Of a DNA stretch of 64,000 nucleotides, positions 1-64,000 are shown piece by piece (within the stretch, counting starts at the first letter, position 1; the number at the start of each line of letters is the position of its first letter). This DNA comes from Candidatus Latescibacterota bacterium (lineage in GTDB: Bacteria; Latescibacterota; UBA2968), in the NCBI GenBank assembly GCA_965198115.1, contig OZ240241.1, positions 4,064,001 through 4,128,000 of the forward strand, given 5' to 3'. The translations under genes were made by a program, and so were the position numbers. The notes under the pieces are model-generated. The model made no database searches and was not told where the DNA came from. It saw only the letters and a list, made by a program, of their open reading frames with translations.

Positions 1-352
1 GATCGGAGCGAGAATCCAAACGACGGAAGTCGGGCACCGCCTCGATCGTGCCCAATGCCGTGCCAGCCATACCCGAACTCGATCAGAAACCGACGGCCGT
101 CTTTGAGAAGGTGCTCGGCCGCACCGTCGATGCCCCGTCGAACCGACCCGTTCTCAGTCGGGGCTCGCCGAAAACCTCGTCGACCGGCTGACAGTATCGC
201 ATCGATGCGAATGCACAGACGGGTGGCACGACGTGCCGCCCGTCTTTCCTATGTCTGCTGGTCACAGATCAACCAATCCCTCCGTTGCACTCCGATCGAC
301 GACCCGTATATTGAGAAAATCCACGCCGTTCCACTAAAAGCCCGAGGATGAC

Positions 353-1063
353 ATGGAACGCTTCGTCGGCACTAGCGGATACAACTACAAAGAATGGAAG
401 GGCGTTTTTTATCCCGAGAAGACCGCCTCGAAGGATATGTTGCGCTACTATGCGAGTCAGCTCAACACGGTCGAAATCAACAACACTTTCTATCGCGTCC
501 CTAAGCCCCACGTCGTCGAATCCTGGGTGGAGCAGGTCCCAAAAGCCTTTCGATTCGTCACGAAGGCGACGCGCCGGATCACCCACATCAAGCGACTCAA
601 GGAAGCCGGCGAGGAAACTGAATATTTTCTTGGCATCGCATCCCACTTCGGACCGTCGCTCGGCGCGATCCTCTTCCAGCTTCCTCCTTTCTTGCGTGGC
701 GACGTCGATCGTCTGCGAGCGTTCGTCGACAACCTTCCGGAAGGCACGCGAGCTGCGTTCGAATTCCGTCACGACAGCTGGTATGTAGACGAGGTGTTCG
801 ACACGCTTCGAGAGCGGAATCTCGCTCTGTGTTTCGCGCACGACGAAGAGGACACCGATGAAGATGTGGCACTGCGGTATGTGTCTACGGCCGACTGGGG
901 CTATCTGCGACTGAGAGCCAAGGGCTACAGTGACGAGGAGCTCAAGCATTGGTCCGACAGCATCGATGCGAACGGCTGGAAGGAATCCTACATCTTCTTC
1001 AAACACGAGGATGATGGGGCGGGACCCGACCTTGCCGCCCGATTCAACGCGCTGTCGGAGTAA
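353..1063 (+). CDS. DUF72 domain-containing protein (YecE/YunF-like TIM barrel)
   Basis: VGTSGYNYKEWKGVFYP, TVEINNTFYR, F-x-x-KA..ITH, LFQLPP, AFEFRH, YLRLR family motifs. Confidence 0.93.
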   Translation: MERFVGTSGYNYKEWKGVFYPEKTASKDMLRYYASQLNTVEINNTFYRVPKPHVVESWVEQVPKAFRFVTKATRRITHIKRLKEAGEETEYFLGIASHFGPSLGAILFQLPPFLRGDVDRLRAFVDNLPEGTRAAFEFRHDSWYVDEVFDTLRERNLALCFAHDEEDTDEDVALRYVSTADWGYLRLRAKGYSDEELKHWSDSIDANGWKESYIFFKHEDDGAGPDLAARFNALSE

Positions 1064-1152
1064 ACAACCTCTCCATAGACCCTCACCTCACCCGTACCCT
1101 CAAATCCAAAAAGACACGTCCCACAGGCGTGTTCTTTGCCACGAGCGCATAG

Positions 1153-1878
1153 GTGTCACGCGTCGAAGGACACTACAAGCAGCTCCTATCCCGTCACTAC
1201 ACGTGGTTGTGTGGGGGCCTTGAATCCAACACTGAGCGTAACCTTGGGTTCTTCGCCGAAACCGGGCTCGTTCCAGCGCAGGATGACCTGGCAGTCGATC
1301 TTGGATCCGGATCCGGCTTCCAGTCCGTGGCGCTCGCCCGACTGGGTTACCGTGTCCTGGCCATCGACCAGTCCGAGGACCTTCTGACCGAACTGCAGCG
1401 TGCATCGTCGGACCTTCCGATCCAGACCGTTCAAGATGACCTGATCCATTTCGAAAGACACCTCGACACCACGCCTTCCCTCATTGTCTGCATGGGGGAC
1501 ACGATTACACATCTTGACGGTCTCGAGGCCATCCAGCTTCTCTTTCACGATATCCACACCTGTCTGGACCCCAAGGGACGCTTCGTCCTCAGCTTTCGCG
1601 ACCTGGGTGTCGAACTCGAAGGAGACGATCGCATCATCCCTCTCAAAAACGACGATGAAACCATCTTCACCTGCTTCCTCGAATATGAAGACGATTTCGT
1701 AACAGTCAACGACATCGTCTACGAACGAAGGGACGGAGACTGGCATCTCTATCGCAGTAGCTATAGGAAAGTTCGTCTTACATCCGCCCACATTCACGAT
1801 CTCTTCCCCAAGATCGGTTTCGAGATCGTCTCCTCAAAAGTCGAAGACGGCTTCGTCACACTCGTCGCCCGCAAATAA
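1153..1878 (+). CDS. Class I SAM-dependent methyltransferase
   Basis: VDLGSGSG SAM-binding motif I, LAIDQS, CMGDTITH. Confidence 0.9.
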   Translation: MSRVEGHYKQLLSRHYTWLCGGLESNTERNLGFFAETGLVPAQDDLAVDLGSGSGFQSVALARLGYRVLAIDQSEDLLTELQRASSDLPIQTVQDDLIHFERHLDTTPSLIVCMGDTITHLDGLEAIQLLFHDIHTCLDPKGRFVLSFRDLGVELEGDDRIIPLKNDDETIFTCFLEYEDDFVTVNDIVYERRDGDWHLYRSSYRKVRLTSAHIHDLFPKIGFEIVSSKVEDGFVTLVARK

Positions 1879-1892
1879 GTCTGGGATCTATC

Positions 1893-2750
1893 GTGGGAAA
1901 CCCTCACACCTTCAATCTCGGGAACTTCGAACTCACCATCATCTCCGAGGGCAACGTCTACGGGGATCCGGCTATCGTCTTCGAGGGCATGGATGAATCC
2001 GTATGGCGCCCTCTCACGACACTCGACGACCGCGGCCGACTCGTCTTCGGCCTCAACATCATCCTCGTCCGGACGGCCGATCGTCTGGTCCTCCTCGACA
2101 CGGGAATCGGCGAACCGAACGAAGCACGCGAACGGTTCGAATCGATGTTCCCCTTTGAGCCGCATCTGCCCCTGCTAGGCGCCTTCGGCACCCTCGGGAT
2201 TTCACCCAGCGATGTAACCGACGTCGTGTATTCGCACGTTCACGCCGACCACATTATGGGAACGACCGTCGATCGTGAAGGAATCCGCGTCCCCTCCTTC
2301 CCCAAGGCACATCACTTCATGCACCGTGCGGACGGCGGCCAGGTGCCTGAGCGTCCAGACCGCAGGGCAAACTACAACCTGCACATCCCCATCCTGCAGG
2401 AACACGGTTTGTTCAACCTCACCGACGGCGGTCACGAGATCGCCCCTGGTATCACCACCATCCACGCCCCGGGCGAATCACCGGGCCACATTCTCGTGCG
2501 ACTCGAATCACAAGGTCACATCGCCTACTATGTGGGCGACCTCTTTCACGACCCGTGCGAGGCCGAGCATATCGACTTTGTCTGGCCCGGCCGGGACGCG
2601 GCAGCGATGATCCCATCCCGCAAAGACCTGATCGACCGCGCCACTCGAGAGAGCGCACTGCTCCTCGTCGCCCACACCCCCTTTCCGGGAACGGCACGAA
2701 TCGCCCGGGAAGGCGGTCCTATCGACTGGCAGGTCGTCGAGAACCCCTAA
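1893..2750 (+). CDS. MBL-fold metallo-hydrolase
   Basis: LLDTG, SHVHADH (HxHxDH), PGESPGH, GDLFH. Confidence 0.9.
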   Translation: MGNPHTFNLGNFELTIISEGNVYGDPAIVFEGMDESVWRPLTTLDDRGRLVFGLNIILVRTADRLVLLDTGIGEPNEARERFESMFPFEPHLPLLGAFGTLGISPSDVTDVVYSHVHADHIMGTTVDREGIRVPSFPKAHHFMHRADGGQVPERPDRRANYNLHIPILQEHGLFNLTDGGHEIAPGITTIHAPGESPGHILVRLESQGHIAYYVGDLFHDPCEAEHIDFVWPGRDAAAMIPSRKDLIDRATRESALLLVAHTPFPGTARIAREGGPIDWQVVENP

Positions 2751-2797
2751 ATCATCCACGAGTCCACACGCGAGAACCGATCCTGTCGGAGGACACC

Positions 2798-4432
2798 ATG
2801 CTACGCACTATCGTCACCGCCACACTCTTCACCGCATCCATTGCATTCGGTCAAGACGATGGACCCATCGCCGGCCTCCTCGGGGGCATGGGCGACCACC
2901 AGTACGCTGTTACGACAGACGACCCCCTGGTCCAGCGCTTCTTCGATCAGGGCCTCGTGCTCACCTACGGATTCAACCATCTCGAAGCAGAGCTCTCCTT
3001 CCGAGAGGCGGCTCGCCGCGAACCCGACTGCGCCATGGCGTGGTGGGGTGTCGCCCTCGTCCAGGGTCCCAATATCAACTTGGGCATGCAGCCCGATGCG
3101 GTGCCCAAAGCGTGGGAATCCATTCAGAGGGCGCTGGCACTTCGCGAATCCGTCTCCGACAAGGAGCGGGGCCTGATCGACGCACTCGCGCAGCGCTACG
3201 AGCCAACGGCTTCCGACGACCGATCGACCCTCGACCAAGCCTACGCGGACGCGATGAGCGACCTACATGCTCGGTATCCCGGCGACACGGACATTGGGAC
3301 CCTTTACGCCGAGTCGCTCATGGACCTCCACCCGTGGGACTATTGGGAGGCCAACGGCGTGCCCAAACCGTGGGCGAACGACATTCTGGCCGTGCTCGAC
3401 GATGTGCTCACGAAGGATCCCGACAACCCGGGCGCGAACCATCTTTACGTGCACGCCATCGAAGCGTCCAAAACACCGAACAAGGGGGTGCCGAGCGCCA
3501 ACCGGCTGCGCGTGTCCGTCCCTGGCGCCGGCCACCTGCTGCACATGCCGTCGCATATCGACATCCGCGTCGGCACCTACAAGGAAGGGATGATCGCGAA
3601 CGAGAAATCAATCGAAGCGGATGATCAATATTTCAGCACGACCTGTGGACGACCCGGGGTCTACACCCTCGCGTACTACCCGCACAACTGGCACTTCCTA
3701 TGGGCCACCGCGACACTCGCCGGCGACAGAGCCAAGGCCATATCCGCCGCCCGTGGACTCGTCACGAAAGTCGACACAGCAGCCATGCGTGCCATGAAGC
3801 TGGCTGCCCTCGAGCACTTCCTGACGATCCCCATCCACACCCTCGTCAAATTCGAAGAATGGGAGGGCGTCCTGGCCGAGCCGCAACCCCCGGCCGACCT
3901 TACTTACTCACAGGGAATATGGCGCTACGCCCGGGCGATCGCATTCGCCCGCACGGACGAAATCGGCAACGCCAGGCAGGAGCTTTCTGCACTCCGGACA
4001 ATCGCCGCGGACACGTCGCTCACGGAATATCGAATCTGGGACATCAACAGCACCGCAGAGGTCCTCACCATCGCCCGAGAAGTCGCCACCGGGGAGATCG
4101 CGGCTGCCGACGGCGAAACCGACTGGGCGCTCAAGCATCTGCACGACGCCGTCACCCTCGAGGACCAGCTTCGTTACACCGAGCCATCGGACTGGCCAGC
4201 CTCCACCCGTCACACCTTGGGTCGTGTGCTCCTGAACGCTGGACACCACAAGGAGGCGGAACTGACCTTCAAAGAGGATCTCGCCATCTATCCCGAAAAC
4301 GGCTGGGCCCTCCAGGGGCTCCTCGAAGGCTATCGGACAACCGGGAATGCAGAAGGCTCGGCCGATACACAGAAACGTCTGGCCGAAGCGTGGGCCCACG
4401 CCGACATCGAGCCCGGGACCATCGGCCTCTGA
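2798..4432 (+). CDS. Secreted tetratricopeptide-repeat protein
   Basis: Start moved to ATG 2798 (GGAGG RBS, signal peptide MLRTIVTATLFTASIAFG); FFDQGL..YGFNH.EA, PDNPGANHLYVHA, HMPSHI, PENGWAL helical-repeat motifs. Confidence 0.85.
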   Translation: MLRTIVTATLFTASIAFGQDDGPIAGLLGGMGDHQYAVTTDDPLVQRFFDQGLVLTYGFNHLEAELSFREAARREPDCAMAWWGVALVQGPNINLGMQPDAVPKAWESIQRALALRESVSDKERGLIDALAQRYEPTASDDRSTLDQAYADAMSDLHARYPGDTDIGTLYAESLMDLHPWDYWEANGVPKPWANDILAVLDDVLTKDPDNPGANHLYVHAIEASKTPNKGVPSANRLRVSVPGAGHLLHMPSHIDIRVGTYKEGMIANEKSIEADDQYFSTTCGRPGVYTLAYYPHNWHFLWATATLAGDRAKAISAARGLVTKVDTAAMRAMKLAALEHFLTIPIHTLVKFEEWEGVLAEPQPPADLTYSQGIWRYARAIAFARTDEIGNARQELSALRTIAADTSLTEYRIWDINSTAEVLTIAREVATGEIAAADGETDWALKHLHDAVTLEDQLRYTEPSDWPASTRHTLGRVLLNAGHHKEAELTFKEDLAIYPENGWALQGLLEGYRTTGNAEGSADTQKRLAEAWAHADIEPGTIGL

Positions 4433-4460
4433 ACCCAAACAATGTTGGATTCCCACAGGA

Positions 4461-4493
4461 AAGGGGCGCTCTCAATCGATGAGGGCGCCCCTT
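4461..4493. terminator. Probable bidirectional terminator hairpin between convergent genes
   Basis: AAGGGGCGCTCTCA-atcga-TGAGGGCGCCCCTT inverted repeat between the stops at 4432 and 4520. Confidence 0.6.
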
Positions 4494-4519
4494 CTCGTGT
4501 CGTGACAATCTCATAACAA

Positions 4520-5935
4520 TCAGCACTCGAGCCTCTTTCGCTCGGCTTCTACCTCTTCACACCATTCCTCCAGCTCAGACAGCATCCTGGCAGCGCGCTC
4601 TGGTTCGCGTTCGGCTAGGTTGTCTGCTTCCGCACGATCCGATTCGACATCGTAGAGCTCGATCGGAAGAGGATCGGGAATGGTGCGCTCCGGCTCCGGG
4701 TCGGTCATCAGGCGAACGCGTTCCGGATGGTATTTGTACTCGATGTCCAGTTCGACGTAGCGCGCCATAAGCTCAGCCGAACGATCGTTCGCAGGTGGCA
4801 TCGTCAGAGCCGGCCGAATGAGCTTGAAACACCCGTCCCGTATCGCTGCGTTCGAAGTGTAGACGGGTTCGCTCCCACTCCACTGCCAGAACCGCATCGG
4901 TGGCTCCGACACCTCCCCACCGCACAGCACGTTCTGTTGATTCTGCCCATCGATTGGCCGCGTTTCAGGCAACTCGACGCCCGCCATCGCGGCCAGTGTG
5001 GGAAACCAATCCGTAAAGTGGATCAGATCCGTGACCTCGCGGTCCGACTCGAGACCATCCGTCCATCGCACGATCATCGGAACACGGATTCCACCCTCGT
5101 AAACCGAGCCCTTCCCTGCTCGCAACCCCGCATTTGGTCGACGTGTATCCGTCGACCAACCTTCCGGCACCTGATCGTCACGAAGCCTCATCGCGGGCCC
5201 ATTGTCGCTCGTGAACATCACGATCGTGTTGTCTGCAACCCCGAGCTTTTCCAGCTCCTCCAGAACCTGCCCAACACCCGCGTCCATCACCTCGATCATC
5301 GCATAAGTCGCCGCAATCTGCTCTGAGTGACCCGCCTCCCGATAACTTTACTGCCACATCCGCCGGTGCCTGAAGCGGCGAATACGGGGCGTTGTAGGGC
5401 AGCATCATAAAGAAAGGCTCTGCCCGATGCTGTCTCACGAATGCGATCGCCTCATCCGTCAACACATCCGTCAGGTAGCGCCCGTCCGACCGCTCGCGCC
5501 GGCCGTTTCGCTCGACCCACCAGTCCCAGTAGTCCATCCACCCGCCCCGGAACCCGACGAACGTATCGATCCCCGAGCATTTGGATGGTAGCGGTCATCG
5601 AGCGCACCGTTGTGCCATTTCCCAATCAGCCCTGTCGCATAACCGCCCTGCTTGAAAACATCCCCGATCGTTGCTTCGTCCAACGCGATGCGATCCTTCC
5701 CCCGCACTTCCTGTGGCGACAGAGCGCCAGTTCTGTGGGCGTATCGCCCCGTCAGCAGCGAAGCGCGAGCAGGCGAACAGACCGGCGATCCGGAGTAGTG
5801 TTGAGTCAGGCACAGACCTTCCCCAATCAGCGCGTCGAGATGCGGGGTCCTCACCCGCCCCTCGCTGAACGCCCCAAAATCACCGTAGCCCATGTCATCG
5901 GCCACGATCAGGATGATGTTTGGTTTAGTCGCCAA
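4520..5935 (-). CDS. Arylsulfatase A-like sulfatase, two apparent frameshifts (~5570, ~5340)
   Basis: KPNIILIVADDMG, CSPAR formylglycine motif, GKWH, FTSDNG, YEGGIRVP spread over three ORFs (5471-5935, 5178-5537, 4520-5299). Confidence 0.88.
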
Positions 5936-6054
5936 TCAGATAAAGCTGCTTCGCATACCTGCCACAAGGCCCGAACAGGGAAATGCCGTACGATCGGGTT
6001 GAAAGCGTCCACGTTCCCGTTCAAGACCAGCCTGGATCTGTTCCGCGAGATCTG

Positions 6055-6462
6055 TCACGGGGTAGTCGTTTTGCTCGTGAAGATGAGACCATTCTTGAAC
6101 GGATCGCTAAGATGAAGCTCGGTCTTTTCCCAGGGCTGGTCGACCAGTTCCATTCCGTGATGAGTGGTGGCAGACTCCTCGAGCATCTGGGTGTTTCTGG
6201 CTTTCAGGTCATCGAAGAATGCGTGCACATCCTCCACATCCGCCAGAATCCCGGTGCCCTCCGGAACCTTGTGTTCGGTCAAGTGAAGCGCCAGCTCCCC
6301 CTTCGTGATCCCGGGACTCACCCCTCTCGAAATTCCCATGTAGACAGGGAGACCTGGCTGGTGTCGCCACTCGAAATCGATCTTGAATCCGAGAAAATCG
6401 ACGTAAAATGGCAATGCCTCATCGTAACTCTGGATGTAGAAGGTGGGATATACGCGCGACAT
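6055..6462 (-). CDS. VOC/glyoxalase (bleomycin-resistance-like) protein
   Basis: ALPFYVDFLGFKIDFEW, LHLTEH, DQPW..TE...DPF.N. Confidence 0.88.
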   Translation of the reverse strand: MSRVYPTFYIQSYDEALPFYVDFLGFKIDFEWRHQPGLPVYMGISRGVSPGITKGELALHLTEHKVPEGTGILADVEDVHAFFDDLKARNTQMLEESATTHHGMELVDQPWEKTELHLSDPFKNGLIFTSKTTTP

Positions 6463-6589
6463 TTTGACTCCTCTGTTTCGCACTTCAGTGCCTCTCGGCG
6501 TCCTGTCTCTGTGGTCCCCGCGTCCTCTGCGCTAATGTCTTTCCCCTCCGCGCCGGAGCCTGCCCCGAGCGGAGTCGAGGGGTGTTGCT

Positions 6590-7633
6590 CTACCCACCCA
6601 GCGGCAAGTGCACCGTGGCGTGGTCTTCGACGGACCGGAATACCGCCTCAGTAAACTCCATGTACTTCACGCCCTGGTAAAACGTCGATTCCGGTTCGCC
6701 TGCGAAGCGTCCCTGAATCGCGTCGATGAAGTCCTGCTCGACGGTCCATTCACGGATCTCGCCCTCCGGAACCGTCAGCTCTTTCATTTCATCGTCACCC
6801 GTTTTGCCACCCAGAATCTGATGGCTCCCCAGGTAGTAAACCATCGCGCCTTCACTGCCATAGGCCTCGATGCTGCCGGGATGCGTCATCTGAGAAAGAC
6901 CTGAAAAAACGAGTGTCGCCAGGGCACCACTCTCCATTTCGGCCAGAATGTTGACCAAGTCGGGGCGCTCGACCGGGCCCAGCCCCCCGTCCACCGGCCG
7001 CTCCTTGGTGTAAGTCTTGCCCTGAGCCGAAACCGACGACGCGTAACCGAACCAGCGATGCACGTATTCGACGAGCATGCCGAGCCGTAACGTGTTGAGG
7101 CCGGAATAGCGAGCCATCTGACGCCAGGTCAGCGCACCATCAGGATCAACCAGGTCGCCGTTCGTGCACCGCACGTAGATGTTGTAGACGTCGCCCAGAA
7201 ACCCCTCGTCGATCAGCCGTCGAACGAACCAGTCTCCCCGCAAGCAATGCGGTGGCGGACAGATCTGCACCACGCGGTCCGACTCCATCGCCCTGCCGTG
7301 CATCAGCCGCGCCTCCGCGTAGTCCATCGCCATACGAGCCTGCACAAAAACGTGTTTGCCCGCGTCCAGGGATTCGATCACGAGCGGACAGTGGAGATAC
7401 GGCCACGTTCCGATCATCACCGCGTCGACGTCGTCACGAGCGATCAGCACGTGAGGATCCGTAACGATGTCGGGGCGTAGACCGAAGTCATCTGCGATCT
7501 TTCGACCGCTCTCTTCACTTCGATTGCAGACCGCCACCACCTCAGCGTCATCGATCTTGGCCAAACCTGGGAAGTGACGACTCCGGAAGATGCCGCCCGC
7601 ACCGATCACACCGATTCGAACTGTATCCGCCAT
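6590..7633 (-). CDS. Gfo/Idh/MocA family oxidoreductase
   Basis: RIGVIGAG Rossmann start, DVDAVMIGTWPYLH, AGKHVFVQARM. Confidence 0.92.
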   Translation of the reverse strand: MADTVRIGVIGAGGIFRSRHFPGLAKIDDAEVVAVCNRSEESGRKIADDFGLRPDIVTDPHVLIARDDVDAVMIGTWPYLHCPLVIESLDAGKHVFVQARMAMDYAEARLMHGRAMESDRVVQICPPPHCLRGDWFVRRLIDEGFLGDVYNIYVRCTNGDLVDPDGALTWRQMARYSGLNTLRLGMLVEYVHRWFGYASSVSAQGKTYTKERPVDGGLGPVERPDLVNILAEMESGALATLVFSGLSQMTHPGSIEAYGSEGAMVYYLGSHQILGGKTGDDEMKELTVPEGEIREWTVEQDFIDAIQGRFAGEPESTFYQGVKYMEFTEAVFRSVEDHATVHLPLGG

Positions 7634-7661
7634 CGTTCCTCCAATTCTCGACTCGCGATCA

Positions 7662-9584
7662 TCAGTTCTTGATGAACAGTTGTTCGTGAAAAACGGGCCG
7701 GCTCCACCCCATGTAGGCGTCTTCCGTCGTCACCTCTTCGGGCACGTTCCCCAGCCGCGTGCCGGATCCCCAGACTGGCGTCACGAAGCCGGCGTTGATG
7801 AACGGGACCTCTTCCGTCACACGGTCGCGTACCTGCACCATTTTCGATAGGACCTCTGCGGGGTCGATCGTCGCACCCGCCTCCTCGATCCATCGCGAAA
7901 GCTCGTGGAGCCAGGGTGGGCCGACCGATGCCGCATTCCTGTGCCAGAAGGGACGATTGGGGCCCGTGATCGCCCATTGATGCCGATTGATCGACGGGTC
8001 GCTCGGCAAGCTCCTCCCCCAGAAGACATCGAAGTCACCCGCATTTCGTCTTGGAAGAATGATGTCACGCAAAGCGATGTTCAGGCTCACGTCGATCCCG
8101 AGCGCGCGCCACTGCTCGGCAACGAGTTCGCAGACGTCGATGCCCATGCCGGATATAACATCGATCGTGATCGCAAACCTCGTACCGTCGGCAAACTCTC
8201 GGAAACCGTCCCTGTCCCCGTCCACCAGTCCGGCCTCGTCGAGCAACGCCCTCGCCTTTGCCGGATCGTACGCTGCATAGGTTGGCATCAGGCTCGGGTC
8301 GTGGTAGACGCTGGAAGGGCCGAATGTCGTACCGGCAGGTTCCAGAAGTCCGTGATAGACGATCTGACCCAGCTCTTCCCGATCGATCCCGTGCGACAGC
8401 GCCATCCGCACGCGTCGATCCCTGAAGGCGTGTGCCAGCGCCTCTCGGGGCGCATCCCAGTTGAGGTAAAGAACCGACGCAGGCACGGGAGCTGCGAATC
8501 GCAGCTTGAACTTGCCGTCCCGCTCGGCGGTCTTCAGCGTCGAATACATGTTGATCTGCGCGTATCGGCCGAAAAGATCGATCTCCCCATTCATGAACTT
8601 GAGCAATATGACCTGAGGATCGAGTATGATGTTGAAGACGATTCGATCCGCGTAGGGCAGCTGATTGCCTTCTGAATCTATTTTGAAGTAGTAGGGGTTC
8701 CGCTCATAGACGACGCGTTGACCGCGTACCCATTCGACCGGGACCCACGGAGACAATCTTGGGAGGTTCGGCTTCAGAATCAGCTTCCCGGCCGTCGTGC
8801 TGTCCCTGAAGCCTTCGTACGTCGCATCCGGATTGTACTTGGGGTGGAGAGACGACAGAATGTGCTTCGGATAGGCGATCCAGTAATTGCTGACGAGGTC
8901 GAGGACCCGTCCGAGGGGCTTATGTGACGTCACCCTGAGCGTAAGGTTGTCGACCTTGGACATCTGAACTGGCTGACCTTCAACCAAAAAGTTGCTCGGG
9001 AAGAGCGGCCGGCTTCGGGCGTCGTCGTTCACCAGCATGTCGTCATACCAGAACAGAATGTCATCGACCGTGAACGGGACGCCATCCGACCATTTGATCC
9101 CCTTTCGAATCCGGAAAATAGCCGTCCTTCCCTCATCCTCGAACGAGTAGCTCTCCGCCAGATTGGGCACGATCCGTTTGGACAGATTCGGACGCTCGTA
9201 GTCCATCAGATTCTCGGTCAGCGTCTTGATCAGCCCGGGGGTCTGAACGATGTCCCCCGTCAACGCCCGTTTGAGCTCTCCACCGTAGCGTCCGATCTCC
9301 TCCACGGGTACGATCACGACAGGATCATCAGGCAGTCTGTCGGAAACGGGCGGCAGACGACCCTGGCGGACACGTTCGGCCAGCATCGGGGCCTCACCGA
9401 ACCGCCGCTCCTCCAGAACCCTCGGATCGATCGTCAGCGGTGCGGTCATCTGACCGACACTCTGGTCTCGCCCAGCGGTGGCGAGACCCGCAATCTCCGT
9501 CTTGCGAACCGGGTTGTCAGGCAGACACCCGTAGGAGAGCGAAAAGACCGTCACGATCACCGCCCTGCAAATCCAGATCATCAC
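7662..9584 (-). CDS. ABC transporter substrate-binding protein, family 5 (peptide/nickel), probable lipoprotein
   Basis: EAPMLAERVRQGRLPPVSDRLP, RKGIKWSDGVPFTVDD, RNPYYFKID..GNQLPY; lipobox-like LSYGC. Confidence 0.92.
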   Translation of the reverse strand: MMIWICRAVIVTVFSLSYGCLPDNPVRKTEIAGLATAGRDQSVGQMTAPLTIDPRVLEERRFGEAPMLAERVRQGRLPPVSDRLPDDPVVIVPVEEIGRYGGELKRALTGDIVQTPGLIKTLTENLMDYERPNLSKRIVPNLAESYSFEDEGRTAIFRIRKGIKWSDGVPFTVDDILFWYDDMLVNDDARSRPLFPSNFLVEGQPVQMSKVDNLTLRVTSHKPLGRVLDLVSNYWIAYPKHILSSLHPKYNPDATYEGFRDSTTAGKLILKPNLPRLSPWVPVEWVRGQRVVYERNPYYFKIDSEGNQLPYADRIVFNIILDPQVILLKFMNGEIDLFGRYAQINMYSTLKTAERDGKFKLRFAAPVPASVLYLNWDAPREALAHAFRDRRVRMALSHGIDREELGQIVYHGLLEPAGTTFGPSSVYHDPSLMPTYAAYDPAKARALLDEAGLVDGDRDGFREFADGTRFAITIDVISGMGIDVCELVAEQWRALGIDVSLNIALRDIILPRRNAGDFDVFWGRSLPSDPSINRHQWAITGPNRPFWHRNAASVGPPWLHELSRWIEEAGATIDPAEVLSKMVQVRDRVTEEVPFINAGFVTPVWGSGTRLGNVPEEVTTEDAYMGWSRPVFHEQLFIKN

Positions 9585-10075
9585 AAGCCTCGTCGGGATC
9601 TATTCCATTACCCATTGCACAGCGCGGGGAGAAGCGACCGGCGCCATCTCCCCGCGTTGAAACATCCTCGGCTGCGACTCCGGACGGGACGCCCGGTATC
9701 GCCTTACGACGTCAACTGTCCGTTCAGCAAGTTCTTGAGGTCGATCGATGAATCGATCTCGGGTTGTGCAAACCACTCCGGCCAGTATTCCTCTGCCCGC
9801 TCGTTGATCTTGTAGTCGATGCTCTCGAACGCTGCTTTCACGTCTCGGATCAAGGTCAAGGTCTCGCGTGAGGTTCATCGCGAGCAGGCGGCATCAAGAC
9901 CAGAGGAGGTGTGGAGATGAGCGAACGAAGTGTGGAAAGGAGGTCAGCCGAACATCTCAGTCAGGCGGGAAATCAATCGGTACGAACGGGAAGACATCGG
10001 ATATGCAATGGAGGCAGGAGGGATGAACGCGAGGAATCCGATTGGAGACACAAGCCGGCTGAAGCCACGGAAGGT

Positions 10076-10190
10076 CTATATGGGGATCGGGCCGGCGAAC
10101 GTCTCGAGCAACGCATCAAGTTCCAGGAGTCGCACGGGCTTGTAAAAGTACGTCCATCCCGGGCATGCGGATATCGATCAGATCCACGTA
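10076..10190 (-). pseudogene. Remnant of a response-regulator receiver gene
   Basis: Minus strand reads YVDLIDIRMPGMD, then in another frame YKPVRLLELDALLETFAGPIPI*, matching the receivers at 22.5 and 24.8 kb with the middle deleted. Confidence 0.6.
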
Positions 10191-10275
10191 TCACACGCCT
10201 GTAGCACGCAGCAACAAGGTCGATTAGCTGCAATCATTGTTATCACTATTTTAGGACGGATGCGCGTTCTTCGAA

Positions 10276-12247
10276 TCAGTTGCGGACCGGCCTTGCGTTG
10301 AAAGCCTGCTCGGTGAGGTCCGACGTTTGATTTTCGATCTCGACCTGTGGGAGAGCGATGGTGACCCTCGTCCCCTCGTTCTCCGAGGAGTGGACGTCCA
10401 TCGTCCCGCCGAAGTCCTCGACGATCGTCCTGGAGATCGACAGTCCGAGGCCAGTCCCTTTGTCGGGGTCCTTGGTCGTGAAGAAGGGATCCCAGATCTT
10501 CACGAGAATCTCCGGCGGGATGCCGCAACCGTTATCGGCAACCTCGATACCGACCTCCGGACCCGCGTCACCGGAATTGATGTAGGTGCGCACGGAGATG
10601 CAGGGCGACCGACCGTTACGGCTACCCTCGAAGGCATCGTGTGCGTTGTTCATCAGGTTGATGAGAACTTCCTCGAGGGAATATGGGTTGGCAAGAACAG
10701 GGGGCAGGTTCTCTGCCAGGTCGGCCTCGAGCGCCACGTCGTGGGACCTGAATTGGGCCTGGAGCAGGTCCATCCCCGAAGAGACAACTTCGTTCACGAA
10801 AACCGGCGAAACGTCGGGCTTGCCTGCTTCCCGGGCGAACATACGGATGTGGTCGATGATGTGGACCATGCGGTCTGCCTGTTCGACGATGCCGGAAAGA
10901 CGATCCTTCATCTTGTCGTTCGTCACACTCCATCCACGATCGAGTGAAATAAGCAGGTGCTCGGCCAATCCCCTTACCCACGAGCGGCTGGTTGAGCTCG
11001 TGGGCAATACCGGCGGCCATTTCTCCGAGAGATCGCAGTCGGTCAGACCGCATGGCAAGTGCCTGCTGTGCTTCAAGCTCACTTTCCACTTTCCGACGGA
11101 CCTCCTCGGTACGGGCGTGTTCCTGGATTTCCAGCCTCAGTTCCTTGGTCCGGTCAGCGACGCGATCTTCCAACGTTCGATTGGCGTCCTCGAGATCTCT
11201 GTAAACGGATTGCAGATTCTCCGCCATCAGATTGTAGGATACGGCCAGACTACCTATTTCATCCTCAGTTCGGACCGTGACCCTGCCATCCAGATTCCCG
11301 GAGCCGAGTTGCTCCGCGGCATCCCTCAACTCGAGGATGGGCCGGCTCACTTTCGCCGAAACCCACATGCCAAACACAAGCGTCAGGATCACAGCCAGGA
11401 AGCCCGACATCAGGACCGACGTTCTGACGACGGCAACCGCGCTTTCGGCTTCGTCGGCGTCTTGGAAGAAGACTGTGAGTCCCGCGTCGGAAAACGGAGT
11501 CGCCTTTGCATAGCAATCGACCCCGCCGAGGGTGACACGCACGGGCGCCGTCTCATCGGTATTCGCGTCATCGAACAGATCCAGCAGCACGTCTACGTCC
11601 CCGTCGGACAGGACCAGGTCAGGTCGGTCTGAAGCAGTCCCGATCACGTGCCCCTGATAGAGGATCAGAATGTCCTTGTCGGTCGTTTCCCTGACCCGTT
11701 TTGCATAGGCGTCATTCAGTTGTTGGCCAAGGCAGAGGTATCCTAGAATCTGATTCGCAATGATGACCGGCGCGACCGCGACGCTGTAATGCCCATCTTC
11801 GTAGGCCCAGATGTCGGCGGACGTCTGACCGGACTGATTGACTATCATGGCGGAAGAGCCGAAATCTTCGCCGATGCGACGCGGCCTATCGGCGTCTGCG
11901 AGTAGCGACTCGCCGGCGTCCAACACCAGCATCAGATCGACGTCGCTTGCTGCGTGTAGTTCTCTAGCCGTGTAAAGAACCGTGTCGTGGTCAACATCCG
12001 GGATGCTCAAGACCGCCTTTAAGTAGGGTGTCTGTGCAACCGACCGAGCTTTGGACGTGAGAAGATCGGTTTGGAGGTGGCTGAGTTGAGTGTAGGCCTT
12101 CTCCGCTGTCCCCAGGTTGCGGGCAAGCTCCTCCTGCCCCATTCTCTCCATCAGTCCACCCGTCAAGAAGATCGAGAGCAGAATGAAGCTCAGCGAGACA
12201 CTGACCATGCCCAGAAAGAGCCTCGACCTGATACTCAAGCGCCTCAC
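10276..12247 (-). CDS. Sensor histidine kinase (TM-periplasmic-TM-HAMP-HisKA-HATPase), apparent 2-bp frameshift at ~10976
   Basis: Two TM segments, HAMP (RPI.EL..AA..LG.G.L...DEIG.LA..YN.M), AHELNQPL H-box, NLMNNA, DNGCG, DPFFTTK, GTGLGL. Confidence 0.9.
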
Positions 12248-13259
12248 TCAATATTTCCCCGAATAGGGTTGTCCGAATTTATTCGTATGCGCAATCAGCT
12301 TCTTGTCCTCGAGAATCGTAAACGTCTGGAATGTGGTGGATCGATTCGAGACGGATAGACGCTTGCGCTGTTCTTTCCCGTACTCGTGCCAGGTTCGGAG
12401 CACATATTCTCCATCCGGCACGTCGGATATGACGAAGAGACCTCTTCGGTCTGTCAGCGCGAAATACGGATTGTCCAGGACGATGATGTTCGCAGTCATT
12501 TGTCCGTGCATGTTGCAGTAGACCTTGACCCAACCGGGTGTTGAGAACGTGACCGATTTCGATTTTCCCGGGCGGTAAATGTCGAGGTCGAAAGGTTTGG
12601 ACTTTGAAAGAGAGAAGACATTGTGAAAGATCGTGTCATCATTCGGAAAATCGACGGTCGTGCCTCTCGTGACCGGAAGAACCCTGGGGGAGAATTTGCG
12701 GCCTTCCTGTGATATCGAGGGCTGGATCACTGGCCTCGGCCATTCGGTTCCAGTCTTCACGCGATCCAAAAAGACGACCACATTCGATCGGTCCTCCCGC
12801 TCCCCACCATCCATCTCCAGAATCTTGACCTCCTCCGGCGATAACGTTCGCCCTGCCCGGGTAGCGACCCGCTCTGTCGGTTGCGTTTCTGAACTTCACG
12901 TGGCAGGACACGCAGGTTCGACGCATTTCACCAACGATCTGGGACGCTCGCTGCTGCTGCTTTGCAGCCGCGGCCGTCAGATCGGAAAATCTTCGCTCCA
13001 GATCCCCAGCATAGCCTTTGAAGACATCGATCAAATCTTCGTTGATCTGCGGTGCAATGTTGGCCAATGAATCGACCGTCCCTTTCATCCGCGTGGTCGA
13101 ATCCAGCAACGTGTCGAAGTCACCTTCGTCAAGCGCCTTCTCAACCAGCCTCAGATCACCAGCGAGTGATGCCATCGCGTGTTTGCTTGGGCCAGGATTC
13201 ATCTCATAGCCTTGGGCGGCCACGAGGCAGCAGAGCATCAGTTGGATCAGTACGGTCAT
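12248..13259 (-). CDS. Probable cytochrome c' (CxxCH) - cupredoxin/carboxypeptidase-regulatory-like fusion protein, apparent +1 frameshift at ~12832
   Basis: Signal peptide, helical domain ending CVSCHVKFR; downstream domain with FPNDDTIFHNVFS and YCNMHGQM copper ligands; removing one G gives continuous NVIAG-EVKILEMDG. Confidence 0.72.
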
Positions 13260-13270
13260 TGCGTTCGGTC

Positions 13271-14602
13271 CTAAAAGGAAACCACGACTTCAAGGGCACT
13301 GAAATTTCTGTCGTCATCACCTGGCCGCAGAGGAGAGGCGTCAATGACCTCATAGCGATCGAGACCCACTTCCAGCTTTATGGCTACTCGCGGATTCGCT
13401 CGCCACCCGGCACCGACCGAGAATCTTTGGAGTCGCTTTGCGTCGTAGCCGAAGGCCTGATTGCCACCTGCCAGGAACTCGCCACCAAAGTGGTAGCCTG
13501 CGTTCGAATCATAGGTTCCGATCTCACTGTAACGGGCGACGACCCACAGATCGTGCCTAACGAAGAAGCGAGGCTGAACCATGAACCACGTGAGGTCCCT
13601 GTCGAAAGAACGGTCCTCGTCGTTGACGAACGCTCGTCCATAGGAGAATTCGAAGTCCAGCTTTCTGGATGCCTTGACCTTCGCGTAGCCCTCATAGAGA
13701 AGCGCGTCCACCATCTTGCTGGGACTTTGCCCGAGGGCGGATTCGCCCCATACGCCCACCGGCTGGAAGAGGCTCCCACCGAGTATCAGAGCGCTTGCTG
13801 CCGTCGCTCCGTTCTTCATGACGCTTGCACTGAGATAGAGGGGCGTCCACGGTGTACCGTAGAGCTTGAAGCTGACCGCCTTCGCAGGGTCGTCTTCAAC
13901 GCTTCGAGCGATGGTACCATCCATCATGGACGCAACCCATCCGATCCCCCTCAGCTTGCCATACAAAACCAGACCTTCGTCCCATAGCCAGGGGTAGGCC
14001 GCGGAATTGGAGATCAACGGATTGTCAGGCGCATCCTGCCACAGGTATTCCTCGCCAAAGGGGATGTCCACACGACCCACCTTGACGCTCAGAAGATCAT
14101 CCCCCCACCTTCGCAGGACATTGCGAAAGTGCGCGTAGACTTCCCCCGTACTCACAGATTGGCTGTTGTCCCTCTGAAGTGCGTTGGTCTGGATTTCAAA
14201 GAAGAATGAAATGTCATCCCACGCATTCGCCTCGACGAACAGTGTCGTTTCTTTGATCACGAAACCCGGTTCGGGTCGAGTTCCATCGCTTCCAGAATCG
14301 GCCAGCCAAAACGCGCCGAATCCCGAAACGCTGAGGTTTTGATGCCAGGGCCGCGTAAAGACGGTCCCCGAAGACTCGGTCTCGGAAATCGAGGCAAGTT
14401 CCTCCCCTGACAGATCGACCGAGTCTTCTACCTCTACGGTGTCTCTGATCTCGAGGCGCTGTCTCAGCGCTTCGATCTGCAGCCTCAGTCGCTCCAGCTC
14501 CGCGAGTTCCTCCCGCGTGGTCGACTGTCCTTCAATGGTTTCTCCTGCAGACGCAACGACTGGACACAGAATCAGAATTGCGACGATAAGAGCCTTGCCC
14601 AT
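13271..14602 (-). CDS. Outer-membrane beta-barrel/porin-like protein
   Basis: Signal peptide, short coiled coil, alternating beta-strand pattern, KVGRVDIPFG motif, C-terminal Phe (LEVVVSF). Confidence 0.8.
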   Translation of the reverse strand: MGKALIVAILILCPVVASAGETIEGQSTTREELAELERLRLQIEALRQRLEIRDTVEVEDSVDLSGEELASISETESSGTVFTRPWHQNLSVSGFGAFWLADSGSDGTRPEPGFVIKETTLFVEANAWDDISFFFEIQTNALQRDNSQSVSTGEVYAHFRNVLRRWGDDLLSVKVGRVDIPFGEEYLWQDAPDNPLISNSAAYPWLWDEGLVLYGKLRGIGWVASMMDGTIARSVEDDPAKAVSFKLYGTPWTPLYLSASVMKNGATAASALILGGSLFQPVGVWGESALGQSPSKMVDALLYEGYAKVKASRKLDFEFSYGRAFVNDEDRSFDRDLTWFMVQPRFFVRHDLWVVARYSEIGTYDSNAGYHFGGEFLAGGNQAFGYDAKRLQRFSVGAGWRANPRVAIKLEVGLDRYEVIDASPLRPGDDDRNFSALEVVVSF

Positions 14603-14663
14603 TGGGTTTCCTTTCGTAATCCGGTCGGTGTGGCCTTCGCGTTGATACTCAGGTCACCAGACT

Positions 14664-14679
14664 CGCAAAACGTGTACCA
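14664..14679 (-). promoter_or_regulatory. Sigma54 (-24/-12) promoter for the porin-cytochrome/cupredoxin-kinase operon
   Basis: Minus strand TGGTAC-ACGTT-TTGCG, exact consensus spacing, ~60 bp upstream of the ATG at 14602. Confidence 0.75.
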
Positions 14680-14829
14680 ACCGTTGGGGACCGGACAAAC
14701 CGCGTAAAACGAGGCCATACGGGTGCACGGGCAACGTCGAAACACGCAACCTTAGCCAAAAGTGCTAGCACGTCTGGTGGACGATGCAGGATCGGATATC
14801 GAGCGTGGAGATTCTGAGAGAGAGGCGCC

Positions 14830-17800
14830 TTAGCCGGCGGCTTCCGACTGTAGGCTATGGGATCCAACGGCAGGAAGGGAAATCGTGACGGTGGTACCTC
14901 GACCATCTTCCGTGTCGATTTGGATGACACCGCCGAAATCCTCGATGATCGCTCTGGAGATCGATAGTCCAAGCCCGGTTCCTTTGTCAGGATCCTTAGT
15001 CGTGAAGAATGGATCCCAGATCTTCGAAAGAACATCGGGCGGGATGCCGCTGCCGTTGTCTTCGACTTCGATGCCGAGCGGGCGAGCTTCCCCGGCATTG
15101 AAGGACGTGCGAACCGAGATGCGGGGCTCCGCTCCATTACTGCTATTCACCACCGCGTCGCGCGCGTTGTTTATCAGGTTGATCAACACTTCCTCGAGGG
15201 AAAACGGATTGGCAAGCACAGGAGGCATGTCCTCAGCGAGATCGACCTTGAGGACGACATCCTGCGACCTGAGCTGCGCCCCCACCAGGCCGATCCCCGA
15301 GGAAACGACCTCATTTACGGTAACCGAAGACGAATCCGGTTTCCCAGCTTCACGAGCGAATCTACGGACGTGGTCGATAATGTGGACCATCCGGTCGGCC
15401 TGCTCGACGATGCGTCCAACGCGGTCCCTCAGCTTGTCATCCGAAACCTTCCATCCTCGGTCCAGAGAAATCAGAACGTGCTCGGCCAGGCCACGAACAC
15501 CCACCAGGGGCTGGTTCAGCTCGTGGGCGATGCCTGCCGCCATTTCTCCGAGAGACCGCAGACGGTCAGCCCGAAAGATCAGACTTCGTTGGGTTTCCAG
15601 TTCCGTCTCAGCGGCCCGTCGAGCTTCGATCTGGTTCTTCAACTTCTCGTTCGCATCATTGAGGTGCCGGGTCCGTAGCATCACGCGGTTCTCTAGGTCA
15701 CGCTTGGCGTGACGCAGCTGGAAATGCATCCTCGTGGTCCGTATACCCAGCCCGACGATGACAAGAAATGCGATCGAGCCGCCCACGATCAGGCTCTGTT
15801 TCGCTCGAGAAAATTCCAGATGTAGAACCGTCGTGGCCTCGTTCGACCATCTGAGGTCCCGATCGATGAACTGCACTTCGAAGACGTATTGCCCACTACT
15901 CAGATCCGCATATTCCACGCGGCGGCTCCTCGTGGTCGACCAGGCGTCATCGAGTCCAACCAGACGGTAGCGGAAAAGTAGATTTCGGGGGTTTGTCTTG
16001 AAACTGATCCCCTCGAATTGGAAGGTTACCAGTCCTCCCTCCGGCGCCAAGACCCGAGAGGCGTCGCGGTAATGTCGATCGGCGATCACGGATCGGATGG
16101 CCGCAGTGGATGTCGATCCAGGATTCGGCCGGAATCGTGTCAGCCCGCCGTGGGTCGTGATCCAGTAGGCGCCTTCGGCGTCCTGCACCAGGCCTTCGAC
16201 CACATTGCTCGCCAGCCCGTCTCGTTGTGTGAGGCTGGCAAAGGCTTCACCATTAAACCGAGTCAAGCCGTTCTCTGTCGCGAACCAGAGATGGCCCCCC
16301 CGATCCTCGTAGATCGATTCCACTTCGTCCACCACAAGGCCGTTTCGGGCGGTCCAGGTCTGAAACGTCTCCCCATCGAACCGACTCACACCTCCATCCG
16401 TGCCGACCCACAGGGCTCCGTCTCGACCTTCCAGCAACGACTCTACCTCATTGTCCGGTAACCCGTCCCGATCAGTAAAAATGCGCCACTCGGCTCCGTC
16501 AAAACGACAGAGACCTTCATCCGTTCCCGCCCAGAGGTTGCCTTTGCTGTCCCCCAGAAGGCATTCGACTTTGTCGTGCGGCAGGACGTTTCGAGAATCG
16601 AATGCGGTGAATCCTCGCCCGTTGAAACGAAACAGCCCCCGATCGAAGGTCCCGAACCAGACGTTCCCTGCGCGATCCTCGGCAATGGACTCGATCTCGG
16701 CACGCTTCAATGCGTCACTCGCTGGGAAGGGAAGAAACCGGCGGCCATCGAAAAAGAAAGGACCGCTTTTGGTACCAATCCAAATTCTGCCCTTGCTGTC
16801 CTCGAACACTGGCTCGACGCTGCTCGAGGGAAGATTCTCCGGAAGGTCATAAGTGACAAATGTGTTTCCATCGAACCGCGTGACGCCGGCGTTCGACGAA
16901 ATCCAGAAGTCCCCATTTCGATCTACAAAAATCTGGTCCAATTCATCCAGAGGAAGGCCGTCCTCAGTCGTGTAGGTCACGAATTCTTGCCCACGATATT
17001 GGCTTAGTCCATCCTGAGTCCCAACCCAGAGGGCGCCCTCCCTGTCGCGCTTCAGGGAAAGGACCCCTGCAACAGGGCCGCCAGGAACGCGGGTCGTATG
17101 TTCACCATCGAACCGAAACAGCCCATCGGCTGTTCCTACCCAGACGGTGCGTCCCTCGTCCTCGACAATCGAAGTTACACGAAGTCCGTCCAATTCCAGC
17201 GGAAGGACGGTCCACACTCCTTCCCCACCCACTTGCCATACGCGGTCGGAATCGGTTACCCAAACGCCACCGTCTCTCGCGAGTCCTACAATCGCAACCG
17301 GAGCGTTCGCTACTCCAAGCGTTAGGTTGAGATCTTCGAGACGACCGTCGCTCATTCGGTAGAGACCCAAGTCGGACCCGAACCAAACCGAGCCCGATCG
17401 ATCTTCGATGATCACGTTTACCGGGACGGACTCGAGTCCAGTAACGACCTTGAAAGTGATTCTTCCTGCTTGCTCCAATCGAGCAGCGCCTCGGGCCATC
17501 CCCACCCAAAGACGTCCGGACCGGTCCTTGTGGAGCGCGCGCACCTCCTCTGAAGGCAAACCGTGTTTGCCACTGAGGTTGGTAGAGCCGCCATCAACAC
17601 GTCTGAACACACCCGAATCGGTTCCAACCCACAACTCACCTGAACCTCCCGGCAGGATCGCTCTTACACTTGTGTCGGCGAGCCCATCTTCCCGCGATGA
17701 TGTAGCAAAGGATCGGCCGTCGAAACGCGTGAGGCTCCCACCAGCGGCGAGCCACAGGTACCCCGTGCTATCCTGTACGATCGAGGTCACAGAACCACTC

Positions 17801-17940
17801 GGAAGTCCGTCACCCCTACCGAAGTGTCGCCAATGACCGCCGAGCTTTCCGACACGGAATCCTGTCGCTTGTTTCGCAGCATCCGCAGCCCCTGCTACCA
17901 GAAAGACCGAGACAATCGCCAGAAACGCCAGAGACCGCAC
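14830..17940 (-). CDS. Beta-propeller (Reg_prop/Y_Y_Y) sensor histidine kinase
   Basis: Many DGLP.....I.ED..G.LW.GT..GL repeats, YRYRL.G.D..W-type Y_Y_Y domain, TM, AHELNQPL, HATPase; start approximate (GTG 17940, after the upstream stop at 17969). Confidence 0.92.
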   Translation of the reverse strand: MRSLAFLAIVSVFLVAGAADAAKQATGFRVGKLGGHWRHFGRGDGLPSGSVTSIVQDSTGYLWLAAGGSLTRFDGRSFATSSREDGLADTSVRAILPGGSGELWVGTDSGVFRRVDGGSTNLSGKHGLPSEEVRALHKDRSGRLWVGMARGAARLEQAGRITFKVVTGLESVPVNVIIEDRSGSVWFGSDLGLYRMSDGRLEDLNLTLGVANAPVAIVGLARDGGVWVTDSDRVWQVGGEGVWTVLPLELDGLRVTSIVEDEGRTVWVGTADGLFRFDGEHTTRVPGGPVAGVLSLKRDREGALWVGTQDGLSQYRGQEFVTYTTEDGLPLDELDQIFVDRNGDFWISSNAGVTRFDGNTFVTYDLPENLPSSSVEPVFEDSKGRIWIGTKSGPFFFDGRRFLPFPASDALKRAEIESIAEDRAGNVWFGTFDRGLFRFNGRGFTAFDSRNVLPHDKVECLLGDSKGNLWAGTDEGLCRFDGAEWRIFTDRDGLPDNEVESLLEGRDGALWVGTDGGVSRFDGETFQTWTARNGLVVDEVESIYEDRGGHLWFATENGLTRFNGEAFASLTQRDGLASNVVEGLVQDAEGAYWITTHGGLTRFRPNPGSTSTAAIRSVIADRHYRDASRVLAPEGGLVTFQFEGISFKTNPRNLLFRYRLVGLDDAWSTTRSRRVEYADLSSGQYVFEVQFIDRDLRWSNEATTVLHLEFSRAKQSLIVGGSIAFLVIVGLGIRTTRMHFQLRHAKRDLENRVMLRTRHLNDANEKLKNQIEARRAAETELETQRSLIFRADRLRSLGEMAAGIAHELNQPLVGVRGLAEHVLISLDRGWKVSDDKLRDRVGRIVEQADRMVHIIDHVRRFAREAGKPDSSSVTVNEVVSSGIGLVGAQLRSQDVVLKVDLAEDMPPVLANPFSLEEVLINLINNARDAVVNSSNGAEPRISVRTSFNAGEARPLGIEVEDNGSGIPPDVLSKIWDPFFTTKDPDKGTGLGLSISRAIIEDFGGVIQIDTEDGRGTTVTISLPAVGSHSLQSEAAG

Positions 17941-19005
17941 GACGGAAGGAACCGTTCCCAGCCAAGCTCTACCCGCTGGTCGGCAGAATGACGGCAACTG
18001 TCGTTCCCTTTCCCGGCTTGCTGTCGACTGTGAGGGTTCCGCCAAACTCTTCCACGATGCCCTTCCGAGATCGACAGCCCCAGACCCGTCCCCTTGTCGG
18101 GGGCCTTGGTGGTGAAGAAGGGATCCCAGATTCTGGTAAGAAGGTCATCGGGGATCCCGCAGCCGTTGTCCCCAACTTCGATTCCGACCTTGGGCTGCGC
18201 ACCCTCGGCCTCGAGGTAGGTGCGCAGGGAGATACGCGGAGCCGAACCGTTCTGGCTTCCTTCCACGGCGTCACGCGCGTTATTCATCAAGTTGATCAGG
18301 ACCTCTTCGAGCGAAAAAGGGTTGGCCAGAACATTGGGCAGCTCTTCCGCTAGGTTGGCTTCGAGCGCAACCCCGTGCGACTTCAACTGGGCACCCAGCA
18401 GATCGATGCCAGAGGAAACGACTTCGTTCAAGGAAACCGGACACAAATCGGGCTTTCCGGCCTCTCGGGCGAACATCCGGATGTGATCGATGATGTGAAC
18501 CATGCGATCAGCCTGTTCGACGATGCGCCGGACACGATCTCTGAGCTTGTCTTCCGAAACCTCCCACCCTCGATCGAGGGAAATCAGAACGTGTTCGGCC
18601 AGTCCGCGAACACCCACGAGGGGCTGGTTCAGTTCGTGAGCGATGCCCGCGGCCATCTCTCCCAGGGATCGCAGCCGGTCGGATCGGATGCTGAGCGCGC
18701 GTTGCGCTTCCAGCTCACGTTCCGCGTTCATTCGCGCTTCGTCCGCCTCGATGCGCTGCGTGATGTCCACGAGTGAACCCACGATTTCCGTCGGTCTGCC
18801 GTTCTGGTCCCTGACCAGATGGGCCTGATCGTGAACCCATCGATACGCACCCGATTTGTTTAGGATTCGGTAGGCGTGGGCGTGCTGGTTTTTCGTGAAG
18901 ATTCCCGGGAATTCACCCATCACCCGGGGCAGATCCTCCATGTGGATGTTGTCGATCCAAAACGTCTCGTCGGACAAGACTTCATCCGGCTGATACCCGA
19001 GCAAC

Positions 19006-20382
19006 GAGCTACAATCAATAGGTGTGGAAAAATAGAAAAGGCGACCCTACACTTCCCGTGAGATAACAATATCCACGAAATACCGGGTTCACAGGCCCGG
19101 TGGGAAGGAGGATCGCCGTGGGAAAACATAAGTCGAAGTCCCCCTCGTTGTCCATGCCGACGTGGGAAACCCTTGAGGGGTGGTTGCGTAAGGAAATCGA
19201 GGTTCGCATTCAGTCCATCGTTGAGGAGGAAGTGACCCAGTTCCTCGGACGCGGGTGGTATGAGCGCAAAGAAGCCGTAGATGCAGGATCCGGTTATCGC
19301 AACGGCTATGGGAAGCTGCGGCGATTGTCGACCTCTTGCGGCACGATCCAGATCAAGCGGCCCCGTGTTCGCGGTTTGGAGGAGCGCTTCGAGAGCAGGA
19401 TTCTGCCGTTGTTCGCTCGGCGCACGAGAGAGGTGGGGGAACTGCTCCCGGAGCTCTATCTCCACGGTCTGTCTCAGGGCGACTTCGAGTTGGCCCTGCG
19501 AGGGCTTCTCGGTGATGGGGCTCCGCTCTCCCCCTCGTCGATTGCTCGCCTCCGCGGTCAATGGGAGGTTGATTACCAGACCTGGCAGGAACGACGCCTG
19601 GACGATCGTGAGCTCGTGTATGCCTGGGCCGATGGGATCTACGTCAAAGCCGGACTTGAGAAAGATAAGGCGTGTCTGCTTGTCGTGATCGGCGCCATGA
19701 GTGACGGCCGCAAAGAGGTTCTGGGCCTGGTGCCTGGGTATCGCGAGTCGACCGAGTCCTGGCTGGCTGTCCTTAGAGACCTACGGGATCGCGGCTTGGA
19801 TCACCCCATTCTGATGGCGGCCGATGGCAATATGGGCATCTGGTCTGCCGTCGATCAGGTCTGGCCGCACACCCGTCAGCAGCGGTGCTGGAACCACAAG
19901 ATTCTCAACGTCCCGGACCAGATCCACAAACGTCAGCAGCCTCAAGCTCGTGCACTGCTCGTCCAGATTCCCTATGCCAGCACGCGTCAGGATGCGGAGA
20001 AGCTGCGCAAGCAGTTCGTCGCACGATATCGCAACGAGTTCCCGAAGGCGGTGGCAACACTCGAACGGGATTGGGATAGGATGCTCACCTTCTTCGATTT
20101 CCCAGAAGAACACTGGCGCCACCTGAGAACGACCAACATCGTCGAGAGCCCCTTTGCATCCGTGCGGTTACGAACCAACGCCGCCAAACGCTACAAGAAG
20201 GTCGTCTCGGCAAGCGCTCTCATCTGGCGAACACTGATGGTCGCCGAGAAACGCTTCCGGCGACTCAATGCACCCCATCTGTTACACGTTGTTTATGCAC
20301 AGCACAACCAAACTATGACCACAATCGACTCCGGGAAGAAGCTGGCCGCCTGATCTATTTACACACCTCTTGACTCGACCTC
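19006..20382 (+). mobile_element. IS256-family insertion sequence
   Basis: Imperfect terminal IRs GAGCTACAATCAATAGGTGTG / GAGGTCGAGTCAAGAGGTGTG; 8-bp target duplication CGAGCAAC at 18998-19005 and 20383-20390. Confidence 0.95.
19100..20353 (+). CDS. IS256-family (mutator-type DDE) transposase
   Basis: YRNGY, LYLHGLS, YAWADG, ADG, QRCWNHK, LRTTNIVES motifs; intact ORF. Confidence 0.96.
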   Translation: MGRRIAVGKHKSKSPSLSMPTWETLEGWLRKEIEVRIQSIVEEEVTQFLGRGWYERKEAVDAGSGYRNGYGKLRRLSTSCGTIQIKRPRVRGLEERFESRILPLFARRTREVGELLPELYLHGLSQGDFELALRGLLGDGAPLSPSSIARLRGQWEVDYQTWQERRLDDRELVYAWADGIYVKAGLEKDKACLLVVIGAMSDGRKEVLGLVPGYRESTESWLAVLRDLRDRGLDHPILMAADGNMGIWSAVDQVWPHTRQQRCWNHKILNVPDQIHKRQQPQARALLVQIPYASTRQDAEKLRKQFVARYRNEFPKAVATLERDWDRMLTFFDFPEEHWRHLRTTNIVESPFASVRLRTNAAKRYKKVVSASALIWRTLMVAEKRFRRLNAPHLLHVVYAQHNQTMTTIDSGKKLAA

Positions 20383-21654
20383 CGAGCAACCCTTTGACAT
20401 TTTCGCTGACGAACGTAAACACCATTTGATCGTCCGGCCGACAGCTGTAGATGACGGCGGGGCTCGTGTCCAGCAGGTGCTGGAGCCTGCTTCGTGTGGA
20501 ACTCAACTGCTCCCGTACACGCTCTCGGTTCGCAAGTTCTCTTCTTCTCATCGAATAAAGGACGGCCAAGAATCCGACAAGCCCGAATCCAGGCAGGAAC
20601 ACGTAGCGAGCAAGTGCCCCCCACAACCGCCGGCTCTCCGCCCGATCCGTCGCCGGCCCTGTCCACCTCAGATCCCCGACCGCACTGCCAGAAGGTCCCG
20701 CAGTCAAGAACTTCGACGAACTCAAGAGGGAGAAATCTCCAGACTCTGCATCGAAATAGTGGGGGTCGGCGCTGAAACAGCAGTCCATGCTCGGACCGGT
20801 GTTGAAGTTCTTTCGGTTGTCATAGGTACAGATGGCCATCCTCTGGGCCTTAGGGTGGCTGAGCAACGCGTAGCTCCGGCAGCCCGTAAGAATGCTGCTG
20901 GAGATCAGAGCATCGGGAACGGCAAGAATGTCGACCCCGTCATAGGCGTTGTGTACGGTGATGTGAGAGATCCTGATTCGCACGGGAATTCGCACCCTGT
21001 CGACCTTGATCGCAGATTCGCCCAGATAGGAGAAGGTGCAATTCTGAATCTCGAGATACCGAACTTCATCTGGCCGCCTGAAGTCCACCGCCACCTGGCC
21101 AATGTTGTAGAAGAGCGTGTTGGTGATCACACAAGTGAGTGAGGTCCCACCCTCACCGGATACCCCTGCGACGACAAATCCGTCGATCTCACAATTGTCG
21201 ATGATGAGCTTCCGGGGTACGGCGGACACGCTACGGATAGCTCGTTGCGTGACGTTGGCCCCGGTCAGCCGGACACCACGAAGCAACAGGTCGCCGCGAG
21301 CGGAGAGATGGCTCTTCCCTTCGGTTCGCCAGACCGGGCGGTCCGACAGATCGGGATCGACGATCAGACTGAGAGCAACGTCCGGGCAAAACAACCTGAT
21401 CCGACTCGTGATAGATGCCGCTCGATACGATTACGAGCGTATCTCCGGCCGCCGCCAATCGGGCCGCCCGACTGATCGTATTGGTGCCTGACCGAATCGG
21501 GATAACCCGGGCGTGAGTGTCACGGCCCAGACAAGCGCGACCAAACACATCAGTGCTATTCCGGTCATTCTGCGCCGCTTTCCAAGTTGCACGTGCACAT
21601 CTTTCATCGTCGCTCCGCAGGTCACCAAGCCATGACGCATCTTGCGAAGTTCAC

Positions 21655-22425
21655 TCATGATGCAGTGCCGCTCCGGCTTTCACCACGCGTCGAGTTCTCC
21701 CGCTTGATCTGTTCCTTCTGCCAGACGTAGTCGACTTCACCCTTATAGAAGGCCAACGGCGTCTCTACCGCCCAGAGCTGCTTCCGGATCACCCAATTGT
21801 CAGGATCGAGATGGACTGCTGCCCTCAGCTCCACGAGTGCTTCCGCTCGATTATTTTGCTCCAGAAGTTGGGTCGCCCGCTGAAACCGTTCGTCCGCCTC
21901 CTGCTCCCTCGACGAGAGAGGGTGTGGAATCTCGGGTCTGTTCGATTCGGACCAGGCCGCCGGGATCGTTCCCGTCAGAACCCATTCCAGGAGTTCGGCA
22001 CTGAAATCAGACTCGTCGATGTTGACAGGTCCGATTGACTTGGCGAGAAGACCTTCTTCATCCAGGAGGATGCCGACGGGGACATACTTAAGGTTGAAGA
22101 CCTTGCCGATCACGTTGTGCTGGTCTAGAAGACTGGGGAACGTAGCGCCAGCCTTTTGAACCCAGGGCTTCGCCGCTTCAGCCCCTTGCGCGTCCTGCGC
22201 GATCGAGACGATCTGGACCAGGCCTTTGTGAGACTCGTGAAAGGACTGCCATCCAGGCAGCTGGCTGCGGCACCCTCACCACGATGCCCACACGAAGAAC
22301 ACAGTCCTCTTTCCGATGAATTCGTCCGATGTAACGAGATCTCCTTCGAAGAGATCCGGCAGGCTGATCGCTGGTGGCTTATCCCCGATCCCGAATCCCA
22401 ACCGGCCTTCTTGCGTGGTGTCCAT
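21655..22425 (-). CDS. Selenocysteine-containing TlpA/ResA-like thioredoxin-fold protein (WASW-U-GC) with C-terminal TPR-like region, 256 aa
   Basis: ATG 22425 reads MDTTQ...TVFFVWASW-TGA-GCRSQLPGWQ in frame through to ORF 21655-22113; TGA (22276-22278) sits at the redox-active Cys position; cis-Pro motif YVP present. Confidence 0.88.
22237..22279 (-). promoter_or_regulatory. Candidate bacterial SECIS element
   Basis: CTGCC-tggat-GGCAG hairpin with G-containing loop 20 nt after the UGA; GTGAGGG can pair with CTTTCAC as a lower stem. Confidence 0.65.
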
Positions 22426-22497
22426 CCCAATGCTTCCTTCCGTCAATGTTGCGGGGAGATTCAGGCACGAGAAAGTGTCATCGAGAGTATGGCTTCT

Positions 22498-22863
22498 TCA
22501 GATAGCACTCATTGGTGCCAGCTCGACGGCTTCCAGGACTTGATCCAGATCCAGCAATCGGATGGGCTTGACCAGGACAGTCAACACGTCCTCAGGTGGA
22601 CCCTGACTGGCCAGATCCACGTGGCCGCTGATGGTGACAAGGGGCAGATCGTGAGATTTCCCATTGATCTTCCGGAGGAGTTCCTCTCCGTCAAGACCCG
22701 GCATTCGCAGGTCCACAAAAGCGAGATCGAAGCTTCTCAGGTCCAGGATGTCCAGGGCAGCCTGTCCGTCCATAGCGGTCTCCACCCGATGCCCGCACTC
22801 GGCCAGGTATTCCCCGATGGTTTCGTGCACGATTTCCTCGTCATCCACGATCAATATTCTCAC
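22498..22863 (-). CDS. Single-domain response regulator (CheY-like receiver)
   Basis: ILIVDDE, FVDLRMPGLDG, ISG, KP. Confidence 0.92.
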   Translation of the reverse strand: MRILIVDDEEIVHETIGEYLAECGHRVETAMDGQAALDILDLRSFDLAFVDLRMPGLDGEELLRKINGKSHDLPLVTISGHVDLASQGPPEDVLTVLVKPIRLLDLDQVLEAVELAPMSAI

Positions 22864-23267
22864 GGTTGTGCTCCTGCATCTGAGGGTAAAACGGCTTCGA
22901 CGCCGGCCGCGTCTTCGAGAAATCGCTCCAATTCTTGGAGTCTGAAGGGCTTCCCCAGAACCCCGATGGTGCCCAGCTGAGAAGCCCGATCTCTCAAATC
23001 GGAACTATAAAATCCTGCCATCAAGCAGACTCGAATGTGAGGCCACGATTCCCGGATTCGGTGTGTCAGGTCATACCCACTCATGCCCGTCATCTGGACA
23101 TCGACAAAGGCGATGTCATAGAGCGTGGCACGCAGCGCCGCCAAGGCGGCTTCGCCGTCTTTGACCGAGGTCACATCGTGGCCCAGGTCGTCGAGAAAGG
23201 TCGTCAACGTCTGTCGGACGATTTCCTCATCGTCCACGACTAAAATCTGCTTGCTGGAATGGCTCAT
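22860..23267 (-). CDS. Single-domain response regulator (CheY-like receiver)
   Basis: ILVVDDE, FVDVQMTGMSG, KPF; Ala in place of the usual Thr/Ser (LMAG). Confidence 0.9.
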   Translation of the reverse strand: MSHSSKQILVVDDEEIVRQTLTTFLDDLGHDVTSVKDGEAALAALRATLYDIAFVDVQMTGMSGYDLTHRIRESWPHIRVCLMAGFYSSDLRDRASQLGTIGVLGKPFRLQELERFLEDAAGVEAVLPSDAGAQP

Positions 23268-23305
23268 ATTCCCCGGTGGCTCCGACTGGTGATCCTAATA
23301 CACAC

Positions 23306-23321
23306 CGCAACAGCCGTGCCC
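23306..23321 (-). promoter_or_regulatory. Sigma54 (-24/-12) promoter for the receiver-selenoprotein-kinase operon
   Basis: Minus strand GGGCAC-GGCTG-TTGCG ~40 bp upstream of ATG 23267, preceded by an AT-rich tract (23335-23375, possible IHF region). Confidence 0.7.
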
Positions 23322-23455
23322 GAACGTGCTGAAGTCTATAACCCGTTCATAAACAGACTTTTAGTTCTATATAGTGTGGTCTGGCGAAAGTGCGTCGTTG
23401 AGTCAGGGTTAGCGATCCTTGACAGCAATAGATGACAACTCCGACTTCCCGACAG

Positions 23456-24820
23456 TCAAGCGATTTGGTACTTCTGAATTTTGTAGCGCAAGGTCGAATA
23501 GGGGATATCCAATGCAACCGCCGCCGCCTTACGATTCCACTTTGCTTCCTCGAGAGCAGTCAGGATCGAATCCCTTTCGCCAAAACTTTCCGATGGGATC
23601 ATCTTCGCTGTGGAGACCTTCGAGTGCCCATTGTGTCGACCCAGGTGGGCGGCATTAATGTCCCCGGATCTCGAAAGGATCGCTGCTCGTTCGATCATAT
23701 TCCTGAGCTCGCGTACGTTTCCCGGGAACGCGTAATCGAGCAGGTATTCTTTTGCATCCTGCGTCAACGATTTTTCCGAAACACCCCGTTGTGTTGCATA
23801 AACCGCAAGAAACTGTTCGGCAATGGGCATCACGTCTTCAGGGCGCTGATTCAAGGGTGCCAACTCGATCGGAAACACATTCAGTCGGTAAAACAGGTCG
23901 CTTCTGAATCTTCCTTCGGCGACCGCGTCTTCCAGCGGCGCATTCGAGGCCGCCACGACCGTGAGGTTCACGCTGATTTCCTTCGATCTGCCGACGCGTC
24001 TGAAGCTTCTCGTTTCCAGGGCACGGAGCACCTTGGCCTGGGCGTCGGCCGACAGGTCCGCGATCTCATCCAGAAAGAGCGTTCCGCCATCGGCCAACTC
24101 GAAATAGCCGGGTTTGTCCGTGGTCGCACCCGTAAAGGCACCCTTGGCGTGGCCAAAAAGCTCGCTTTCCACGAGGGCTTCGGGCAGAGCCGGGCAACTG
24201 ACCGGGATAAAGGGACGATCGGGGTTGCCACTCTTGAAATGAAGCTCTCTTGCGACGACCTCTTTGCCCGTACCCGTTTCTCCCGTGATCAGGACGGAAT
24301 CCACCCGTGCTTCGATGGCCAGATCGATCTGTTCACAGACTGACTCCGCGTTGGGACTCGCACCCATGAAACCGCAGGCGCTTTCCCTCAGGGCGCTGGA
24401 CTGGATCCCGCCGATCGTCTGTTTCAGATGTCGCTTGTCCTTCTCCAGACCACCGAGGCGAGCCACTTTTTCCAGAACCGCCTCGAGTTCCAGCAGCTTG
24501 ACTGGCTTGGGCAGGAAGTCAGCGGCCCCCGAACGAAGGGCTTCGATGACCATCTCCATGTTCCCGTGGCCCGTTATCATGACGATCGATGTTTCGGGGC
24601 ACGTTTTCCTAGCCCTCTCCAGGAGTTCCAGCCCGCTGAGACCCGGCATTTTGACATCGATGATCGCAAGGTCGTAGTCGTCCTTACCCAGTGCGATCAA
24701 GGCCGAGTCTCCTTCGCGGCAACTCTTGAACCGGTGCCCGCAATCCATCAGGTAATCGCCAATAGTCTCGTGAACGATCTGCTCGTCATCGACTAAAAGA
24801 ATGTTGAGTTGGCCCGACAT
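23456..24820 (-). CDS. NtrC-family sigma54-dependent response regulator (REC-AAA+-Fis HTH)
   Basis: Receiver, GETGTGKE Walker A, ESELFGHAKGAFTGA, LFLDEI, FRSDLFYRL, FPGNVREL, C-terminal HTH. Confidence 0.96.
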   Translation of the reverse strand: MSGQLNILLVDDEQIVHETIGDYLMDCGHRFKSCREGDSALIALGKDDYDLAIIDVKMPGLSGLELLERARKTCPETSIVMITGHGNMEMVIEALRSGAADFLPKPVKLLELEAVLEKVARLGGLEKDKRHLKQTIGGIQSSALRESACGFMGASPNAESVCEQIDLAIEARVDSVLITGETGTGKEVVARELHFKSGNPDRPFIPVSCPALPEALVESELFGHAKGAFTGATTDKPGYFELADGGTLFLDEIADLSADAQAKVLRALETRSFRRVGRSKEISVNLTVVAASNAPLEDAVAEGRFRSDLFYRLNVFPIELAPLNQRPEDVMPIAEQFLAVYATQRGVSEKSLTQDAKEYLLDYAFPGNVRELRNMIERAAILSRSGDINAAHLGRHNGHSKVSTAKMIPSESFGERDSILTALEEAKWNRKAAAVALDIPYSTLRYKIQKYQIA

Positions 24821-24871
24821 GTTTTCCTACTCCGGTTGGCGTTGAAAGTCCTTCAGCCTACCGTTACCTAT

Positions 24872-24887
24872 CGCAAACGGGGTGCCA
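24872..24887 (-). promoter_or_regulatory. Sigma54 (-24/-12) promoter upstream of the NtrC-type activator itself
   Basis: Minus strand TGGCAC-CCCGT-TTGCG ~50 bp upstream of ATG 24820. Confidence 0.78.
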
Positions 24888-25318
24888 AAACCCATTCGCT
24901 ACGACACAAAATTTATGACGGTTGCAAGTCGTTCTTTTGGTGAAGTTATGATCCTTCACTCCCCGGGAAATCGCCCCGTCACAAGAGGATCCGATAGGCT
25001 TCGGGTGGTCGATTTCAACCACAGAGAGGGATCACCTCCACACGTCGTAAGACAGGTCTTACAAAGTGTCGCTTATGTGGGTCGGATCGTCCTGATTTTG
25101 GCGGCGTACAAAGACACTCCAGGACCGGATCCCACGTGCGTTCGTGGTGTATTTCCATTTGCCCCTACACTCTTCTCCAGTCATTTTGGGCTGAGGAACC
25201 ACGCTCCCGCAGTCAATCGGATGGTTCACGACATCGATCCAGATGCCATCTGAATCGATGGACCCAACGCCTTCCTTAGACTGCAGGATGACCACACCAT
25301 TCGACCTGGAGACCCACG

Positions 25319-25717
25319 GTGGCTGAAAACGATATCCACCTCGCTGTTCTCGAAAACGACGGCCAGCGCGTGAAGCAACTCGCCGACGAGGATAGCTCCG
25401 GCGTCAACCGTCTGGTTGCCGTCGACAGTCAGCAAGGCCTGGCCCCCCTCCACGTGGCCGCCCGGCACGGCAGCATCGAAATGTGTGCGTTGCTCTATGG
25501 TCTGGGCGCGAGTCTCGAGGTGAGGGACGAGGAGCATCAGTGTACCGCCCTCGGCTGGGCTGCCTACTTCGGGCAGACCGAGACAGCCGAACTACTGATT
25601 CTCTTCGGCTCGGATGTCGAGGATCGATGTCGGCCGCTGATACTCGCACAGGAGCAGGGCCACTCGGAAACGGCCAAGCTTCTGCTCCAGTACGGCGCAC
25701 CCGAATTCGATGAATGA
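25319..25717 (+). CDS. Ankyrin-repeat protein
   Basis: GLAPLHVAARHG, TALGWAAYFG, PLILAQEQGH repeats. Confidence 0.9.
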   Translation: MAENDIHLAVLENDGQRVKQLADEDSSGVNRLVAVDSQQGLAPLHVAARHGSIEMCALLYGLGASLEVRDEEHQCTALGWAAYFGQTETAELLILFGSDVEDRCRPLILAQEQGHSETAKLLLQYGAPEFDE

Positions 25718-25792
25718 GACTCGATATGTGGCTCGTTCGTGACTCCTGTTTCCATCGTCTGCCATCCCAGTAGCGAGGTCCCACTCTCCAAA

Positions 25793-27358
25793 ATGCCTGA
25801 AAATTTCGATATCCTGATTGTCGGCTCGGGTTCCGCCGGCTCCATTCTAGCCGCACGTCTCTCCGAAGAAGCCGGCCGTTCGGTTCTGCTGTTGGAAGCC
25901 GGGCCGGATTTCCGGACGGACGAATTACCCGACGAGATTCGGCGCGCTTACGGCGACCGCAACATCTGGCCCAAGGCGTTCGGGACGGAAACGAAGTTCG
26001 GATGGGGCTACCGGGGCCGCGGAACCGACGATTCCCCCGACATGATCGTTCCGCGAGGAAAAATCATCGGAGGTTCGAGTGCGGTGAACGCTCAGATCTT
26101 CTTGCGGGGTCCCCGGGAGGACTACGATTCTTGGGCCTCGTTCGGGAACGATCAGTGGAGCTACAACAGGCTCCTGCCTTACTTCTGTCTGAACGAGGCC
26201 GATCCTGACTTCTCCAACGACTACCACGGCAACAACGGACCGATCCGTATTCACAGGTTCAAGAATCCCGAATTGAATCCCGACCATCGCGCGTTCTACT
26301 CAGCCTGTCTGGATGCCGGTTACGCAGACTGTCCCGACCACAACGATCCCGATTCGACCGGCGTTGGGCCGCTTGCCCTCAACAACCCGAATGGCATTCG
26401 TTGGAGCACAGCGATGGGCTATCTGGAGCCTGCGCGGGATCGGGACAACCTCACGATCAGGGGCGACTGTCACGTTCGCCGAATCCTTTTCGAAGGAACA
26501 CGCGCAGTCGGCGCGGAGGTCGACAGCCGGGGTGAAACTTTCACTGTGCACGCGGCTGAAACCATCGTCTCTGGGGGCGCAATCGCTTCCCCACAGATCC
26601 TGATGCTGTCCGGGCTCGGTCCCGCTGATCATCTGTCGAGCCTGGGTATTCCGGTCGTACTGGATGTGCCCGGTATCGGGCAGAACCTGCGGGATCATCC
26701 CCAGGTCCCCGTGACCCTTCGCTCGAAGAACGACGTGATGCCCGACGGTTCAGACCCTCCGCTGCAGGTGGGCCTCCGCTACACGGCGACGGGCTCCGAC
26801 CTGAAGAACGACATGCTCATCCTTCCTGTGACCTTCGCCACGGAGGAAGGCTTCTACGTTTCGTCCCAAAGCGATCCAATCGGATTCTACCTCACCGCTT
26901 GCATCTATCTGGCCGCGGGCGCTGGGCAGATCACCCTCGCTTCATCCGATCCATACGACAAGCCGAACCTCGACTACGACTATCTCGCAGATCCTTTCGA
27001 TCGTGACCGGCTGCGCGAAGCCGTACGCATCATCATCGAGCTGACCGGTCACGCTGACTTTCGGAAAATCATCGAAGAGCGTGTCGACCCTACAGACGAG
27101 GATCTCGCGACCGATGCCGCGCTCGACGCGTGGATGAGCCGGAAGGTCTCGACGAGCCACCACTCGTCGTCGACGTGCAAAATGGGGCCCACATCCGACG
27201 ATGCGGCCGTCGTCGATCAGTTTGGGAAGGTATATGGTGTCGAGGGGCTTCGGGTCGCCGACGCCTCAATCATGCCCGACTGTGTCCGTGCCAATACGAA
27301 CGTATCGACGATGGTGATCGGAGAGCACATCGCCGATTTCATACGAAACGGATTCTGA
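25793..27358 (+). CDS. GMC family FAD oxidoreductase (choline dehydrogenase-like)
   Basis: IVGSGSAG, PRGKIIGGSSAVN, SPQILMLSG, GQNLRDHP, LRVADASIMP. Confidence 0.94.
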   Translation: MPENFDILIVGSGSAGSILAARLSEEAGRSVLLLEAGPDFRTDELPDEIRRAYGDRNIWPKAFGTETKFGWGYRGRGTDDSPDMIVPRGKIIGGSSAVNAQIFLRGPREDYDSWASFGNDQWSYNRLLPYFCLNEADPDFSNDYHGNNGPIRIHRFKNPELNPDHRAFYSACLDAGYADCPDHNDPDSTGVGPLALNNPNGIRWSTAMGYLEPARDRDNLTIRGDCHVRRILFEGTRAVGAEVDSRGETFTVHAAETIVSGGAIASPQILMLSGLGPADHLSSLGIPVVLDVPGIGQNLRDHPQVPVTLRSKNDVMPDGSDPPLQVGLRYTATGSDLKNDMLILPVTFATEEGFYVSSQSDPIGFYLTACIYLAAGAGQITLASSDPYDKPNLDYDYLADPFDRDRLREAVRIIIELTGHADFRKIIEERVDPTDEDLATDAALDAWMSRKVSTSHHSSSTCKMGPTSDDAAVVDQFGKVYGVEGLRVADASIMPDCVRANTNVSTMVIGEHIADFIRNGF

Positions 27359-27393
27359 GTCCGCATCGTGACCCGCGACTTGTGAGACGAAAC

Positions 27394-29452
27394 ATGCTCG
27401 AGCGGCTTCGCAAATGGCTCAATCGGCAGGACTCTACGAACGTCGCCGACATCGTAGCCAGAGATTCTCTGCGCTTTCTCTTTGAGCGTGGTCCTGAGGC
27501 CTATTATCTCGCAGATCTTCAGGGTCATTTCATCGATGGCAACAAAGTCGCCGAAGAGCTCATCGGATACGCCCGAGAGGAGTTGATTGGTAAGAGCTTC
27601 CTCAAGCTCAAACTCTTGCCGACGGACCAAATACCTCGAGCTGCGGCAAATCTGGCGCGTTGCGCCCTAGGCTATGCGGTCGGTCCGGAGGAATACCAAC
27701 TTCGAAGAAAAGATGGCCAGATACTCGATATAGAAATCACGACGATTCCGGTGCAGCTCGAGGGGACAACGTATGTCCTGGGTTTGGCCCGAGACATCGC
27801 CTATCGCAAACAGATAGAGAGCGAACTCCGCGAAAAGGACGATCGCTACACGCGCGCGGTTTCATCAGGAAAAGTGGGTGTGTGGGATTGGAACATCCCC
27901 ACCGGTGACATCTTTCTCGATCCCATCCTGAAAGAGATGCTCGGCTATGAGGACGCTGAGATCCAGAACCACATCGACGAGTGGAGAAAGCGCGTTCACC
28001 CCGACGACAACGAAGCCGTCGTGTCTGCCACCAACGACTGCCTCGAGGGCAAGACCGACAGCTATGAGATCGAACATCGTATGGTGTGCAAGGATGGATC
28101 TGCCCGCTGGTATCTGGCGCGCGGCGACGTCGTACGCGACGCAGGACGGGCGACGAGGATGATCGGCACGAACACTGACATCACTCACATCAAAGAGATG
28201 GAAACGGAGCTTCGCGCAGCCAACTCGAGGACCTCGTGCAGCAACGGACGTCAGAGCTTCAAACCGCCAACGAACGTCTAAAGAACGAGGCCAAAGAGCG
28301 GGACCTCCTCGAAACCGAGCTCATCCGTGTCCAGCGTCTGACCGCCCTGGGTGAACTATCTGCAGGGGTGAGTCACAACCTGAACAACATTCTGACCGGT
28401 GTGCTGGGTCCCGCGAAGCTACTGCGCGTCAGGGTAGACGGCTCCGACCTCGCGCCCGAAATGGACACGATCATCAGGGCCGGCACACGGGCAGCCGACC
28501 TCGTCAAACGCCTCCACCACGCCGTCGGCGACCCGCACGAGACAACGTCGTCGGTCGATCTCAACCGGCTTGTCGAAGAGGCTGTGGCCGACACGCGACC
28601 CCGGTGGAAGGATGAGGCGGAGGGCCGAGGAGCCGAGATTGTCCTCCACACGGATCTGGGGGAAATCCCTCACGTCGAGGCCACACAAAGCGGTGTCTAC
28701 GACATCCTGATCAACCTGATTTTGAATGCCGTTGACGCCATGCCCGGAGGCGGTGATATCGAAATCACAACCTCGAGCACAGGGGACAATGTTCGCTTGA
28801 CGGTCGGTGACGATGGCATCGGAATGGACGATACCACGCGTGAACGCGCCTTCGAGCCCTTCTTCACGACCAAAGCGAAGGTCGGGACCGGTCTGGGTCT
28901 TTCGACCGTCTACGGCTCTGTTATTCGATGGGGCGGTAAAATCGACATCGAGAGTGAAATTGGCATCGGCACGCGATTCATCGTCGAGCTTCCAGCCACA
29001 AAGTCCGGCTTGCAAAGCGGAAGCCTAACCGACCCGGCTCCCTCCACGGAGCGGCAGGCCCGCATCCTGATCGTCGAGGACGAGCCATTTGTCGTCGAAC
29101 TCCTCGACCGCGTGCTGCGACCGCGGCATCGACTGACCATCCTCGATGACGGCGATCGTGCCCTCAAGACCTTCTCGGTGAATGAATTCGATATCGCTCT
29201 GATCGACCTGGGTCTGCCGGACGCCCGGGAGATCAGGTTGCCGAAGAAATCGCGCGGCGCGATCCAAGCGTCGTGCGTGTGTTGATCACCGGTTGGTTCC
29301 TGCAAGAGAACGACAGCCGGCTCAAGCCGTTCGACCTCCATCTTCAAAAACCGATCTCCGGCTCCGCCCAGATTCAAAGCATCGTCGCCAAAGCGATGGC
29401 CCTGCACGATGCGCGCCACCCTCCTCGTTCAAACCCCGTTCCGGGGGACTGA
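27394..29452 (+). CDS. Cytoplasmic hybrid histidine kinase (PAS-PAS-HisKA-HATPase-REC), apparent frameshifts at ~28225 and ~29225
   Basis: Two PAS/PAC domains, SHNLNNIL H-box, NLILNA, EPFFTTK, GTGLGL, receiver ILIVEDE..IDLGLP continuing in another frame as PGDQVAEEI..LITGW..LQKP to the stop at 29452. Confidence 0.85.
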
Positions 29453-29610
29453 CTCGCAGATCTTCGACTCGTTCTACCTTGTTGTGCAACGACGACTTCA
29501 GTAATTTTGTCGCCAGTCATCTTCGGCGGTCAAAAAGATAGAGTTCACGCCGTACCGTCGGTGGCCACGGCTCAATGGCTGAGCCAACCAGACTGAGGAA
29601 GGAAAGCTGG

Positions 29611-30333
29611 ATGCTTGGAACGGTTCAGAATTCGCACAACGAAGTCATCGACTACACGCTGCACGACGCGAATGACAACACCACCGACATCGTCGTCATC
29701 GGTCACGGTGTGACCGGCAACAAGGATCGTCCATTTGTCGTGGCCCTGGCCTCGGGACTGGCGGAAGCGGGCATTCCTGCCGTGCGGATCTCGTTCGCGG
29801 GGAACGGAGCGTCGGGTGGAAGGTTCGAAGAAGCCACCATCTCGAAAGAAGCCGAGGACCTGTCCTGTGTTATCGACGCCTTGGACGGGCGCCAGGTCGC
29901 TTACGTCGGCCACAGTATGGGGGGCGCCGTCGGCGTTTTACGAGCGAGCAAGGACAGCCGCATCAAGCTTCTCGTCTCCCTGGCCGGAATGGTGCACACC
30001 GAGACTTTCGCTCGAACAGAATTCGGTGATGTCACACCCGATCACGGCTGTATGTGGGACGAGCCGACCTGCCCTCTCTCCCGAACCTATATGGAGGATA
30101 TGGAATCCATCCATTCGGTCGTCGATCTCGGGGCGAATGTCAGCGTCCCGTGGCTGCTCGTCCACGGGACCGAAGACGACGTCGTCCCCCTTCAGGACAG
30201 CCTGGATATCTACGAACGCGCGAACGAACCTAAATCACTCGTCCAGATCGAAGGGGCGGATCACGTCTTTTCCGACCACACGCCACAGATGGTCAAGACC
30301 GTCATCGATTGGTTTCGCGAGCAAGGTCTTTAG
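29611..30333 (+). CDS. Alpha/beta hydrolase
   Basis: HGVTG, GHSMGG nucleophile elbow, HGTEDDVVP, GADH. Confidence 0.92.
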   Translation: MLGTVQNSHNEVIDYTLHDANDNTTDIVVIGHGVTGNKDRPFVVALASGLAEAGIPAVRISFAGNGASGGRFEEATISKEAEDLSCVIDALDGRQVAYVGHSMGGAVGVLRASKDSRIKLLVSLAGMVHTETFARTEFGDVTPDHGCMWDEPTCPLSRTYMEDMESIHSVVDLGANVSVPWLLVHGTEDDVVPLQDSLDIYERANEPKSLVQIEGADHVFSDHTPQMVKTVIDWFREQGL

Positions 30334-30409
30334 TGCCCAGGGACAAGGCAGAGTGCTCACACTCCTCAGTGTGGCCTCTCGACTCCGCGACATCATCCAC
30401 CCACGAGCT

Positions 30410-31222
30410 ATGACAGATCTCGCCATCGAAACAACGGATACCGTCCTTGGAGCTCGAATTCGGAACCTCTCGCTCGATCGCCCGTTGTCGAGCGACGAGC
30501 AGGTGGCGGTGGAAAAAGCTCTGTACGACTTTTCCGTGATCGTCTTCCCCGACCAGCAGATCTCGCAACTCGATCTCGTACACTTCACCAACTACTACGG
30601 CACGGCTGTCCCGCACGTTCGCAGACAACCCGACAATCGCGAGCTCGACGAAATCTTCATCATCTCCAACGTCAAAGAAAACGGGCAACCGATCGGTGCC
30701 CTGGGAAACGCCGAGCTTACCTTCCACTCCGATCTCTCCTACCTGCACGAACCCGGAACCATCTCGATGCTCTACGCGATCGAGATTCCCAGTGAAGGCG
30801 GTGACACCTACTGGTGCGACTGTTACGCGGCTTACGACGCGCTTTCCGATGAGATGAAGCAGAAGCTCGATGGTTTGAGAGCAGTCCATCGGCACTACGT
30901 CGATGAGCAGAATCCCAAAACGCCCGCGAGCCATCCGGTCGTCTGTACACATCCAGTGACTGGTCGAAAGGCCCTCTACGTCGGCCCCCACCTGACGAAA
31001 TACATCGAGAACGTCTCCAACGAAGAGAGCGAGTGCCTGCTCGGTGAACTCAACGACCACACGCTCCGACCCGAATTCATCTACACACACCGTTGGCGTG
31101 TCGGCGATCTCGTCGTGTTCGACAACCGATGCACGATGCACCGACGTAACCCATTCCCGGACGATCAACGTCGGGTGATGTGGCGAACTCAGATCTTCAA
31201 CGACGTCGCCCCCGTTCCTTAG
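30410..31222 (+). CDS. TauD/TfdA family 2-oxoglutarate/Fe(II) dioxygenase
   Basis: FHSD (HxD), GGDT, HPVV.THPVTGRKALYV, FDNRCTMH. Confidence 0.93.
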   Translation: MTDLAIETTDTVLGARIRNLSLDRPLSSDEQVAVEKALYDFSVIVFPDQQISQLDLVHFTNYYGTAVPHVRRQPDNRELDEIFIISNVKENGQPIGALGNAELTFHSDLSYLHEPGTISMLYAIEIPSEGGDTYWCDCYAAYDALSDEMKQKLDGLRAVHRHYVDEQNPKTPASHPVVCTHPVTGRKALYVGPHLTKYIENVSNEESECLLGELNDHTLRPEFIYTHRWRVGDLVVFDNRCTMHRRNPFPDDQRRVMWRTQIFNDVAPVP

Positions 31223-31246
31223 AGCCGATGCCAACCTTTTTGCATT

Positions 31247-32119
31247 TTGCATTCTAACTTGAGCACTCTTCTATTCGGCCCGACCGGCATCGTGGGCTAC
31301 GCCATTGCCCGACGATGCCCCGATATTGTTCCAATTCTGTCAACGCCGAACAAGAAGGGCATCGCGCACGGATGGGATGTCGTCGTCCACGAGTGCGAGA
31401 GCGATGTTCGTCGCATCTGCGACAGAGACATCGAAGCCGTGATCTATGTTCACGCCGTATGCGACGTTGCAATGTGCGAAGCCCGCGAAGAGTGGGCGCG
31501 AGAGAAGAACGTCCTCAACCTGGTTCGCGTTCTGAGCCACATCCCTCGCGGCACTCGATTCGTCTATCTCTCGTCCGACCACGTCTTCGGTCACGACGGA
31601 AGCTACGACGAGCGTGACGAACCCTGTCCGATTTCTGCCTATGGGCGAACCCGCGTCGAGGCGGAACAGCGTGTGCTTCAGCGCGAGAACACCGTCGTGA
31701 TTCGCGTGCCTTTGGCCATCGGTCCCTCCGTCGACGGACGGACCGGGCACCTCGACTGGATGCGCTACCGCTTTACAAAAGGTCTCCCGATCACCATCGT
31801 AGAGGACGAAGCTCGGTCAGTCCTCAACGCCGAGGACGTCGTCGACCGAACTCTGGACTACGTCACATCGGACACGGTCGGTCTTCGCCACATTGCCGCA
31901 CCGGGCGTATCGCGAATCCAACTCGCAGACGGCGTGATCAAACACCTCAGCATGCCCGTCCGATATGATCTGAAGACTCGAAGCGAACAGCCGGCGCCTC
32001 ACCTCGGCCGAGTAACGCTCGATACGGCCTACGACGACGCCCTGGCGGCACCCCTGCCGTCCGCGCTTGACCGTTTCGACTCAACCGGAGAACCAGCGGG
32101 AAATGTCCCAAACGACTGA
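31247..32119 (+). CDS. RmlD-like (dTDP-4-dehydrorhamnose reductase family) extended SDR
   Basis: GPTGIVG, YLSSDHVF, P.SAYGRTR.EAE. Confidence 0.78.
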   Translation: MHSNLSTLLFGPTGIVGYAIARRCPDIVPILSTPNKKGIAHGWDVVVHECESDVRRICDRDIEAVIYVHAVCDVAMCEAREEWAREKNVLNLVRVLSHIPRGTRFVYLSSDHVFGHDGSYDERDEPCPISAYGRTRVEAEQRVLQRENTVVIRVPLAIGPSVDGRTGHLDWMRYRFTKGLPITIVEDEARSVLNAEDVVDRTLDYVTSDTVGLRHIAAPGVSRIQLADGVIKHLSMPVRYDLKTRSEQPAPHLGRVTLDTAYDDALAAPLPSALDRFDSTGEPAGNVPND

Positions 32120-32474
32120 CACTGCCAGGGCATCGATCGTCGATTTCGCAAAAGTCGCCGGTGTCGACTGCCCCTGCGGCATCGCGCGACGCGCGTTCGA
32201 GGAAGCATCGGGTGGCGCCTTCACCCTCCATACGACCACCATCACGACCGAAGCCCAAACCCACTATCACAAGCAGCTGACAGAGGTCTACTACGTCCTC
32301 GATGGCGAAGGCCAGATCGAGCTCGACGGAGAACGGCAACCCGTGCATCCTGGCGTGGGGATCCACATTCCACCCGGAATCCGGCACCGCGCGGTCGTCG
32401 AAAAAGGCACCGAAATGACCGTTGCCATCTTTGTAACCCCTGCGTTCGATCCGTCGGACGAATGGTTCGACTGA
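32103..32474 (+). CDS. Cupin domain protein
   Basis: HYHKQLTEVYYVLDGEG, IPPGIRH. Confidence 0.88.
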   Translation: MSQTTDTARASIVDFAKVAGVDCPCGIARRAFEEASGGAFTLHTTTITTEAQTHYHKQLTEVYYVLDGEGQIELDGERQPVHPGVGIHIPPGIRHRAVVEKGTEMTVAIFVTPAFDPSDEWFD

Positions 32475-32487
32475 CATCGGAGATTGA

Positions 32488-32988
32488 ATGGACGGCGAAG
32501 CGAAAAAGACAGCGTTGAGGATGATTCCCTACGGACTCTACGTCCTCACCTCCGAAAGCGAAGGCGAAATCGGTGCCGCCACCGTCAGTTGGGTCACCCA
32601 GGCGAGCTTCGCGCCGCCCCTCCTCGTCGTCGGCGTTAAAGCGGATTCCGCCAGTCACGACATCATCAAAACGAGCGGAACCTTCGCGCTCAATATGCTC
32701 GCTCAGGAACAGGACGCCATCGCATCCACGTTCATCAGAGAGACGCAGGTCGAGAACGGAGCGATCAGCGGGGAACCGTATCACAGCGGCTCGACAGGCG
32801 TGCCCGTCCTGTCCAATGCCACGGCCGTCCTCGAATGCCGCCTCGTCGACACGGTAGAAAAGGGAGATCATTCCGTATTCGTCGGGGAGGTCGTCGACGC
32901 CTCCGTATCGAATGAGCCCGATGGCCGTCCCGACGATTCAACGCTCAGAGTCAAACACCTCGGCGAAAAGGTATTTTACGGAGGCTAA
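32488..32988 (+). CDS. Flavin reductase-like protein
   Basis: PYGLYVLT, QASFAPP, GDHSVFVGEV. Confidence 0.92.
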   Translation: MDGEAKKTALRMIPYGLYVLTSESEGEIGAATVSWVTQASFAPPLLVVGVKADSASHDIIKTSGTFALNMLAQEQDAIASTFIRETQVENGAISGEPYHSGSTGVPVLSNATAVLECRLVDTVEKGDHSVFVGEVVDASVSNEPDGRPDDSTLRVKHLGEKVFYGG

Positions 32989-33072
32989 TGATTGAAGCCT
33001 ACCTCGCTTAGGCGTTTACCACCGTCTACCGCCGACCGTCCACCGTCCACCGTCCACGAAATTTCTAGCCTA

Positions 33073-34128
33073 ATGATTGACGCAGACGTCCACAACGAGC
33101 TCCCCAAGCTCAAAACACTCCTCCCTTATCTGGGTGAGCAGTGGCAGGTTTACCTGAACGAATCGGCTTTTCGCGGAACCGGAGCGGCCGACTACCCCGA
33201 TAAATCCCCCGTCGCCTCACGGGAGGACGCACGACCCGATTCCGGACCACCCGGGTCCGACATCGACCTCCTTCGCAAACACGTCTTCGACGACGGGGGC
33301 GCCGACCTCGCCATTCTCAACTGCGGCTTCCGTGCGGGAAGCGTCCACAATCAAGATCTGGCGGCAGACCTTGCCACGGCCGTCAACGACTGGCAGGTGG
33401 AGCAGTGGCTGAACACCGACGACAGATTCCGGGCATCCATCATCGTCGCCAATCAGAATCCCGTTCGGGCTGCCGCCGAGATCGACCGAATCGGATCGCA
33501 CCCAGGATTCATCCAGGTCGTCTTGCCCGTCTGCGGCGATGCCCCCTACGGAAACCTGCGATACGATCCCGTTTTCGACGCAGCGACTCGCCACGACCTG
33601 GCTATTCTGATTGCCTTTGGAGGCGCATCAGGCTTTCCTCCAACTGGGATCGGTTGGCCATCGACCTACGTCGAGGAGTATGTCGATGCAGGGGCCACCT
33701 TCCAATCGCAGATAAACAGCCTTATCTTTGAAGGAGCCTTCGATCGGTTTCCGACGCTCCGGATCGTCCTCTCCGAAAGCGGGTGGACGTGGATGCCGTC
33801 GTTGATGTGGCGGATGGACAAGGAATGGAAGGGATTGAGGCGTGACACGCCGTGGGTCAAGCGCCCACCCAGCGACTATATGCGTGAACACATCCACCTC
33901 ACCACGGCCCCGACGGACCGACCGTCGGCCGAACGCTCCAACGAGCTGATCGAAATCATCGACTACCTGAATTCAGACAAGATGCTGCTCTTTGCCTCGG
34001 ACTATCCGCATTGGCACGGCGAAGAGCCTATGGCCTGGTTATCGGATTTACCGGAAGATCTGAAGGAACGCATCCTGCACCTCAACGCCGCCGAATTCTA
34101 CGGTTTGGAAGTCTCAGCCACAGCTTGA
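33073..34128 (+). CDS. Amidohydrolase_2-fold protein, probable partner subunit of a dinuclear oxygenase
   Basis: IDADVH, EGAFDRFPTL...ESG, FASDYPHW; lacks two His present in the next gene. Confidence 0.82.
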   Translation: MIDADVHNELPKLKTLLPYLGEQWQVYLNESAFRGTGAADYPDKSPVASREDARPDSGPPGSDIDLLRKHVFDDGGADLAILNCGFRAGSVHNQDLAADLATAVNDWQVEQWLNTDDRFRASIIVANQNPVRAAAEIDRIGSHPGFIQVVLPVCGDAPYGNLRYDPVFDAATRHDLAILIAFGGASGFPPTGIGWPSTYVEEYVDAGATFQSQINSLIFEGAFDRFPTLRIVLSESGWTWMPSLMWRMDKEWKGLRRDTPWVKRPPSDYMREHIHLTTAPTDRPSAERSNELIEIIDYLNSDKMLLFASDYPHWHGEEPMAWLSDLPEDLKERILHLNAAEFYGLEVSATA

Positions 34129-34169
34129 GACACCATCCTCGCGTCGAAAGGACCACCCAGGAGCCACCT

Positions 34170-35288
34170 ATGTCTACACTCGCGCCAGCGCCACCCCAAG
34201 TCCAGACTCAGATCCCGGATGCCGGATCCCGGATCACGGATCACGCACGCATCGACTGTGACATCCACAACGCCATCCAGTCCGATGACACGATTCGAAA
34301 GTATCTCGCCCCCCGATGGCGAAAGCATCACGAGATCTACGGCATCCGCAACTTCACGGGGTGCTATTACCCCCGCGCGGTGCCTAACGCGGCACGTCAC
34401 GATAGCTGGCCGCCATCGGGCCTGCCTCCGGGCGGCGATCTTGCTTTTATGCAAGAACAGCTGTTGGATGAGTGGGGTTTCGAATACGGGATTCTCAACT
34501 GCCTAACCGGTAGTGGGGGTGCACGCAACCTCGAGTTCAGCGCAGCTTTTGCCTCGGCCGTGAATGAGTGGCAGATCGCCGAATGGCTCGAACCCGAACC
34601 CAGACTCCGCGCCTCTCTGGTCCTGCCCTACGAGGTCGGGGACCTCGCTGCCGAAGAGATTCATCGAACAGGCGATCACCCGGGTTTCGTCCAGGTCATC
34701 TTCGCCGCCCGAACCAGCGAGCCGATGGGTCGGCGCAAGTACTGGCCCATCTACGAGGCGGCCTGCGAGCACAATCTCCCGATCGGCATCCATTTCGGCG
34801 GCGCCGGCGGCCACCCCATCACCGGAAGCGGCTGGCCGTCGCACTACATCGAAGACCACGGCGGAATGTCCCAGGCGTTCCAGCCGCAGATTACGAGCTT
34901 CGTGATGGAAGGTGTCTTCGAGCGGTTCCCTGAATTGAAGATCGTCCTGATCGAGGGAGGCTTTGCCTGGCTGCCACCGCTGATGTGGCGACTCGACAGA
35001 AGCTGGGAGCTGATGCGTAGCGAAGTCCCCGACGTCAAGCGCCCGCCTTCAGAGTATATTCGCGAACACTTTTGGACAACGACGCAGCCTGTCGAAGAGC
35101 CAGAGCGCCCAGAGCACTTCCATCAGCTCCTGCGTCAAATGGATATGTACGATCGTCTGATGTTCGCGACGGACTACCCTCATTGGGACTTTGACGCGCC
35201 CACGTCGGCCCTCCCGAACGACCTCGACGACGATCTTAGAAAAAGTATCCTCGCCGGCAACGCTAAAAAGCTCTACAGCCTGTCATAA
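34170..35288 (+). CDS. Amidohydrolase_2-fold protein, probable catalytic subunit of a dinuclear oxygenase
   Basis: IDCDIH, IGIHFGG, YIEDH, EGG, FATDYPHWD. Confidence 0.85.
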   Translation: MSTLAPAPPQVQTQIPDAGSRITDHARIDCDIHNAIQSDDTIRKYLAPRWRKHHEIYGIRNFTGCYYPRAVPNAARHDSWPPSGLPPGGDLAFMQEQLLDEWGFEYGILNCLTGSGGARNLEFSAAFASAVNEWQIAEWLEPEPRLRASLVLPYEVGDLAAEEIHRTGDHPGFVQVIFAARTSEPMGRRKYWPIYEAACEHNLPIGIHFGGAGGHPITGSGWPSHYIEDHGGMSQAFQPQITSFVMEGVFERFPELKIVLIEGGFAWLPPLMWRLDRSWELMRSEVPDVKRPPSEYIREHFWTTTQPVEEPERPEHFHQLLRQMDMYDRLMFATDYPHWDFDAPTSALPNDLDDDLRKSILAGNAKKLYSLS

Positions 35289-35350
35289 CCAGTAAGGTGC
35301 GACCCGCGCCTGTCCTGAGCGCAGTCGAAGGGTGTCGCACCGACCGCATT

Positions 35351-35800
35351 ATGCCCAAACACATCATCGGGACAGTGAGCGAAATCCCACCGGGCGAGCG
35401 CAAAATCGTCGACATCAGCGGCAGGTCGATCGGCGTCTACAACGTCGCGGGCGAGTTCTTCGCGGTGCGTAACCGGTGTCCCCACCAGGGCGGTCCCCTC
35501 TGCGAAGGTCGCACCGTCGGGTTTCTGAAGTGCGACAAACCCGGGGGTCCTTACGAGTATCTCCGCAAGGGCGAGATGCTACGCTGCCCGTGGCACGGAT
35601 GGGAATACGACATCAAGACCGGTCAATCGTGGGTCGATCCCGCGAGTGTACGGGTCCGAAGCTACAACGTCGGCGTCGAACCCATCGAAGAGGCCGACCT
35701 CGAAATCGACTCCGAAACCGGCTACGCCAAGGGTCCCTTCCTCGCAGAAACGTATCCCGTCAGCATCGAGAAGTTGAACGTCGTCATCGAACTTGCTTGA
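35351..35800 (+). CDS. Rieske [2Fe-2S] ferredoxin
   Basis: NRCPHQGGPL and RCPWHGWEY. Confidence 0.94.
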   Translation: MPKHIIGTVSEIPPGERKIVDISGRSIGVYNVAGEFFAVRNRCPHQGGPLCEGRTVGFLKCDKPGGPYEYLRKGEMLRCPWHGWEYDIKTGQSWVDPASVRVRSYNVGVEPIEEADLEIDSETGYAKGPFLAETYPVSIEKLNVVIELA

Positions 35801-35933
35801 AGACTGGCAGAGCCCTCCTCGCTTGACCCTCCTGAACCGCAAGGCTAACTTTTCCATCGACCCAATTCGTGGTTTATTATCTTGCCGGCACACGCGAGGT
35901 GTCGAGCTCTTCCTGGTCACTTGTGAGGTGTGA

Positions 35934-36326
35934 ATGCCCGTCGTCAGAACAACAGAAGGATCGATGAGAACCGGCAACCGTCCTGACTGGTGCGCCGTCA
36001 CGAGCGCTGGGGTCTTTCGCGTGTCGACGGAGGGAGGGCGATTCGACTGTCACTACCACGATTGCGACGAATACTGGCTCATCTTCAAGGGCAAAGCGAA
36101 GGTGATGTCGGAGGGCGTCGAATACTACGCCAAGCCGGGCGACATCGTGTGCACCAAGACGGGTGACGAGCACGATGTGCTCGAAATCTACGAGGACATA
36201 GAAGCCTTCTATTTCGAGGACGCGACCCCCGAAGGCGGCCGCACAGGTCACCTCCACCGCGACGAGACAAAATCAAAGGGTCACCAGGTCCCGCATAGAC
36301 CCTTGCCTCCCGACTTCCCGGCGTGA
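35934..36326 (+). CDS. Cupin domain protein
   Basis: HYHDCDEYW...G, PGD.V....G.EH. Confidence 0.85.
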   Translation: MPVVRTTEGSMRTGNRPDWCAVTSAGVFRVSTEGGRFDCHYHDCDEYWLIFKGKAKVMSEGVEYYAKPGDIVCTKTGDEHDVLEIYEDIEAFYFEDATPEGGRTGHLHRDETKSKGHQVPHRPLPPDFPA

Positions 36327-36371
36327 CCACGCTCCAATCCCCCATTCTCGATTCTCGATTTTCGATCTGAA

Positions 36372-37418
36372 ATGTCCACCGCCGTCCTTCTATCCGGCGG
36401 GGTCGACAGCTCCGTAGCCCTCCATCTCGCAAGACACGAAGATCCCGATACAACGGCGTTCTACCTCAAGATCTGGCTCGAGGACGAGCTTGCTCACATC
36501 GGCGACTGTCCCTGGGAAGAGGACCTCGCATTCGCCCGTGCAGTCTGTGACCAGATCGGTATTCCACTCGAAATCGTCCCGCTGCAAACCGAGTACCTCG
36601 ATCGTGTCGTCACCCTCGCCGTTTCCGAACTCAGGGCGGGCCGCACGCCCAGTCCCGACATTTTTTGTAATCAGCGCATCAAGTTCGGTGCGTTCGTCGA
36701 CGTTGTCGGCCACGCCTTCGACCGCGTCGTGTCGGGTCACTACGCCACCGTCGAGCGTGGGGATTCCTCCGCCCGGCTGAAGCGGTCACCCGACCCGGTC
36801 AAGGACCAGACCTATTTTCTCTGCAACCTCAATCAGGACCAGATCCGAAGAGCCGAATTCCCGATCGGCCACCTCACGAAGGACGCCGTGCGTCGCCAGG
36901 CCGCCGACCTCGACCTTCCCAACCGCGACCGCAAGGACAGCCAGGGTATCTGTTTCCTGGGCAAGATCCGCTATCCCGACTTTGTCCGATTCCACCTCGG
37001 AGAACAACGCGGAGACATCGTAGACATCGACACGCACGAAGTCCTCGGCTCGCACCAAGGATTCTGGTTCCACACCATCGGTCAACGCCAGGGGCTCGGA
37101 CTGGGTGGTGGTCCCTGGTATGTGGTCGAAAAGGATGTCGAAGCCAACGTCGTCTTTGTCTCCCACCAGGAACGACGGGAAAATCGACTGCGCGACACGT
37201 TCACAGTGCAGGAACCCAACTGGATCGCGGAACCCCCGGATGGATCCTCTCTCTCAACGAAATTGCGTCACGGTCCCGAGCTTACGCCCTGCACACTTGA
37301 ACCTGCGGACGGCGACTATCGTGTTACGCTCGCACGGCCAGACGGGGGCATCGCCCCCGGCCAGTGGGCCGTCTTCTACGACGGCGAGTACTGTCTCGGT
37401 GGCGGCATCATCTCGTGA
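36372..37418 (+). CDS. mnmA: tRNA 2-thiouridine(34) synthase MnmA
   Basis: SGGVDS PP-loop, TPSPDIFCN..IKF, GHYA, KDQTYFL, DSQGICF, TIGQR.GL, PGQ. Confidence 0.96.
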   Translation: MSTAVLLSGGVDSSVALHLARHEDPDTTAFYLKIWLEDELAHIGDCPWEEDLAFARAVCDQIGIPLEIVPLQTEYLDRVVTLAVSELRAGRTPSPDIFCNQRIKFGAFVDVVGHAFDRVVSGHYATVERGDSSARLKRSPDPVKDQTYFLCNLNQDQIRRAEFPIGHLTKDAVRRQAADLDLPNRDRKDSQGICFLGKIRYPDFVRFHLGEQRGDIVDIDTHEVLGSHQGFWFHTIGQRQGLGLGGGPWYVVEKDVEANVVFVSHQERRENRLRDTFTVQEPNWIAEPPDGSSLSTKLRHGPELTPCTLEPADGDYRVTLARPDGGIAPGQWAVFYDGEYCLGGGIIS

Positions 37419-37924
37419 ACGGCTCTCGCTATTGGATAGAAAGTCTCGACCTGCGCCCTCATCCCGAGGGCGGCCACTATCGCGAAACGTATCGCTCCGT
37501 TGAGCGCCTCCATCCGTCCGCTCTGCCTGCCCGCTTCGATGGGGACCGGTCCTTCGCGACGTCGATCTACTTCCTGCTCGAAACCGGGCAGATCTCAGCT
37601 TTCCACCGCATTGCTTCCGACGAGATCTGGTGTTTTCATACCGGGGCGCCGATCAGAATCGAGCAGCTGAACGCGGACGGCTCAAGGACCTCCACATTAC
37701 TCGGTCCCCAAGCCGAGCAAGTGTTCCAGTGCGTGATTCCAGCCGGCACGTGGTTCGGCGCATACGTGGAGGCCGATAGGGGCTACAGCCTGGTCACCTG
37801 TGTCGTCTCTCCCGGATTCGATTTCGCGGATTTCGAACTCGCCGATCGGGAGAAACTGGCCCGTACCTACCCTGACCATTTGGCATTGATCAAGCAACTG
37901 ACGCACGAGACGGGAGCCCAATGA
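37415..37924 (+). CDS. Cupin_5 (DUF985) protein
   Basis: L.PHPEGG.YRE, TSIYFLL, FHR..SDEIW.FH.G, PGFDFADF. Confidence 0.92.
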   Translation: MNGSRYWIESLDLRPHPEGGHYRETYRSVERLHPSALPARFDGDRSFATSIYFLLETGQISAFHRIASDEIWCFHTGAPIRIEQLNADGSRTSTLLGPQAEQVFQCVIPAGTWFGAYVEADRGYSLVTCVVSPGFDFADFELADREKLARTYPDHLALIKQLTHETGAQ

Positions 37925-39188
37925 AAGAGGTCAAAGTCACGATCAACGGAACCGGTTTCGCAGGCGACTACACGGCGCAGGTCTACGGAATGATCCCGCA
38001 CAAAAACGGCATCGAAATCGACCTCGCCGGTGTCTGCTCGGGCCATATTGAAAACGCGGAAGCCTTCGCGAAGAAACACGGCATCCGTGACGCCTATGCC
38101 GAACACAACACGATGGTCGAGACCGTCAGACCCGACATCGACAACATCGCCTGTGCCAACTTCACCCACGGTCAATACGCGATGGAAGCGGCTCGGGCGG
38201 GCACGAAAGTCATCGTCCTCGAGAAACCGCCCGTGATCTGGCCGGGCCACGTCGAAGGGCGCGATGCCGACGGGGAAACCAAAAAGCAAGAATCGATGGA
38301 CTATCTTGGGCAGGTTCTCGACGTCGTTCGCGAAGGTGGCAGCAAGCTTCTTTACGCGGAGGACTTCGTCTACTTCGATGGGGTCCGCGGACTCGTCGAA
38401 GTGATGGTTCAGGCAAGCCAGCGGAACAAAGGGAAGGTCCTCTACCAGCGCGGGTTCTGCGCGCACCAGGGATCGCACGCCCCCGCCTACGACACGTCGT
38501 CCAAATCGGGTGGCGGAGCCCTCTTCAACAAGGCCTGTCATCCCCTCGGGCCCGTCCTCTACATCAAACAGGTAGAGGGACTCCTCTCAGGTGGAGCACC
38601 CATTCGGCCCAAGCGAATCTCGGCCGTCGCGCTCCAGGTCCTCAAACACCAGCCCGAATCGGCCGGCGAGCACTTTCGCGTGATGCAGAACGTCGACGAC
38701 TTCGGACGTGTCACCATCGTCTTCGACGACAACACCGTTGCCGAGGTACTTGGCTACGACCTCAGCATCAGCGGAATCAAAAACGAGCTCTCCATTATCG
38801 CCGACTTCGGGCAGTATGACATTCGTGTCAACCCGAACAACGCGAATGAGATCTTCCTGCCTTCTGCCCATCCATCCGGCGACATCCTGTTTCGCGAAAA
38901 GCTACCCACCGCCGAAGGCACGTCCTTCCCGATGCCCAACCAGTTTCACGCGCACGGTTACGTCAACGAAATGAACGACGCCGTCGACTGCGTGATCTCG
39001 GAGGACCGCTATCCTCAATCCGGCGCAATGATGGCCTGGGACACGATGGCCGTCCTGATGGCAGCCTACGAATCGAGCGAAAAGGACGCCGTCTTCATCG
39101 ACATCTCAGACATCACCCAAGCGCGTTCGTTCACGGCTGATGACTGCCGACGCCCCAACATTTTGTCGGCGTCTTCCAGAAGCAGTGA
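37921..39188 (+). CDS. Gfo/Idh/MocA family oxidoreductase; apparent frameshift at ~39145, likely true stop 39188
   Basis: GTGFAG, LEKP, GGGAL....H; alternative frame LPTPQHFVGVFQKQ* ends just before an intergenic repeat. Confidence 0.82.
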
Positions 39189-39418
39189 GGACAAGTGGAC
39201 GGGGGACCCTTCGATACGCCTGCTTCGCAGGCTACTCAGGGCAGGCGGGGGACGGTGGCTTTGTTTTTGCTCCGGCGTATCTTGCCGACCGGTGATACAG
39301 AGATTCGGCTTCGTCATAATTACAAGATCTGCTCGATCATCTTCCCGAATAGGGTCTCGAACCCCGGACGCACGCCAATCTGTGTGCATCTGTGGTTCCT
39401 GGTATCCTTGATCACTTC

Positions 39419-40363
39419 ATGAAAAAAGTCGCCCTGATCGGGCATCTGGATTTCCAAGAACACGACACCGGATCGGGCCATCCCGAGCGTCCAGCACGGC
39501 TCGCTGCTCTCCACGAAAGGCTCGCGGAGTCGGGTTTGGAAAGCGACCTGACCCGTATCGACCCGATCGCGGTTGACGAAGACTGGCTCCATCGTGGCCA
39601 CGCAGCCGCTCACATCTCAAACGTCCGGAAGCGATGCGAGCAGGGCGCGACGTATATGGAGGATTACGAGACGATGCTCTGTCCCGCCTCCTACGACATC
39701 GCCCGCAAGGCCGTCGGCGCCGCGTTTCAGGGATCGGACGCCATCGTGTCGGGAGCCATAGACCACGCGTTTTGCGCGGTCCGCCCTCCGGGACATCACG
39801 CCGAGTTCGACAGGGCGATGGGGTTCTGTCTGTTCAACACAGTCGTCATCGCCGCACGCTACATCCAGGAAATGCACGGTCTCGAGCGTGTAGCCATCAT
39901 CGACTGGGATGTGCATCACGGAAACGGCACGCAGCACATCTTGGAAACGGACCCATCGGTTTTCTATTTCAGCATTCACCAATACCCGCATTACCCCGGC
40001 ACGGGGGCTGCCGAAGAGCGAGGTCACGGAGCCGGCCAGGGTGCGACACTCAACGTCCCTGTTCCAGCAGGCACGGGCGACGACGACTATTTCAAAGCGT
40101 TCGACGACATTCTGCTCCCCGCAATGGCGGATTTCCAACCTCAGTTCGTCATCGTCTCGGCAGGCTTCGACGCGCACATTCGCGACCCTCTCTCGATGAC
40201 CCGCGTCACCGACGACGGCTTCGCGAAAATGACTGAACAGGTCCTGTCGATAGCCAGAGACCACGCTCAGAATCGGCTTCTCTCCGTCCTCGAAGGCGGC
40301 TACGACCTCGAAGCCCTGGCCTCCAGCGTCGAAACACACCTCAACGTCCTCCTCAGCAGCTGA
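39419..40363 (+). CDS. Histone deacetylase family protein (AcuC/AphA-like)
   Basis: HPERPARL, RPPGHHA, GFCLFN, DWDVHHGNGTQ, SAGFDAH, LEGGY. Confidence 0.95.
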   Translation: MKKVALIGHLDFQEHDTGSGHPERPARLAALHERLAESGLESDLTRIDPIAVDEDWLHRGHAAAHISNVRKRCEQGATYMEDYETMLCPASYDIARKAVGAAFQGSDAIVSGAIDHAFCAVRPPGHHAEFDRAMGFCLFNTVVIAARYIQEMHGLERVAIIDWDVHHGNGTQHILETDPSVFYFSIHQYPHYPGTGAAEERGHGAGQGATLNVPVPAGTGDDDYFKAFDDILLPAMADFQPQFVIVSAGFDAHIRDPLSMTRVTDDGFAKMTEQVLSIARDHAQNRLLSVLEGGYDLEALASSVETHLNVLLSS

Positions 40364-40534
40364 GAGACAGCCACTGAGGCCGCTGAGGACATTGAGAAGG
40401 CTCACAAGCAATGAAACTGCGCGACCAGATGACGAAGGCTCAGGGGTTTGTCCATTCCCCGAACGCCTCAATCACCACCGGCCGTCGACCGTTCCAACCC
40501 TCAGTGTGCTCCGTGTCCTCAGTGGCGCCTTTCT

Positions 40535-41401
40535 ATGAGCGCTGAGGACATTATCGTCGCGTTCCAGGGTGAATACGGCGCTTTCAGCGAAATGGCTGCT
40601 CGTTCCTACTTCGGGCAGGACGTCCGGGTCGCGCCACAATCCGACTTCGCCCATCTGTTCCGCGCCGTCGAGGGGAATGAGGCGACGCACGGGATGGTCC
40701 CCATCGAGAACACCCTGATGGGGAGCATTTTCGAGAATTACGATCATCTCTTGAAGCACGATCTCTCCATCATTGGCGAGACCAAGCTCAGGATCGTCCA
40801 CAACCTCATCGTCAACCCCGGCGTGGGGCTCGACGACATCCGGAGAATCCATTCACAGCCGCCTGCGCTCGCCCAATGTCTGGACTTCATCGCCAGCCTG
40901 CCCGATGCCAAAGCCGCCGCCGCACACGACACGGCCGGTGCCGTTCGGGACCTCCGCGATTCCGGCGATCGCAACGCCGCGGCCATCGCCAGCCGTCAAG
41001 CGGCGATCGACTACGACCTCGAGATCTTGAAACAGGGGATCGAAGACAACCACCAGAATTTCACACGATTCGTCGTGGTCGCCCCGGAAGCCACCCAGCC
41101 CGACACACCGGCGAAAACCTCGATCGTTTTCACGCTCCGGCACGAACCCGGATCGCTTTACGCCAGTCTGGGCGCGTTCGCCGACCGAAACATCAATATG
41201 CTCAAAATCGAATCCCGACCGATTGCGGGCAGGCCCTTCGAATACACCTTCTACCTGGATATTTCGGGCGACCAGCGAGACGAACCGTGTCAGCAGGCGC
41301 TGAAAGGACTGGAGTCCCACACCACAACGTTCAAGATCCTAGGATCCTACACGGAAGGGGATATCGTCGAAGGCGAAGTCCGACCGCCCCTGACTTCATA
41401 G
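40535..41401 (+). CDS. pheA: Prephenate dehydratase (PDT-ACT)
   Basis: AFQGEYGAFSE, PIENT..GS, NFTRF, KTSI, KIESRP ACT motif; no chorismate mutase domain. Confidence 0.92.
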   Translation: MSAEDIIVAFQGEYGAFSEMAARSYFGQDVRVAPQSDFAHLFRAVEGNEATHGMVPIENTLMGSIFENYDHLLKHDLSIIGETKLRIVHNLIVNPGVGLDDIRRIHSQPPALAQCLDFIASLPDAKAAAAHDTAGAVRDLRDSGDRNAAAIASRQAAIDYDLEILKQGIEDNHQNFTRFVVVAPEATQPDTPAKTSIVFTLRHEPGSLYASLGAFADRNINMLKIESRPIAGRPFEYTFYLDISGDQRDEPCQQALKGLESHTTTFKILGSYTEGDIVEGEVRPPLTS

Positions 41402-41584
41402 CGACCGAGGGAGCGGCTCTTAAAGATCTGCACGATCCGTATCGTTAAAGTGAATAGATTGAGCATTGAGCATTGAGCGATGGAGCGCAGCTTTTGCCAC
41501 GCCTGCTCTCCTGCCCTTAGAGCGGCGGCGCCACGAAGGAGGGCTCGCCTGCTCGGCAGTAGGCAGCGAACTAACAGGTAACCA

Positions 41585-42751
41585 ATGAATCTCTCGCAAA
41601 AGATGTCCCTCCTCGGCACCGAATCCGCCTTCGACGTCCTCGTCAAGGCCCGGGCGCTCGAAGCCCAGGGCAAAGATGTCATCCACCTCGAAATTGGCGA
41701 GCCCGACTTCGAAACACCGGCCCACATCATAGAGGCCGGTAAAAAGGCGCTCGACGATGGGTTCACGCACTACGGCCCTGCGGCTGGACTTCCCGAGCTG
41801 CGAGAAGCAATCGCGGCCGACGTTGCAAAAAGCCGCAACATCGACGTTCATCCCGATCAAGTCGTCGTCACACCGGGTGCGAAGCCGATTATGTTTTTCA
41901 CCATCCTGGCCTACGGTGAGCCCGGGGCCGAAATCATCTACCCCAATCCGGGTTTCCCAATCTACGAATCCGTGATCAAATTCAGTGGAGCGATGCCTGT
42001 CGCCGCCCCGTTACTCGAAGAAAAAGACTTCAGCCTGGACATTGACGAGCTCCAGTCTCTAGTCAACGACAACACCCGGCTCATCATCATCAACTCGCCG
42101 CAGAATCCCACCGGCGGATTCATTCCACCCGAAGACCTCGAGGCTATCGCGGACATCGCCGTCGGTCGCGGCATCCCGATTCTGGCCGACGAGATCTATT
42201 CGCGAATGCTTTATGACGATCCATTCAGCAGTATTTCGGCTTACGAGGGAGTCAACGAGAACCTCATCATTCTCGACGGTTTTTCGAAGACCTACGCAAT
42301 GACCGGCTGGCGAATGGGCTACGGCGTGATGTCGACAGAACTCGCAACCCAAGTCGCACGCTTGATGGTCAACAGCAACTCGTGCACAGCCGCCTTCACA
42401 CAGATGGCCGGCATTGCAGCCCTTACCGGACCACAGGATCAATCCGACGCGATGATGCTCGAGTTCAAAAAACGTCGCGACGTATTTCACGCCGGTATCA
42501 GTCAGATCGAAGGTTTTACCTGCCGTCTCCCACGAGGAGCGTTCTACCTCTTCCCGAACGTCAAAGGCATTGGCAAGCCCGTTCAGGAAATCGAGAACAT
42601 CCTTTTGCAAGACGCCGGTGTCGCCTGCCTGTCCGGGACTGGTTTCGGCACTTACGGCGAAGATTATCTGCGCTTCTCCTACGCCAATTCACTCGAGAAC
42701 CTCGAGGAAGCCGTCGCTCGTATCGCCGCCTGCGAGAAACTCAGAAGCTGA
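41585..42751 (+). CDS. PLP-dependent class I/II aminotransferase (aspartate/aromatic)
   Basis: GEPDF, NSPQNPTG, DEIY, GFSKTYAMTGWRMG. Confidence 0.94.
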   Translation: MNLSQKMSLLGTESAFDVLVKARALEAQGKDVIHLEIGEPDFETPAHIIEAGKKALDDGFTHYGPAAGLPELREAIAADVAKSRNIDVHPDQVVVTPGAKPIMFFTILAYGEPGAEIIYPNPGFPIYESVIKFSGAMPVAAPLLEEKDFSLDIDELQSLVNDNTRLIIINSPQNPTGGFIPPEDLEAIADIAVGRGIPILADEIYSRMLYDDPFSSISAYEGVNENLIILDGFSKTYAMTGWRMGYGVMSTELATQVARLMVNSNSCTAAFTQMAGIAALTGPQDQSDAMMLEFKKRRDVFHAGISQIEGFTCRLPRGAFYLFPNVKGIGKPVQEIENILLQDAGVACLSGTGFGTYGEDYLRFSYANSLENLEEAVARIAACEKLRS

Positions 42752-42952
42752 GATTTTCAACGCAGATGACACTCGGATGCAGACGTGGAAGGAGTCGTTC
42801 CTGCATTCACTCTGATTCCGGACGTGCTCTGAACCACGGGCTTCTCCGGTTTTCGACCATTTTGTTTTCTCAGTGTGCTCTGTGTGCTCAGTGCCTGTCC
42901 TGAGTAGGCGGCTAAGCAGCCGTACCGAAGGGGCGCCTTCAGGAGGTTCACG

Positions 42953-44197
42953 ATGAAAGTCACAAACATCGATGTCATTCCGATCACAATCCGGTTGGCC
43001 AAGCGCTACGACAACGAAGCCGGTCGTCTTCGGATGTACGACATCGACCAGCACACAGCCGTCCGGGTCACGACGGATAACGGCATCGTCGGCTACGGGA
43101 GCAATGAGGAGGGGCGGGCAATCGATGACGAACAGATCGAGGCGGTCATCGATCACAGTCCGTTCGACTTTCTGCACAACAATTTCAACACCGCGCTGGG
43201 GATGGCCCTCTACGACGTTATGGGCAAGCACCTCGAAGTCCCAGCCTATAAACTGATGGGCCAGAAGGTGCGCGACTCGGCGCCGGTTGCGGCCTGGACG
43301 AGGCCTTGCCCGCCCGATGTATTCGCGAGCGAGGTCAAACGGGCGGCCGACCAGGGCTATCGCATCTTCAAAATGCACAGCGACCCTCGCTACGACGTCA
43401 TCGAGCAGACCAAAGCCGCGCAGGACGTCGCGCCGGAAGGATTCCGCATCCATTGGGACCTCAACCACAGCCGTACGCCCGGCGTCATCGGTCCGATCAT
43501 CGCAGAGCTTCAGAAGTACCCGATCGTGGGGTTCCTCGAAGACCCGTTGCCCTGGACCGACATCGAGGGCTGGCGTCTCCTGCGAGCCAAATCGCACCTG
43601 CCGCTGATTATGCACAACCCGCAGCTTGGCGGAATGCACGAAGTCATCCACGGCTGCGCCGACATCTATATGGTGGGTGGAGGAATCGGGAACGTCCTTC
43701 AGGCCGGGTTCGCTTACGGTCGTGCGAACGTTCAGGTCCTCATCCAGCAGTCAGGCACAACGCTGATGCGCGCCCTCAGCCTGCACGAGGCAGCCGTGCT
43801 GCCGACCGCCAGCGCCCACCTGATGAACCTCGTCGACCAATTCGACGAAGACATCGTCACCACAGACATACCGGTCACCGGCGGATTCTGTCGCGTGCCC
43901 GAGGAGCCGGGGCTGGGCAGCGATCTCGATGAGAAAAAGCTCGAGGCAGCTGCAAACACAGCGTGCCTAGAACAGATGGAACATATCGGCATTGTCCACC
44001 TGCCCGACGGAAAACGTCTCTACACACTCGACAACTCTCAGAAGTCCGTGGGTGGATCGAAGGGATTTTCGGCCGTCACCGGAATCGAGGAAGGCGACCT
44101 GAAGCAAATGCGCTTCGAAGCCTGGGCGGATGATGGATCGGATGACTACAGGAAGGCAAGGACCCGTCTGGAAACGGAAGGACCTTACGTAGACTGA
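42953..44197 (+). CDS. Mandelate racemase/muconate lactonizing enzyme (enolase superfamily) protein
   Basis: VTTDNGIVGYG, MALYD..GK...P...L.G, WDLN, LEDP, P..PGLG. Confidence 0.88.
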   Translation: MKVTNIDVIPITIRLAKRYDNEAGRLRMYDIDQHTAVRVTTDNGIVGYGSNEEGRAIDDEQIEAVIDHSPFDFLHNNFNTALGMALYDVMGKHLEVPAYKLMGQKVRDSAPVAAWTRPCPPDVFASEVKRAADQGYRIFKMHSDPRYDVIEQTKAAQDVAPEGFRIHWDLNHSRTPGVIGPIIAELQKYPIVGFLEDPLPWTDIEGWRLLRAKSHLPLIMHNPQLGGMHEVIHGCADIYMVGGGIGNVLQAGFAYGRANVQVLIQQSGTTLMRALSLHEAAVLPTASAHLMNLVDQFDEDIVTTDIPVTGGFCRVPEEPGLGSDLDEKKLEAAANTACLEQMEHIGIVHLPDGKRLYTLDNSQKSVGGSKGFSAVTGIEEGDLKQMRFEAWADDGSDDYRKARTRLETEGPYVD

Positions 44198-44854
44198 ATG
44201 AAAGAGATCCCACTCGAATTCGGCGAGCAATCCGAGAACGAAATGAAGGACCGCGCAGAGCGGTTCGCGTCCTTCGCCACGCAACGCAGAACGGTCAGAC
44301 AGTTCTCCGATCGACCGATTCCAGCGGGCGTGCTCGAGGCCTGTCTGCGCACAGCGGGTTCCGCGCCCAGCGGCGCCAACCTTCAACCCTGGCACTTCGT
44401 GGTCGTCACCGATCCCGAAACGAAGCGAAGGATTCGCGAAGGGGCCGAACAGGAGGAGGAGGCTTTCTACGACCGTCGCGCGCCACAGGAGTGGCTCGAT
44501 GCGGTGGAACCGTTCAACACGCTACCCGAAAAGCCGTTTCTCGAGCAGGCCCCTTGCCTCATCGCGATCTTTGCCCAAAGGACCGGCGCCGACAAGGATG
44601 GTCGCCGCCCCAAACATTATTATGTGAATGAATCCGTCGGCATCGCAACGGGTCTTCTCATCACTGCCGTCCACCACGCCGGACTCGTCTCGCTCACCCA
44701 CACACCCAGCCCGATGCGGTTCCTGAACGAGATCCTCGACCGCCCGGATCACGAACGGCCCTTTTTGCTCCTCGTCGTGGGCTACCCAGCAGACGATGCC
44801 ACCGTCCCCGATATCCAGCGAAAACCCGTGAACGAGATCTCCACCTTCATTTAA
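44198..44854 (+). CDS. Nitroreductase family, iodotyrosine deiodinase-like
   Basis: RRTVRQFS, APSGANLQPW, EEEAFY..RAPQEW lid, ESVGIA.G, LTHTPSP. Confidence 0.85.
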   Translation: MKEIPLEFGEQSENEMKDRAERFASFATQRRTVRQFSDRPIPAGVLEACLRTAGSAPSGANLQPWHFVVVTDPETKRRIREGAEQEEEAFYDRRAPQEWLDAVEPFNTLPEKPFLEQAPCLIAIFAQRTGADKDGRRPKHYYVNESVGIATGLLITAVHHAGLVSLTHTPSPMRFLNEILDRPDHERPFLLLVVGYPADDATVPDIQRKPVNEISTFI

Positions 44855-45021
44855 GCCTCAAATAATTTAAAAACAGATATTTAGGCGCAATATCCGTTTA
44901 GCTGATCGTGTCTCGCTCATAAAAGTGGCCCCGAGGCCACAATTGGCCGCGGCCTGTGGGATAGTTCTGGCTCGCACCCGAACTGACACCACCAAACGTA
45001 CTTCGAATCAAGATTCGACAC

Positions 45022-46043
45022 TCAAATCTCCACCACAACCTTCCCCGACTCCCCCGACGCAAACGTTCGATAAGCCTCATCGATCTCGTCCAGCGGAAAG
45101 CGATGAGTAATCAATGCATCCATCGGTAGTCCTTTGTCGACGACATAGCTAGCCGTCTCGGCCAGTCCGCCGATGCTGAACGTCCACGAGCCATAGACCG
45201 TCAGCTGCCGGTGGATGATCTGGTTGCTGATGTCGAATGTGGTCGTGTTCCCCTCGCCCACGAAACAGACGCGGCCCCACACACGTACGCTGTCCACAGC
45301 CTGCAATCGCACGTCCGGAATCCCCGTCGCGTCCAGCGTCGCGTCGGGCCCGCTTCCTCCCGCAGCCTCCCTCACCATCTCAACCACGTTTTCCGACGAC
45401 GCACTCACTGTTTCTGCCGCACCCAGCTTTCGGGCCAGGTCGAGTCGCGTATCCAGCAGATCGACCGCAATCACCTTTGCCCCCATCGACGACGCGAACA
45501 TCGTCGCACTCAATCCCACCGGACCCTGACCGAAGACCGCCACCGTCTCCCCCGGCTGTGGCGCCAGTCGCTTCACCGCGTGGTGCGCCGTACCCGTGCC
45601 ACAGGCGATCGCGGCGCCCGCAACGAACGGCAGGGCGTTCGGCATTTTCACACACGTGTAATCAGGGACCAGCAGAAACTCCTGATGCCCCCCATCCATC
45701 GTGTATCCATACACCTCTCTACCCTCGAAGCACATCTGCGTGTAGCCGATTTACACATCGCACATCGACGGCACCCCGAGTAATGGTGCATCATCACCCG
45801 ATCGCCGACGACCACGTCCGTCACGCCATCACCCAGCTCGGCGACCACACCGCAGGGCTCGTGGCCTCCCACCTTCAGCACGTCGGGATCCACCTCGGAG
45901 GAAGGTCGTTTGTAAGCTCGAAAGTCACTGCCGCAAATGCCCGATGCCTGCATCGCGAGCAACACCTCGCCGGCTCCCGGCTCGGGTTTCGGAATGTCCA
46001 TCAACACTATCTTCTGATCGCCCAAAAAGTATGCGCCTTGCAT
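45022..46043 (-). CDS. Zinc-dependent alcohol dehydrogenase (MDR), apparent frameshift at ~45750
   Basis: GICGSD, GHEPCG, GCRRCAMC..C structural zinc, G.GPVG. Confidence 0.9.
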
Positions 46044-46293
46044 CGCCGCCTCCTTCCGTTGACATAGGATGCCTCTCGCCCCCCGTTGCTGCAACCCCAA
46101 AGGCGCCCCGATGTGTTGAGAAGTGGCCACTCTGGTCACTGGTCACCTGTCAATGGTCACTGGTCAATAGACCAGGTCCTCCCTGCTCCATTTCCACCGC
46201 ACGGGTGTCCCACCGGCCGATGTCCGATCCTCTGTCTTCACATACTGTTAGATCAAACGATGGGCCGAACGATCAAACAGGAAGGAGATCACG

Positions 46294-47004
46294 ATGGAAA
46301 CCAGAACCGCACTCGTTACCGGCGCATCCCGAGGCCTCGGGCGCGCGCTTGCTGAAGGCCTATCGCTCGAAGGATGGGATCTGATCCTCACCGCTCGGCA
46401 CCAGCACGACCTGGCTGCCACCGCCGAAGACCTCTCGCGATTGACAACGGTTCGATTTCTCGCCGGCGATCTCACGAACCCGAGACATCGGTCCGAAATC
46501 GCACGCGCCGCCGTCGGACTCGACCTCGTCGTCAACAACGCCGGCATCCTCGGCCCCAGTCCGCAGCCCGCCCTCATCGACTATCCGCTCGACGTGCTCG
46601 AGGACGTATTTCGTACGAACGTCATCGCCCCTCTTGGCCTCATACAGGCCGTTCACCGCTCACTCAGCCCGTTCGCCACGCTCATCAACATCACGAGCGA
46701 CGCGGCCGTCGAAGCCTACGAAGGTTGGGGCGGCTACGGGTCGTCCAAAGCGGCCCTGGAGCACCTCTCTGCCATCCTTGCCGTCGGGCGCCCCGACCTC
46801 CGCATCTACTGGGTCGATCCAGGGGATATGCGAACACGAATGCATCAGGAAGCTTTCCCGGGAGAAAACATCGACGATCGCCCGTTGCCCGAAACCAGCG
46901 TTCCGGGCATTCTCGATTTGATCCACAGCGACTTGCCCAGCGGGCGATACCGTGCCTGCGAAGTCGAAATCGACAAGGAGGCTGACTATGCTGCCACACA
47001 CTGA
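46294..47004 (+). CDS. Short-chain dehydrogenase/reductase
   Basis: TGASRGLG, NNAG, YGSSK. Confidence 0.93.
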   Translation: METRTALVTGASRGLGRALAEGLSLEGWDLILTARHQHDLAATAEDLSRLTTVRFLAGDLTNPRHRSEIARAAVGLDLVVNNAGILGPSPQPALIDYPLDVLEDVFRTNVIAPLGLIQAVHRSLSPFATLINITSDAAVEAYEGWGGYGSSKAALEHLSAILAVGRPDLRIYWVDPGDMRTRMHQEAFPGENIDDRPLPETSVPGILDLIHSDLPSGRYRACEVEIDKEADYAATH

Positions 47005-48142
47005 CGAAGCGGCGGTGGCCACTATCGAATGTGCGTGCCACGAAGACGACTATGCCGTCATCGAATCCCAGGCCTCAAACGACACCGAAGCCCTCGATTT
47101 CGTCCTCCCTTCGCAACTGGAAGCGTCCGAACCGCCCGAAGCCAGAGGGCTGGAACGGGACACGGTTCGCTTGATGGTCTCGCGTATCGAAACCGATCGC
47201 GTGCTGCATACACGCTTCCGGTGTCTTCCCGACGTGCTGACGGCGGGCGATACGCTCGTCGTCAACACGAGCGGAACGATGCCCGCTTCGGTCCCCGCTA
47301 TCGGGGAGGACAAGCTGCCTTATGCCGTGCATCTATCGACGGAGCTCCCCGCCGGTCTCTGGATTGTCGAGATCCGGAAACCGCGAGGGATCTCCACGGC
47401 CCCGTTCCTCAACGCGCGTGCGGGGATGACCTTCTCACTCGCCGGGGGTGGCAAGGTCACCCTCCTGACACCTCACGACGAACGACTGCGTCACAATCCT
47501 TCGGCCCAAGCGCGTCTGTGGATCGCAACCCTCGACCTGAACGATTCCGTCGACCGCTATCTCGACGCCTACGGCCGAATGATCCGCTACCACTACATCG
47601 ACCGGGCGTGGGGATCCGACCATTACCAGACCGTCTTCGCAAATGAGCCGGGCAGTTCCGAAATGCCGTCAGCCGGCCGCGGGTTCACCTCCGACCTGGT
47701 GACGCGGTTGGCCTCTCGTGGCGTCAGAATCGCTCCGCTCCTTCTCCACACGGGTGTCGCCAGCCTGGAAGCGGGTGAAGCACCCTACGAGGAATACTAT
47801 CACGTCCCGCGCGAAACCGCCGCCCTCATCAACACGGGACGCGCCGAGGGGCACCGTGTGCTTGCCGTCGGAACGACAGCCGTTCGAGCCATCGAAACCG
47901 TCACGGACGAACGCGGTGTCGCGCATCCGGGGTCTGGCTGGACAGACCTCATCATCGCGCCCGACCGTCCACCCAGGGCCGTCGACGGTCTGCTCACCGG
48001 TTTTCACGAGCCTCGGGCATCTCATCTCAGAATGCTCGAAGCCTTCGCAGGCAGAAGCCGTCTGGAGAAGGCCTACCACGAGGCCCTGGATGGTGAGTAT
48101 CTCTGGCACGAATTCGGGGATCTGCATCTTCTGATTCCGTAA
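46988..48142 (+). CDS. QueA-family protein (SAM:tRNA ribosyltransferase-isomerase-like), divergent
   Basis: GD.LVVN, YQTVFA..PGS.EMPSAG..F, LHTG, AVGTT.VR, LLTGFHEP, HEFGD. Confidence 0.85.
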   Translation: MLPHTDEAAVATIECACHEDDYAVIESQASNDTEALDFVLPSQLEASEPPEARGLERDTVRLMVSRIETDRVLHTRFRCLPDVLTAGDTLVVNTSGTMPASVPAIGEDKLPYAVHLSTELPAGLWIVEIRKPRGISTAPFLNARAGMTFSLAGGGKVTLLTPHDERLRHNPSAQARLWIATLDLNDSVDRYLDAYGRMIRYHYIDRAWGSDHYQTVFANEPGSSEMPSAGRGFTSDLVTRLASRGVRIAPLLLHTGVASLEAGEAPYEEYYHVPRETAALINTGRAEGHRVLAVGTTAVRAIETVTDERGVAHPGSGWTDLIIAPDRPPRAVDGLLTGFHEPRASHLRMLEAFAGRSRLEKAYHEALDGEYLWHEFGDLHLLIP

Positions 48143-48343
48143 GGCAGGATCTTTCAACGCACGGGACGCAGGGAGCGCAGAGAAAAACTGGTACACGATC
48201 AGATGGCTCAGAAGCCCGAGACGATCCAGGAGCAGTAGCGACACTGCCGACTGCCGACAGGTTCGCGGCCGGGAGGCCGCTCCCACCGGACTGTTCTTCT
48301 TGGAGTCTTGGTGTCTTTGCGTTTCAGACATAAGGAGCTCGTA

Positions 48344-49498
48344 ATGTCCTACGACCTGGTGATCAAGAACGGCACTCTGATCGATCCCGCGGAAGGGATC
48401 AATACGGAGCGAGATGTGGCGTTTACCGATGGGATTGTCGCTGAAGTATCGGAGAATGTGGACGCAGGCGAGGCGACCGTAATCGACGCGTCCGGGAAGA
48501 TCGTCGCGCCCGGGCTGATCGATCTGCACGTTCACGTGTTTGCTGGCGTGAGTCATTACGGAATTGAGCCGGATCCGACGTGTCTGGCCAAAGGGGCCAC
48601 GACGGTCGTGGATGCGGGTTCTGCGGGTGCCGATACGTTTCCCGGATTTCGGAAGTATGTGATCGATGTGAGCGGGACGCGGATTCTTGCACAGATGAAC
48701 ATCTCGTCGCAGGGAATGCTCTGTCGGGAGATTGGCGAGTTCGAGTTCCTGGAATACGCGGACGTGGACAAAGCGTGCAAGATGATCGAGCAGCATCGCG
48801 ACGTCGTCCTGGGTGTCAAGGTGCGTTTGACGCGCAACTCGATCGTGAGCGAGCGTTCGGGGATGGAACCCCTCCATCGGGCACGAGCTGCGGCCGATGC
48901 GGCCGGATTGCCGATTATGGTTCACCCGCAGGATGCGTGGTGCGATTCGATCGATGACATTCTCGCGGTGATGAAGGGCGGGGACATTATGACCCACTGC
49001 TTCCACGCTTTCCCGTGCGGAATCCTGGAGGATGGCGTGATCGGGGACTCGGTGCGCGATGCGATCGAGCGCGGCGTGATCTTCGACGTCGGCCACGGCC
49101 AGGGTTCGTTCAGCTGGAACGTCGTGGAGGCCGCGATGGCGCAGGACGTGCTTCCGACGACGATCTCTTCCGATCTTCATTTTTACAACGTGAATGGGCC
49201 TGTTTACGACCTGGTGTCGGTGATCTCGAAGTTTCTCCATCTGGGAATGCCGCTCGACGATGCACTTGCCCGAGTGACATCCGTCCCCGTCGGAATCATC
49301 AACCTCCAGGGGAAGGTGGGCACGTTGAAGAAAGGGGCGTGGGGTGACGCCGTGGTTCTCGATTGCATCGAAGGAGACGTCGAGTTCGTGGACGCCCACG
49401 GCGAGACCAGAACCGGCAAAGAACGACTGGCTCCCCCCACGTCGTCAAGGGCGGGAAGGTTTACGCTGAGAATTAGGAATCAGTGGATTACCAACTGA
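48344..49498 (+). CDS. Amidohydrolase/deacetylase family metallohydrolase (dihydroorotase-like); probable frameshift near the C-terminus (~49435)
   Basis: PGLIDLHVH, VDAGSAG, GVKVR, MVH, THCFH, FDVGHG.GSF, ISSD. Confidence 0.88.
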   Translation: MSYDLVIKNGTLIDPAEGINTERDVAFTDGIVAEVSENVDAGEATVIDASGKIVAPGLIDLHVHVFAGVSHYGIEPDPTCLAKGATTVVDAGSAGADTFPGFRKYVIDVSGTRILAQMNISSQGMLCREIGEFEFLEYADVDKACKMIEQHRDVVLGVKVRLTRNSIVSERSGMEPLHRARAAADAAGLPIMVHPQDAWCDSIDDILAVMKGGDIMTHCFHAFPCGILEDGVIGDSVRDAIERGVIFDVGHGQGSFSWNVVEAAMAQDVLPTTISSDLHFYNVNGPVYDLVSVISKFLHLGMPLDDALARVTSVPVGIINLQGKVGTLKKGAWGDAVVLDCIEGDVEFVDAHGETRTGKERLAPPTSSRAGRFTLRIRNQWITN

Positions 49499-49605
49499 AT
49501 CCTGGAGTCGTTTGTATAATCGGGGATGTGTAGAGACCCTGGCACTCGGTTTGGCTATTAATCAGCAATGGCAATTGCTGTTTACTAGTCAAACGGGGAG
49601 AGTAC

Positions 49606-49715
49606 TGTCATCCCGGCGGTGAGCCAGGATCCATTTTGATCTTCGCGAAAGTCAAAAATGGGCCCTCCCTCACATTCGTTCGGGACAAGCTTCTAAGAAG
49701 CGTTCCGGGGTGACA
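49606..49715. repeat. REP/MITE-like palindromic element
   Basis: Terminal inverted repeats TGTCATCCCGG ... CCGGGGTGACA with internal hairpins. Confidence 0.6.
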
Positions 49716-49914
49716 ATCCTCTACTTCCGAATCATCCCTTTCCTCCTCGCTCCCAAGCTCTGCCTGGGAATTGACCGACGCCGATGCCTTCCTGAATCAC
49801 TCTTTTCTTGTACACCTTCCCGCCCGATGATGGGATACTATCCGTGGAAGGACTTCCAAATCAGTTGTCAGCTTTCAGTCGTCGGTTGTCAGGAAGACAC
49901 CACACACACAAACG

Positions 49915-51726
49915 ATGAACGAATTGGAAACCACATTTAAGTCGGCCCAGAGAGGATGCATCGAGGCTTACGGCACGCTTGTCGAGCGCTACCAGGATAT
50001 GGCCGTGGGATACGCCTACAGCATCCTCAGGGACTTCCACCTGGCGCAGGACGCGGCACAGGAAGCGTTCATCGAGGCTTTTCCAACGTTGGAAAGAGTT
50101 CACTCACTGGCGGCTTTTCCCAGCTGGATGCGGCGGATCGTCTTCAAACACTGCGACCGTCTGACCCGGAAGGATCGGCGATTCACCTTCCTGTCGGCCG
50201 AAGAAGCGTTGGCACTTCCCGCACGGGAGCCGCTCCCCGACCGGGTTCTGGAGGATCGTGAGATGCACAGCCTGCTGAACGATGCGGTTTCCGACCTGCC
50301 GGAGGGGGAGCGCGAAGTCGTCACGATGTATTACATCTCGGACCAATCACAGAATGACATCGCGACATTTCTGGATGTGCCTGTTTCGACGGTGAAGAAC
50401 AGGCTGAGAAGCGCGCGAACTCGAATGAGAGAGAGGCTGCTTGATATGGTTGAGGACAACTTGAAAGCGAATCGGCCGTCGAAAGACGCGGAATTCGTGA
50501 ACGGCGTGCTGAAGATCGTCGCGCCGGTGAAGGAGAAAGACAGTGACGCGATTTACCGGAGACTGGAGGAAAAGGGCCGTGCAGATATGGCGCGCCAGGC
50601 CCGAAATGGGCGTATCGCGGAGAGTCACTTCGACTGGAAGACCTCCCGTGTCGGGATGGTGGACGGGAAGATCGCGACCCACGTCGGCGTGTATGAACTG
50701 AACTTCCAGATCGGAGATGCGGTCGTCCGTGCGGCCGGCATCAACTGGCTGGACGTGAACAAAGAGACAGCAGACGAAGGGAAGCTGCAGGAGACCATCG
50801 GAGCCGCCGTAGAAGCGATGGAAGCGAATGGCTACGACATCGCCGTGACGAGATCGGAGCGACCGGAATGGCTCGCGCCGCACGGGTTCGTCTACGGGAT
50901 GCCCGTTCAACAATGTTACTACGTTAACGTGGAGGATCTGCCGACTGAGCCGCCTGACGTGATACTCGAGCGGGTTCACGCAAACGAGATCGCGAGTCGC
51001 AAGGACCTCGCGGAGATTTACAACCACGATCACAAGGGTCTGACGGGGTGTTCGATTCGTCCTACTTACCACCGCGGCAAGTGCCCGCCACCCGACGACA
51101 AGGACTTTCCCGCCTACATCTTCAAGGATGATCGTGGGAAGGTCGTCGGCTACCTGTATGACGGACCGTTTCGGGACAAAGAGATGTTCACGTTTTCGGA
51201 TGCTGCCGGTGACCCGGAACAGATTCTTCGAGTGCTTGCGCAGAAGGTGAGGGAGTTCGAGATCGATCGTGTACGGTTCATCAAAATGCCCTATCGCAGC
51301 CCGCTGGCGAAGCGGATCAGGCAGGGCGACTACATTCTCGAGGTCAAGAAGGTTGACAATGATGGGCGCAGCGCGTCGCAGATCAGGCTGATCAACCTTC
51401 GCTCTACCCTGGAGAAGATCGCGCCGGTGCTAGGCGGACGGTTGGCTGCGTCGACGTTGTCAGGATGGGAAGGTACGGTTTCGATCGAAGCCGATGGCCA
51501 GGCTGCGTCACTCGCGATCGGAGGAGCGAAGGTCGATGTGTCGGACGCAGTCGATTCCGATCACTCCGTGCGCGGAGGACAGGAGGTCGCGCAGTTGCTG
51601 ATCAGCACCGAGGTTCCGGACGAGGTCTGCGAAGCCGGTGGCATCACCCTCGCAGGGGATGCGGGCAAGCTGATCGAGGTGCTTTTTCCCGAACAACGCG
51701 GCCAGATGCCCAACGAGGATCTGTAG
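49915..51726 (+). CDS. ECF sigma factor with a large C-terminal Eis-like GNAT/SCP2 extension
   Basis: Sigma region 2 (LVERYQ..DAAQEAF..F.SW.RRI), region 4 (LPE.ERE..IA..L.VP.STVK.RL..AR), then GNAT-like and sterol-carrier-like segments. Confidence 0.82.
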   Translation: MNELETTFKSAQRGCIEAYGTLVERYQDMAVGYAYSILRDFHLAQDAAQEAFIEAFPTLERVHSLAAFPSWMRRIVFKHCDRLTRKDRRFTFLSAEEALALPAREPLPDRVLEDREMHSLLNDAVSDLPEGEREVVTMYYISDQSQNDIATFLDVPVSTVKNRLRSARTRMRERLLDMVEDNLKANRPSKDAEFVNGVLKIVAPVKEKDSDAIYRRLEEKGRADMARQARNGRIAESHFDWKTSRVGMVDGKIATHVGVYELNFQIGDAVVRAAGINWLDVNKETADEGKLQETIGAAVEAMEANGYDIAVTRSERPEWLAPHGFVYGMPVQQCYYVNVEDLPTEPPDVILERVHANEIASRKDLAEIYNHDHKGLTGCSIRPTYHRGKCPPPDDKDFPAYIFKDDRGKVVGYLYDGPFRDKEMFTFSDAAGDPEQILRVLAQKVREFEIDRVRFIKMPYRSPLAKRIRQGDYILEVKKVDNDGRSASQIRLINLRSTLEKIAPVLGGRLAASTLSGWEGTVSIEADGQAASLAIGGAKVDVSDAVDSDHSVRGGQEVAQLLISTEVPDEVCEAGGITLAGDAGKLIEVLFPEQRGQMPNEDL

Positions 51727-51757
51727 GCTGATCCGGGATTCGATGGACAGGTTCTGG

Positions 51758-51785
51758 GTAGGGACGCTTCGCGAAGCGTCCCTAC
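51758..51785. repeat. GTAG-type REP palindrome
   Basis: Perfect palindrome GTAGGGACGCTTCGCGAAGCGTCCCTAC. Confidence 0.75.
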
Positions 51786-51809
51786 CTGCGTACTGATAAC
51801 AAAACGAAC

Positions 51810-51844
51810 GGGCGGCCATCTTATTGATGCGCCGCCCTTCTTGT
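51810..51844 (+). terminator. Probable intrinsic terminator after the ECF gene
   Basis: GGGCGGC-CATC..GATG-C-GCCGCCC hairpin followed by TTCTTGT. Confidence 0.5.
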
Positions 51845-51971
51845 GCCCTGAAGGTGTAAGCCGTTCTCTTCTTGGCGTCTTAGTGTTTTTGCGTTCACCC
51901 TCCCCGTGTTCGTGCATCCCTCGGTCGCCATCGGCTTTCCTCCGACAATGTCTCAGCACACTCGGATTCGG

Positions 51972-52841
51972 CTATGCCATCTTCAACATCTCCGGCGTGA
52001 TCGTGTCTCCGTCGCACGCGCTGACCGCATCCGCTACGACGTCGGCGAGCTCTGCGCAGTTCCGAGGCCAGGCGTACGCTTTGAGATGATCCAGGGCGGC
52101 TTCGCTGAGGGCGGGAGCCGGGCCGTCGCTGTCCTTGGTACGCGACCGGATGAAGTGATTCGCAATTTCGGACAAGTCTTCGAGACGGTCCCTGAGCGTC
52201 GGACTGAGAATCGAGTTTTTCGCGAGCATCTCGTATAAATCCGATCTGAATCGGCCCTGATCGACGGCATCCTGGAGGCTGTGATGACAGATGCCGACAA
52301 TACGAACATCCGATCGCAGGATGGTCGCGCCACCCATCCGTGAGAACCGCCCGTTGACGCAATAGGCGGCCAGCTTCTGCTGGATGTTCGGTGAGAGCCT
52401 GTCGATAGCCTCGATGCAGACCGTGCCCCGCTTTGCCAGTCTGAGCAGACCCGACACCGGCGATGAACGGCCGCCTGCGGGATCCGCCTCGACGCCGAAC
52501 AGTTCCGTTTCGATCGTTGCATCCGTTGCACTCGCATCGAGGAACAGAATAGGCTGGTCGGCACGAGGACCGTTGAAGTGGACGGCCTTCGTGATCAGCA
52601 TTTTACCCGTCCCGGGTTCCCCCTCAACCAGCACGTGATCGTCGATCCTCGCCACTTCCTCGATGCGTCGGAGCAGCGCCTGATTCAGCTCACTCTCACC
52701 CACGATGCTCGTCGTGATTTTGGCTTTCCCGTCACCTGCAGGCGAGGACGACCGGAGAGCATCGAGCATTTCCTCTGCTTCCTCTTCGCTGACCGTTCCG
52801 GCCGCGAGGAGCGATAGAACTTTCCGTTCTGCTGCATCCAT
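51972..52841 (-). CDS. Degenerate sigma54-activator-type AAA+ protein with an N-terminal SHOCT-like helix pair
   Basis: ERKVLSLLAAGTVSEEEAEEMLDAL; GEPGTGK, FRSDLY, WP.N..EL; no GAFTGA, altered Walker B (CIEAID), no HTH. Confidence 0.78.
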   Translation of the reverse strand: MDAAERKVLSLLAAGTVSEEEAEEMLDALRSSSPAGDGKAKITTSIVGESELNQALLRRIEEVARIDDHVLVEGEPGTGKMLITKAVHFNGPRADQPILFLDASATDATIETELFGVEADPAGGRSSPVSGLLRLAKRGTVCIEAIDRLSPNIQQKLAAYCVNGRFSRMGGATILRSDVRIVGICHHSLQDAVDQGRFRSDLYEMLAKNSILSPTLRDRLEDLSEIANHFIRSRTKDSDGPAPALSEAALDHLKAYAWPRNCAELADVVADAVSACDGDTITPEMLKMA

Positions 52842-52864
52842 TGTTACCTCCTTGATCGACGTTA

Positions 52865-53227
52865 TCAGCCGGGTCTCCGAAGTTGAGCGATCGCATCGCG
52901 TGCGGTCAGCTCTCCATCCACAACCGCGTCCAGAATGCTCAGCTGGGACTCGCGTTCGTTCCGAGATGGGTTACCCAACGCCTGGTTCACCTCCTCCAGG
53001 CGTTTTCGAACGGTGGGGTAGGAGATCCCCAGATCCCGCTCGACTTCCCGGATGTTGCCTCGGGCGCCGATGAATGCGAGGATGAACCGCTGCTGCTCGT
53101 CGGAGAGCAGACCGAGCAGAGAGGTTCGAAATTCGCCCTCGATCGTGGCCGAACAATCGTGACACCCGAGTTTGACCGGACGAAGCCGTCCTCCGCAGAT
53201 CGGACAGGCTGTGAGTGAGTGATTCAT
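52865..53227 (-). CDS. DUF2089 family protein (zinc ribbon + HTH)
   Basis: CPICG...C..C.ATIEGEF, F....GN..EVE..LGISYPTV..RL, SHOCT-like tail. Confidence 0.9.
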   Translation of the reverse strand: MNHSLTACPICGGRLRPVKLGCHDCSATIEGEFRTSLLGLLSDEQQRFILAFIGARGNIREVERDLGISYPTVRKRLEEVNQALGNPSRNERESQLSILDAVVDGELTARDAIAQLRRPG

Positions 53228-53397
53228 GGTCCTCCCCATTCCAGACCCACCGAAGTATTCGATTTAATTTGAAATTATTAATTAATAATATTTAATATAT
53301 CAATTTATACAAGAAAAATAGTTTCAAAAATGAATTATTACTATCCTGTTTATAAAAAGTGCCCACCCTCGCCTGTTCGAGAGTGGGCTTCAGTTAG

Positions 53398-54967
53398 CCT
53401 GAATTATGCATAAAAAAGGTAGTCTCCTTGTACAAGTGTTTGTTTTTCCCTACATTAGGGCTGACACATCAAAACAACACTTGGAAGGAACTACCGTGAT
53501 AGAACCTAGTCAGATCCGGTTACCATTCGCAAGCATTTCGGGCAAGGTAGTTGAGGCTGATTTTGCCGGTGGCGCCGTCAGGAGTGACGGTGGAGTTCTG
53601 TTGCTTCGCGCCCTTGAGTCTCAGATGGGATTGATCGCCAGAATGGTAGATGCTTTGCGAGATCGTCGTCACCCAAGCTATATCGATCACACGCTTTTGG
53701 ATCTTGTGAAGCAGCGTGTTTTTCAGATCGCTTGCGGCTATGAAGATGCCGTCGATTGTGATGATTTGCGCCACGATCCGGGCGTCAAGGCTGCCTGCGA
53801 TCGGCTTCCTCTTTCCGGTCCTGATCTCGGGAGCCAATCAACGATGACACGACTTGAGAATGATGTGCGACGCTCGGATTTGTATCGGCTCGCACGGGCT
53901 TTTGTAGACGGGTTCATCGCATCGTATGACCAGGCACCCCCAAGCATCATTCTCGATATCGACGACACGGATGACCCAACGCACGGTGCGCAACAATTTT
54001 CACTCTTCAACGCGTATTACAATGAACACTGCTATATGCCGCTACATATCTATGAAGGCCAAAGCGGCAAGCTCATTACGACGATCTTGAGACCCGGGCA
54101 TCCGACGAACGGTAAACAGGTCGTTTCTATTCTCAAGCGCTTGGTGGAACACCTACGCGGATCTTGGCCAAACGTGGAGATCATCGTTCGCGCAGACTCA
54201 AAGTTCAGCTCACCAGAGATGCACGATTTCTGCGAAGACAACGGTATCTACTACGTTCTGGGCCAGGGCGCCAACTCCAGGCTCAAAGCGGCTGGACAAA
54301 ACCTGATGGACCAAGCGCTACGTCTGAGCGAGCATAAGGAGACGATTCGCTTGTTCTCATCCTTCTCATATCAGGCTGGCACCTACCGGCAGCCTCGCCG
54401 GATCATTCACAAGGCTGAAGTCACAAACGGCGAAGCAAATCCAAGATACCGCGTGACCAATTTACAGAGTAATCGAGACGGCTTTATCTATGATCGTATC
54501 CGATCGAACATCGTGCCACAAGTTTGAAGCCAACCAGTTCCGACTCTTTCTACACAGTGCTGCATACGCCTTGCTTCACGCACTCCGATCACAGGGACTC
54601 AAGGGCACCGCGTGGACCAAACCTCAGGTCAACACGATACAGAACCGTTTCCTCAAAATCGGCGCGAGAGTCATTGAAAGCGCACGAAGAATCCGATTCC
54701 ATTTTCCAACATCGTATCCACTCAAAAACGTCTTGGTGTCAATCATCACCAGGCTCGAAACGAACACGCAGTAACAACGCCGATCTATACCGGGGACAGC
54801 TATGTACACGTCGCAAAACAACACCTGTTCCGGACGAAAATCGTGACTCTTGCGACTCGTAGAGACCGCTTACGGGACCTTGGACATCCGAAGAAGCCGA
54901 GAACAAATCCTGTGCGTGATCACATCACTCCAAAACAACCTAAACTCAAATTCATGCATGATTCAGG
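53398..54967 (+). mobile_element. IS1380-family insertion sequence (defective)
   Basis: Terminal IRs CCTGAATTATGCATAAA / CCTGAATCATGCATGAA; lower GC; flanks TTAG vs CTAG. Confidence 0.92.
53496..54774 (+). pseudogene. IS1380 transposase with an internal deletion/frameshift at ~54500
   Basis: SDGG.LLL, GYED..D...LR.DP, LDIDDTDDPTHG.Q, RADS; the RG..EN.IKE segment is absent and DRTSCH.F.ANQFRL is in another frame. Confidence 0.88.
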
Positions 54968-55991
54968 CTAGGGGCGAGGCGACGGCCGCGAAGTGGTTCA
55001 TCGTGACGCCCATCGACAGTGTCGGCTTGAGATCTTCGTCAGGCGCGATTTTGTGCAGATAAGTCGTCAGCGCGATCCCTCCGAAGAAGATCATGTTGTC
55101 GATGCAGTAGAGGACGTAGAGGATGGGGCGACTGTCGATCGTGCCGTAGCCAAAAAAAACGAAGGCCAAAACCACATAGCTGAAACTCAGCATCTTCCGC
55201 TCACCGTATCGGTCCACCAGACGTCCCATCCAGGTCGCCGTCAGGGTGATCAGAAGCTGATTCACGAACACGAGCTTCATCGTCGTCGCGACCGGCATGC
55301 CGTGGACCTTCACGAGGGCAAAAATCGCGAACGTAATGAACATCTGTTTTCTCAATCCCTGAAGAAAGTTCAGGGCATAGTAAAGACCGTAGCGCCGCTT
55401 CAGAACGAAGCTCTTCTCGACCTCCGGCTTGCTTCTGCTGGTGAACAGAATGGCGACGCCACCGAGGATCGTGGCGATCCCTGCGAACAGAAACAGCCCC
55501 CCGTAGCCGATCAGATCGTAGGTCAGGTTACACGTGACGATCGTTGCCAGCCACGCCAGACTGTGGACTGATCGCAGCTGACCGAGCCAGTTTCCCTTGG
55601 TGCCCTCGGGAGAGAACAACAGCGACATGGACTGCTCCAGAGGGAGCCAGCAATGAAAGCCGATACTCCAGACCACGGAGTAGAGGGCGAGCGTTGCGAC
55701 CGACGTCACCCCCGCGTAGGCAATGATTCCGGCTCCCATAATCGCGAGTGAGAGGGCCGCGACGACCGGTGGCGCAAAACGGATCATCACCGCCAGAAAC
55801 AGCACATTCAAGAACCCGGGAACCTCGCGCAGTGCCTCAACCCATCCCAGCTCGTGCGGTTCGATACCGAGTCGATCTACGATGAAGTTGTAAAACAGCG
55901 ACATCTGCACACCGAAGAAAATGCCTTGCGAAGCCACTGCCGCTGCGAGAAGCCGAAAGTCCCGGTTCCATTGTGTGATCGAGAGTTTCAC
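54968..55991 (-). pseudogene. MFS transporter, 3'-truncated by IS1380
   Basis: About 10-11 TM segments, GRLVDRYGER motif; the ORF runs into the IS end at HFAAVASPL. Confidence 0.82.
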
Positions 55992-56147
55992 GTTCAGGCC
56001 TGAGAGAGTCGTGTGCTCGTTCGCATTTCAGCCTTCTGCAACACCGTCCGCCCTTCGATACGACGGACACACGCGTCCAGATGAGTGGCAGTCACCCCTC
56101 TTGGCTCGGCCGTCTACTCAGGGTGAACGGTGAGGGTTCCCTGCACG

Positions 56148-56327
56148 TCAGATGCGTGTTAGATCCTCTTCCACTTCTGAGGGTTTGACCCAGAGATCCC
56201 AGTCGTAGTTTTCGTTCTTCCCGTCGGGATCGACGAGGGGGCGGGCGGGGGACAGTGTTTCGTCGACCGTTTCGAGTTGGGACAACCAGATCTGGATCGC
56301 ATCCACACCCGTCTGAAACTCTCCCAT
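56148..56327 (-). CDS. Small acidic hypothetical protein (59 aa)
   Basis: ORF directly downstream of the ABC permease with typical codon usage; no recognisable motif. Confidence 0.45.
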   Translation of the reverse strand: MGEFQTGVDAIQIWLSQLETVDETLSPARPLVDPDGKNENYDWDLWVKPSEVEEDLTRI

Positions 56328-56378
56328 CGGACGACCCTTCCCATCGTAAACGCGAATGCTCACGACAGAAAGCACGGA

Positions 56379-57065
56379 TCAGACCTCGACCCATCGATCG
56401 AACAGGACAATCCCGGATGCTGTATAGACCAATCCGAACGCGAAGGAGAAAGCGACTTGAATCCACGGTGTGCCCAGTTGATCGCCAACCAGATCGTAAA
56501 AGGGGGAAAGGAGCTGAAAGTAGAGCACGAGCGTCACCACCACATAAACGAAGCCGAGCAACCACCAGGGCCCGGCGACCGCCTGCCGGATTCCTACCCA
56601 ATTGGTGGCAATGCCCAGCAGCAGGACGACCGTAGCCAGATACTGCGTGTTGACGTAGGTCAACACCAACCGGGGCGTGGCGCCGAACTGTTGCAGCAGC
56701 AGGCCCGTCACCTCGAATTCGACCCGCAGAAGATGAATGCCCGCGAGGGAGACACCGAAAATGGCGAGACCTACGCTCAGCGGTGCGACCCATTTGGCCA
56801 AGGCGATAAGCGCAGGTCTCACCGGGAGAGCCAGCAGAAGGTAGTGGGTCGACGCCCTCCACTCTCCGGAAAACGAGCGAACGAGGGCAAACGGCAGCAG
56901 TGCCGCGGTCACCCAAACGGGAAAGCCAGCGAGGAAGAGGGCACCGGCTTCTCCCTCGACTCGAGTGAGGATGAACGTATAGAGCAAGATGGCACCCGCC
57001 GACAGCCCTCCGTAGACCCCTCTGTGCTCGCGTAGCTCCTTCAAGTAAAGAGCCAGCCACATCAT
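56379..57065 (-). CDS. ABC-2 type exporter membrane protein
   Basis: ALYLKELRE start, six TM segments, EW..ST...LL.LPV....L.K motif. Confidence 0.82.
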   Translation of the reverse strand: MMWLALYLKELREHRGVYGGLSAGAILLYTFILTRVEGEAGALFLAGFPVWVTAALLPFALVRSFSGEWRASTHYLLLALPVRPALIALAKWVAPLSVGLAIFGVSLAGIHLLRVEFEVTGLLLQQFGATPRLVLTYVNTQYLATVVLLLGIATNWVGIRQAVAGPWWLLGFVYVVVTLVLYFQLLSPFYDLVGDQLGTPWIQVAFSFAFGLVYTASGIVLFDRWVEV

Positions 57066-57781
57066 CAGATCGCGACCTCCTCGAACAGGTCGCTCAGGTC
57101 GACGCCGCGTTCACGCTTGAGCGCTTCGGCGTCTCCCTGGAGTGTGATCTCGCCATCGCGGAAGAAGATCACGTCCTCCACATACGGCTCCACTTCGTAG
57201 ACGAGATGCGTCGAAATCATGATGGTCTGTTCGGGGCGTCTGACTCGATTGATCAGCTCACTCAGAATTTTCCGCCTCGAAGGTTGATCGATCCCGCTCA
57301 GGGGCTCGTCCATCAACACCAGTCGGCTCGGCCACGCAAAACCTGCCACGATCTTCAGCCGACCTCGCTGACCCCTCGAGAGCGTCTCGATCGTCTGGTC
57401 CTCTTCCAACTCCATCGTGTCGAGCAGGGCGCGTGCACGGTCGGCCTCCCAACCGGGGTGGAATTTTTGTAGGAAATCGAGCATCCCGCCGACAGTCATC
57501 CACCCATAGAACGGGTCGACCTCAGGCAAATAGGATGTGATGCGTCGCGACCGATGAGACGGAGCAACATCATCGAGCGTGACCGTCCCGTTCGTGGGCC
57601 GTGTAAGTCCCGCCAGAATCCTGAAAAAGGTGCTCTTCCCGGACCCGTTCTGTCCCAGAACACCAACAACACGACCGATCGAAACGTGTGTATCGACGCC
57701 GCGCAACGCCCATTTCGATCCGTATCGCTTTTCTAATTTTTCCGTATGAACCATAGGCGCGGAATGTACGTGTTCGAGCAT
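57065..57781 (-). CDS. ABC transporter ATP-binding protein
   Basis: GQNGSGKST, LSRGQ signature, LMDEP, STH. Confidence 0.95.
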   Translation of the reverse strand: MLEHVHSAPMVHTEKLEKRYGSKWALRGVDTHVSIGRVVGVLGQNGSGKSTFFRILAGLTRPTNGTVTLDDVAPSHRSRRITSYLPEVDPFYGWMTVGGMLDFLQKFHPGWEADRARALLDTMELEEDQTIETLSRGQRGRLKIVAGFAWPSRLVLMDEPLSGIDQPSRRKILSELINRVRRPEQTIMISTHLVYEVEPYVEDVIFFRDGEITLQGDAEALKRERGVDLSDLFEEVAI

Positions 57782-57858
57782 GGAATGTCACGGAAACTCA
57801 ACATACACCAACCTGATGAACATATAAACCATTTAATAACAATATGTTAATATATACA

Positions 57859-57931
57859 TTGACAGAACACATCTCCTGTGTATGTTTATGGAACATTCGT
57901 TTAAAGCGAACGTTTAAATCGTACGCTTGAA
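57859..57931 (+). promoter_or_regulatory. Sigma70 promoter and probable TetR operator array
   Basis: TTGACA-N16-TATGTT; CGTTTAAA/CGTTTAAA/CGCTTGAA repeated with a 13-bp period (57898, 57911, 57924). Confidence 0.6.
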
Positions 57932-57940
57932 TGGACGCCT

Positions 57941-58606
57941 ATGACCGAAACACCCACCACGGACACACGTGTCAAACTTCTCGATGCGGCAGAACGTCTG
58001 TTCGCCAACCAAGGCATCGGCGGCACCTCCCTGCGTGCGATCACGAATGAGGCAGGCGCCAATCTGGCGTCGATCCACTATCACTTCGGGAGCAAGGAGG
58101 CCCTGCTCCAGGCGGTCTTCGCGCGACGAATCGAGCCGATCAACCAGATGCGGCTCGATCAGCTGGCCGCAGCCGAAAACCGGCAGGCCAGCCCCGGTCT
58201 CGAGGAAATTATCAGGGCGTTCGTCCGGCCTGCCCTGAGCCTGCTACGATCGCCCGACCACGGCGGAGAGTGTGTGATGCATCTGATGGGCCGCCTCTAC
58301 TCCGAACCCGGCGATTTCAAGTTTTCGATCCTCAGCCTGTTCGAGGAAGTCGCGCAGCGATTCGGCGCCGCGCTGCATCGGGCGGTTCCCGAACTGCCGG
58401 CCGACGAGCTCTTCTGGCGATTTCACTTCATGATCGGAAGCATGGCGTTCACCCTCGTCGCCGGCGACGTCATCCAACGGCGCTCCGAAGGGCGCATCAA
58501 TCTGGACGACGTCGACGCCAACGTCGAGCGCCTGGTCAGCTTCATAGCTGGCGGGCTTCGCGCTCCACTGCCCGACCATCTTCATCCTGAGAGACGCCCG
58601 GAATGA
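57941..58606 (+). CDS. TetR/AcrR family regulator (PsrA/CecR-like)
   Basis: LLDAAERLFA..G...TSLRAIT..AG.N.A.I.YHFGSKE.L. Confidence 0.95.
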   Translation: MTETPTTDTRVKLLDAAERLFANQGIGGTSLRAITNEAGANLASIHYHFGSKEALLQAVFARRIEPINQMRLDQLAAAENRQASPGLEEIIRAFVRPALSLLRSPDHGGECVMHLMGRLYSEPGDFKFSILSLFEEVAQRFGAALHRAVPELPADELFWRFHFMIGSMAFTLVAGDVIQRRSEGRINLDDVDANVERLVSFIAGGLRAPLPDHLHPERRPE

Positions 58607-60048
58607 GATGCTCTCGCTTCGCAGTCCTAGCAATCCTCCTCTACGCCTGTGGAACAGCACCTATACAGCGCGTCCCCGACAGCGTTCCGGTTCCCAAGAG
58701 GGACGCCGCGTACGAGACCCAGATGAGATCCGGGCGGTGGTGGACGGACTTCGCGGACCCCGCACTCGAAGACCTCATCGCCGAATCGACCCGCTCGAAC
58801 CACGACCTGATGGCAGCCGCCGCCAGAATGCGTGCAGCTGCTGCCCAGGCCAAGGCGGCCGGTGCCCCGCTGTGGCCCCAGGTCAGTGGCGGATTCAGCG
58901 GCGCACGGCAGCAGCAGGTCTTCGTCGGACTTCCGATCCCTGGTCAGACCGGCCCATTGAAGACCACTTCGACAAGCTACGGCGTCTCTCTCGACGTCAC
59001 CTGGGAGCTCGACGTATGGGGGCGCCTTGGCGCCGCCCGATCGGCCGCCCTCGCCGACCGGCAAGCCGCAGCCGCCACCTACAACGGCGCAAAGCTATCC
59101 CTGCAGGCCCAGACCGCGAAGGCCTGGTTCGCTCTTACGGAAGCCCGACTCCAGCACTCCCTTGCGGTGGCCACGCTCGAGAACTACGACACCTCCCTCC
59201 GGCAGATCGAGGACCGGTATCGACGCGGCATCCGATCGTCGCTCGACCTCCGCCTCACACGCGTCGAGCGTGCAACGGCGCTCGACCGACTTCAGCTGGC
59301 CGAACAAAGACTGACAATTGCCTCACGACAGGTCGAGGTCATCCTGGGTCGCTACCCCTCGGGCAAACTCGCCGCAAGCGTCGCCCTGCCGACTGTTGCC
59401 TCGACCGTTCCAACCGGTTTGCCGGCCGACATCATCTCCCGTCGCCCGGACCTGGTCTCCGCGGAGCGTCGACTCGCGGCCACCGTCGCGCGTGTGAAAG
59501 AAGCCAAGCGAGCAAGATATCCGCGGATCTCCCTGACCGGCTCGACCGGACGCACGAGCGACGCACTGTCCGGTCTGCTCGACGGTGACTTTTCGGTCTG
59601 GCGTGGCATCGGAAACATCGTCGCGCCCCTCTTCCAGGGCGGCCGGATCCAGGCTGGCATCAACCTGAGCGAGGCTCGGAACGAGGAAGCTCTCGCCCTC
59701 TTCGCCGCGCAGGTTCTGAACGCGTTCGCCGAGGTTGAAAACGCACTCGAAGCCGAAGGTTTCCTCGCCAAACGGGAGGCCGCTCTCGCAGAGGCGTCAA
59801 CCGAAGCGGGGGCGGCACGGTCGCTCGCCGAGGATCGGTATCGGAGCGGGCTGACCGATCTGATCACCTTGCTGTCCGCCCAGCGGGCGGCCTACACCGC
59901 CAAAAGCCAACTGCTCGTCGTCAGACGACAACGTCTCGACGCCCGAGTCAACCTGCACCTCGCGCTCGGAGGTGATTTCGTCGATCGAACGGATGTGCTA
60001 TCCACCATCGCAGATGGGCCAACGTCTCACGGAGCCTCAACGGAATGA
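58603..60048 (+). CDS. Efflux outer-membrane factor (NodT/TolC lipoprotein)
   Basis: Lipobox LYAC, WW..F.DP.L, WELDVWG, RRPDL..AE, PLF.GG. Confidence 0.94.
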   Translation: MRCSRFAVLAILLYACGTAPIQRVPDSVPVPKRDAAYETQMRSGRWWTDFADPALEDLIAESTRSNHDLMAAAARMRAAAAQAKAAGAPLWPQVSGGFSGARQQQVFVGLPIPGQTGPLKTTSTSYGVSLDVTWELDVWGRLGAARSAALADRQAAAATYNGAKLSLQAQTAKAWFALTEARLQHSLAVATLENYDTSLRQIEDRYRRGIRSSLDLRLTRVERATALDRLQLAEQRLTIASRQVEVILGRYPSGKLAASVALPTVASTVPTGLPADIISRRPDLVSAERRLAATVARVKEAKRARYPRISLTGSTGRTSDALSGLLDGDFSVWRGIGNIVAPLFQGGRIQAGINLSEARNEEALALFAAQVLNAFAEVENALEAEGFLAKREAALAEASTEAGAARSLAEDRYRSGLTDLITLLSAQRAAYTAKSQLLVVRRQRLDARVNLHLALGGDFVDRTDVLSTIADGPTSHGASTE

Positions 60049-61238
60049 CACTCAACCCGAAGATCCTGCTGCCAATCGCGATCATCGTCGGCGGAGGCGT
60101 GGCGGCCGCCGGCCTCATCGCCGCGCGATCGAGCGTCGAGACGCGACCACCTGAAACACCCGCCCCGTTGGTCCGAACGATCGTCGCTCGAACAGAGTCC
60201 GTTCAGCTCAAAGTACCCGCGCAGGGAACCGTGGCTGCCCGAACCGAGAGCGATCTCGTCGCCCAGGTCAGCGGCGAGATCGTCGATGTCTCACCCGCCT
60301 TCGCCGGCGGCGGCTTCTTCCGACGCGGCGACACCCTCGCACGCATCGACCCGCGTGACTACGAACTCGCTCTCGCGACGGCGCGCGTACAGGTCGCCCA
60401 GGCCCGTCTTCAGCTCGCCAGGGAACAGGAAGAGTCCCGGATTGCACGAGATGAATGGGAGCGCGTCGGCGAGGGTGAGCCGACCTCGCTCGTTTTACGG
60501 GAACCGCAGCTCGAGCAGGCCGAGGCAGCTATGGAGGCGGCACTGGCTCAGGTCGAACGCGCACGCCTGAACCTGGAGCGAACACGAATCCGGGCTCCGT
60601 TCGACGGCCGGGTTCGCTCCAAACGCATCGACGTTGGTCAGGTCGTCGGCCCGAATACCCCACTCGGGCGAATCTACGCGGTCGACTACGCCGAAATCGA
60701 GCTCCCCGTGCCGGATCGTCAACTCGCCTATCTCGATCTCGACCTGAGCTTCAGCGAAAGCGGCGAACTCGTCAGCGGCCCACCCGTCGACTTCATCGCC
60801 AGCTTCGCAGGAGAGCGGCGCTCCTGGCGTGGGCGGATCGTGCGTGTCGGTGGAGAAATCAACCCGGCCACGCGTATGGTGCACCTCGTCGCCCGCGTCG
60901 ACGACCCCTATGGCATCGAAGACGCGGATCCCTCGTTCCCCCTGGCTGTCGGTCTGTTCGTCGAGGCCGACATCATCGGAAAACGGGCGGATAACGTGAT
61001 CCTCCTGCCGCGCGCCGCCCTCCGGGGAAACGATCGCGTGCTCGTCGTGGAGGATGGTCGTCTCTACTTCCGACGGATCGAGATCCTGCGCGCCGACGAT
61101 GAGCAGATCGTCGTGACCTCCGGTCTGTCGACCGGAGAGCGGGTGTGCGTGTCTCCCCTCGCGGCCGTTGCCAACGGAATGAAGGTTCGGCTTGCCGACG
61201 ATCGACCGGCCATCACGGATGAGGGAGGCGTGGGATGA
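60045..61238 (+). CDS. RND periplasmic adaptor (membrane fusion protein)
   Basis: N-terminal TM, QVSGEI lipoyl half-motif, coiled coil, IRAPFDG. Confidence 0.94.
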   Translation: MTLNPKILLPIAIIVGGGVAAAGLIAARSSVETRPPETPAPLVRTIVARTESVQLKVPAQGTVAARTESDLVAQVSGEIVDVSPAFAGGGFFRRGDTLARIDPRDYELALATARVQVAQARLQLAREQEESRIARDEWERVGEGEPTSLVLREPQLEQAEAAMEAALAQVERARLNLERTRIRAPFDGRVRSKRIDVGQVVGPNTPLGRIYAVDYAEIELPVPDRQLAYLDLDLSFSESGELVSGPPVDFIASFAGERRSWRGRIVRVGGEINPATRMVHLVARVDDPYGIEDADPSFPLAVGLFVEADIIGKRADNVILLPRAALRGNDRVLVVEDGRLYFRRIEILRADDEQIVVTSGLSTGERVCVSPLAAVANGMKVRLADDRPAITDEGGVG

Positions 61239-64000
61239 AACGCGCCATCGCCTGGTTCGCCGAAAACAGCGTCGCAGCCAACCTCCTGATGGTCCTCATT
61301 CTCGGCAGCGGGATGCTCACGATTTCCCGGCTCCGGATGGAAATCTTCCCCGAGTTCGCCGCAGACATGATCACGGTCTCGGTACCCTACCCGGGCGCCG
61401 CGCCGTCCGAGGTTGAAGAGGCCATCTGTGTTCGCATCGAAGAAGCCGTCCAGGGTCTGGAAGGCATTCGAAAAATCTCATCGACCGCGAACGAGAACAG
61501 CGGCATCGTCACGATCGAAGTCGTGGCCGATTACGACATCCGACGTCTGCTGGATGACGTGAAGTCCCGAATCGACGCGATCGACACCTTCCCCGATGAG
61601 GCGGAAGAACCGGTCGTCAAAGAGGTGGTCCTTAGGCGGCAGGTCATCTACATCGCCGTATCCGGACAGACGGACGAGCGCAGTCTCAAGACGATCGGCG
61701 AGCGCGTGCGGGACGACATTTCCGCCATCCCCGGCATCACTCAGGTCTCGCTCACGAGTGCGCGCCCCTACGAAATCGCGATCGAAGTCTCCGAATCGAC
61801 CCTTCGCCAGTACGGTCTGACATTCGACGAGGTCGCGAATGCCGTCCGACGGTCGTCCATCGATCTCCCCGGTGGATCGATCCGATCCCGGGGGGGCGAG
61901 ATCCTCCTCCGTACGAAGGGGCAGGCCTACATCGGTCAGGAGTTCGGCAACCTCGTACTTCGTGCCCGTCCCGACGGGAGCCACCTTCGGCTCCGGGAAG
62001 TCGCGCGCGTCGTCGACGGGTTCGCCGAGACGGATGAATTCGCCCGCTTCGACGGCGAACCCACGGTTATCGTGCAGGTGGCCAGGGTCAGCGACGAAAA
62101 CGCCCTCCAAATCGCCGAAGACGTCAAGACCTACGTCGCCGACGCACAGATCAGGGTCCCCGAGGGCATCTCGCTCACCGTGTGGGCCGACTTTTCTCGC
62201 GTTCTCCACGGTCGCCTCGACTTGATGCTTCGAAACGGCCGGACAGGCTTCCTCCTCGTCCTCCTGTCACTCACGCTGTTTCTCAAGCTCAGACTCGCCT
62301 TCTGGGTCGCTCTCGGCATCCCAATCTCCTTCCTCGGCGCGATCGGGATGATGCCGTCTATCGACGCGTCCATCAATCTGATCTCCCTCTTCGCGTTCAT
62401 CGTCGTACTCGGTATCGTGGTCGACGACGCCATCATCGTGGGCGAGAACATTTACCGGCATCACCAGATGGGAAAACGCGGTCTGAAGGCAGCGGTCGAC
62501 GGAGCACAGGAGGTGGCCGTGCCCGTCATCTTTGCCGTCCTCACGTCGATCGCCGCGTTTTCTCCCTTGCTGCTGGTCCCGGGGATGATGGGCAAATTCA
62601 TGAAACTCATCCCCGAAATCGTCATCCTCGCCCTCATCTTCTCCCTGCTCGAATCCCTGTTCGTCCTCCCTGCGCACCTCGCCCATTCTCGCTTCCAGGA
62701 CGACGGGGACCAGCCGGAGACACGGTGGCGACGGTTCCAGAGTTTCTTCTCGACCGGTCTGAAGTCTTTCGTCGACACCAGGTACCGGTCCGCGATCGAA
62801 CGGGCGCTCGAATGGCGCTACGCGACCCTGGCCGCGGGTGTTTCGACGCTGTTGATCGTCATTGGAATCGTGGGCGGCGGATGGATCAAGTTCGTTTTCT
62901 TCCCTCAGGTTGACGCTGACAACGTCGTGGCGTTTCTAGAAATGCCTCAGGGAACGCCCGCGGAGGTGACCACCACAGCCGTCAAGAGAATGGAAGCAGC
63001 CGCCATCGAGCTACGCTCCGAAATCGAATCGGAATACGAGGACCCGGTCTTCCGCCATACGCTCGCCTCGGTGGGCGGGCAGCCGACAAAGGCCATTCAG
63101 AACCAGAACAGCGGCGGAACCAGCACCTTCTCCGCCGCGCATCTGGGCGAGGTGAACATCGAGCTGACACCCGCGGAGAACCGACCACTCGGAAGCAACG
63201 AAATCGTCGCCCGCTGGAGGAAAAAGGTCGGCGTGATACCCGACGCGATCTCGCTCACTTACTCGGCCAATCTGTTTTCGTTCGGAGACCCGGTTAACGT
63301 CCAGTTCTCCAGCAACGACTACGACGAGCTCGTGAGTGTCTCCAGGAATGTTCAGGACAAATTGGCGGAATACCCGGGCGTCTTCGACATATCCGATTCC
63401 TTCCGCCCGGGCAAGAAGGAGGTTAAGCTCAGGCTCACACGGGCCGCCGAAACTCTCGGACTGACGCTTTCCGACCTGGGCCGTCAGGTCAGGCAGGCAT
63501 TCTACGGGGAAGAAGCTCAGAGGATCCAACGGGGACGGGACGACATCCGTGTAATGGTCCGCTACCCCGCTGCCGAGCGACGATCGCTCGGCAATCTCGA
63601 AGACATGCGTGTCCGAACCCCATCGGGCGCCGAGGTGCCGTTTTCCATCGCTGCCGAGGCTGAATTCGGCAGAGGTTTCGCCAGCATTCAGCGCACGAAC
63701 CGACGAAACGTCGTGAACGTCACCGCTGACGTTGACCAGACCCAGGCCAATGCCAATGAAATCATTGCCGCGCTCGAAGCCGACGTCATTCCCCAGATCC
63801 TGGCCGACCACCCTCGCGTGCGTTACTCCCTCGAAGGCGAACAGGCCGAACAGGCGGAAACGATGCAGGGGCTCACGGGAAACTTTGTACTAGCCCTGCT
63901 CGTCATCTACATCCTCCTGGCCATTCCGTTCAAATCGTATCTCCAGCCGCTCATCGTCATGAGCGCAATTCCCTTCGGCATCGTCGGAGCCATCTGGGGT
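61235..64000 (+). CDS. RND efflux permease (AcrB/AcrD/AcrF family), runs off the window end
   Basis: Not in the ORF track; [52 protein letters not shown]. Confidence 0.95.

Follow-up and report, generated by a model that had tools for sequence, protein, structure and literature searches.

The window, a 64,000-nt stretch of a Candidatus Latescibacterota genome, contains a partly broken signalling cluster in which two of three histidine kinases and a haem–copper protein are disrupted. We hold with moderate confidence that this was a two-component cluster in which a helix common to the kinases likely funnelled several exchangeable sensors to a single sigma54 activator, and that its most conserved sensor (a porin, the haem–copper protein and a dCache_3 receptor) likely reports periplasmic redox. 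The set of porin, haem/blue-copper protein and membrane receptor recurs across many bacterial phyla, with the blue-copper protein and the dCache_3/HAMP receptor as the conserved unit. A search of the open literature found no published description of this module, and all six neighbourhood terms checked are absent from PMC11904497.

Gene content and layout

Every gene named in an earlier sequence-only reading of this DNA is present, and each lies on the minus strand, as do all features below unless stated. The NtrC-type activator (23456..24820, intact) carries a receiver, an AAA+ domain with GAFTGA and a Fis HTH and, with RpoN encoded in the genome, shows the full domain complement of a sigma54 enhancer-binding regulator. 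Two intact stand-alone receivers follow: in the first (22860..23267), Ala replaces the usual Thr/Ser, and helix 1 of the second (22498..22863) is that of the activator at 10/12 positions. The same stretch encodes a selenoprotein (21655..22425; a ResA/TlpA-like thioredoxin with a TPR-like tail), a beta-helix/PAS histidine kinase (17978..21658) and a beta-propeller (Reg_prop, Y_Y_Y) histidine kinase (14830..18045; start codon uncertain). The porin unit comprises an outer-membrane barrel (13271..14602), a fusion of class II cytochrome c, type-1 copper cupredoxin and beta-sandwich (12248..13259) and a dCache_3/HAMP histidine kinase (10276..12247), which is the module's receptor. The receiver remnant expected after the HAMP kinase was found at about 10094..10181 (E 2e-4) as two short pieces in different frames, and the proposed overlaps at 22860–22863 and 21655–21658 and abutment at 12247/12248 are all real. 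One co-oriented block with three working kinases was not borne out: a plus-strand IS256 element lies inside and two of the kinases are broken. No compositional island signature was detected (block GC 0.55–0.60 vs 0.59 for the genome), an Rfam scan of the block gave no match above cut-off, and flank synteny in relatives returned only paralogues (46–64 %).

The Sec codon proposed for the thioredoxin is real, with an in-frame TGA at codon 50 (22276–22278) and a tRNA-Sec in the genome adjoined by SelA- and SelB-like frames (named by eye); a full-length match with one TGA occurs in 32/60 relatives. A SECIS-like hairpin (22245..22261) lies 20 nt past the UGA, with G at loop position 2 and a folding energy of −10 kcal/mol, within the limits given for SECIS elements (16–37 nt past the UGA, G among the first two loop positions, ≤ −7.5 kcal/mol; PMC13188914), and folds no better than shuffles (z −0.24). 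Fifteen nucleotides of the hairpin are identical in 10/12 sequences, with one double compensatory change and one loop-only change. The protein is a short form of the WAxxUGC ResA-like selenoproteins (NF041054; 'UGC-containing TlpA' in PMC13188914), sharing their thioredoxin fold and a WASWUGC motif; it differs in length (256 aa vs a 354-position model), stands before a kinase and scores 132.1 bits against WAxxUGC_long (NF041054), under the curated cut-off of 300. No hydrophobic segment was detected in it, and the search of the open literature found no dedicated paper on WAxxUGC proteins.

The three predicted sigma54-type −24/−12 sites stood up to inspection, one in each upstream gap: before the activator (24872..24887, score 6/8), the receiver unit (23306..23321, 6/8, starting GGG rather than TGG) and the porin unit (14664..14679, 7/8). 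About 0.04 would be expected in the 595 bases of these gaps at the genome rate (1147 sites scoring ≥6, with scoring built on a general consensus). No shared enhancer site or palindrome was found among the three promoters and, since the genome encodes about eleven GAFTGA activators, self-activation by the local one is only a possibility. A sigma54-like site lies 124 bases before the activator orthologue in G052; only 1/8 activator-orthologue loci have such a site, the others lying mostly inside operons. The porin-unit site has a score-8 counterpart at the equal position in L017, but sites were present at only 4/31 porin loci (vs 1/31 on the control strand), and sigma54 control of porin loci is not general.

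Decay of the block

The beta-helix/PAS kinase, of which an intact 996-aa homologue exists in G042, is split by the IS256 element (19006..20382, plus strand), which has inverted ends, an 8-bp target duplication (18998–19005 and 20383–20390) and a transposase (19100–20353) scoring 292 bits against NF033543 (cut-off 150). The same kinase carries three of the block's five frameshifts (near 21520, 21385 and 18065). A fourth, near 12833, parts the haem domain from the copper domain of the cytochrome–cupredoxin fusion, and the fifth, near 10977, falls within the His helix of the HAMP kinase, seven residues past the phospho-His. Damage has spared only the activator, both stand-alone receivers, the selenoprotein, the propeller kinase and the porin; in our preferred reading, the propeller kinase alone is still able to drive the activator in this genome.

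Sequencing error was ruled out as the source of the frameshifts for the dominant allele by contigs from runs X1 and X2, which match 9500–19035 and 20354–25200 without a single differing letter or gap and reproduce every lesion; the two runs represent one sample, possibly the source sample, and contigs drop rare variants. Among the pieces listed for a second sample (X3), none spans a lesion. Loss of mismatch repair was also ruled out, as mutS and mutL are both in the genome. Decay is genome-wide: we counted 167 IS256-like loci, 7 near-identical full copies of the element (that in the block included) and 8/58 kinase H-box frames that stop early, without ATP-binding boxes.

A probable shared kinase–receiver–activator channel

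The transmitters of the three kinases are 74–76 % identical and have in common a His helix that is absent from every other H-box listed for the genome. On the receiver side, a quick tree groups all three with receivers of similar clusters in relatives as a single clade (SH-aLRT 96). From this unique helix and single receiver clade, a partner specificity common to the kinases and receivers is a fair inference; both specificity helices are conserved together. An activator orthologue was found in 7/167 genomes of the phylum, 5/7 of which place a kinase of the same clade at a distance of about 2 to 5 kb, and up to four such kinases within 18 kb; the sensors attached to the channel vary between genomes.

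The many-to-one phosphorelay suggested earlier is supported as an ancestral arrangement by the joint presence of a single kinase clade and a single receiver clade in relatives, but not as a present working system: with two kinases and the haem–copper gene broken, there is no working three-input system here. Nor did co-location extend to the whole combination as a single conserved system. The kinase clade accompanies the receiver clade, but the selenoprotein was found at 0/159 cupredoxin loci, the porin in 0/60 relatives (vs 32/60 for the selenoprotein) and the full gene combination in no genome examined. The cluster illustrates how a lineage-specific kinase–activator channel gains and loses sensors, here amid insertion-sequence expansion.

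The haem–copper protein and the barrel

The haem domain is a four-helix bundle with a C-terminal CxxCH (119/120 sequences) and a cytochrome c′ fold (Z 12 to 14), and it conserves a Met (119/120) that aligns with Met7 of cytochrome b562. Some cytochromes c′ have a non-ligating Met. Because this Met is kept at the b562 ligand position, a role in carrying electrons is more probable for the domain than NO binding of the cytochrome c′ kind, judging from the alignment; the conserved residue argues against an open sixth site, and with it the NO/O2 sensing attributed earlier to a cytochrome c′.

In the copper domain, the type-1 ligands His-Cys-His-Met (His...Cys-x2-His-x2-Met) are present in 120/120 sequences, joined in 118/120 by another His at position 335; the model has a cupredoxin fold, with Foldseek matches to amicyanin, pseudoazurin and plastocyanin, and copper binding is predicted from ligands and fold together. 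The fold searches bore on the haem and copper parts of this fusion and hardly on its beta-sandwich. A more distant cupredoxin paralogue lies in the genome's cytochrome b/oxidase operon. The barrel has no Pfam hit, PF07396 included; it is OprO/P-like by language-model features, and its Atlas clusters are named phosphate-selective porin O/P at 0.98, with the family on 11 % of one cluster's members.

The cupredoxin–dCache_3 module across bacteria

The receptor lies ≤3.5 kb from the cupredoxin in 95/98 loci with room (42/45 among loci held out of the profile), and 0/152 receptor matches lie away from a cupredoxin, a count subject to selection bias because loci were selected by cupredoxin. Barrel, haem partner and output domain differ between lineages. 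The outputs of 81 receptors are histidine kinase (26), Ser/Thr kinase (25), SpoIIE phosphatase (21) and GGDEF or GGDEF-EAL (3), with 6 unassigned. The haem partner is a fused monohaem domain (27 loci), a five-haem cytochrome (6/6 checked) or a globin, exported and truncated in the Burkholderia plasmid version. Neighbour clustering found no neighbouring barrel for the acidobacterial type. Of 8000 scored candidates, 7910 passed, a set that includes a wider family without receptors.

The receptor's periplasmic model resembles the dCache structures of Tlp3, DctB, PctA and LuxQ (LuxQ E about 1e-8), and sequence searches returned no solved relative of the domain below E 0.1. A predicted complex of receptor periplasmic domain and cupredoxin (L013 pair, with alignments) scored 0.00, which is uninformative either way. 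Versions of the module occur in the cultured strains Chondromyces apiculatus (L049) and Burkholderia sp. THE68; the module counts thousands of relatives, and its coloured cofactors lend themselves to assay.

Candidate mechanisms

Little has been charted of how bacteria sense redox conditions beyond the inner membrane. The analysis shows directly which genes are present, their lesions and co-occurrence, the conservation of metal ligands and the folds of the models; the mechanism that follows is inferred. In it, the exported haem–copper protein would bind type-1 copper as well as haem c with Met/His ligation, and would exchange electrons with a partner, donor or acceptor, that it meets at the barrel or by way of it. 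The receptor's periplasmic domain would read the redox state of this protein, as in YfiR–YfiN, and the signal would cross the HAMP into the attached output, here a kinase phosphorylating the activator, with the stand-alone receivers perhaps competing for phosphate. Against this reading, the globin partner suits gas binding more than electron transfer, CxxCH adjoins the cupredoxin at only 2/16 unfused porin loci, many loci have no haem partner and the acidobacterial type shows no barrel in the neighbour clustering. More speculatively, and doubtfully, an undescribed 'electron antenna' spanning several phyla could be built around the cupredoxin–dCache_3 pair. Electrons would come from the barrel and from a haem carrier that may be a monohaem c556-like domain, a five-haem cytochrome or a globin; they would reach the blue copper, and its oxidation state would switch the receptor, to which five outputs have been attached; bacteria would then read extracellular redox potential directly, not via quinones or gases.

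Sensing of copper, with the barrel admitting copper or a chelate, the receptor reading apo versus copper-loaded cupredoxin and the haem partners accessory, is possible but unlikely. It would account for the cupredoxin–receptor pair as invariant core, for the conservation of the copper ligands and His335 and for the frequent absence of barrel and haem partner, but not for the three unrelated haem folds that recur beside the pair, and no copper export or uptake cluster appears among the recurrent neighbours, of which only some clusters are annotated. We consider it improbable that barrel and haem–copper protein act as a small unit for electron transfer or catabolism, with a receptor that binds a small molecule itself and is linked to them only by co-regulation. 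The match of the receptor model to the small-molecule sensors Tlp3, DctB and PctA and the related cupredoxins without receptor in respiratory or other operons would fit, but the close coupling is retained over five output types and no receptor match lacks a nearby cupredoxin among these cupredoxin-selected loci. Sensing of a gas or reactive nitrogen species via the haem partner is suggested by the exported Burkholderia globin and the cytochrome c′ fold; it too is improbable, as the b562-aligned Met points to an occupied sixth site and the five-haem version is no known gas binder. A system working today, its three kinases reporting to a single activator on redox, NO/O2, copper and glycans, with feedback, could invoke the three sigma54 sites, the common specificity helices and a similar cluster on the L017/L211 contig with haem–copper gene and HAMP kinase intact, but is hardly credible given the selenoprotein's absence from module loci, a HAMP kinase broken within its His helix and DNA whose insertion and five frameshifts, reproduced in two runs, nearly refute it.

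Relation to known systems

The preferred, redox-reading mechanism has a parallel in YfiBNR of Pseudomonas aeruginosa, for which PMC3375315 reports a conserved periplasmic-protein/receptor core, swapped outputs and an optional outer-membrane part; both systems have an outer-membrane component, a soluble periplasmic protein and a HAMP receptor. There is no sequence match, however, and by Pfam and structure the module's periplasmic protein belongs with cupredoxins and cytochromes instead of with YfiR; its receptor has a double Cache domain, and in the outer membrane a barrel takes the place of the lipoprotein. LuxPQ, in which sensing is mediated by a partner protein, is similar in that periplasmic structures of LuxQ are among the matches of the receptor model, but LuxP is a solute-binding protein and other dCache sensors match equally well. 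Homologues of the cupredoxin (E 3e-38) and of the receptor's input domain (E 4e-20) both occur in an uncharacterised operon of DUF3034, truncated globin, 'methylamine utilization protein' and EAL protein, which has another barrel family, a globin for the cytochrome c and a c-di-GMP output for the kinase; the fused haem–copper form makes this known operon one variant among several. The porin–cytochrome conduits MtrAB, MtoAB and Cyc2–rusticyanin likewise combine barrel, haem and blue-copper carrier, but serve respiration and are not known to have a receptor of their own; a superficial comparison gave no homology to their barrels. Activator and transmitters share the domain architecture of NtrB/NtrC- and AtoS/AtoC-type systems; the proteins of the block fall under every equivalog cut-off and differ in that several kinases and stand-alone receivers use one specificity code.

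Conserved haem-copper module

Within the island (10076–24887) lies a conserved module comprising a porin or other barrel, a fused cytochrome-cupredoxin and a dCache_3/HAMP receptor, the last being a HAMP kinase here (10276–12247). Thirty-four aligned fused proteins served as the query for fetching loci, possible duplicates being kept, and those used were the best 79 of at least 572 genome loci and the best 80 of at least 480 metagenome loci. Among these best loci, a porin was present in all 27 with a cytochrome part and a receptor in 25 of the 27, while a receptor-profile match lay at most 3.5 kb from the cupredoxin in 95/98 loci with sufficient downstream DNA. The receptor was also near the cupredoxin in 42 of the 45 loci that had not contributed to the receptor profile, and no receptor match lay away from it (0/152, a count biased by the selection of loci by cupredoxin). 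Against 121,432 frames of the window's own genome (G000), the profile matched the local receptor alone. Outputs were assigned by Pfam in the C-terminal 520 residues of the 81 complete receptor frames (107 found), revealing 26 with a histidine kinase, 25 with a Ser/Thr kinase (four with a cyclase domain), 21 with SpoIIE, three with GGDEF or GGDEF-EAL and six without a Pfam output domain; one HD-GYP form was seen.

At Myxococcota loci, the barrel is BBP2-like and occurs with a five-haem cytochrome, and the one upstream gene tested encodes a MauG-like protein. In L049 (6989–13745) and other Myxococcota loci, a MauG-like peroxidase, BBP2 barrel, cupredoxin, five-haem cytochrome and SpoIIE receptor form a single run, and the five-haem/SpoIIE arrangement occurs in a cultured strain. 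No neighbouring barrel was seen at the acidobacterial loci. On a Burkholderia plasmid, DUF3034 and an exported globin accompany an EAL protein, and the receptor profile recognises the input domain of the latter (E 4e-20); of two other plasmid loci, one has a receptor without barrel or globin, and the second has a more distant cupredoxin, with no receptor found. Locus L033 (5688–12462) carries two cupredoxin genes, each preceded by a different barrel family, upstream of a single receptor. A cupredoxin-beta-sandwich paralogue with His/Cys/His/Met ligands lies between cytochrome b/c and cytochrome oxidase genes elsewhere in the genome (G000:C1:8144520-8145253).

An intact relative of the fused protein was modelled (pLDDT 88.8) as a four-helix cytochrome, a cupredoxin and a beta-sandwich, and fold searches with the fused model matched cytochromes b562 and c', amicyanin, pseudoazurin and plastocyanin. 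All 120 relatives keep the copper ligands, and CxxCH and an N-terminal Met are each retained in 119. In the alignment, this Met falls on Met7 of cytochrome b562, which is the sixth haem ligand there, as in low-spin c556; the putative Met ligation favours electron transfer over NO binding and argues against the NO/O2 sensing by a cytochrome c' proposed in the sequence-only reading.

We lean towards a reading in which redox would be sensed via the copper protein, and the receptor would read this signal and pass it to a swappable output. Sensing of copper itself, which the invariant ligands would also suit, is unlikely. That the receptor acts alone, which would suit its domain modelled (pLDDT 94.8) as a double Cache fold resembling Tlp3, DctB and LuxQ, is rather improbable, the cupredoxin being its near-constant neighbour in loci selected by cupredoxin. 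Gas sensing, which the c' match might suggest, is slightly less probable again beside the conserved Met. The module's logic matches that of YfiBNR, described in PMC3375315 as a conserved core with swapped outputs, although the parts are unrelated. Literature searches of titles and abstract openings returned no published description of the module, and a term search of PMC11904497 gave no match. The module would be a variant of accessory-protein sensing, to which our data add the fused c556-like and five-haem arrangements, a broad range of outputs and the tie to a sigma54 channel.

Probable kinase-activator channel

All genes named previously were found, on the minus strand, with their overlaps as described. 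The transmitters of the three kinases (beta-helix/PAS, propeller and HAMP) share 74–76 % mutual identity and a His helix absent from all other H-boxes printed for G000. In a quick tree (144 rows, 117 columns), the three receivers and 11 receivers of relatives' similar clusters form one branch (SH-aLRT 96) holding no other G000 receiver; receiver 1 agrees with the activator helix at 5/12 positions only. Kinase and receiver specificity helices are conserved jointly. Within the phylum sample of 167 genomes, activator orthologues occur in seven and the kinase clade in 15. A same-clade kinase lies near the activator in five of these seven, with three such kinases in G052, four in G102 and two in G108; those of G157 lie on contigs other than the activator's, and activator-bearing G100 gave no same-clade match. 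Relatives' clusters (L185:6817-8814, L187, L017:5944-8155, L213 and L214) share a receiver and receiver-PAS kinase pair with an unusual H-box, which is absent from the window's block.

In line with the proposal of one sigma54 promoter per unit, sigma54-type sites were found at 24887, 23321 and 14679, one in each pre-unit gap (consensus-based score, maximum 8, threshold at least 6). As 1147 sites reach this threshold across the 8.43-Mb genome, approximately 0.04 would be expected in the 595 bases of the three gaps. G000 encodes RpoN and the activator retains GAFTGA; the porin is preceded by a sigma54 site in only 4/31 loci.

Sensors near the channel vary between genomes. Co-location in relatives, as the sequence-only reading envisaged, was borne out for the porin and receptor with the fused gene but not for the selenoprotein together with these, no selenoprotein being found within the 36 kb examined of the L017/L211 contig (titled Latescibacterota). 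This contig carries the activator, the HAMP kinase and the fused gene, along with a porin gene that is frameshifted and a sigma54 site. G052 has a different barrel with a solute-binding-like protein, plus two IS insertions, and in G042 the selenoprotein and beta-helix kinase occur with a sigma54-like site, no activator orthologue being found at threshold. The full fused gene occurs in three of 167 other genomes of the phylum, and in G001, a congener with 95 % completeness, neither the porin nor the kinase clade nor the activator was matched.

Selenoprotein

The predicted selenoprotein is well founded, with a UGA at codon 50, a tRNA-Sec, the TGA kept in relatives (a single in-frame TGA in 32 of 60) and a SECIS-type hairpin fitting the bacterial model in PMC13188914. 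Ten of 12 sequences share the same hairpin, one double compensatory change is seen, and the hairpin folds no better than shuffled sequences. A paralogue (58 %) adjoins tRNA-Sec in G000, suggesting that the selenoprotein is a lineage gene recruited into the island; its pairing with a kinase was found in two genomes only. At G000:C1:3585303-3590000, selA-like and selB-like genes, a second WAxxUGC gene (its N-terminal part apparently in another frame) and tRNA-Sec form a single run.

Lesions and decay

An IS256 element (19006–20382, 8-bp duplication) splits the beta-helix kinase within its first PAS domain, and this gene shows further breaks of frame near 21520, 21385 and 18065 relative to an intact 996-aa homologue in G042 (the two 5' breaks being read by eye). 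A frameshift lies near 12833 in the cytochrome-cupredoxin gene, a relative with 90 % identity across the copper part being a single 347-aa protein, and the HAMP kinase has one seven residues past its phospho-histidine. The IS256 insertion and frameshifts leave one kinase of three intact, and the block is very probably decaying; a fully working island, as first proposed, is unsupported and highly improbable. Contigs from two runs of one sample, perhaps the source sample, match 9500–19035 and 20354–25200 with zero other letters and zero gaps and extend into both IS ends; a second sample yielded no piece across a lesion among the matches listed (8 of 20 pieces).

This decay is in keeping with the genome as a whole, where IS256-like loci number 167 and where, among 58 frames with a kinase H-box, 37 are intact by our test, eight fail narrowly, five are perhaps natural short forms and eight are apparently truncated. 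One IS256-like family has 133 near-identical full copies in this complete 8.4-Mb genome, in which mutS and mutL are present. Elsewhere in the window, an additional PAS/hybrid kinase (27130–29285, plus strand) lies in two frames, split near 28250, and a sulfatase-like gene (4520–5935) is spread over three. Finally, 20 co-oriented tRNA genes occupy 2 kb at G000:C1:2870558-2872531, an arrangement typical of a mobile element.

Follow-up and report, generated by a model that had tools for sequence, protein, structure and literature searches.

Several described groups of redoxins lie close to the protein treated here. The first comprises ResA, StoA, TlpA and DsbE, thioredoxin-fold proteins whose redox pair is a C-x-x-C motif. 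The second is the UGC-containing Prx-like/TlpA family (Zhang and Gladyshev 2008), with a U-G-C motif (U for selenocysteine, Sec) in a PF00578/TlpA-type fold, and with Cys homologues. The protein treated here is assigned to it by motif and domain. Table 2 of PMC2398784 lists 46 sequences as "Prx-like (UGC-containing)", and a UGC-containing TlpA family is among the entries of PMC13188914. The table and family entries cited from these two papers assign the group neither a function nor a TPR-like tail, and they mention no kinase or sel operon nearby. The third is the NCBIfam family NF041054, WAxxUGC_long, a model of 354 positions for "ResA-like WAxxUGC motif-containing protein".

UGC-motif TlpA/Prx-like selenoproteins have been catalogued since 2008, so the family itself is not new. 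Its miscalling by gene callers is already known as well. What is new is a context, a short form of the protein that is linked to a histidine kinase. A literature search at the level of listings found no paper on a kinase-linked form. PMC13326102 and bioRxiv 2022.07.06.499078 do not use the terms for such a link in their main texts, nor were "histidine kinase" and "two-component" found in PMC13188914. For a family that the cited passages leave without function or substrate, the kinase neighbour is a concrete candidate partner.

The gene and its predicted fold

The window, that is, the whole stretch of DNA analysed, is 64,000 nucleotides long and comes from a Latescibacterota genome (G000). The gene in question and its parts are as follows.

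21655..22425, minus strand: UGC-motif selenoprotein gene (predicted), 256 aa, with a ResA/TlpA thioredoxin fold (residues ~12-150) and a helical TPR-like tail
22433..22441, minus strand: purine-rich, ribosome-binding-like site judged from sequence, 7 nt ahead of ATG 22425
22276..22278, minus strand: in-frame TGA, codon 50, likely Sec, with Cys52 as the next redox residue; context FVWASW-U-GCRSQLPGWQ
22245..22261, minus strand: candidate SECIS hairpin, a 5-bp stem with one G-U pair and a 5-nt loop starting 20 nt past the TGA
21670..21912, minus strand: residues 172-252, a helical tail with one TPR-like hairpin and the conserved segment NW-IRKQ-W

The reading frame runs on the minus strand from ATG 22425 to the TGA at 21657-21655, 256 codons with a single internal TGA. 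In a table-11 list of open reading frames the gene begins at GTG 22113, the earliest in-frame start past that TGA, and is reduced to its final 152 aa. The first-pass annotation had proposed that this piece belongs to a longer frame broken once, at codon 50, and that the motif is U-G-C instead of UxxC; the sequence and its translation agree with it on both points. Truncated calls of this kind, pieces of 152-191 aa that begin past the TGA, make up 52 of the 85 database matches. GC content by codon position is alike on the two sides of the TGA (0.55/0.45/0.67 before, 0.65/0.42/0.69 after).

The same annotation had asked for the TGA to be compared with sequencing data. Contigs from runs X1 and X2 match 20354-25000 with 0 differing letters and 0 gaps, the TGA included; both come from one sample, which may be the assembly's own source, and are not an independent confirmation. 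Run X3 leaves the TGA uncovered, and run X4 yields nothing but short pieces from other organisms. A scan of 21400-25300 for promoters and terminators stayed at chance level (1 against 1.5 and 4 against 3.0).

The Pfam families AhpC-TSA and Redoxin match above their cut-offs (PF00578 at 42 bits, cut-off 26). A structure model based on 49 sequences (pLDDT 92.9) shows a ResA/TlpA fold followed by a four-helix tail. The best matches among solved structures are ResA, StoA and DsbE (PDB 1st9, 3erw and 3gl3), and they cover the redoxin half only. With ResA the rmsd is ~2 A over 138 columns (1st9). U50 aligns to the first Cys of the StoA/ResA WxxWCxxC motif, with a one-residue gap ahead of C52. The TGA had been placed beforehand at just this first Cys of the TlpA/ResA WAxWCxxC motif. 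The fold and the position of the first redox residue are shared with the ResA/StoA/TlpA proteins, whereas the window protein has U-x-C in place of C-x-x-C and carries neither a membrane anchor nor a signal peptide.

The C-terminal tail is covered by none of the ResA, StoA and DsbE structures listed. In the model its helices span residues 172-189, 193-206 and 211-221. No TPR family of Pfam matches the tail of the window protein, which gives a weak PilW match (E 0.002); PF07719 matches many of the homologues. Active-site and tail residues are strongly conserved among the relatives. Longer fused forms of the protein were absent from the 7996 candidates searched, which is weak evidence that there are none.

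The best NCBIfam match is to NF041054 (E 3e-38, 132 bits), with which the protein shares the WAxxUGC motif, the redoxin domain and the helical tail. A ResA-like WAxxUGC selenoprotein family had been named in the first annotation, which this match supports. The window protein lacks positions 1-83 of the profile, its match beginning at 84, and only 72 nt separate the stop of the receiver gene upstream from ATG 22425. With 132 bits against a cut-off of 300, and with the N-terminal part of the profile missing, identity as NF041054 proper was rejected. The cut-off is passed by one of seven relatives tested. Because even an intact long relative from the phylum scores 155, this lineage is better described as a sister group of NF041054 than as its equivalog.

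Predicted selenocysteine at codon 50

The genome (8.43 Mb, one contig) encodes SelA, SelB and SelD, each above its curated cut-off, and a tRNA-Sec; selD carries a TGA of its own. Sec machinery had been named as the thing to look for, and the whole set is present.

A family match at E 1e-20 is present in 45 of 168 genomes from the phylum, with 46 matches in all. Every one of the 45 full-length matches holds one TGA, and the remaining match is partial, at a contig end. For the codon-50 column and the hairpin, 44 loci were parsed, leaving out that of G001 (motif WASR) and the partial one of G099. The column is TGA in all 44. Of 13 more distant database proteins fetched, as protein sequences only, eight cover the column, seven with Cys and one with Trp. 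This is the pattern of Cys or TGA that an alignment of homologues had been expected to reveal.

The hairpin, too, had been noticed at the outset, as one with a G-containing loop 20 nt downstream. Its stem pairs 22260-22256 with 22250-22246, and G stands at loop positions 2-3. All five stem pairs are intact in 44 of 44 loci. The outer pair is C-G in 28 loci and U-A in 16, a double change at synonymous sites; the 16 form the genus g4. Loop bases 1 and 4 can pair in 42 of the 44 loci (U-A in 32, C-G in nine, A-U in one), compared with 26% of the Pro-Gly codon pairs in the long frames of this genome. The 44 loci are related, such that the changes in stem and loop represent a few events and not 44. 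The hairpin agrees with the four constraints in the legend of Fig. 2 of PMC13188914 (a 5-nt loop with G second, a stem of 5-6 bp, a spacing of 20, and -10 kcal/mol). It differs from the commonest loop of that legend in having two bases, not three, between the paired N1 and N2.

The other reading of this codon is that translation truly ends at the TGA, or that the TGA arose by sequencing error or nonsense mutation, leaving as product only the 152-aa C-terminal frame or nothing at all. In its favour, adjacent genes have decayed, and the hairpin folded alone is no stabler than shuffled sequences (-10 kcal/mol, z -1.15; longer windows, z 0.1 to 1.1). Because the folding energy is unremarkable, support for the SECIS element is comparative, and the comparison points the other way. 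A TGA kept in 44 of 44 loci, compensatory changes in the stem, a complete Sec machinery, even codon-position GC around the TGA and the agreement of the X1 and X2 contigs all argue against a stop, and this reading is very improbable. Judged from the machinery and the conserved hairpin, Sec is almost certainly inserted at UGA50.

A genome-wide pattern scan for a TGA followed by this type of hairpin gave 16 matches, of which the two copies of this family alone look like clear selenoproteins; the scan missed selD and hence is no census.

A frame at G000:C1:3251115-3251560 on the minus strand resembles BCP/peroxiredoxin and has the motif TGG-U-TAE (TxxU) with a hairpin after its TGA. It is likely another miscalled selenoprotein.

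Genomic contexts of the family

Most members of the family have other neighbours than the window copy. Within ~1.5 kb, selA, selB, selD or tRNA-Sec is found at 26 of the 44 loci, a beta-helix kinase at four, and neither at 14. Next to sel genes, the family gene (X) occurs in the arrangements selB-X-selC, selB-X-selD-selC or X-selD-selC. The neighbourhood of Sec machinery hints at a role in Sec synthesis itself, or at its control by read-through.

Both contexts occur in this genome. A scan of its contig with the window protein found two family loci, and it is the sole genome of the 45 with two copies. The second copy, 58% identical, lies in an operon of the order selA-selB-X-selC and ends 4 nt before the edge region of the tRNA call.

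G000:C1:3585303-3589736 (L001:9304-13962): selA-selB-[second UGC redoxin]-tRNA-Sec operon
L001:10170-10200; L040 near 9315; L050 near 8700: frameshifts in sel-operon copies

The sel-operon copies of G000, G001 and G010 are frameshifted between the N-terminal and redoxin domains, at different places. In G000 an in-frame ATG past the break would yield a short form. The G001 copy also has W changed to R ahead of its TGA, and its tail has a gap.

Where a long form begins like a signal peptide (5' ends in L011, L013, L015, L016, L018, L019, L022 and L001), a second Met mostly lies just past the probable cleavage site, as judged by eye. Several others (G053, G116, G123, G151 and G157) seem by eye to begin at that post-cleavage Met. 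Exported and cytoplasmic isoforms are possibly the meaning of this pattern.

Besides the window copy, short forms, which have neither a signal peptide nor the N-terminal domain, are found in G042, G060, G102 and G108. In each of these it is the only family member found, and all four genomes have selB. By eye, none of the five short forms has a hydrophobic N-terminus. In a tree of the selenoproteins (39 rows, with 12 of the 16 near-identical g4 rows omitted) the four form a group with support of 100/99; that for adding the window copy to it is 86/64, a weak placement.

The neighbouring kinase and a possible role

The first-pass annotation had placed the gene between receivers and kinases, with its stop overlapping a candidate kinase start. 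Both descriptions hold: two receiver genes lie upstream, kinase genes lie downstream, and the stop overlaps ATG 21658 (ATGA), which opens the piece encoding the kinase's signal peptide. The adjacent kinase gene is broken.

23456..24820, minus strand: NtrC-type sigma-54 response regulator, head of the cluster
22860-23267 and 22498-22863, minus strand: two stand-alone receiver-domain genes, upstream of the selenoprotein gene
17969..21658, minus strand: broken sensor kinase gene, with signal peptide, beta-helix, one transmembrane segment, PAS_3, HisKA and HATPase
19006..20382, plus strand: IS256-family element, transposase 19100-20353, inside the PAS domain of the kinase
10276..18045, minus strand: remaining cluster, five genes with kinases at both ends, as listed below
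14830-18045, minus strand: propeller/Y_Y_Y kinase
13271-14602, minus strand: 443-aa open reading frame without a family match
12639-13259, minus strand: cytochrome c'-like gene
12248-12814, minus strand: cupredoxin-like gene
10276-12247, minus strand: frameshifted Cache-HAMP kinase

From ATG 21658 the kinase frame stops after 75 codons. Frameshifts lie near 21520 and 21400, with the stop between them and the start of the beta-helix broken, and a third lies near 18065; the X1 and X2 contigs have identical letters at these places. The IS256 element has an 8-bp target duplication and terminal inverted repeats matching at 19 of 25 positions. Seven full-length copies at 99.8% identity or more occur in the genome, the one in the window included. 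The contigs reach 29-30 bases into each end of the element, where the mark for bridging is 31 bases. With the insertion and three frameshifts, the adjacent kinase is a pseudogene in this strain.

Because the kinase is broken, any selenium-dependent polarity on it could have no effect here. The whole frame of the redoxin is no proof of selection, because with three shifts in ~2.3 kb a gene of 0.77 kb often escapes by chance. The window copy may be the orphan of a redoxin-kinase pair, or it may act on the sister kinases of the cluster.

The block from the 443-aa frame through the cytochrome c'-like and cupredoxin-like genes to the Cache-HAMP kinase (10276-14602) is conserved in G102 (L082:17209-20000), at 40-65% identity where matched, beside NtrC-type and receiver genes. 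It is a possible extracytoplasmic redox-sensing module. Kinase genes at 10276-12247 and 27130-29285 look frameshifted, and a sister cluster in G052 also has transposase genes; the signalling genes of the window may be decaying.

The short gene stands directly upstream of the same type of kinase in four genomes of three families (G000, G042, G102 and G108). These kinases have a signal peptide, a beta-helix, one membrane segment, PAS domains, HisKA and HATPase. The kinase gene is intact in G042 and G108, the pairs on which the link can be tested, whereas that of G102 is frameshifted once.

Eight of the 168 genomes contain the beta-helix domain. Where it is combined with this PAS_3 domain and kinase core, the short gene is directly upstream in four cases of four, and four of the five short forms have the kinase. 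No redoxin accompanies the five beta-helix kinases that have other cores and readable upstream DNA. There is none on the contigs fetched from G054, G005 and G003, which have other kinase cores, and the kinase of G006 starts at a contig end. A scan of metagenomes with the kinase alignment, covering 55 of 64 parts, confirmed at least three loci, of which L079 repeats the locus of G054; among the matches listed none is of the linked type and none has a redoxin. A word search with the beta-helix of the kinase returned only itself and one unrelated protein, and in a full HMMER search the complete kinase architecture turned up in one representative, seen without gene context.

Each of the four genomes has its own flanks around the pair, while the redoxins are ~47-52% identical to one another, and the NtrC cluster of G102 and that of G108 are far away from the pair. 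A beta-helix tree joins the kinases of G042, G108 and G102 at 99/99 and repeats the branching order of their redoxins. It leaves the G000 kinase unplaced, and a single clade of all four kinases is not rejected (p-AU 0.46). The four linked genomes probably represent one inherited cassette, not four independent events.

A signalling role for the gene had been suggested from its position between receivers and kinases. The same kinase type directly downstream in G042, G102 and G108 supports such a role; the link is to this kinase and not to the receivers. The NtrC/receiver clusters of G052, G058, G153 and G157 have no selenoprotein in the 11-20 kb fetched, and the gene was rejected as a core part of such clusters. 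Two of these genomes, G052 and G058, do carry kinases that share the PAS_3 domain and core, with no redoxin in the DNA fetched.

Judged by eye from its missing signal peptide, the redoxin is predicted to be cytoplasmic. Its chemistry is probably thiol-disulfide exchange, by analogy with ResA and StoA: SelB would bind the hairpin 20 nt past UGA50, Sec would be inserted there, Sec50 would attack an oxidised cysteine or a disulfide, and Cys52 would resolve the product, as in the C-x-x-C pair of those proteins.

One model for its role, proposed tentatively, is that of a direct redox accessory of the beta-helix/PAS histidine kinase. Through its TPR-like tail the redoxin would dock on a partner. The best candidate is the PAS-kinase part of its neighbour, which lies in the cytoplasm, and the output of the kinase would thereby be tuned by the cytoplasmic redox state. 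Co-inheritance is seen in four genomes; both the binding and its direction are inferred.

Evidence bearing on the binding comes from predicting the redoxin in complex with the cytoplasmic portion of the G108 kinase; the pair scored 0.32, the best of three controls 0.00. The runs have at least 72% of their contacts in common, and the pLDDT of the partner is at least 73. The input was the stretch of the redoxin past the TGA, without the first 61 residues and Sec. The mark for a pass is reached by 116 of 157 solved pairs and by two of 215 mismatched pairs; at scores of 0.60 or under, 18 solved pairs and both mismatches reach it. By the tool's calibration such a pass is more often wrong than right unless the pairing is likely beforehand. 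As weak support, the prediction moves the odds of binding a little.

Another model is that of a Sec redoxin which does the ordinary job of its family on other substrates and merely shares a transcript with the kinase, be it as a regulated output or as the passenger of a two-gene cassette inherited once. This is possible, and several observations speak for it. At 40 of the 44 family loci there is no such kinase. In G042, G060, G102 and G108 no family member other than the short form was found, and G060 showed no kinase of the linked type. In this strain the redoxin gene is intact and the kinase dead. The four linked kinases share no cytoplasmic Cys. A Cys in the first PAS domain is present in the three that have this domain, which G000 lacks, and the best conserved cysteines sit in the beta-helix part, out of the redoxin's reach because that part is exported and the redoxin has no signal peptide. 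A passenger is harder to reconcile with a pair that is kept at this level of redoxin divergence while its flanks change, and that stays joined in G102 and G108 with the NtrC cluster elsewhere; the weak pass of the complex prediction, against controls at zero, also leans away from it. The two models are about equally probable; the accessory role is preferred, by no real margin, since the pair persists while every flank changes and the complex prediction leans towards it.

A third model, which goes back to the first-pass annotation, is a selenium gate, in which translation of the kinase is coupled to the true stop of the redoxin. In low selenium ribosomes would stop at UGA50, and no kinase would be made. 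The kinase start overlaps the redoxin stop (ATGA) in G000 and G102. In G108 the first ATG candidate overlaps the 3' end of the redoxin, and in G042 the gap is 19-22 nt. Termination at the early TGA would leave ~620 nt untranslated. Overlaps of start and stop codons are common in operons, which counts against a gate, and the short gene of G060 likewise overlaps an unrelated gene. The strong conservation of active-site and tail residues would be needless in a mere leader, and the kinase here is dead. A gate of this kind is quite improbable.

The two mechanisms could also be combined, in that the redoxin docks on the kinase and switches it by redox state, and coupling through the Sec codon makes the kinase depend on selenium. 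Such a selenium-and-redox-gated sensor, for which no counterpart was found in the literature searched, is unlikely. If the link to the kinase is direct, in whichever form, the protein would be a selenoprotein acting within bacterial two-component signalling. If it is not, the finding is a corrected annotation.

Elsewhere in the same genome, two TlpA-like genes with C-x-x-C motifs (G000:C1:1133346-1133714 and 3200775-3201143) give identical matches, which suggests a recent duplication. At G000:C1:2870558-2872531, 20 tRNA genes lie on one strand within 2 kb, as in mobile elements or phages.
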